NCBI GenBank assembly: GCA_963718915.1
Contig: CAVRAI010000013.1
Coordinates: 450,001-482,000 of the forward strand
DNA from: an uncultured Chloroflexia bacterium
GTDB taxonomy: Bacteria > Chloroflexota > Ktedonobacteria > Ktedonobacterales > JADMIN01
Length of the DNA: 32,000 nt
Direction of reading: 5' to 3'
Part shown: piece by piece, positions 1-32,000 of the stretch
How positions within the stretch are numbered: position 1 is the stretch's first letter
Layout of the letters: each line of letters starts with the position of its first letter
Translations under genes and position numbers: made by a program
Notes under the pieces: generated by a model
What the model saw: the letters and a program-made list of their open reading frames with translations, nothing else
Told to the model about the DNA's origin: nothing
Database searches by the model: none

Positions 1-1590
1 CGCCGCTGGCGATTGGTCGAGCCAGGCCAGGGAGGCGTTATCACGACCGCGCCCCTACGAATCGATGAATCGGTGCTGCATTTCCTTACCGGACTCGAGT
101 CGCCTGACGAGCGACTGGCAGGCATCATTGTGCCAGTGGATGCCCCAGGCGAGATCGTGCCATCGCACCGCGCGCTGGCCCAGCGTATTGCCGCCGCGTG
201 GCAGCGGGCGCAACCCGCGACGCTCCCGCTGGTGCAGTTATGTGGCGATGATTCAGCGGGCAAGCGTTCTATTGCCGCCACTGCCTGCCGCCAGAGCGGC
301 CTGCAACTACTTGCCGTTGCGGCGGATCTTCTGCCCACCGCGCCAACCGACCTGACTGCCCTGCTGCGGTTGATCGAGCGCGAGCTGCTGCTGAGGCAGA
401 GCGCGCTGCTGATCGAGTGTGACGACGCCGAGAGCGCCGAACTGGCACGGAGCGCCGCGATCACACGGGCCTGCGAGCAGATTCGCGCGCCGTTGCTGCT
501 GGCGACTCGCGAGCGCCGCCGCCTGCCTCATCGCAGCGCCATGACCATCGAAGTCGCGCGCCCAACCACCCAGGAACAGCGCGTCGTCTGGCAGAATTCC
601 CTCGGCAGCGATGCCGCTGCGCTCAACGGGCATCTGGATCTGCTGGTATCGCAGTTTACGCTTGACACAACCGCCATCCGCTCAGCCTGTGCCGAGGCGC
701 AGGGCATGCGCGCCGCAACCCCGGAGACAACGCTTGATCTGGCGCTGTGGGATGCCTGCCGAGAACAGGCGCGGCCCGCATTGGAGGCGCTGGCGCAACG
801 GATCGAGCCAATCGCGGCCTGGGATGACCTGGTGTTACCGGATATCCAGCGTCAGACACTGCATGAAGTCGCCGCGCACGTGCGCCAGCGGGCGACCGTC
901 TACGAATCATGGGGATTCGCCACGCATGGCAGCCGCGGGCTGGGTATCAGTGCGCTTTTCGCGGGCGCCAGCGGTACCGGTAAGACACTCGCCGCCGAGG
1001 TGCTGGCGCATGAACTACGCCTCGACCTCTACCGCATTGATCTCTCGTCGGTGGTCAGCAAGTACATCGGCGAGACCGAGAAGAACCTGCGCCGGGTCTT
1101 CGATGCCGCGGAGGAGGGCGGCGCCATTCTGCTCTTCGACGAAGCAGACGCGCTCTTTGGCAAACGCAGCGAGGTCAAGGATAGTCATGACCGCTACGCC
1201 AATATCGAGGTCAGCTACCTCTTGCAGCGGATGGAGGCCTACCAAGGGCTGGCGATTCTGACAACTAATCTGCGCAGCGCGCTCGATACCGCGTTCCTCC
1301 GGCGCATCCGTTTCATCGTTCAGTTTCCCTTCCCCGACGCCACCCAGCGACAGGAGATCTGGCGGCGCATCTTCCCGGCTGCCACACCAACAGACCGCCT
1401 CGATATCACCCAACTGGCGCGGCTCAACGTCGCGGGCGGCAATATTCGCAATATCGCGCTCAACGCCGCGTTCCTGGCGGCCAACGCTGGACAACCAGTG
1501 GGTATGGCGCATCTCTTACGGGCCAGCCGCAGCGAGTATGCCAAACTGGAGAAGCCGCTCACCGAGGCGGAGATCGGGGGCTGGCTATGA
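1..1590 (+). CDS. AAA+ ATPase of contractile injection systems (Afp15/Pvc15-like, CDC48-type); 5' partial because the frame is open to the window edge
   Basis: Frame 1 has no stop from nt 1. Walker A GASGTGKT at nt 964-987. Walker B ILLFDEADALFGKR at nt 1126-1167. Downstream TTNLRSALDTAFLRRIRF motif typical of classic AAA. Lies directly upstream of a DUF4255 gene, as in eCIS loci. Confidence 0.85.
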   Translation, partial: RRWRLVEPGQGGVITTAPLRIDESVLHFLTGLESPDERLAGIIVPVDAPGEIVPSHRALAQRIAAAWQRAQPATLPLVQLCGDDSAGKRSIAATACRQSGLQLLAVAADLLPTAPTDLTALLRLIERELLLRQSALLIECDDAESAELARSAAITRACEQIRAPLLLATRERRRLPHRSAMTIEVARPTTQEQRVVWQNSLGSDAAALNGHLDLLVSQFTLDTTAIRSACAEAQGMRAATPETTLDLALWDACREQARPALEALAQRIEPIAAWDDLVLPDIQRQTLHEVAAHVRQRATVYESWGFATHGSRGLGISALFAGASGTGKTLAAEVLAHELRLDLYRIDLSSVVSKYIGETEKNLRRVFDAAEEGGAILLFDEADALFGKRSEVKDSHDRYANIEVSYLLQRMEAYQGLAILTTNLRSALDTAFLRRIRFIVQFPFPDATQRQEIWRRIFPAATPTDRLDITQLARLNVAGGNIRNIALNAAFLAANAGQPVGMAHLLRASRSEYAKLEKPLTEAEIGGWL

Positions 1591-1618
1591 GCCGAACCAC
1601 AGGAGCGTGGAGCGAGCC

Positions 1619-2437
1619 ATGCTGAACGAGATACACGCGGCGCTACAACGGCTCATCTGGGAGTATGGGCGTATCAGTCCCGACGAGGTGGATATCTTGT
1701 TCGAGGCGCCTACCCGCGAGCGCATTGACCGTCTGGTGCGCCCGACCGTCAGTCTGTTTCTCTTCGACCTCGTCGAGAATACCGAGATGCGCCAGAGTAG
1801 CTTCCCGGTCACGCGCGCCAGCGACCATGCCGAGCGACGAATGCCACCGCGGCGGGTCGATTTGCGCTACATGGTCAGCGCGCTCACCAGCGAGATCGAG
1901 GATGAGCACAGGTTGCTCTGGCGTGTTCTGGCGACACTCCTGAAGTATCCGCAGATGCCCGACGATCTGTTGCCAGAAGAGTTGCGTGGAAGCGAATTCC
2001 CGCTGGCGACCAAAACGAACCAGATGGACGAGGGACGCCGCTTGATGGACGTGTGGAGCGGCCTCGGCGTCTCACCACATCCGGCGATCTACTACGTCGT
2101 GACCGCGCCGCTCGATCTCGATGTCATCGTGCGCTCGCCACTTGTGCTGACGCGCACGGTACGCTACCGCCGCATCGCGGGCGAAACGGCGGAGAGCGAC
2201 TCCACAACCGATATTGGCGGCGTCGTGCGGAGCAAGTCGGGCGAGCTGATCGCGGGCGCGAGTCTGCTGATTGAAGGCAGCGCGCGCGAGCCAGTGCTGA
2301 CGAATGACCTGGGGCAATACCTCCTATCAGCGGTCGCGCAGGGAGCCTTGCGCGTGCGGGTAACGCCGCCGGGAGGTAAGGCGCGCGCAATCACGCTGAG
2401 TGTGCCCGCCGCAACATATGACATCATCCTCGAATGA
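1619..2437 (+). CDS. DUF4255 (Pvc16_N/Afp16-like) tail terminator/cap protein with a C-terminal carboxypeptidase-regulatory-like beta-sandwich
   Basis: ATG at 1619 is preceded by GGAG (1609-1612). N-terminus MLNEIHAALQRLIWEYG...VSLFLFDLVENTEMRQS matches my memory of the DUF4255 family. C-terminus GGVVRSKSGELIAGASLLIEGSAREPVLTNDLGQYLLSAVAQGALRVRVTPPGG resembles CarboxypepD_reg repeats. Confidence 0.8.
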   Translation: MLNEIHAALQRLIWEYGRISPDEVDILFEAPTRERIDRLVRPTVSLFLFDLVENTEMRQSSFPVTRASDHAERRMPPRRVDLRYMVSALTSEIEDEHRLLWRVLATLLKYPQMPDDLLPEELRGSEFPLATKTNQMDEGRRLMDVWSGLGVSPHPAIYYVVTAPLDLDVIVRSPLVLTRTVRYRRIAGETAESDSTTDIGGVVRSKSGELIAGASLLIEGSAREPVLTNDLGQYLLSAVAQGALRVRVTPPGGKARAITLSVPAATYDIILE

Positions 2438-2700
2438 CACATGAACCGTGACGTAGCGTCGTACATCACATCGTATGTGGGGAGGGAGGCATGCCTGGGC
2501 GGCGCCCAATGCTGTGACACGAAACACAGTGTGATTGTGTGACTTCGGGCCTTCCGCCTGCGTCGTAAACAGCCAAAGAGTGCAATACTCTGGCCCTGCA
2601 ATCACCGGGTAGCTGGCCGTTCCAGACCATACCCCCACAGTCAACCGCAAACCGCCGGTATCTGGCAACGAACCCATCAGCACATCGAAAGGATCCGCAC

Positions 2701-4245
2701 ATGCCTGAGTACCTCTCACCCGGCGTCTATGTTCAGGAGGTAGACAGCGGGCCACGCCCAATTGAAGGCGTGGGAACAGCCACCGCCGCGTTCGTGGGCT
2801 TCGCGCCCGCCGGACCCGCCAACAAGCCGGTGCTTGTCACCAACTGGTCGCAGTATGTCGATACATTTGGCCGCCTCGAAGAGGGTGGTCGGCGCAATCC
2901 ACACCTACCAGGCGCGTATCTATCGCATGCCGTCTATGGCTACTTCCTCAATGGCGGCGGCCGCTGCTACGTAACGCGAGTCGTCCCGGCGAAAGAGGAT
3001 GGCAAAGGGGCGTCGGTCCAATTGCCAAGCCGCTCCTCGAAGGCGGTGCCAGCGCTGACGGTCTCCTCCAAGGGCGCCGCTGGCGAAGATATCCAGGTAG
3101 AAGTTGCGCCACCGAGCGGCGAGACGCCACCTGAGGATAGCTTCACCTTGAAGGTGACCATGGGCAGCGTCACCGAAACGTACGACAATATCACTTTTAC
3201 CAAGAGGGGCAAAAGCCCGGTCGAGACAATCAACCAGACCAGCCAGCTCGTCGTTATCGCCGAGCCTCAAGCCAACGGCGCGGTCGCCGAGCGCACCCCC
3301 GAGACCGGAACCTACGTGCTGAAAGCCGCCGCTCCGACCACGCTTCCGCAGGTGCAGGCGCCACAGATTATGGGCGATGTGGCCGAGCGCTCTGGTCTCG
3401 AAGGGCTGGAGATCGCCGAGGATGTGACGATGGTTGCCTGCCCCGATGTCATGTCGGCGTACGAGGCCAAGATTCTGGATCGAGACGGCGTCAAGGCGGT
3501 GCAAATGGCGATGATCGCCCACTGCGAGCGTATGGGCAACCGCTTCGCCATCATCGATCCACTGCCCGATCTCTCACCGCAGGACGTGAAGAAATGGCGT
3601 GAGGTCGAGACAAACTACGACTCGAAGTACGCGGCGATGTACTATCCGTGGGTGAAGGTTTCTGGCCCCGATGGCAGACCGCTAGCTGTGCCGCCAAGTG
3701 GACATCTCGCGGGTATCTATGCGCGTAGCGATACCGAGCGTGGTGTACATAAGGCGCCTGCCAACGAGGTGATTCGGGGTGCGCTGGAGGCGGCGCAGAT
3801 GATTACCAAAGGCGAGCAGGATACCCTGAACCCTATTGGGGTAAACTGCATTCGCTCGTTCACTGGCCGTGGCCTGCGGGTCTGGGGCGCGCGCACACTG
3901 AGCAGCGATCCCGCCTGGCGCTATGTGAACGTCCGCCGTCTCTTCAACTACGTCGAGTCATCTATCGAACGCGGCACGCAATGGGTTGTCTTCGAGCCAA
4001 ATGATCCCGATCTGTGGGCGCGCGTCAAGCGCGACGTCGAGGCGTTCCTGACGGGCGCCTGGCGGGATGGTATGCTCTTCGGTCGGACGCCTCAGGAGGC
4101 CTTCTTCGTGAAATGTGACGAGGAGCTGAATCCGCCCGATGTGCGCGACCGCGGCCAGTTGTTCATCGACATTGGCCTCGCGCCAGTGAAGCCCGCTGAG
4201 TTCGTTGTCTTCCGTCTGAGCCAGTGGTCCGGTGGCGGAGCATAG
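2701..4245 (+). CDS. contractile tail sheath protein (Afp2-4/Pvc2-4-like)
   Basis: N-terminus MPEYLSPGVYVQEVDSGPRPIEGVGTATAAFVGFA is the canonical sheath signature. C-terminal region NPIGVNCIRSFTGRGLRVWGARTLS...WRYVNVRRLFNYVE is the conserved sheath C-domain. Candidate RBS AAAGGA lies 8 nt upstream of the ATG. Confidence 0.95.
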   Translation: MPEYLSPGVYVQEVDSGPRPIEGVGTATAAFVGFAPAGPANKPVLVTNWSQYVDTFGRLEEGGRRNPHLPGAYLSHAVYGYFLNGGGRCYVTRVVPAKEDGKGASVQLPSRSSKAVPALTVSSKGAAGEDIQVEVAPPSGETPPEDSFTLKVTMGSVTETYDNITFTKRGKSPVETINQTSQLVVIAEPQANGAVAERTPETGTYVLKAAAPTTLPQVQAPQIMGDVAERSGLEGLEIAEDVTMVACPDVMSAYEAKILDRDGVKAVQMAMIAHCERMGNRFAIIDPLPDLSPQDVKKWREVETNYDSKYAAMYYPWVKVSGPDGRPLAVPPSGHLAGIYARSDTERGVHKAPANEVIRGALEAAQMITKGEQDTLNPIGVNCIRSFTGRGLRVWGARTLSSDPAWRYVNVRRLFNYVESSIERGTQWVVFEPNDPDLWARVKRDVEAFLTGAWRDGMLFGRTPQEAFFVKCDEELNPPDVRDRGQLFIDIGLAPVKPAEFVVFRLSQWSGGGA

Positions 4246-4359
4246 TCATATAGACGCATAGACCTGAGTAGCAGCGAGCCGTGTCCATGCCGCTTGTCTG
4301 GAGAAGAGCATTCGCACACCATGACGAAGCGGCTGGCCCAGCGTTGGAGGAGAAGAAGC

Positions 4360-4800
4360 ATGGCATCGGCAAATCCTATCGTCTCAGCGTGGTTTGGCGT
4401 CGAGTTTCAGGGGCAGGTCGTGGGGGCTTTCCGCGAATGCTCTGGCCTGGGGAGCGAGAATGAGGTCGTCGAGTATAAGGCCAGCGGCCCGAAGGGCGAG
4501 TTTATCCTCAAGAAGGTGCCGGGCAGGATGAAGTGGAACAATATCACGCTCAAACGCGGCATCACCGACGCGATGGACATGTGGCAGTGGCGCAAGCTGG
4601 TCGAGCAGGGCAAGATCGACGATGCCCGCAAAAATGGCTCGATCATCATGTACAGCCAGGACGGCACTGAGATCGCCCGCTGGAACTTCGTCAACGCATG
4701 GCCGAGCAAGTTGACCGGCCCCAGCGCCAACGCGGGAAATAACGAGGTTGCCATCGAGGAACTGGAAATCACACACGAAGGCTACGAGCGCGTCAAATAG
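4360..4800 (+). CDS. tail tube protein (T4 gp19-like, Afp1/Afp5 family), copy 1
   Basis: ATG at 4360 with GGAGG at 4346-4350. Sequence FGVEFQGQVVGAFRECSGLGSENEVVEYK...PGRMKWNNITLKRGIT is typical of the phage_T4_gp19 tube family. The ORF-track start at 4294 gives an Arg-rich leader that is unlikely to be real. Confidence 0.9.
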   Translation: MASANPIVSAWFGVEFQGQVVGAFRECSGLGSENEVVEYKASGPKGEFILKKVPGRMKWNNITLKRGITDAMDMWQWRKLVEQGKIDDARKNGSIIMYSQDGTEIARWNFVNAWPSKLTGPSANAGNNEVAIEELEITHEGYERVK

Positions 4801-4841
4801 CGCTCGCGACAACACGCGGAGCATATGGGGCGGTGGTGGCT

Positions 4842-5210
4842 ATGCTGCAGACGGAATTCGAATTTACGCTGCCACGCGGCTATGTGGATGCGCACGGCGC
4901 GCTTCATCGGAACGGCGCGATGCGACTCGCCACCGCGCTCGATGAGGTCGAGCCGCTCCAGGATCCGCGGGTGCGTGCTAATGAAGGCTACCTGAGCATC
5001 CTGCTGCTGAGCCGTGTGATTACACGACTAGGCGACCTGGGGCAGCCCACGCCAGATGTCGTGGAGCGGCTCTTCTCGTCGGACTTTGCCTATCTGCAAG
5101 AGCTGTATGTGCGGCTCAACGAGATGGAGTCGAGCCTGATCGAGACGCAGTGCCCAACCTGCGGCAGCCGCTTCGCGCTTGATCTCGCCGGGGAGCAATC
5201 ACATGGCTGA
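4842..5210 (+). CDS. conserved CIS-associated hypothetical protein in the tail-assembly-chaperone slot (between the two tube genes)
   Basis: ORF MLQTEFEFTLPRGYVDAHGALHRNGAMRLATALDEVEPLQDPRV...ETQCPTCGSRF. It is co-directional and tightly packed in the operon. An alternative GTG start exists at 4833. The assignment comes from position and my recollection of similar ORFs in eCIS loci, not from a named family. Confidence 0.6.
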   Translation: MLQTEFEFTLPRGYVDAHGALHRNGAMRLATALDEVEPLQDPRVRANEGYLSILLLSRVITRLGDLGQPTPDVVERLFSSDFAYLQELYVRLNEMESSLIETQCPTCGSRFALDLAGEQSHG

Positions 5211-5394
5211 AACCCCTGATTCGTCCAATCCGCTCGCCGAAATGGATGAGACTGGGACGCAACAGCCTCCAGACGGCGAGACAGCGCAAACCGCCATCGA
5301 CATTGAGGCGCTGGCAGAGAAGGTCTATCGCCTGATGCTGGCGGAGATACGGCTGGATCGGGCGCGCGGTCTGTCGTTTGACGAGGGAGTGTGA
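5203..5394 (+). CDS. small (63 aa) acidic protein with a C-terminal amphipathic basic helix motif shared with the DUF4157 protein
   Basis: ATG at 5203 overlaps the upstream stop (5208-5210) by 8 nt. The gene ends 3 nt before the next gene start. C-terminus IDIEALAEKVYRLMLAEIRLDRARG resembles the last 26 residues of the ORF at 5843-7759. Confidence 0.5.
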   Translation: MAETPDSSNPLAEMDETGTQQPPDGETAQTAIDIEALAEKVYRLMLAEIRLDRARGLSFDEGV

Positions 5395-5397
5395 GCC

Positions 5398-5820
5398 ATG
5401 CCTGTCGATAACTATCCAAACTGTCGCTTCTACGTGGAAATCGGCGGCATGGCGCAGGCCGTCTTTACCGAGGTTAGCGGCCTCCAGCTTGAGATGGAGG
5501 TCATGGAGTATCAGGAAGGCGGCAACAATGACTTCGTCCATCGCCTGCCGGGGCGTACGAAGTCGAGCAATCTCACCCTCAAGCGCGGCATGACCAATTC
5601 GAACGAGTTTTTCCAGTGGTATGCCGAGTTGGCGCAGGGAAAAATCACGCCGAAAAACGTCTCGGTGGTGATGTACGACGTGACGGGCAATGAGCTTGCC
5701 CGCTGGAATCTGATCAAGGCCTATCCGGTCAAGTGGATCGGCCCACAATTCAGCGCGCATGACGCCGCCGCGGCCGTCGAGACACTGGAACTGGCGCACG
5801 AACGACTGGAACTGGCATAG
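5398..5820 (+). CDS. tail tube protein (T4 gp19-like), copy 2
   Basis: MPVDNYPNCRFYVEIGGMAQAVFTEVSGLQLEMEVMEYQEGGNNDFVHRLPGRTKSSNLTLKRGMT is paralogous to the ORF at 4360-4800 and fits the gp19-like tube family. Confidence 0.9.
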   Translation: MPVDNYPNCRFYVEIGGMAQAVFTEVSGLQLEMEVMEYQEGGNNDFVHRLPGRTKSSNLTLKRGMTNSNEFFQWYAELAQGKITPKNVSVVMYDVTGNELARWNLIKAYPVKWIGPQFSAHDAAAAVETLELAHERLELA

Positions 5821-5842
5821 AGCATCTCAAGGAGACATTAGG

Positions 5843-7759
5843 GTGGGCCATATGGTACGGCATGATCTCGCCGCACGCAGCTTGCGACACCTGCGATTCG
5901 CTCACCGGATGATGGCGAGCCAACCGCTGTTGGCGCGTGCCTCCCACATGTACCAGCCGCCCACCGCTGTCTCACTCGATGGCTATCTGCTTCCGATGGG
6001 ACACATTCTACGACGCCTGCCCCTGAACGACTCTACGTGGAGTGGTGCTCGTGCGGAAAGCGGAGTGAGCGCTGCCCCAGCCGCCGACACAGCCCCACCA
6101 GCGGAGACGTTACTAAGGCTTCTCCCCCGGCTGCCCGAAATGCGCGCCGCCGACACCACGAGCGCCGACCCAGAGGTTGACGTAGGGGCGCCCATATCCG
6201 CCACAACCCTCTCTGGCCAAACGCATGCACGTCGCGTTGTCGACAATGCGCCACCAGCGCTGACCACCCCAGCAACCACCACACCGCTAGTGCGCGCCGA
6301 TGGGCTGCGTCCGCGCTCGCGGATCGTCGAACTGCCGGGCACTGTCTCACTCCCCACGGAGGAACCCATCGCCGAAGAACCCAGCGCATCTGACACTCTG
6401 GAGGAACCGCCAGAGGAGGCTCCAGTGAATGCCCACGTGGAGTCTGTGGCAGACGATCAGGTCACTGCCGGAGGTGACCCAGCGCAGCCATTGTTGCTGC
6501 GAGAGGAGCGCAAGGGAGCCGAGGAACCCGCCACTGTCAGCCCGGTATCGGCGCCGATGGCTGCTACTGAGGAAGCGCCACCAACTCCACCTGCCGAACC
6601 AGCCCCCACGCCACGCCGTCGCAGCAAACATACACCAGCGACTCCTCCGCGCGCGTCGGATGTGCTCTTCCCGCCGACCGACGCCGACCGCTCGCCCGCG
6701 GCCTGGCTGGCGCGATTGCAGCATACAGAGAAGCCAGCATCACCTGCTCGACCAGAGTCGCCAGATTCGCTGGTGAAACCGGGTAATGAGCCACCTCCTT
6801 CTACACCTGTCCAGCGTCCAGGTACGCGCAGTATCCGCAAAGGCGCGACCAGCCCACAAGCCTCGAAAGCGCCCGCGCCGCCCACACATACGGCCAGCGC
6901 AACGACTCCATCGCCAGAACGGTCCTCGCCAGAGGAGCAGCCTGCCCTATTGCCGGGCTCGTCGCGAACACTGCTGCATACACTGACGGGCGTCGATCCA
7001 GCGAGTGTGCGCATTTATCGTGGGCCGGTGGCAGAGCGGGCCACTTCCGCTCAAAACGCCGACGCGCTCACCGATGACGGCGCAATTGTGCTTGGCGGTG
7101 GCCGCACGACCGATACGCCGGAGACACTGGGACTGCTGGCGCACGAGCTAACACACATTGCGCAGCGGCGCAGCCCGCGGTTCGTTCCGCCCGTCTCGCA
7201 GACATCGCATCACCAGGAGAGATTCGACGCAGGGACATCCGCGCCTGTGCCACAGGATGTACAACTCGCGGGTTCTCCAGCGGATGAAGAGGCGCTGGCG
7301 ACACAGGTTGAGGCGCGCGTTACCGACGTCGCCAGGGCAAGGGCCACGCCACCAAACGCGCTTCAGCCCGCATTGCTTGTGGAATCCGCGGCTACAGCTC
7401 CACCAGCGGGTAAACTGGCTTCGCGCCTGGCAACACGATCTGTCTGGGGCGATCTACCAGCGCCGTGGGAACCGTTGCCCGACTGGATGACGACACCCAC
7501 TGACTCATCCGTCAGCGCGCCACAGTCAGCGTCTCAGCCACAGCCATCATCGTCGGCGGCTGCTCGCGCGCCATCGGTGGATACTCCCGGCACGCAACGT
7601 GCCGAGCGCGGGCGTTCGTTGCCCGCCGAAACCGAAGAGTCGTCTCCAGCGCATATCCAGGAGGCTGGCAATCCAGAGCCTGACCTGGATCAGCTGGCAC
7701 AACAAGTACACGCGATTCTCAAACGGCGGCTGGCGGCGGAACGGCGGCGCTTCGGCTAG
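5843..7759 (+). CDS. proline/alanine-rich DUF4157 (eCIS core domain, HExxH metallopeptidase-like) protein in the tape-measure position
   Basis: GTG at 5843 lies 8 nt after AAGGAG (5829-5834); an alternative ATG is at 5852. A long low-complexity P/A/T/S/E segment covers about nt 6050-6950. It is followed by SVRIYRGPVAERATSAQNADALTDDGAIVLGGG...LLAHELTHIAQRR, with HELTH at nt 7142-7156, which is the DUF4157 signature as I recall it. Confidence 0.75.
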   Translation: MGHMVRHDLAARSLRHLRFAHRMMASQPLLARASHMYQPPTAVSLDGYLLPMGHILRRLPLNDSTWSGARAESGVSAAPAADTAPPAETLLRLLPRLPEMRAADTTSADPEVDVGAPISATTLSGQTHARRVVDNAPPALTTPATTTPLVRADGLRPRSRIVELPGTVSLPTEEPIAEEPSASDTLEEPPEEAPVNAHVESVADDQVTAGGDPAQPLLLREERKGAEEPATVSPVSAPMAATEEAPPTPPAEPAPTPRRRSKHTPATPPRASDVLFPPTDADRSPAAWLARLQHTEKPASPARPESPDSLVKPGNEPPPSTPVQRPGTRSIRKGATSPQASKAPAPPTHTASATTPSPERSSPEEQPALLPGSSRTLLHTLTGVDPASVRIYRGPVAERATSAQNADALTDDGAIVLGGGRTTDTPETLGLLAHELTHIAQRRSPRFVPPVSQTSHHQERFDAGTSAPVPQDVQLAGSPADEEALATQVEARVTDVARARATPPNALQPALLVESAATAPPAGKLASRLATRSVWGDLPAPWEPLPDWMTTPTDSSVSAPQSASQPQPSSSAAARAPSVDTPGTQRAERGRSLPAETEESSPAHIQEAGNPEPDLDQLAQQVHAILKRRLAAERRRFG

Positions 7760-7805
7760 CACACAGACGTCCCGGCATTTCGGCTCACGCGAAAGGGATC
7801 AGGAG

Positions 7806-8465
7806 ATGGACGGCGCCAGTCTGGCACATGCCAAAATCATCAACCTTGACGGCGGTGGCTCGCCCATCGAGTGCATGTTTAATCCAAAGGAATACTCGTT
7901 CTCCAAGCGAAACCAGTGGACGCCGGGAAAGAGCAAGGGCAGCAACATGCCTCAGCTTGAGTTTGGCGGCGGCCAGCCCGCGACACTCCAGATGCAACTT
8001 TTCTTCGACACCTACGCCGAGGGCAAGGATGTGCGCAAGGAGTACACCGATAGTATCTGGCAATTGATGATGGTTGATCAGAAACTCAAAGACCCCAAGA
8101 ACAAGAAGAGCCGACCACCAAAGGTGCGCTTCCAGTGGGGATCAGCCTGGTCGTTCGATGCTGTCATCATGAGCGTCAACCAGAAGTTCACACTGTTTCT
8201 CTCCGATGGGACGCCGGTGCGGGCGACGCTGGATGTGACGTTCCAGCAGATCAAGGATGCGGCGCTATTTCCTCCCCAGAATCCCACCTCCGGCGGGGTA
8301 GGCGGCGAGCGTGTGTGGACGGTGAACGAGGGTGACACGCTTGCCTGGATTGCCTACAAAGAATACGGTGACTCGAACCAATGGCGACTCATCGCCGACG
8401 CCAACCGGCTTACCCAAGTGCGGCGGCTGATCCCCGGAACAGTGCTGGAGATTCCCAATGCCTGA
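7806..8465 (+). CDS. tube-initiator-like protein with a C-terminal LysM domain (Afp7 / P2 gpX-like)
   Basis: ATG at 7806. N-terminal tube-like region KIINLDGGGSPIECMFNPKEYSFSKRNQW...LQMQLFFDT. C-terminal LysM WTVNEGDTLAWIAYKEYGDSNQWRLIADANRLTQVRRLIPGTVLEIPN. Confidence 0.85.
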   Translation: MDGASLAHAKIINLDGGGSPIECMFNPKEYSFSKRNQWTPGKSKGSNMPQLEFGGGQPATLQMQLFFDTYAEGKDVRKEYTDSIWQLMMVDQKLKDPKNKKSRPPKVRFQWGSAWSFDAVIMSVNQKFTLFLSDGTPVRATLDVTFQQIKDAALFPPQNPTSGGVGGERVWTVNEGDTLAWIAYKEYGDSNQWRLIADANRLTQVRRLIPGTVLEIPNA

Positions 8466-10161
8466 TTCATCCCAGCTTCTCAGCCAGTTCTACGTCAAGC
8501 TCGACGGCGCAGACGTCCCTGAGAATTTCATGCGCGACCTGATGGAGATCACGGTAGAGAACAGCCTGCATCTACCCGACGTGGCGACGCTGATACTCCA
8601 TGACCCGCATCTGCTCTGGATCGACGCCGATAGCCTGGCTCCAGGCAAGGCAGTGAAGGTATCTGCACGTGGCCTCAAGGGTGAGAAAATCATCTTCGAC
8701 GGTGAAATCGTCGAATTAGAGCCAGATTTTCACCCCACAACGCAAATCCTCACGGTCCGCGCATTCGACCGGATGCACCGGCTCTCAATTGGCCAGGCCT
8801 CGCGCACGTTTATGAATGTCACCGATAGCGATCTGGTGCAAAAGCTGGCACAGGAGGTGGGGTTAAAGGCGCAGACGACCGCTACGACGCAAGTGCATCG
8901 GCATGTTTATCAGCATAATCAAACCAACCTGGCGTTTCTGCGCGAGCGGGCGGCGGCCCTCGGCTATCTCCTGTACGTGCAGGGCGATACACTGCATTTC
9001 GAGCCGCCCAAATCGGCAGGCGAGCCGATTCCGCTCGAATGGGGCGTCAACCTGAGTGAATTTCGCCCACGGCTGACGACGACAGGGCAAGCAAGCGAGG
9101 TGACGGTACGCGGCTGGGATCCCGCCACACGGCAGGAAATTGTCGGCCACGCGAAAAAGGGCCAGGGCACGCCACAGGTGGGCGAGAAACAGAGCGGTGG
9201 CGAGCTTGCGCAGGATGCCTTTCATGTGAGCGCACAGAGCCAGGGTGTTATCCGTCCAGTTCGCTCCCAGGCGGAGGCCGATGCGCTGGCGCAGGCGCTG
9301 GCCGATCAGCGTGCCAGCCATTTCATCGAGGCGGACGGCGTTTGCTCCGGCAATCCGGCGGTCATTGCAGGGTCGTCGGTGCAGGTCAGTGCGGTAGGCG
9401 AACGCTTCGGCGGCACATACTTCATCACCAGCACGACGCACGTCTACGCGGAGCAGAGTGGCTACTACACTCGCTTCAGTATCTCTGGCCTGCATCCATC
9501 AACGCTCTTGAGCGTTTTGCAGCCTCAGCATTTCATCGTGGCTACTCCATCGCAACAGGCGATGGGCATCATGGTTGGCATTGTCACCGACAATCAGGAT
9601 CCCAGCAATCAGGGTCGTGTAAAAGTGCGCTATCCAGCGCTATCGCCTGACCATGCCAGCGACTGGGCGCGCGTGATCTCCGCCGGGGCTGGCGCGAAGC
9701 GCGGTATCCTGTTTATACCTGAGGTCAATGACGAGGTGCTGGTAGGCTTCGAGATGGGCGACATTCACCATCCGTATGTGCTTGGTGGTCTGTGGAATGG
9801 CCAGGATCAGCCGCCCTATCCGACAGATAAAACCGTTCAGGGTGGCAAGGTGGCGCTCCGGATTATCCAGTCGCGCGAGGGCCACTACCTGGCCTTTCTG
9901 GAATCCGACGACACGAAGGGTATCGTCATCGTCGACACGAGCGGGAACACGATTGCCTTGAACGCCCAGGATGAACAGCTGGAAATTCGCTGTAGCGGCG
10001 ATGCGCTGATCACGGCAAAAGGTGATATTTCCATCGAGGCAGGGAAAAATCTCACGTTGAAGGCGCCACAGGGGCAGGTTGAGATCCAGGGGCAGACCGG
10101 CGTGAAAGCCGAGAGTAGCGCAAACGTAGATATCAAGGGCACACTCATCAATCTGAACTGA
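8458..10161 (+). CDS. VgrG-like baseplate hub/spike (gpD + gp5 OB-fold + C-terminal beta-helix; Afp8-like)
   Basis: The start overlaps the upstream stop (ATGCCTGA). The gpD-like N-terminal half includes FYVKLDG...LILHDP. The OB-fold segment is GIVTDNQDPSNQGRVKVRYPALS...IPEVNDEVLVGFEMGDIHHPYVLGGLWN. The repetitive C-terminal strands are GNTIALNAQDEQLEIRCSGDALITAKGDISIEAGKNLTLKAPQGQVEIQG. Confidence 0.9.
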   Translation: MPDSSQLLSQFYVKLDGADVPENFMRDLMEITVENSLHLPDVATLILHDPHLLWIDADSLAPGKAVKVSARGLKGEKIIFDGEIVELEPDFHPTTQILTVRAFDRMHRLSIGQASRTFMNVTDSDLVQKLAQEVGLKAQTTATTQVHRHVYQHNQTNLAFLRERAAALGYLLYVQGDTLHFEPPKSAGEPIPLEWGVNLSEFRPRLTTTGQASEVTVRGWDPATRQEIVGHAKKGQGTPQVGEKQSGGELAQDAFHVSAQSQGVIRPVRSQAEADALAQALADQRASHFIEADGVCSGNPAVIAGSSVQVSAVGERFGGTYFITSTTHVYAEQSGYYTRFSISGLHPSTLLSVLQPQHFIVATPSQQAMGIMVGIVTDNQDPSNQGRVKVRYPALSPDHASDWARVISAGAGAKRGILFIPEVNDEVLVGFEMGDIHHPYVLGGLWNGQDQPPYPTDKTVQGGKVALRIIQSREGHYLAFLESDDTKGIVIVDTSGNTIALNAQDEQLEIRCSGDALITAKGDISIEAGKNLTLKAPQGQVEIQGQTGVKAESSANVDIKGTLINLN

Positions 10162-10177
10162 CTGGGAGGAGGGGAGC

Positions 10178-10570
10178 ATGGGACAGCCAGCAGCCAAGCA
10201 GGGCGACCAGATCACGGCGGTAGATACACACATCGTGTTGATTCCTTCTCCTGGCGGTCCGATCCCCACGCCACTGCCACATCCGTTCAACGGCATCATC
10301 GACGGCAACCTGAGCACAAATGTCAACATTATGGGGATGTCCGCGGCGACGGTAGGTAGCACAGCGGATAACACGCCGCCGCATATCCCCCTGGGAGGCC
10401 CGTTCCAAATCCCGCCAACCAATCAGGGACAGATCATGATGGGCAGCGCAACGGTTATGATTAACGGCAAACCAGCGGCGCGCGCGGGTGATACCGCGAT
10501 GACGTGCAATGACCCCGCGCCATTGCCGGTGGGCGCTGTGGTGGCAACGGGAACCGTGATGATCGGCTAA
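10178..10570 (+). CDS. PAAR-domain spike tip protein (Afp10-like)
   Basis: GGAGGAGGGGAG RBS before the ATG. PAAR-like motifs AAKQGDQITAVDTHIV and NGKPAARAGDTAMTCNDP. The gene follows the VgrG-like gene. Confidence 0.85.
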   Translation: MGQPAAKQGDQITAVDTHIVLIPSPGGPIPTPLPHPFNGIIDGNLSTNVNIMGMSAATVGSTADNTPPHIPLGGPFQIPPTNQGQIMMGSATVMINGKPAARAGDTAMTCNDPAPLPVGAVVATGTVMIG

Positions 10571-10589
10571 TACAGGTAGAGGACAGCGT

Positions 10590-10985
10590 ATGCGGGACTT
10601 TCTGGGCGTCGGCTGGGCGTTTCCGGTTGGCGTTGATGCGCGTGGGCGCATTGCGCTGGCACGGCAGGAGCGCGATATCGAAGAGGCGATACGGATCATT
10701 CTGCTGACACCCAAGGGGCAGCGCGTGATGCGCCCGGAGTTTGGCTGCCAGATTCACGATCTGATGTTCGCGCCCAATGACGCCACAACGGCAGGGTTGG
10801 CCGCCTACTACGTCGAGGAGGCGCTAGGTATGTGGGAGCCGCGCATCCATATCAAAGAGGTGAACGCGCGCCCCGACCCTGAAAATCAGGGGCGCCTGCT
10901 CATCGATATCTCGTATGAAATCAAGGCAACGCACGACAGCCGCTCGCTGGTCTTTCCCTTCTATCGAATACCAGAAGAGGCGTGA
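10590..10985 (+). CDS. GPW/gp25 baseplate wedge protein (Afp9-like)
   Basis: GVGWAFPVGVDARGRIALARQERDIEEAIRIILLTPKGQRVMRPEFGCQIHDLMFAPND is typical of the GPW_gp25 family. Confidence 0.9.
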   Translation: MRDFLGVGWAFPVGVDARGRIALARQERDIEEAIRIILLTPKGQRVMRPEFGCQIHDLMFAPNDATTAGLAAYYVEEALGMWEPRIHIKEVNARPDPENQGRLLIDISYEIKATHDSRSLVFPFYRIPEEA

Positions 10986-11033
10986 CCCGCATATCTGGTT
11001 TCCCGCTAGAATGTCCCAAAGGAGATACTCGCG

Positions 11034-13025
11034 ATGCCACTGCCGACACCTTCTCTCGATGATCGCCACTTCCAGGATATTGTGGATCAGGTCAAGAGCA
11101 TGATCCCGCGTTACTGCCCGGAGTGGACCGACCACAACGTCAGCGACCCCGGCGTGACGCTGATCGAACTGTTCGCCTGGATGACCGATATGCTGCTCTA
11201 TCGCGTTAATCAGGTGCCAGACAAAAACTACATCAAATTCCTCGAACTCATTGGCATCCAGCTGGAGTCGCCGCGCGCCGCGCGTGGGCCAGTAACGTTC
11301 TACCTTTCGGCGGCGCAACCCGCTGAGATCAAGATTAGCGCGGGCGCTGAGGTGGCCACTGTCCGCACCGAGACCAATCCGGCGATTGTCTTCAGCACCG
11401 AAGAAGACCTGGTGATCCGCCCACCCGTGCTGACCGGCGCATACACCCGCAACGCCAGCCACAGCGACGCCTCTGCCTGGACAACGCACGATCTCCGTCA
11501 GCTTGGAGTGGCCAGAAATCGTATCGCGCTCTTCCCGGCGAAGCCCGGCCCAGGCGATGCCTTCTATCTCTCGTTCTCCACCGACCACACTCGCCATGTG
11601 CTGGCCATCGCGCTTAATTGTGACCCGGCGGGCGGCGCGGGCGTTGATCCGAACCACCCACCGACGGAATGGGAAGTCTGGCAGGGCGGCCTGACACGCT
11701 GGGCAAAGTGCGAGGTGGAGTATGATGGCACGGGCGGATTCAACCGCGCGGGCGAGATTATTCTGCATGCGCCACAGATGACGCAGGGCGAGTTCCAGGG
11801 AAATCGCGCCTACTGGCTGCGCTGCCAGCTGACCAACGCGCAGAGCGCCGGGAATGGCTATGTCGTCTCGCCGAGCATCTACTCGCTAAAGGTGGAATCG
11901 CGCGGCGGCTCCGTCGGCGCGTTTCACGGATCTACCATTTACAATGAGTTGCTGGGCATTGCCGATGGGACGCCGGGGCAAATGTTCGCGCTGCTGCATG
12001 CGCCCGTGCTGGCGCGTAGCGCTGAGACCGATCACCTCGTTGTCGAGCCACCCGGAGGTCAGCCCGAAAACTGGCACGAAGTGACTGATTTTGGCGACTC
12101 CGCCGCCGACGACAAGAACTACACACTCGATAGCCTGGACGGCGCCATCGCCCTCGGTCCCTCGCTGCTCCAGCCCGACGGCAGCGTCTATCGCTTCGGC
12201 GCCGTGCCCGCGAAGGGCAGCACCCTGACATTCGCACGCTACCAGCACGGCGGTGGCGTGGAAGGCAACGTGCCACGGGGCATGCTGACCGTGCTGAAGA
12301 CCTCCATACCCTATGTGTCTTCGGTCATCAACCGTGCGCCCGCGATTGGCGGACGAGACGCCCAGCGCCTCGACGACGCCATGTTGCGCGCACCCCACAT
12401 GTTACGCACCCGAAGCCGCGCCGTCACCGCCGACGACTACGAGTATCTGGCGACGCAGATCAACGGCGTCGCGCGGGCACGCTGTCTGGCGCCGGGATCC
12501 CAGCCCGGCGACCCATCCGACCCACGACCGGGGCAGGTATTCGTCATCGTGCTGCCGCAGAGCGAAGCGACCAGCGGGCGTATCAGCCAGGATCAGGTGA
12601 CGCTCTCCGCCGAACTGCGCAGCAGTGTCCTTTCCTATCTCGACGACCGCCGCCTGCTCGGAACAGCCCTCGAGGTGCGCGCGCCGCAGTACACCTGGGT
12701 CTCGGTACGAGCAAGGTTGCGACTGCCAGAACGGAGCGACGCTGGGCTAGCGGCTGACGTGCGCGAGCAGGCCGAGGCGGCGCTTTACCGCTATCTCAAT
12801 CCTTATACAGGCGGGCCGCGCGGCGAAGGGTGGCCATTTGGCCGCGATCTGCATCAGTCGGAGATTTTCAGCCTGCTCCAGGCGCTACCGCATGTCGAAT
12901 TTGTCGAAGACGTGCAGATGTCTGTCTCGGACGGCAGCGGAGCAGCCAGGCCCGCGTCCGCCCGGTTGATTCTGCCGCGGCATGGTATCATCTGCTCGGA
13001 TACCCATGAAGTGACGGTGAGCTGA
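11034..13025 (+). CDS. baseplate J / gp6-like wedge protein (Afp11-like)
   Basis: AAAGGAG RBS. N-terminus LDDRHFQDIVDQVKSMIPRYCPEWTDHNVSDPGVTLIELFAWMTDMLLYRVNQVPDKNYIKFLELIG is characteristic of 'putative baseplate assembly protein' J-like families. A size of about 660 aa fits. Confidence 0.9.
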   Translation: MPLPTPSLDDRHFQDIVDQVKSMIPRYCPEWTDHNVSDPGVTLIELFAWMTDMLLYRVNQVPDKNYIKFLELIGIQLESPRAARGPVTFYLSAAQPAEIKISAGAEVATVRTETNPAIVFSTEEDLVIRPPVLTGAYTRNASHSDASAWTTHDLRQLGVARNRIALFPAKPGPGDAFYLSFSTDHTRHVLAIALNCDPAGGAGVDPNHPPTEWEVWQGGLTRWAKCEVEYDGTGGFNRAGEIILHAPQMTQGEFQGNRAYWLRCQLTNAQSAGNGYVVSPSIYSLKVESRGGSVGAFHGSTIYNELLGIADGTPGQMFALLHAPVLARSAETDHLVVEPPGGQPENWHEVTDFGDSAADDKNYTLDSLDGAIALGPSLLQPDGSVYRFGAVPAKGSTLTFARYQHGGGVEGNVPRGMLTVLKTSIPYVSSVINRAPAIGGRDAQRLDDAMLRAPHMLRTRSRAVTADDYEYLATQINGVARARCLAPGSQPGDPSDPRPGQVFVIVLPQSEATSGRISQDQVTLSAELRSSVLSYLDDRRLLGTALEVRAPQYTWVSVRARLRLPERSDAGLAADVREQAEAALYRYLNPYTGGPRGEGWPFGRDLHQSEIFSLLQALPHVEFVEDVQMSVSDGSGAARPASARLILPRHGIICSDTHEVTVS

Positions 13026-13035
13026 GAGGGCTGAC

Positions 13036-13965
13036 ATGGCAGACGAGACGCGACGGCTGATCGTGCAGCGGGGAGACGATCTGGTGCAGACTGTGGCGAT
13101 TGATCGCCCGGTGCTGACCATTGGACGCACCCCAGACAACGACCTCTCGTTGCCCGATACGCTGGTCTCGCGCCACCACGCCGAGCTACGGCTGGAACCT
13201 GAAGGGCTGACGCTGACCGACCTGCATAGCTCAAACGGCGCCTTCGTCGAGGGTGTTCGTCTTCCACCCAATCAGCCGCGCCTGCTCACCAACGGCGCGC
13301 ATATCCAGATTGGGCCGTTTCTGCTCACCTATCAGGTGGGCGAAGATGACAACGGCGCTAGTGGTATCCCCGCCACGGACATGGTAGCGGTCGAGACGCC
13401 AGCGATACAGCCCGTGCAGGCGATGCAGCCGGTGCAGGCACTCGCGCGGACACACACGCATCTGCCGCGGCCAACACTGCCCGCGCCTGTTGCCAGTGGC
13501 CCCGCCAGCATGTATATTGAATCTCTGCCGGTGATTTACGCCGACAACGACTTTCTTGCCCGGTTTCTGTTGCTGTTTCAGAACGTCTGGGAGCCTCTGG
13601 AGCAGCGGCAGGATCATATCGACATGTACTTCGACCCGCGCACCAGTCCGGCGAGTTTCCTGCCGTGGCTGGCAAGTTGGCTCGATCTCTCATTCAATCA
13701 GCACTGGCCCGAGACACGGCGGCGGCGTCTGCTGGCGGAGGCGATTGATCTGTATCGCTGGCGCGGGACACGCTATGGCCTGGTGCGGATGATCGAAGTT
13801 TGCACCGGCATTACCCCTGAAGTCACCGAAAATACGGCGCTACCATACACATTTGATGTGAAAATTGCACTTCCCAAAGACGGGGATATCGATCAGAATC
13901 TCATCGACGAACTGATTCAGGCGCACAAGCCGGCCCACGCCGGATACCGGTTGGAGGTTCTCTGA
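13036..13965 (+). CDS. FHA domain fused to a phage-tail-protein-I / Afp12-like baseplate wedge module
   Basis: FHA signature LTIGRTPDNDLSLPDTLVSRHHAELRLEPEGLTLTDLHSSNGAFVEGVRL at about nt 13100-13330. C-terminal half ESLPVIYADNDFLARFLLLFQNVWEPLEQ...FLPWLASWLDLSFNQHWPE...LYRWRGTRYGLVRMIE resembles the TIGR02242/gpI phage tail domain. Confidence 0.85.
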   Translation: MADETRRLIVQRGDDLVQTVAIDRPVLTIGRTPDNDLSLPDTLVSRHHAELRLEPEGLTLTDLHSSNGAFVEGVRLPPNQPRLLTNGAHIQIGPFLLTYQVGEDDNGASGIPATDMVAVETPAIQPVQAMQPVQALARTHTHLPRPTLPAPVASGPASMYIESLPVIYADNDFLARFLLLFQNVWEPLEQRQDHIDMYFDPRTSPASFLPWLASWLDLSFNQHWPETRRRRLLAEAIDLYRWRGTRYGLVRMIEVCTGITPEVTENTALPYTFDVKIALPKDGDIDQNLIDELIQAHKPAHAGYRLEVL

Positions 13966-16675
13966 TGTCGGAACTGGTCGGGAAGACCATCGGTAACTAC
14001 AAGATTGAGGCGTTGCTTGGCACTGGCGGTATGGGCCAGGTCTATCGCGGCGTCCATCAGTTTCTGAAGGTCGAGCGCGCCGTCAAAGTGATGAACCCCG
14101 GTGTCGCCGCCGATCCCAATTTCCAGGCGCGCTTCCAGCAGGAGGCCCAGGCCGCTGCCGCACTCAATCACCAGAATATCGTCGCAGTGTTCGACTTTGG
14201 CGAGCAGTCCGGCGAGTATTACATGGTGATGGAACTGGTGACCGATGGTTCGCTCCGCACGCTCTTGCGCCAGCGCGCCTCTGGCCAGACCTGGGAGCTT
14301 CCGCTCGGACTGGATCTCATTCGCCAGGCCGCCGAGGGATTGGGCTACGCGAACGGCAAGGGTATGGTCCACCGCGACATCAAGCCAGACAACCTCTTGA
14401 TGGTGAAGTTGAGCGACTCGCCTGCGGGCAAACGCAGTATCTGCTCAAGATTACCGACTTTGGGCTGGCGCGGCTGACCGAAGGGAGCGGCGTGCGCACC
14501 GTCAGCGGCATGGTGATGGGCACTCCGGCCTATATGTCGCCGGAGCAATGCCAGGGCGGCGCGGTTGACGGACGTAGCGATCTCTATTCACTGGGTGTGG
14601 TGCTCTATGAGGTTGCGACAGGTTATCTGCCCTTCCAGGCGACGACGGTGAGCGAGGCGATCTACAAGCATGTCTTTGTGGCTCCTCCGCCACCGCGCCA
14701 GGTTCGTCCTGATCTGCCGCAAGCGCTGGAAGACATTATTCTGCGCTGCCTGGCGAAGAAACCAGAGGGACGCTTTGCCAACGGCGCTGAGCTTGCGCGC
14801 GCTTTGCAAGGTGTCATCGGCCTTCCGGTGCTGACGACGATGGCGCCGATCCGCCCCGGCCAACCAAAGGCCGCGCCGACGCCCGCGACACCGCCCGCCG
14901 CCGCGACTGAGCTTGAGGCGCCTCATGCAGGCGCTCTTCAACCGCCAGCGGCGCCCCCGCTGGGTGGCTACTCCGCGTATCCTCGCATCCGCGTGGTCGA
15001 TCAGGATGGGCGCGTGCTGCAAGTGGTGGAGGTGAATAAGCCCGCGATGGTCGTCGGGCGGCAGCCTGGCAGCGATATTGTGCTCGCGGAGGAGGGCGTC
15101 TCGCGCCAGCATCTGCGCCTTGCCAGAGAAGGCGCGCGCATCTCGGTTACGGATCTTGGCTCTAACAATGGGACATTTCTGGCTGGTAGCCGTCTCTTAC
15201 CCCAGGCGACAACCACCTGGGAATTCGGTCAGGCGCTGCATGTCGGCCCGTATTGGCTGCTCCTCGACGCGCCAACGTCGGCAGCGGCTGCCCCGAACTC
15301 AGCGCAACTCTCCGGAGCGCCCGGCGCGATGCCCGGCGGCTTCCATTCTGCGCCAACGTATGCGGGTTCGGAGGCCATTCCCGCGCCGTACGGGTCGCCT
15401 GTGGCTCCGCCGCTGCCACCAACAACGGAAAGTGGACGCATCCAGGTCGCTGCGGATCAGGAGGCGATAACACTGACTCCCGGCCAATCTGCGATCGTCA
15501 AAGTGACGCTTGCCAACACGGGTACCACCGTTGACCATCTCAGTCTCTACGCCGAAGGTATCCCGCAGTCGTGGGTTCAGGGGCCAGGACGGGAGGTACA
15601 ACTCAATCCGGGCCAGCAGGAGACGACAACTCTGACGATTCAGGCGCCGCGCCTCCCCAATAGCCGCGCGGGGATGTATCCCGTGACGTTACGCGCCCGT
15701 TCGCGCGAAAATCCGGGCGATTCTGGCAGCGCTCCCGTCCTCTGGACTGTCACCCCATTCACCAGTGAGGCGCTCACGCTTCGCCCGACCCGTGTGCGCG
15801 CCCGCCGGACGGCGCGTTTCAGCATGACACTGCAGAACTCCGGCAATGCCCCCGTGCAGTACGCCCTCGCTGGCGAGGATCCCGAAGAGAAACTGCAGTA
15901 CCAGTTTGCACGGCCCACGGTCACTGTGAATCCTGGCGCGGAGTCGTCCGTTCAGACGGTCATTCGCGCGCCCTGGAAACTCTCGGGCCAGCCAGAGATG
16001 CGCGATTTCCGAATTTCAGCGCGCCCCGCCCAAGGGGGGCAGCCCCAGGTAGCCACCGGGCAGATCATGCACGCCAGCCTGTTGCCTGGCTGGTTGCCTC
16101 CACCGCTCCTGGCCCTGATTGTGGCGGGTGTGGTAGTATTAGCATCGCTCTTCGCGACAGGCGTGCTACCAGGCGCGCTGGCGAATATTGGCGCAAGCCC
16201 AACCGCGACCACGTTGAGCGCCGCCACAAGTCCCACCACAGGCGGATCGGCCACACCCACCGTGACGGCAACCGCCACGCCTCAGCCGCTCTTGACGAGC
16301 GTGAACAGCAGCAATCCAGTAACCATTGCCGCCAACTCCTGCTACGATCTCGACGGCGGCGGAGCCGTCTTGAATACCTCAACCGATGCCGATTTCTGCT
16401 GGAACGTGGCCGATCCCACCCGAACGCTCGTCCCAACGAACGCGGCAATGGTTGGTATCTTTGGCGCAACAACCGAACCAGCTTATCAGGATTGTTTGAA
16501 CATGCAAAACCAGGGGCAGGAACCAAGCAATCCAATTGATGGCAGCCCTGACTCGAACAACATACCGAACGGAACATACCTATGTTTCCGCACCAGTTCA
16601 GGGCATACAGCAATGGCGCATATAGATCTGTACGACGTGAATCTCCAGATTGATTACAAGACCTGGAAGTCGTGA
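13965..16675 (+). pseudogene. Hanks-type Ser/Thr protein kinase with FHA domain, two beta-sandwich repeats, TM helix and Cys-containing ectodomain; reading frame broken once (frame 0 to frame 2) between the catalytic loop and the DFG motif
   Basis: The ATG at 13965 overlaps the upstream TGA (TGATG). Kinase motifs GTGGMGQVY, AVKVM and HRDIKPDNLL are in frame 0, which ends at 14477. KITDFGLARL (nt 14447-14476), GTPAYMSPEQ and the rest are in frame 2. Adding one A at AAA 14430-14432 gives ...SPAGKTQYLLKITDFG. The FHA domain is at about 14984-15265 (MVVGRQPGSDIVLAEEGVSRQHLRLAREGARISVTDLGSNNGTF). The TM helix is at about 16091-16171 (PPPLLALIVAGVVVLASLFATGVL). Confidence 0.8.
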
Positions 16676-17025
16676 CATTGCTGACATCGGTTGGCGAGAG
16701 CTGGTGATACAATCGTTGTGGCCCTGGGAGGTAGCGCGCGCATATGTCAGTATGGCATAGGATGCATGTGGTTAGCGCCCTCGATGTACAGGAGGCATTC
16801 CTTGTCCTGGACCTCAGCGCATAGGACTTGTTGCTTACGGCGGTTGATAGGCGGAAAATAACCTGCTATTCTGTAGCGGCATCCCGTAATCACCAACAAC
16901 ATGAAGCGTGATAACTGGCACGTATTATTGTCTATCGGGCGTGCGGCGCATGGACGGCCTTTACTTCTGGAGCGCAGCAGGCTGCTGATACGAGTTACAG
17001 TTCCGGGCTGGAGAGGTGGTATGCG

Positions 17026-17640
17026 ATGTCTGTAACGGTATATCAAGGTATCCACGATATTTTGGCACAGGCACAAGCAACCGCAACAGTCGCAGCAACG
17101 GCAACAGTAGCTCCAACAGTGGCGACAACTAGCACGTCGACTACATCAGGGGGCAGTAGTTTGGGCGCGTTGCAAAACCTGGTCGGGGTTATAATATTCT
17201 TCTTCGTGGCATTTGCCGTGATTTTCTGGCTAAGCCTCGTTTTCTGGACCTGGCGCGATGTCCGTTCCCGCACACAGGACGTTATCTTGCAAGTGACGGC
17301 CACCGGACTCGTCGCGGTCTTCAACATTGGCGGTCTCTTCATCTACCTCATTGTGCGGCCACGCCAGACACTGGCTGAGCTGTACGAGCGCCAGCTTGAG
17401 GAGGAATCGCTCCTGGCCGAGATGACCGAGCGCCAGACATGTCCGACCTGCCATTACCGGGTCGAGGGCGATTTCCAGATCTGCCCATCGTGCGGCACCA
17501 AGCTGCGTCGCCCATGTCCACGCTGCGATCATCTGCTGGAACTCAAGTGGAACGTCTGCCCGTACTGCGGGTACGGCGGCGGCGCGATGGATGGCGGGCG
17601 TGGCGCGCCAGCGAGACAACCCAGCCGCGCGGACAGGTGA
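17026..17640 (+). CDS. membrane protein with two TM helices (PLDc_N-like W..RD motif) and a C-terminal double zinc ribbon
   Basis: Candidate RBS GGAGAGGTGG upstream of the ATG. TM segments are VGVIIFFFVAFAVIFWLSLVFWTWRDV and LVAVFNIGGLFIYLIV. Zinc-ribbon pairs are CPTCHY..CPSCG and CPRCDH..CPYCG. Confidence 0.7.
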   Translation: MSVTVYQGIHDILAQAQATATVAATATVAPTVATTSTSTTSGGSSLGALQNLVGVIIFFFVAFAVIFWLSLVFWTWRDVRSRTQDVILQVTATGLVAVFNIGGLFIYLIVRPRQTLAELYERQLEEESLLAEMTERQTCPTCHYRVEGDFQICPSCGTKLRRPCPRCDHLLELKWNVCPYCGYGGGAMDGGRGAPARQPSRADR

Positions 17641-17680
17641 CGAAGCCCGACGATTCCGCGCGCAACAACGAGCACAATGA

Positions 17681-17710
17681 CAGCCCTCCACGATGGAGGG
17701 CTGCTTTGCT
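17681..17710 (+). terminator. candidate rho-independent terminator after the zinc-ribbon membrane protein gene
   Basis: Perfect 9-bp stem CAGCCCTCC / GGAGGGCTG with loop ACGAT at 17681-17703, followed by CTTTGCT, which is a weak T tract. Confidence 0.5.
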
Positions 17711-17869
17711 GTGGAGAACCTTTTGATACCCGATTAGGCTGGGTCGTTGCCGTTGGGGTGGGCCGACCGCAGCCTTCAGGCTGCGGCTAATTTCCCAGCC
17801 CCATTCGCCGTAGCGTTTACGCTACGGCCTGCCCCCGAAGGACAACAATCCAAACGAAATTGGTATGAC

Positions 17870-18475
17870 TCATCCCACCGGTGCGAATTCGTCGAGAATC
17901 TGCGGCTCGGCCCCCGCCGACAGCATCTCGTTGAGCGTGCGCTCCCCATCGCCCGCCTGTACATCCACCGGGCGTGACGCATCGATCAACACTGAGGTCT
18001 CGAAACCGCTTTTGAGAGCGTCGAGCACCGTGGCACGCACACAGTAGTCGGTGGCAAGACCACCCACGTAGACATGGCGCACCCCGCGCGCATGCAACGC
18101 ATCCACCAGAGACTGTCCATCAGGCAACACGGCCTCCAGCGCCGAATAGCCCTGATCTTCCTCGCTCATCCCCTTCGAAACGATCACTGTGCTCGGCGGC
18201 AGGCGAAGTTCTGGATGGAACTCCGCACCGGGCGTCCCCTGAACGCAGTGTGGCGGCCACGGGCCACCCTGGGCGGCAAAGTGGCGCGTCTGCTCCGGAT
18301 GCCAGTCGCGGCTGGCAAAGATGGGCATGCCCGCGTCGGCGGCCCGCGCCATATACTCGTTGAGGATGGGAACCACCACATGTCCCTCTGGCACTGCGAG
18401 CGAGCCACCAGGGCAGAAATCGTTCTGTACATCGACGATGATGAGCGCATCGGTCATCAGTTCGCTCCTTTGCAC
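17870..18475 (-). CDS. pncA: nicotinamidase/pyrazinamidase (isochorismatase family)
   Basis: ALIIVDVQNDFCPGGSLAVPEG...ASRDWHP...YVGGLATDYCV contains the catalytic Asp/Lys/Cys context of PncA. It lies immediately downstream of an NrtR-type regulator. Confidence 0.85.
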   Translation of the reverse strand: MQRSELMTDALIIVDVQNDFCPGGSLAVPEGHVVVPILNEYMARAADAGMPIFASRDWHPEQTRHFAAQGGPWPPHCVQGTPGAEFHPELRLPPSTVIVSKGMSEEDQGYSALEAVLPDGQSLVDALHARGVRHVYVGGLATDYCVRATVLDALKSGFETSVLIDASRPVDVQAGDGERTLNEMLSAGAEPQILDEFAPVG

Positions 18476-18496
18476 AGGCTGCCAGGAATGCGCCAG

Positions 18497-19231
18497 CTAT
18501 TTGTCCGCCCCTGGATTGAAGCGGTAGAGTGCGGCAGGCCGGTGTTGTCCAGCTTTGCGCGTCTCAGGAATCTGTTCGAGGATCCCGGTCGTGAGTACTT
18601 TCTTGCGAAAGTTGCGCTTATCGAGCGGGCGATTGAGGATTGCCTCGTAGACCTCCTGCAGCTCGCTCAGTGTGAAAGACGGCGCGAGCAACTGGAAGCC
18701 GATGGTGGTATATTCCAGCTTGCTGCGCAACCGCTGGCGGGTATAATCGAGAATATTGTCGTGATCAAAGGCAAGCGCCGGGTGCCCATATGCCGGAAAC
18801 CACTGGGCGTCGGCGGCGTCATCACCAGCGCGCAGATGGAGTTGATCCGCCCGCAGCAGCGCGTAATACACCACAGTGATGACACGTGTGCGTGGGTCGC
18901 GCCCCGGATCGCCGAATGTGTAGAGCTGCTCAAGATAGACATCGCTCACGCCAGTCTCCTCGCTCAGCTCGCGCCGGGCCGAGTCTTCGAGCGACTCATT
19001 CGGCTCGACGAAGCCGCCAGGAATCGCCCACATGCCCTCGAAGGGCCAGTGGCGGCGGCGCACCAGCAGCACCTCCAGCCGACGCTCGCGCACCGTGAGG
19101 ATGACGACATCCACCGTAACCGACGGCCGCTCATACGCGCTCGGATCGTAGGTCTCCTCGCGCTGACGGGACTCCTCCGGCGTGTCAATGCGCCCCGGTG
19201 TGGAGGTTGTGTTATCCGCGCTGGTTGACAC
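18497..19231 (-). CDS. nrtR: NrtR-type Nudix-related transcriptional regulator (Nudix domain plus C-terminal winged helix)
   Basis: The preferred start is GTG at 19231, with AGGAG 7 nt upstream on the minus strand; the ORF-track TTG at 19270 is less likely. The Nudix box GGFVEPNESLEDSARRELSEETGV is intact. The C-terminus FTLSELQEVYEAILNRPLDKRNFRKKV is typical of the NrtR wHTH domain. Confidence 0.8.
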   Translation of the reverse strand: MSTSADNTTSTPGRIDTPEESRQREETYDPSAYERPSVTVDVVILTVRERRLEVLLVRRRHWPFEGMWAIPGGFVEPNESLEDSARRELSEETGVSDVYLEQLYTFGDPGRDPRTRVITVVYYALLRADQLHLRAGDDAADAQWFPAYGHPALAFDHDNILDYTRQRLRSKLEYTTIGFQLLAPSFTLSELQEVYEAILNRPLDKRNFRKKVLTTGILEQIPETRKAGQHRPAALYRFNPGADK

Positions 19232-19462
19232 TGGACGTCTCCTGATTCCATGACTTATGAGCCAGAGCAAAACAGCTGTGGCACTTCAATTATACGTTAT
19301 AGTCAGATGGCAGGTGTTCGTTCGCGAATGACATTCACTTTGGCGTACAACAGCGGCAGAGCGGTGTTACCTTCATGGCCACAACTCGTCTGAAAGGAAA
19401 GGCGCAGTCGCGCGCGTTCTGGCAAGCGATCTGTGTTGAGCAGGAAGTGCTGAGTGGGTGAG

Positions 19463-21064
19463 ATGGATCAACCAGAAGAGCATGAAGAGAACGCGCGTAA
19501 CACTTTCTTCGAGCAGTTGCTGACGGTCAGGATGCCAACCGCCGGGCCAGCGAATCAAGCGCCATCCTCGCAGAATGCAATTGCCGATATGGACACGGCG
19601 AAGCAGACAGCCCCTCCGATTGGCCAGATACCTATCGAGCAGATACCCACCGCGCGCATTCAAGCGACGCATCCGCCGGTCATGTCCGCCGCGATGCATC
19701 GCGCAAGCGAAACGGCCCAATTCGACCTGGATCGGATGACCGGAGTGCCCGCAGCGGCTATCGAGACGCCCGCCATCACTGCTCCACCAATAGCGCTAAT
19801 GGATGGCGCACAAGCGCGTTCTACCCGCCATCGTCGGCGAAGGATCACCATCGTCGCGGTGGCTATCTTCCTGGTTGTCGCGGCCCTCACGCCGGTGCTG
19901 TATCAACTCTCGACCTCACACTTCCAGCGCGCGAGCCATACCAGCGGCTTCGCACAGGGAGCCAATCCGCCCCCTGGATGGCATCCGCAGGACTGGGCGC
20001 CGCTGGCGCGTCAGCAGGCTGAACTGAACTACGTGAATCAACTCATCGCGCACATGACGCTCGATCAGGAAATCGGCCAGATGATCATGCTCGGTTTCCT
20101 GGATACGCAGATGTCGCCAACACTTGCCTACACCATCAAACAGTACCACCTTGGCTCGGTGGTACTCTACGCCTGGAACATCACAGGAGCGGATCAGGTG
20201 AAGCAACTGACAGCGCAGATGCAGAGCCAGGCTGATCTGCCGCTCTTTGTGGCGACTGATCAGGAGGGCGGCAGCGTTAACCGACTCCAGGCGGTAGACG
20301 GACCACTGCCCGGCGCCTGGGCGATGGGCGCAAACGGTACCACAGACTATGCGCAGCAGCGTGGGGAATACGACGCGCAGCAGCTCTACAGTCTCGGCAT
20401 CAACGTCAACTTCGCGCCAGTGGTGGATGTCGCCAACACGTCTGGCGGCGATCTTGGCGGGCGCACGTTTGGCACGACAGCCGATCAGGTGACAAAGCTG
20501 GCGGGAGCGTATCTGAATGGTCTGCAATCCAGCGGCCATGTGATAGGAACCCTGAAACACTTTCCTGGACTCGGCGACGTGCCCACCGACCCACACGCAT
20601 CGCTGTATACCCTCAATCGCAGCAAGGCCGACCTCGAACGCATCGACTGGGCGCCCTATAAAGCGCTGCTTGCTACCGGCCAGGTCCAGATGATTATGTC
20701 CACGCACGTCGTGCTCTCGGCAATCGATCCAACTCGACCGGCGTCGCTCTCCGAGCCAGTGCTGACAGGGATTCTGCGCGACGAGTTGGGCTACCAGGGT
20801 GTCATCGTCACCGATGGCATCTATATGGGCGCACTCACCTCACACTACTCCTTCGACCAGATCATTCTCGATGCGGTCAAGGCTGGCAACGATATCATCT
20901 GCAGCACCTATTCCATCGAATCTACCGCCGAGACCGTGCGCGTGCTGAAAGCTGCGGTGCAGAGTGGCGACATCTCGAAATCGCGCATAGATGACTCGGT
21001 CAGACGCATTCTGCTGCTGAAACTGCATGATGGTGTGCTGACCATGCCACAGAGTCAAGGTTGA
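19463..21064 (+). CDS. glycoside hydrolase family 3 beta-N-acetylhexosaminidase (NagZ-like) with an N-terminal disordered region and a TM anchor
   Basis: TM segment ITIVAVAIFLVVAALTPVLY. GH3 motifs EIGQMIMLGF, ATDQEGGSVNRL and KHFPGLGDVPTDPH. Confidence 0.85.
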   Translation: MDQPEEHEENARNTFFEQLLTVRMPTAGPANQAPSSQNAIADMDTAKQTAPPIGQIPIEQIPTARIQATHPPVMSAAMHRASETAQFDLDRMTGVPAAAIETPAITAPPIALMDGAQARSTRHRRRRITIVAVAIFLVVAALTPVLYQLSTSHFQRASHTSGFAQGANPPPGWHPQDWAPLARQQAELNYVNQLIAHMTLDQEIGQMIMLGFLDTQMSPTLAYTIKQYHLGSVVLYAWNITGADQVKQLTAQMQSQADLPLFVATDQEGGSVNRLQAVDGPLPGAWAMGANGTTDYAQQRGEYDAQQLYSLGINVNFAPVVDVANTSGGDLGGRTFGTTADQVTKLAGAYLNGLQSSGHVIGTLKHFPGLGDVPTDPHASLYTLNRSKADLERIDWAPYKALLATGQVQMIMSTHVVLSAIDPTRPASLSEPVLTGILRDELGYQGVIVTDGIYMGALTSHYSFDQIILDAVKAGNDIICSTYSIESTAETVRVLKAAVQSGDISKSRIDDSVRRILLLKLHDGVLTMPQSQG

Positions 21065-21150
21065 TGGCGGACCCGCGGATGTGCGACACTGCGACCGATT
21101 GCCTGCAACCTGGCAGGTACATGGCGCTGTAGCGAGTGAAGAGGCGATCC

Positions 21151-21855
21151 ATGGCCAACGAAGCCGCAGATGCCCAGGCATATCCGATGCGGGGAATACC
21201 ACAGCCAACACGCGAGCAGGCGCTGACACTGCCGCAGGTCCATATCTCGCACCATCCCGTCATCGCGCATAAGATGACGCTGCTCCGCGACAAACGGACG
21301 GCGCCGCATGAGTTTTATCGCATCGTGCGCGAACTAGGGGCGCTGCTAGCCTATGAGTCCACCGCCGACCTAAAGCTGGAACCCGTGCGGATCGAGACGC
21401 CGATAGAGCAGACGTTTGGGAGCGCGTTGGCGGGTGGCGTGGGCATTGTGCCGATCTTGCGCGCTGGTCTGGGTCTGGCTGAGGGCTTCCGCGAGGTGTT
21501 GCCCGATGCGGCGGTCTGGCACCTGGGTCTGCGCAGGGATGAGCGGACACTGGAACCCATCGAGTACTACAATCAACTGGCGCGATCCAGCAATCTCCAG
21601 GTATGCTTCTCAGTAGATCCGATGCTGGCGACAGGGGGATCTGCGATTGATGCGCTCAACATTCTCAAGCGCTACGGCGTTCCTCACCTACGCTATGTAG
21701 CCTTGATTGGCGCGCCGTATGGTCTGCTGAAGTTGCGCCAGGCGCATCCCGACGTGCCGATATTTTTGGCGGCGCTCGACGAGCGGCTTGACGACCGCGG
21801 CTTCATCTGTCCCGGTCTCGGCGATGCGGGTGATCGTCAATTCGGCACACTCTAA
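21151..21855 (+). CDS. upp: uracil phosphoribosyltransferase
   Basis: HHPVIAHKMTLLRDKRT, FYRIVRELGALLAYE, VPILRAGLGL, DPMLATGGSA and ICPGLGDAGDRQFGT are the conserved UPRTase blocks. The start could also be the ATG at 21187. Confidence 0.85.
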   Translation: MANEAADAQAYPMRGIPQPTREQALTLPQVHISHHPVIAHKMTLLRDKRTAPHEFYRIVRELGALLAYESTADLKLEPVRIETPIEQTFGSALAGGVGIVPILRAGLGLAEGFREVLPDAAVWHLGLRRDERTLEPIEYYNQLARSSNLQVCFSVDPMLATGGSAIDALNILKRYGVPHLRYVALIGAPYGLLKLRQAHPDVPIFLAALDERLDDRGFICPGLGDAGDRQFGTL

Positions 21856-21954
21856 TAACACCAGGACAAGAGAGCCACGACCCGCCTGTGCATCGCATAA
21901 GGCGTGAAAGCGTCGGCATCGCGGTATTGACTGCACGCGAGACAGACAGGCAGA

Positions 21955-22496
21955 ATGGACAGGCGAACCCCAGTGGATGACCAGCGACTATCTCCAGACG
22001 ATCAACCACCCATTACGAGTAGCGGTGAACAACGGCATGACGTGCATGACGTGCATGACGCGGATGAAGGAACCGCGATGACCCCAGATATGGAGGCTGA
22101 GCTTCCCGAGGCGGGAGCCGTTCCTCCTGGCTACGACTGGCCGACGCATGGCGGCTACCTGGGCTGCCTGCTGGGGATCCTGCCCGCCTGTCTGGTCGCC
22201 GGTTTTCTGGGTTCGACATTCGTCGCGTGGCCCTGGTTCAACGGCAAAGCGACCTGTCGCCAGTCGTCTCAATCGTCCTGATTGTTGCGCTCTTCGTCGT
22301 GTGTGTGTACGGCTTTGGGCGCATCGGGTGGGTGCTCGGCCGCCGATTCTATCGCAAATATCCCCGTTCGGAGCCAACCTGGGGCGAAGACGAGAGCGCG
22401 GCGGACGTGGCGAACGCTGTACACGGAACGAACGCGCGTCGAGAAGGATTGCACGATACGACGTCAAATCAGACCGCGAGACAGACTACGCCGTAG
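21955..22496 (+). pseudogene. hypothetical two-TM membrane protein apparently split by one frameshift
   Basis: ORF 21955-22281 ends ...LGCLLGILPACLVAGFLGSTFVAWPWFNGK and then runs out of frame. The overlapping ORF in frame 0 continues DLSPVVSIVLIVALFVVCVYGFGRIGWVLGRRFYRKY. One extra A at AAA 22246-22248 joins them. Confidence 0.35.
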
Positions 22497-22547
22497 TGCC
22501 CGCCAACACATGCCGCATCGCTGCCAACTCCTGGCGATGCAACACCG

Positions 22548-22970
22548 TCAGCCGCGAAGGAGCGCCTCACCGTTGTCGGTCAGATAGACAAAAACCTCTC
22601 GCCGATCTTCGGTGCCACGCTCGCGGCGTACCAGGCCATGCCGGACGGTGCGGTCAATCAGCCCTACAACGCTGTGCTGGCGCATTTGAAGCCGGTGCGC
22701 AAGTTCCGACACAGTGGCATAATCGCGATGGGGAAATCCCTTAATGGCAAGCAGTAGCTGGTGCTGCTGCGGCGTGATGTGTTCGCGGCGGGCCGCTTGC
22801 TCGCTGAATCGGAGGAAGCGGCGGATGGCATAACGAAACGAGGCGATTGCCTGGATGTCGGCATCGTCAATCGCCTGGTCAGTTGCCACTGCCGAGTGAT
22901 TGACCGCTGGTTTCGTCGCTGAAGCTGCTCCAGAGAGCATCTGTGGTTCCACGGAGTATCCGCCCTTCAT
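22548..22970 (-). CDS. MarR-family transcriptional regulator
   Basis: FRYAIRRFLRFSEQAARREHITPQQHQLLLAIKGFPHRDYATVSELAHRLQMRQHSVVGLIDRTVRHGLVRRERGTEDRREVFVYLTDNGEALL is the typical MarR wHTH layout. Confidence 0.85.
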   Translation of the reverse strand: MKGGYSVEPQMLSGAASATKPAVNHSAVATDQAIDDADIQAIASFRYAIRRFLRFSEQAARREHITPQQHQLLLAIKGFPHRDYATVSELAHRLQMRQHSVVGLIDRTVRHGLVRRERGTEDRREVFVYLTDNGEALLRG

Positions 22971-23222
22971 TCAGTGACGATCAATCGGTGGCGATCATAC
23001 GTTAGCGCCAGGATGATTGCCGCACTCGCGCTGACCACGCTGCCGACCAGGCATAGGATACCCACGACGAGCTGGGTCGTGCGCGACGATGATGGCGCAT
23101 CGGTTCCGCGCGCTGGCGAGTAACCCGCAGGATGAAAGGGGGGCCGCCATAGGGCAACCCCGGCCCAACGCCTGAGCGACCAAAGCCATTATAGCCAGTT
23201 GCGCCTGGGATCATCGCTTCAG

Positions 23223-23696
23223 TCAGTTCATTGCCATCGCCGTCTGACCACCCCCGACGCGATATTGCTCCTGACCCGTCGCCCGCAGCCCACTGGCGCC
23301 GAATGTCAACCCGCTGGCTGTGCCCGTGGCAACCGGTGTTCCACACTGGCCGCAGAATGCGGTCCCGGTTTCGAGGCGCGCGCCGCAGGTACCGCAGAAT
23401 CGCCCGCCACTGGTCGCGCCACCGACAGGTGCGGTTGGGCGTGTTTCAGTAGGGTATGGGTTCATGCGAGAGCCGCGCGCGGATTGTGAGGTCGGCCCCG
23501 AAACGCCATACCCGCCCGGCGGTATATCCGCAGCCCGTGTCTCACCAAGCGACGGTGTATCTTCCGAGGGGTCATAGGCGCTGTCGCGCGCGGACCAGCC
23601 ACACACGCGGCATATTCCGCGAGCATCGACCGCATCGGCGCCACATTGTTCACAGGTGTTCACACTCAGCCTCCGGGATCGTCCGGGCCTCTTCAA
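23223..23696 (-). CDS. zinc-ribbon protein (two CxxC...CxxC ribbons separated by a low-complexity linker); probably the 5' part of a longer frameshifted gene ending at 22967
   Basis: Ribbon motifs are CEQCGADAVDARGICRVCG and FCGTCGARLETGTAFCGQCG. Downstream, other frames carry a Gly-rich linker and a TM helix (see the finding for 22967-23696). Confidence 0.6.
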   Translation of the reverse strand: MKRPGRSRRLSVNTCEQCGADAVDARGICRVCGWSARDSAYDPSEDTPSLGETRAADIPPGGYGVSGPTSQSARGSRMNPYPTETRPTAPVGGATSGGRFCGTCGARLETGTAFCGQCGTPVATGTASGLTFGASGLRATGQEQYRVGGGQTAMAMN

Positions 23697-23957
23697 TGCG
23701 GTTATCGCCGCATCGTATCAGCCTCCAGTATAGCGCCGGTCAGCCCACATGGCAACACAGCGCAACACTTGGGCGTACTTCTCTGTAGCGGATGATGACA
23801 CATTGGTATCGTCTCGTTGTGATCTCCGCCACATTCCCGCCTCTGGCATGACACTTTGGGTGGCTGGCGACGTTTTAGGTTCGTTTGGTGGTATATCAGC
23901 AGAGGGAGAGGGAGCCTCAGCGACCGCTCGCCTGTCGCAGACTCGAAGGAATTACTC

Positions 23958-25118
23958 ATGGCGCGTAGCAGTGGACCACAGCAGAATTATTCGGCCTGGG
24001 ATGCTCCGACTCAGCCGCCTCAGCTCCCGGATGACGCCATACCCCCGCCGCCGCTTCCGCCAGAGTTGACCAGTCCACTACACGGCGACGCCCTCCCAGT
24101 CCCGCCGCGCCGCAAGGCTCCCACAACACGACGCTTCGCGCGCGGCAGCAAAGCGCGGCGTGTGTTGCTGATCGTGTTACTGGCAGCGCTACTGGTCAGC
24201 GGTTTGCTGGCCCATCGACTCTGGGACTTTGGCAGCGCGATCTCGACACAGAATCCGCTCAGCACGCAGACACGTTTCATGACCACAGGCGACCGCGTCA
24301 ATCTACTCATCCTTGGATATGGTGGCGGCCAACACAACGGGCCAAATCTGACCGACAGCATGATCGTCGTCAGCATCAACCCGAAAGACAATGCGACGAC
24401 GATGATCTCGGCGCCGCGCGATCTCTGGGTGCAGGTACCGCCTCAGTCGGGCAACTACGCCAAGCTTAACACAGCCTACGAGAACGGGCTGGCCAACGGC
24501 TACAACGGCATCAGCGCGAGTCCGGCCGCAGGCGGCGCGGAGGCAGCGCGCAAGGTGAGCGATGTCACCGGTTTGCCGGTGCAATACTGGCTGACCATTA
24601 ACTTCGACGGTTTCCGCGAACTGGTCGACGCGCTCGGCGGCGTGGACGTGAACGTACCAGTTGGATGGACCGCCACCAATCTGGGTGGTGGACTGCCAGG
24701 ATCTGACACAGCCACCTTCAAGGCGGGCTTGCAGCATATGGATGGCGCGCGCGCGCTGCAATACGCTCGTGCCCGTTACATCACCTCGCCCGCGAGTGAG
24801 GGCAGCGACTTCGCTCGTTCGCGACGCCAGCTCCTGCTCATTCATGCCATCATCGACCGGGTGCGCTCGCTGGGAGCGATTCCGGAGTTGCCCGGCGTAA
24901 TGAATGCGTTGCAACAGACCCTCTATACCAACCTCTCGCTGGTTGATCTGACACTGCTCGCTACGAACGCGAATATCGACCACGCGGCGCTCATCGGTCT
25001 GACCAACGATAACGTGCTGGTGGACGCGGTGAGCGACGACGGCCAGGATATTCTGGAGCCTGCCAACGGCGATTGGGGCGCCATTCAGCGCTACATCAGC
25101 GCTCACCTCAAAAAATAA
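23958..25118 (+). CDS. LytR-CpsA-Psr (LCP) family cell-envelope glycopolymer transferase
   Basis: ATG at 23958 with GAAGGA 7 nt upstream. TM segment VLLIVLLAALLVSGLLA. LCP blocks NLLILGYGGG...TDSMIVVSINPKD, ISAPRDLWVQVP, INFDGFRELVDALGGVDVNVP and ALQYARARY. Confidence 0.85.
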   Translation: MARSSGPQQNYSAWDAPTQPPQLPDDAIPPPPLPPELTSPLHGDALPVPPRRKAPTTRRFARGSKARRVLLIVLLAALLVSGLLAHRLWDFGSAISTQNPLSTQTRFMTTGDRVNLLILGYGGGQHNGPNLTDSMIVVSINPKDNATTMISAPRDLWVQVPPQSGNYAKLNTAYENGLANGYNGISASPAAGGAEAARKVSDVTGLPVQYWLTINFDGFRELVDALGGVDVNVPVGWTATNLGGGLPGSDTATFKAGLQHMDGARALQYARARYITSPASEGSDFARSRRQLLLIHAIIDRVRSLGAIPELPGVMNALQQTLYTNLSLVDLTLLATNANIDHAALIGLTNDNVLVDAVSDDGQDILEPANGDWGAIQRYISAHLKK

Positions 25119-25141
25119 TCGAACGAGTCAGCGGCCCGGAA

Positions 25142-25660
25142 TCAATGGGCGGCATGCGAGCCGATGAACGCGACGACGAGATAGATGACCCACGCCAACA
25201 CGCACACGCCAATGGCCACGCCATAACAGCCAAACAGGCTGCGTTTGCGAATATCCAGCGCCTGGGCCAGCTGGACGTCCATATCAGGTGGATCAAGCTC
25301 GATGTCGGGCGCGACGCGCTGCAATTCGGGCAACAATTTGCGAAAATCGCGGACGTTGCTCATCCCTTCGGCGACGATGACGACATTGCCATCGTCCAGC
25401 TCGAACATCAGCACAAGCTTGCTGGGGTTAGGATCACCCGGCGCTAAAATCATGCGCCGTATGCTGGCGAGATTGAAGCGCGTCTCGGTATGTTCTTCCA
25501 GCAACGCGACATTGAAGGAATCGGGATAGAGTTGTAGCTCTTTGCCCAGCCCATAGCGCACACGCGCCAGCGGCCTCTCCCCATCCCCTGACTCGTCTGG
25601 TTCGTCTGGCTCATCAGGCAATGGCATCTCGTCGGTCAGGCTGGAAGAATCGTCGGGCAT
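25142..25660 (-). CDS. hypothetical membrane protein (acidic N-terminus, PH-like middle region, C-terminal TM helix)
   Basis: The ORF has coding-like composition. C-terminal TM segment FGCYGVAIGVCVLAWVIYLVVAFIG. I recognised no family. Confidence 0.5.
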   Translation of the reverse strand: MPDDSSSLTDEMPLPDEPDEPDESGDGERPLARVRYGLGKELQLYPDSFNVALLEEHTETRFNLASIRRMILAPGDPNPSKLVLMFELDDGNVVIVAEGMSNVRDFRKLLPELQRVAPDIELDPPDMDVQLAQALDIRKRSLFGCYGVAIGVCVLAWVIYLVVAFIGSHAAH

Positions 25661-25867
25661 CGTCTCTGCATTCCGGTCTATATGAAACGCAGCGAGTACG
25701 AAAGGTACGCCACTGCTTGTGTATCATTCTCCACGCTATTGTAGCACTGAGAGACGAACCCACGACGAACGAATACCACAAAGTGATCGCGGAAGATACG
25801 ACAGCCTCCCGCAGCTCCCGCTCCGGCTGGGGAACAGGCGCCAATCGGAAGGCCGAAGGGTTGCGAA

Positions 25868-32000: not shown

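Follow-up and report, generated by a model that had tools for sequence, protein, structure and literature searches.

The described Afp, PVC and AlgoCIS injection systems share a common core with the locus analysed here (sheath, tube, VgrG, PAAR, gp25, gpJ, gpI, AAA+ ATPase and cap) but, unlike it, carry tail fibres and have Cis11/12 fused or extended, and to our knowledge no kinase or FHA domain has been described in them. How tail-fibre-less cytoplasmic contractile injection systems (CIS) arrive at the membrane and are triggered to contract is the question addressed by the kinase-coupled family presented in this study. CisA is the only factor known for the membrane association and triggering of cytoplasmic CIS, and a contact between CisA and the particle is so far putative (PMC12237407). 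It is a bitopic membrane protein (N-in/C-out) whose cytoplasmic region is unstructured and whose ectodomain resembles a substrate-binding protein; its gene lies directly behind the baseplate genes, and it is needed for firing, its role being membrane association and firing and not assembly (eLife 2025, PMC12237407). In supplementary tables, Geller et al. 2021 list FHA enrichment in eCIS loci together with Roseiflexus RS-1 genes. Apart from these tables, the combination of FHA and kinase was found in T6SS papers only, and full-text literature searches (with subscription-only papers outside their scope) found no discussion of FHA or kinase in eCIS. The novelty tentatively suggested by the original prediction needs correction for FHA enrichment, which had already been tabulated.

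Analysis of the window (the whole stretch of 32,000 nucleotides) revealed the following CIS genes and associated features.

13–1590, + strand: AAA+ ATPase, Afp15/Cis15-like (Pfam AAA, E 5.4e-26); the 5' end may fall outside the window
1538–2437, + strand: cap/terminator protein with Pvc16_N and CarboxypepD_reg domains (Pfam Pvc16_N, E 7.1e-31)
2701–4245, + strand: contractile sheath, Streptomyces type (Pfam Phage_sheath_1 and Phage_sheath_1C; 8bky/9gtp match)
4294–4800, + strand: inner tube protein, gp19 family (Pfam Phage_T4_gp19, E 6.3e-41)
4833–5210, + strand: small conserved CIS protein (no Pfam match; 93% identity to the syntenic 122-aa gene of locus L003)
5398–5820, + strand: second tube-family protein, gp19 family (Pfam Phage_T4_gp19, E 1e-48)
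5759–7759, + strand: eCIS_core (DUF4157) protein, candidate cargo/effector (Pfam eCIS_core aa 398-472, E 1.2e-13)
7806–8465, + strand: tube initiator/baseplate hub, CIS_tube, Afp7-like (Pfam CIS_CIS_tube family, E 1.1e-31)
8458–10161, + strand: VgrG-like spike (Pfam Phage_base_V, E 2.3e-27, and Phage_GPD)
10178–10570, + strand: PAAR spike tip (Pfam PAAR_motif, E 1.7e-16)
10590–10985, + strand: gp25-like baseplate wedge protein (Pfam GPW_gp25, E 1.6e-26)
11034–13025, + strand: Baseplate J/Cis11 wedge protein (Pfam Baseplate_J; TIGR02243, E 3.9e-141; 9gtp Cis11 match)
13036–13965, + strand: FHA-Cis12 fusion, 309 aa (Pfam, NCBIfam, AF2, Foldseek)
13965–14432, + strand: N-terminal part of the kinase, ending at the frameshift and holding the G-loop, catalytic Lys and HRD/N (match to positions 1-132 of the Pkinase profile, E 1.3e-24)
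14431–14433, + strand: 1-nt deletion breaking the kinase frame (GGCAA-ACG in the window versus GGCAAGACG or GGCAAATCG in relatives; alignments with L001, L003 and L005-L008)
14423–16675, + strand: remainder of the kinase in the other frame (tblastn of aa 154-905 of the intact L001 kinase to 14423-16672; Pfam, AF2, Foldseek, TM scan)
17026–17640, + strand: possible accessory protein with a Thr/Ala-rich N-terminus, two TM helices and a double zinc ribbon (Pfam DZR, E 2.5e-11)

The start of the hub protein was placed via relatives, by tblastn of 219-aa homologues (7806-8462). The N-terminal part of the eCIS_core protein differs among relatives and its C-terminal part alone aligns to L003 (50% identity); these variable DUF4157 proteins are likely cargo. 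The zinc-ribbon gene is found behind the kinase in close relatives only (L001-L010).

The particle had been predicted to be of Afp/PVC type, an assignment that did not hold. Judged by homology, the system is a Streptomyces-type (type IId-like), tail-fibre-less CIS in a Ktedonobacterales-like Chloroflexota genome. The sheath matched that of the S. coelicolor CIS (8bky/9gtp) over its full length (aa 1-513, E 7.5e-167), whereas Afp/Pvc sheaths matched it partially, in the C-terminal part (aa about 275-508, E 1e-50). Similarly, Cis11 matched 9gtp Cis11 over its full length (aa 1-661, E 2.5e-148), and AlgoCIS Cis11 matched only in the C-terminal part (E about 1e-9; 9e-10). The 190-aa Cis12 of 9gtp matched the C-terminal gpI domain of FHA-Cis12 only (E 1.7e-21). 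ORF inspection and Pfam found no tail-fibre gene among the operon ORFs, and profile searches of the window ORFs gave no matches to the T6SS core families (TssB/C sheath, ClpV, TssJLM); the ATPase shows similarity to the CDC48 family, not ClpV, and the sheath is of the Phage_sheath_1 type. Similarity to the Streptomyces CIS is what suggests a cytoplasmic particle.

Pfam, NCBIfam, AF2 and Foldseek agreed on the predicted N-terminal FHA domain ahead of the gpI-like module in the Cis12 protein, and profile searches found all three expected families, namely FHA, Pkinase and the TIGR02242-type tail domain. Pfam placed FHA at aa 28-93 (E 3.2e-19) and Tail_P2_I at aa 184-299 (E 2.9e-18), with TIGR02242 at E 1e-30 in NCBIfam. 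In the AF2 model, an FHA fold (aa 1-102, pLDDT >90) is flexibly joined through a disordered linker (aa 104-146) to a gpI-like domain (aa 150-309); the corresponding nucleotides are about 13036-13341 for FHA, about 13345-13473 for the linker and about 13483-13962 for the gpI/Cis12 wedge domain. Foldseek matched the C-terminal domain to the S. coelicolor CIS baseplate (9gtp) and the FHA domain to GarA/OdhI (TM about 0.84-0.9), which are closest in both fold and sequence (34-36% identity). Across 31 homologues, this FHA domain shows no variation at G30, R31, R46, H48 and G68 and at least 90% conservation at S45 and N67. With the FHA fold, Gly-Arg, Ser-x-x-His and Asn-Gly all retained in sequence and model, the domain is a predicted pThr-binding FHA (PF00498). 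TIGR03354 (TagH/Fha1 family) scored 58.4 bits, below its cut-off of 120.25.

The stop codon of FHA-Cis12 overlaps the ATG of the kinase gene (TGATG at 13963-13967), as predicted. The kinase protein comprises a PknB-like kinase, an FHA domain, two Ig-like domains, one TM helix and a 4-Cys ectodomain; it is a predicted bitopic receptor kinase, with the kinase, FHA and Ig-like domains on the cytoplasmic side. The expected Hanks kinase with all catalytic motifs was found as far as the motifs are concerned, but not as a single open gene: G-loop, Lys, HRD, Asn, DFG and APE can all be recognised and are conserved across 59 family members, and the window copy is split over two frames by the 1-nt deletion. 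PknB/PknA are the nearest matches of the kinase domain (E 2e-50), and an activation-loop Thr aligned with PknB T171 is conserved across the family along with the K/HRD/DFG/PE motifs. The remainder starts with the DFG..SPE C-lobe, followed by a Pro/Thr-rich linker, a second FHA (about 14984-15268), two Ig-like beta-sandwiches (about 15437-16076, AF2 pLDDT >90), a single TM helix (about 16100-16157, TM scan), a Thr/Ser-rich linker and the 4-Cys ectodomain (about 16337-16672); Pfam, AF2, Foldseek and the TM scan supported the originally predicted domains. In the kinase FHA, G33, S48, H51, N70 and G71 are invariant and R34 and R49 are at least 90% conserved. Nearly all family members possess one TM helix past the Ig region and then a non-conserved ectodomain. 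Foldseek of the Ig-like tandem returned generic Ig/ASH-like domains only (HYDIN, intimin). The AF2 model of the ectodomain was of low confidence. The kinase was also considered as cargo or toxin, a reading rejected because it has a TM helix, keeps its architecture across the family and is translationally coupled to Cis12.

The gpI domain alone was used to collect FHA-Cis12 loci, which gave 63 in several phyla. A kinase is encoded downstream in 60 (within 150 nt in 47, 1.5-6 kb away in 13); two of the remaining three lie on contigs too short to judge and one has no kinase. The linkage, a survey of which the original prediction had called for, is therefore conserved in 60 of the 61 judgeable loci (Chloroflexota, Deinococcota, Gemmatimonadota, Acidobacteriota and others). 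Sampling from the kinase side gave the same picture, with all three picked kinases located behind FHA-Cis12 in CIS loci, and in Calidithermus the pair is kept together even without recognisable upstream baseplate genes. The two features also co-vary: S. coelicolor and the Acidobacteria loci L066 and L067, whose Cis12 is without FHA, are also without the kinase, and all that L067 retains is a degenerate protein of FHA-like, Ig and TM parts in which the pThr-contacting FHA residues have decayed. The family comprises 793 clusters at 50% identity (E<=1e-30), and its cultured carriers include Thermogemmatispora spp., Roseiflexus castenholzii, Roseiflexus RS-1 and Calidithermus chliarophilus. By sequence comparison, FHA-Cis12 and the translationally coupled, FHA-containing TM Hanks kinase are a conserved unit, a gene pairing that recurs in hundreds of genomes. 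No PP2C was found in the window ORFs (Pfam), as the original prediction had it, and none at E<10 within 10 kb in about 75 loci (phmmer with PstP, 1.24 Mb); PstP does match Pfam PP2C_2, and the sensitivity of this search is that of a single-sequence query.

In genomic position, the kinase fills the slot of the tail fibres in conventional eCIS and of the membrane adaptor CisA in Streptomyces. A phospho-dependent membrane adaptor or trigger of a tail-fibre-less CIS is the best reading and, in our view, a probable one. The ectodomain would sense a cue and the kinase would become activated and phosphorylate Thr, either within itself (activation loop or linker), in a CIS component, or in both. The FHA domains of the peripheral wedge protein Cis12, presumably one per wedge, would bind the resulting pThr sites, by which the cytoplasmic particle would be docked at the membrane, or be given its licence to fire at that site. 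The pThr of the PknB activation loop is an established docking site of GarA-type FHA domains. It is quite possible, as one joint claim, that a large Streptomyces-type CIS clade, cytoplasmic by analogy, carries a hard-wired pThr handshake in which a hypervariable kinase ectodomain senses an external or envelope cue, autophosphorylation follows, and the kinase captures six baseplate FHA domains for docking and firing, as a counterpart to T6SS threonine phosphorylation that evolved on its own. Against the phospho-dependent adaptor reading count the following findings: no Thr in the Cis12 linker is universally conserved as a phospho-acceptor (the best, T147 in 'PRPT', occurs in 54% of homologues), at one FHA-Cis12 locus, L064, a STAND NTPase takes the place of the kinase, and the kinase ORF is interrupted in the window. 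The lack of a linked PP2C, by which reversibility would be explained, also counts against it.

The same conserved writer and reader set would also fit an assembly checkpoint, in which the kinase marks Cis12 or another baseplate component, an FHA domain reads the mark to permit baseplate or sheath assembly, and the membrane site serves for sensing only. Phosphorylation of Fha1 permits H1-T6SS assembly in this way; Thr residues do occur in the disordered Cis12 linker, with 'PRPT' in about half of the homologues, and the kinase's own FHA could read phospho-Cis12. We consider this checkpoint unlikely, as Cis12 possesses no conserved phospho-acceptor site and the position and topology of the kinase mirror those of CisA, whose part is in membrane association and firing and not in assembly. 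Furthermore, the Ig-TM module survives without the kinase in some loci, which suggests that the membrane-adaptor role is primary. That both FHA domains match the Yop-YscD_cpl profile (Pfam) raises another explanation, namely that they are phospho-independent scaffolds comparable to T3SS YscD-type FHA folds, the kinase being simply co-transcribed and serving a general envelope or stress function; the missing linked phosphatase and the existence of kinase-less FHA-Ig-TM paralogues agree with it. It is nevertheless improbable, since both FHA domains keep the canonical pThr-contacting R, S, H and N with little or no variation, these residues have decayed in the one kinase-less locus with an FHA-less Cis12, and chance co-transcription does not explain a linkage of this extent across phyla.

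The interrupted ORF raises the further question of whether the module is defunct in the window genome, the deletion being real and the kinase a pseudogene or a kinase-dead FHA-Ig-TM fragment. The deletion at about 14432 falls between the HRD and DFG motifs: ORF 13965-14477 runs out of frame past HRDIKPDNLL, and DFG..SPE onward is in frame 14423-16675. The break is present in the given sequence and absent from every close relative compared, all of which have an intact kinase. However, the 727 codons past the break contain no stops and no decay, at 90% identity to relatives, and insertion of one base restores a 903-aa kinase with about 90% identity to the intact 905-aa kinase of L001. Further uncompensated 1-nt deletions were identified in other conserved genes of the window (22557, about 23142 and 23251); at least three such deletions in unrelated conserved genes within 10 kb are the signature of assembly error and favour it over biology. 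The broken frame is hence most likely an assembly error, and a truly defunct module is improbable. An exact-sequence look-up of the window Cis12 gave no other record to compare with. A programmed frameshift at 14432 was rejected, since the site lacks a slippery heptamer and the frame is uninterrupted in every relative.

The pairing of FHA-wedge and kinase suggests how such injectors could be membrane-docked or triggered. The family supplies a defined writer (PknB-like kinase), two readers (FHA domains) and a baseplate attachment point (Cis12), and the hypothesis is therefore directly testable. If the phospho-dependent adaptor reading is true, gating of contractile machines by Ser/Thr kinase and FHA evolved at least twice, and the variable kinase ectodomains would be a catalogue of firing cues. 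Under the handshake reading, the family would provide the first defined signal-to-firing route for a non-T6SS CIS.

Comparison with known systems places the locus nearest to the S. coelicolor CIS (CIS-Sc, type IId), with which it shares the sheath, Cis11 and the Cis12 wedge domain (each homologous over its full length), the absence of tail fibres, and a single-TM membrane protein encoded directly after the baseplate genes. Unlike the 190-aa Streptomyces Cis12, the window Cis12 has gained an FHA reader, and where CisA has no kinase, FHA or Ig-like domains, the same slot holds a PknB-like kinase with an FHA and two Ig-like domains. The T6SS PpkA/Fha1(TagH)/PppA pathway (P. aeruginosa H1-T6SS, Agrobacterium) resembles the window module in its TM Hanks kinase, FHA reader and post-translational control of a contractile machine. 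The analogy drawn by the original prediction stands, whereas membership does not: the window has no T6SS core genes, its sheath is of the phage-sheath type with a CDC48-like ATPase instead of ClpV, its FHA forms part of a structural wedge protein and not of a separate TagH, and its kinase has its own FHA and Ig-like domains with no PP2C linked. The two pathways are convergent and not homologous. Compared with mycobacterial PknB and GarA/OdhI/FhaA, the window kinase has no PASTA domains but shares the PknB/PknA-like kinase domain and the aligned activation-loop Thr, and the GarA/OdhI-like FHA reader belongs to a phage-tail baseplate instead of a metabolic regulator.

Analysis of open reading frames and Pfam domains revealed a single contractile injection system (CIS) operon in the window, with no tail-fibre-like ORF in 13-16675. 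The operon and its surroundings are listed below.

13-16675, plus strand: CIS operon, in the order AAA+ ATPase, Pvc16-like cap, sheath, tube protein, small conserved ORF, second tube protein, eCIS_core (DUF4157), CIS_tube initiator, VgrG, PAAR, gp25, Baseplate-J/Cis11, FHA-Cis12, kinase
5759-7759, plus strand: 666-aa protein with one eCIS_core/DUF4157 domain at aa 398-472
13036-13965, plus strand: FHA-Cis12, a P2-gpI-type baseplate wedge protein with an N-terminal FHA domain
17026-17640, plus strand: membrane protein, rich in Thr and Ala at its N-terminus (TATATVAATATVAPTVATTSTSTT), with a pair of TM helices ahead of a double zinc ribbon at the C-terminus
3' of the operon: isochorismatase, NUDIX/NrtR (minus strand)
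also 3' of the operon: GH3, UPRTase, LytR, ABC transporter, IS4/5 transposase
28705-29073, minus strand: phage-integrase fragment, adjoining the DDE transposase
29107-29979, minus strand: IS4/5-family DDE transposase, about 12 kb 3' of the CIS operon

The 666-aa protein is likely a cargo or effector, and its N-terminal part is weakly conserved even in close relatives. A related locus (L072) carries an eCIS_core and Endonuclease_NS protein 3' of its kinases. The double-zinc-ribbon gene follows the kinase only in close relatives (L001-L010), and its product might be a substrate or partner of the kinase.

Pfam and NCBIfam profiles identified ORF 13036-13965 as a fusion of FHA and Tail_P2_I/TIGR02242. 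An AF2 model built from 31 homologues shows a confident FHA sandwich (aa 1-102) that a disordered stretch (aa 104-146) connects to a gpI-like alpha/beta domain (aa 150-309). In Foldseek the FHA domain comes out nearest mycobacterial GarA/OdhI (TM 0.84-0.9, identity 34-36%), and the C-terminal domain matches the baseplate of the S. coelicolor CIS (9gtp). These analyses agree with the wedge gene as originally described, an FHA domain ahead of a tail-protein-I module, and its stop overlaps the kinase start as TGATG at 13963-13967. At the phosphothreonine (pThr)-contacting residues G30-R31, S45-R46-x-H48 and N67-G68, conservation is complete or at least 90%.

Comparison of the sheath with solved structures revealed a full-length match to the Streptomyces CIS sheath (8bky/9gtp, 8bl4/9gts; E 7.5e-167), whereas the sheaths of Afp, PVC, AlgoCIS and tCIS match only its C-terminal part. 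Cis11 is matched along its full length by 9gtp Cis11 (E 2.5e-148), and the Cis12 profile finds its counterpart in 9gtp, where Cis12 is a 190-aa protein without FHA. The S. coelicolor system, CIS-Sc, is cytoplasmic and has no tail fibres; each of its wedges consists of two Cis11 and one Cis12, and its membrane protein CisA is required for contraction (PMC12237407). The kinase shares genomic position and topology with CisA. Given this and the full-length matches, the proposed Afp/PVC-type particle is the wrong class; the machine is a Streptomyces-type CIS.

The domain order predicted for the kinase gene was borne out by Pfam and a second AF2 model, but the gene is not a single open frame in the window. 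In the model, FHA is joined by a disordered linker to two Ig-like sandwiches (pLDDT >90); after these come a TM helix, another disordered linker, rich in Thr and Ser, and finally a beta-rich domain that has four Cys and is modelled with low confidence. ORF 13965-14477 terminates out of frame past HRDIKPDNLL, and the sequence from DFG..SPE onward lies in a different frame. Alignment with five close relatives, whose intact kinases are 893-905 aa long and begin with an ATG overlapping the Cis12 stop, showed that a single base is missing, without compensation, at about 14432; one added base restores a 903-aa kinase. A tblastn search of relatives' genes against the window revealed additional single-base deletions and a frame change:

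22557: 1-nt deletion in the MarR gene (minus strand), uncompensated, against all close relatives
about 23142 and 23251: 1-nt deletions in a 235-aa zinc-ribbon gene (minus strand), uncompensated, against all close relatives
near 22230: frame change in a 155-aa hypothetical gene, against all close relatives

Because several deletions hit unrelated conserved genes without other signs of decay, the break at 14432 is probably an assembly artefact. The deletions suggest a deletion-biased assembly, for example one from long reads only.

Conservation across 59 family members extends to every catalytic motif (Lys, HRD, Asn, DFG and PE). The kinase domain is nearest PknB/PknA (E 2e-50), and its activation-loop T179, present in 75% of members, aligns with PknB T171. 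The internal FHA domain retains its pThr-binding residues, and a single TM helix follows the Ig region in almost all full-length kinases. Ectodomains span about 130-570 aa and belong to different families, among them cupredoxin-like, SGL/Vgb-lyase-like and beta-propeller. No PP2C phosphatase was found in the window, as first noted, nor within 10 kb in about 75 loci.

The FHA-Cis12 fusion has 737 homologues (E<=1e-5, 90%-clustered database), and almost all of the best 120 contain both domains. In a 50%-clustered library, 793 clusters matched (E<=1e-30), with end-to-end matches in nearly all of the top 150. A genome scan seeded with gpI-domain peptides alone returned 67 loci from Chloroflexota (Ktedonobacterales, Thermogemmatispora, Thermomicrobiales, Chloroflexales, Roseiflexus), Deinococcota (Calidithermus, Meiothermus), Gemmatimonadaceae, Acidobacteriota and other phyla. 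The linkage of FHA wedge and kinase proved to be conserved: among the 63 loci that encode FHA-Cis12, the kinase domain starts within 150 nt in 47 and 1.5-6 kb downstream in 13, where a separate FHA-Ig-TM protein or a methyltransferase intervenes or the locus has a tandem array of two to three kinases. Two of the remaining loci are on contigs that end too soon and one has no kinase. Three kinases retrieved by a kinase-side search (P0171, P0240 and P0169, the last from R. castenholzii) are each encoded downstream of FHA-Cis12 within a CIS operon. Where Cis12 has no FHA, there is no kinase (S. coelicolor and acidobacterial loci L066 and L067).

The pair is also kept in Calidithermus without recognisable baseplate genes upstream. 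At L050 (C. chliarophilus DSM 9957, 1-14811), L047 and L049, four ORFs without Pfam hits precede it where VgrG, gp25 and Baseplate_J are expected, and an Afp15-like AAA gene runs in the opposite direction. In Roseiflexus loci (L074 of R. castenholzii, 7284-22761; L051, L070, L071) a protein-methyltransferase gene separates FHA-Cis12 from two to three tandem kinases of kinase-FHA-Ig-TM layout, and additional kinase-less FHA-Ig proteins are present. STAND NTPases are paired with FHA-Cis12 in two Chloroflexales loci: PNP_UDP-nSTAND1-WD40 replaces the kinase in L064 (9891-12788), and nSTAND2 with Trans_reg_C lies 3' of a short kinase-FHA protein in L065 (12349-13716). In L067, an Acidobacteria MAG (9989-12495), the FHA-less Cis12 is followed by a 679-aa kinase-less protein with one TM helix, an Ig-like region resembling that of the kinase and a degenerate FHA-like N-terminus without GR, SxxH and NG motifs; this protein may represent the adaptor in an ancestral or a decayed state.

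In the full texts searched, FHA and kinase were met with contractile systems solely in T6SS papers, and their pairing is not discussed in the papers on CisA and on the S. davawensis CIS, nor in two eCIS surveys and a survey of polymorphic toxins. The supplement of Geller et al. 2021 records FHA as enriched in eCIS loci (odds ratio 5.6, FDR 4.6e-13; found 35 times across 4 phyla, under the label 'Regulatory/Shell') and lists, for Roseiflexus RS-1, RoseRS_1667 as FHA + Tail_P2_I and RoseRS_1669/1670 as Pkinase + FHA. The main text mentions neither the enrichment nor the RoseRS genes; thus the co-occurrence was catalogued but unanalysed. The original prediction was largely right as observation, the missed frameshift aside, and directionally right as interpretation, with the wrong CIS class.

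Overall, the peripheral wedge protein of this Streptomyces-type CIS is genetically tied to one writer and two readers, all with intact functional residues; the writer, a membrane-bound kinase, fills the adaptor slot. The ectodomain would control autophosphorylation of the kinase, so that pThr sites arise, by analogy with PknB-GarA, either on the activation loop or on the linker rich in Pro and Thr. Tethered Cis12 FHA domains could then bind these sites, and the particle would be docked or licensed at the membrane. A search of the Cis12 linker for a conserved phospho-acceptor gave just one half-conserved Thr. The module is widespread and unusually tightly conserved, and offers a concrete and testable way into how fibre-less CIS are docked and triggered; the functional steps of the module are inferred throughout.

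The main rival to docking or licensing at the membrane is an assembly checkpoint like that of T6SS Fha1. The parallel drawn at the outset with PpkA/Fha1/PppA holds as a functional analogy but not as membership: the window has neither T6SS core genes nor a phosphatase, and its FHA falls short of TagH membership. The resemblance to T6SS is one of convergence.
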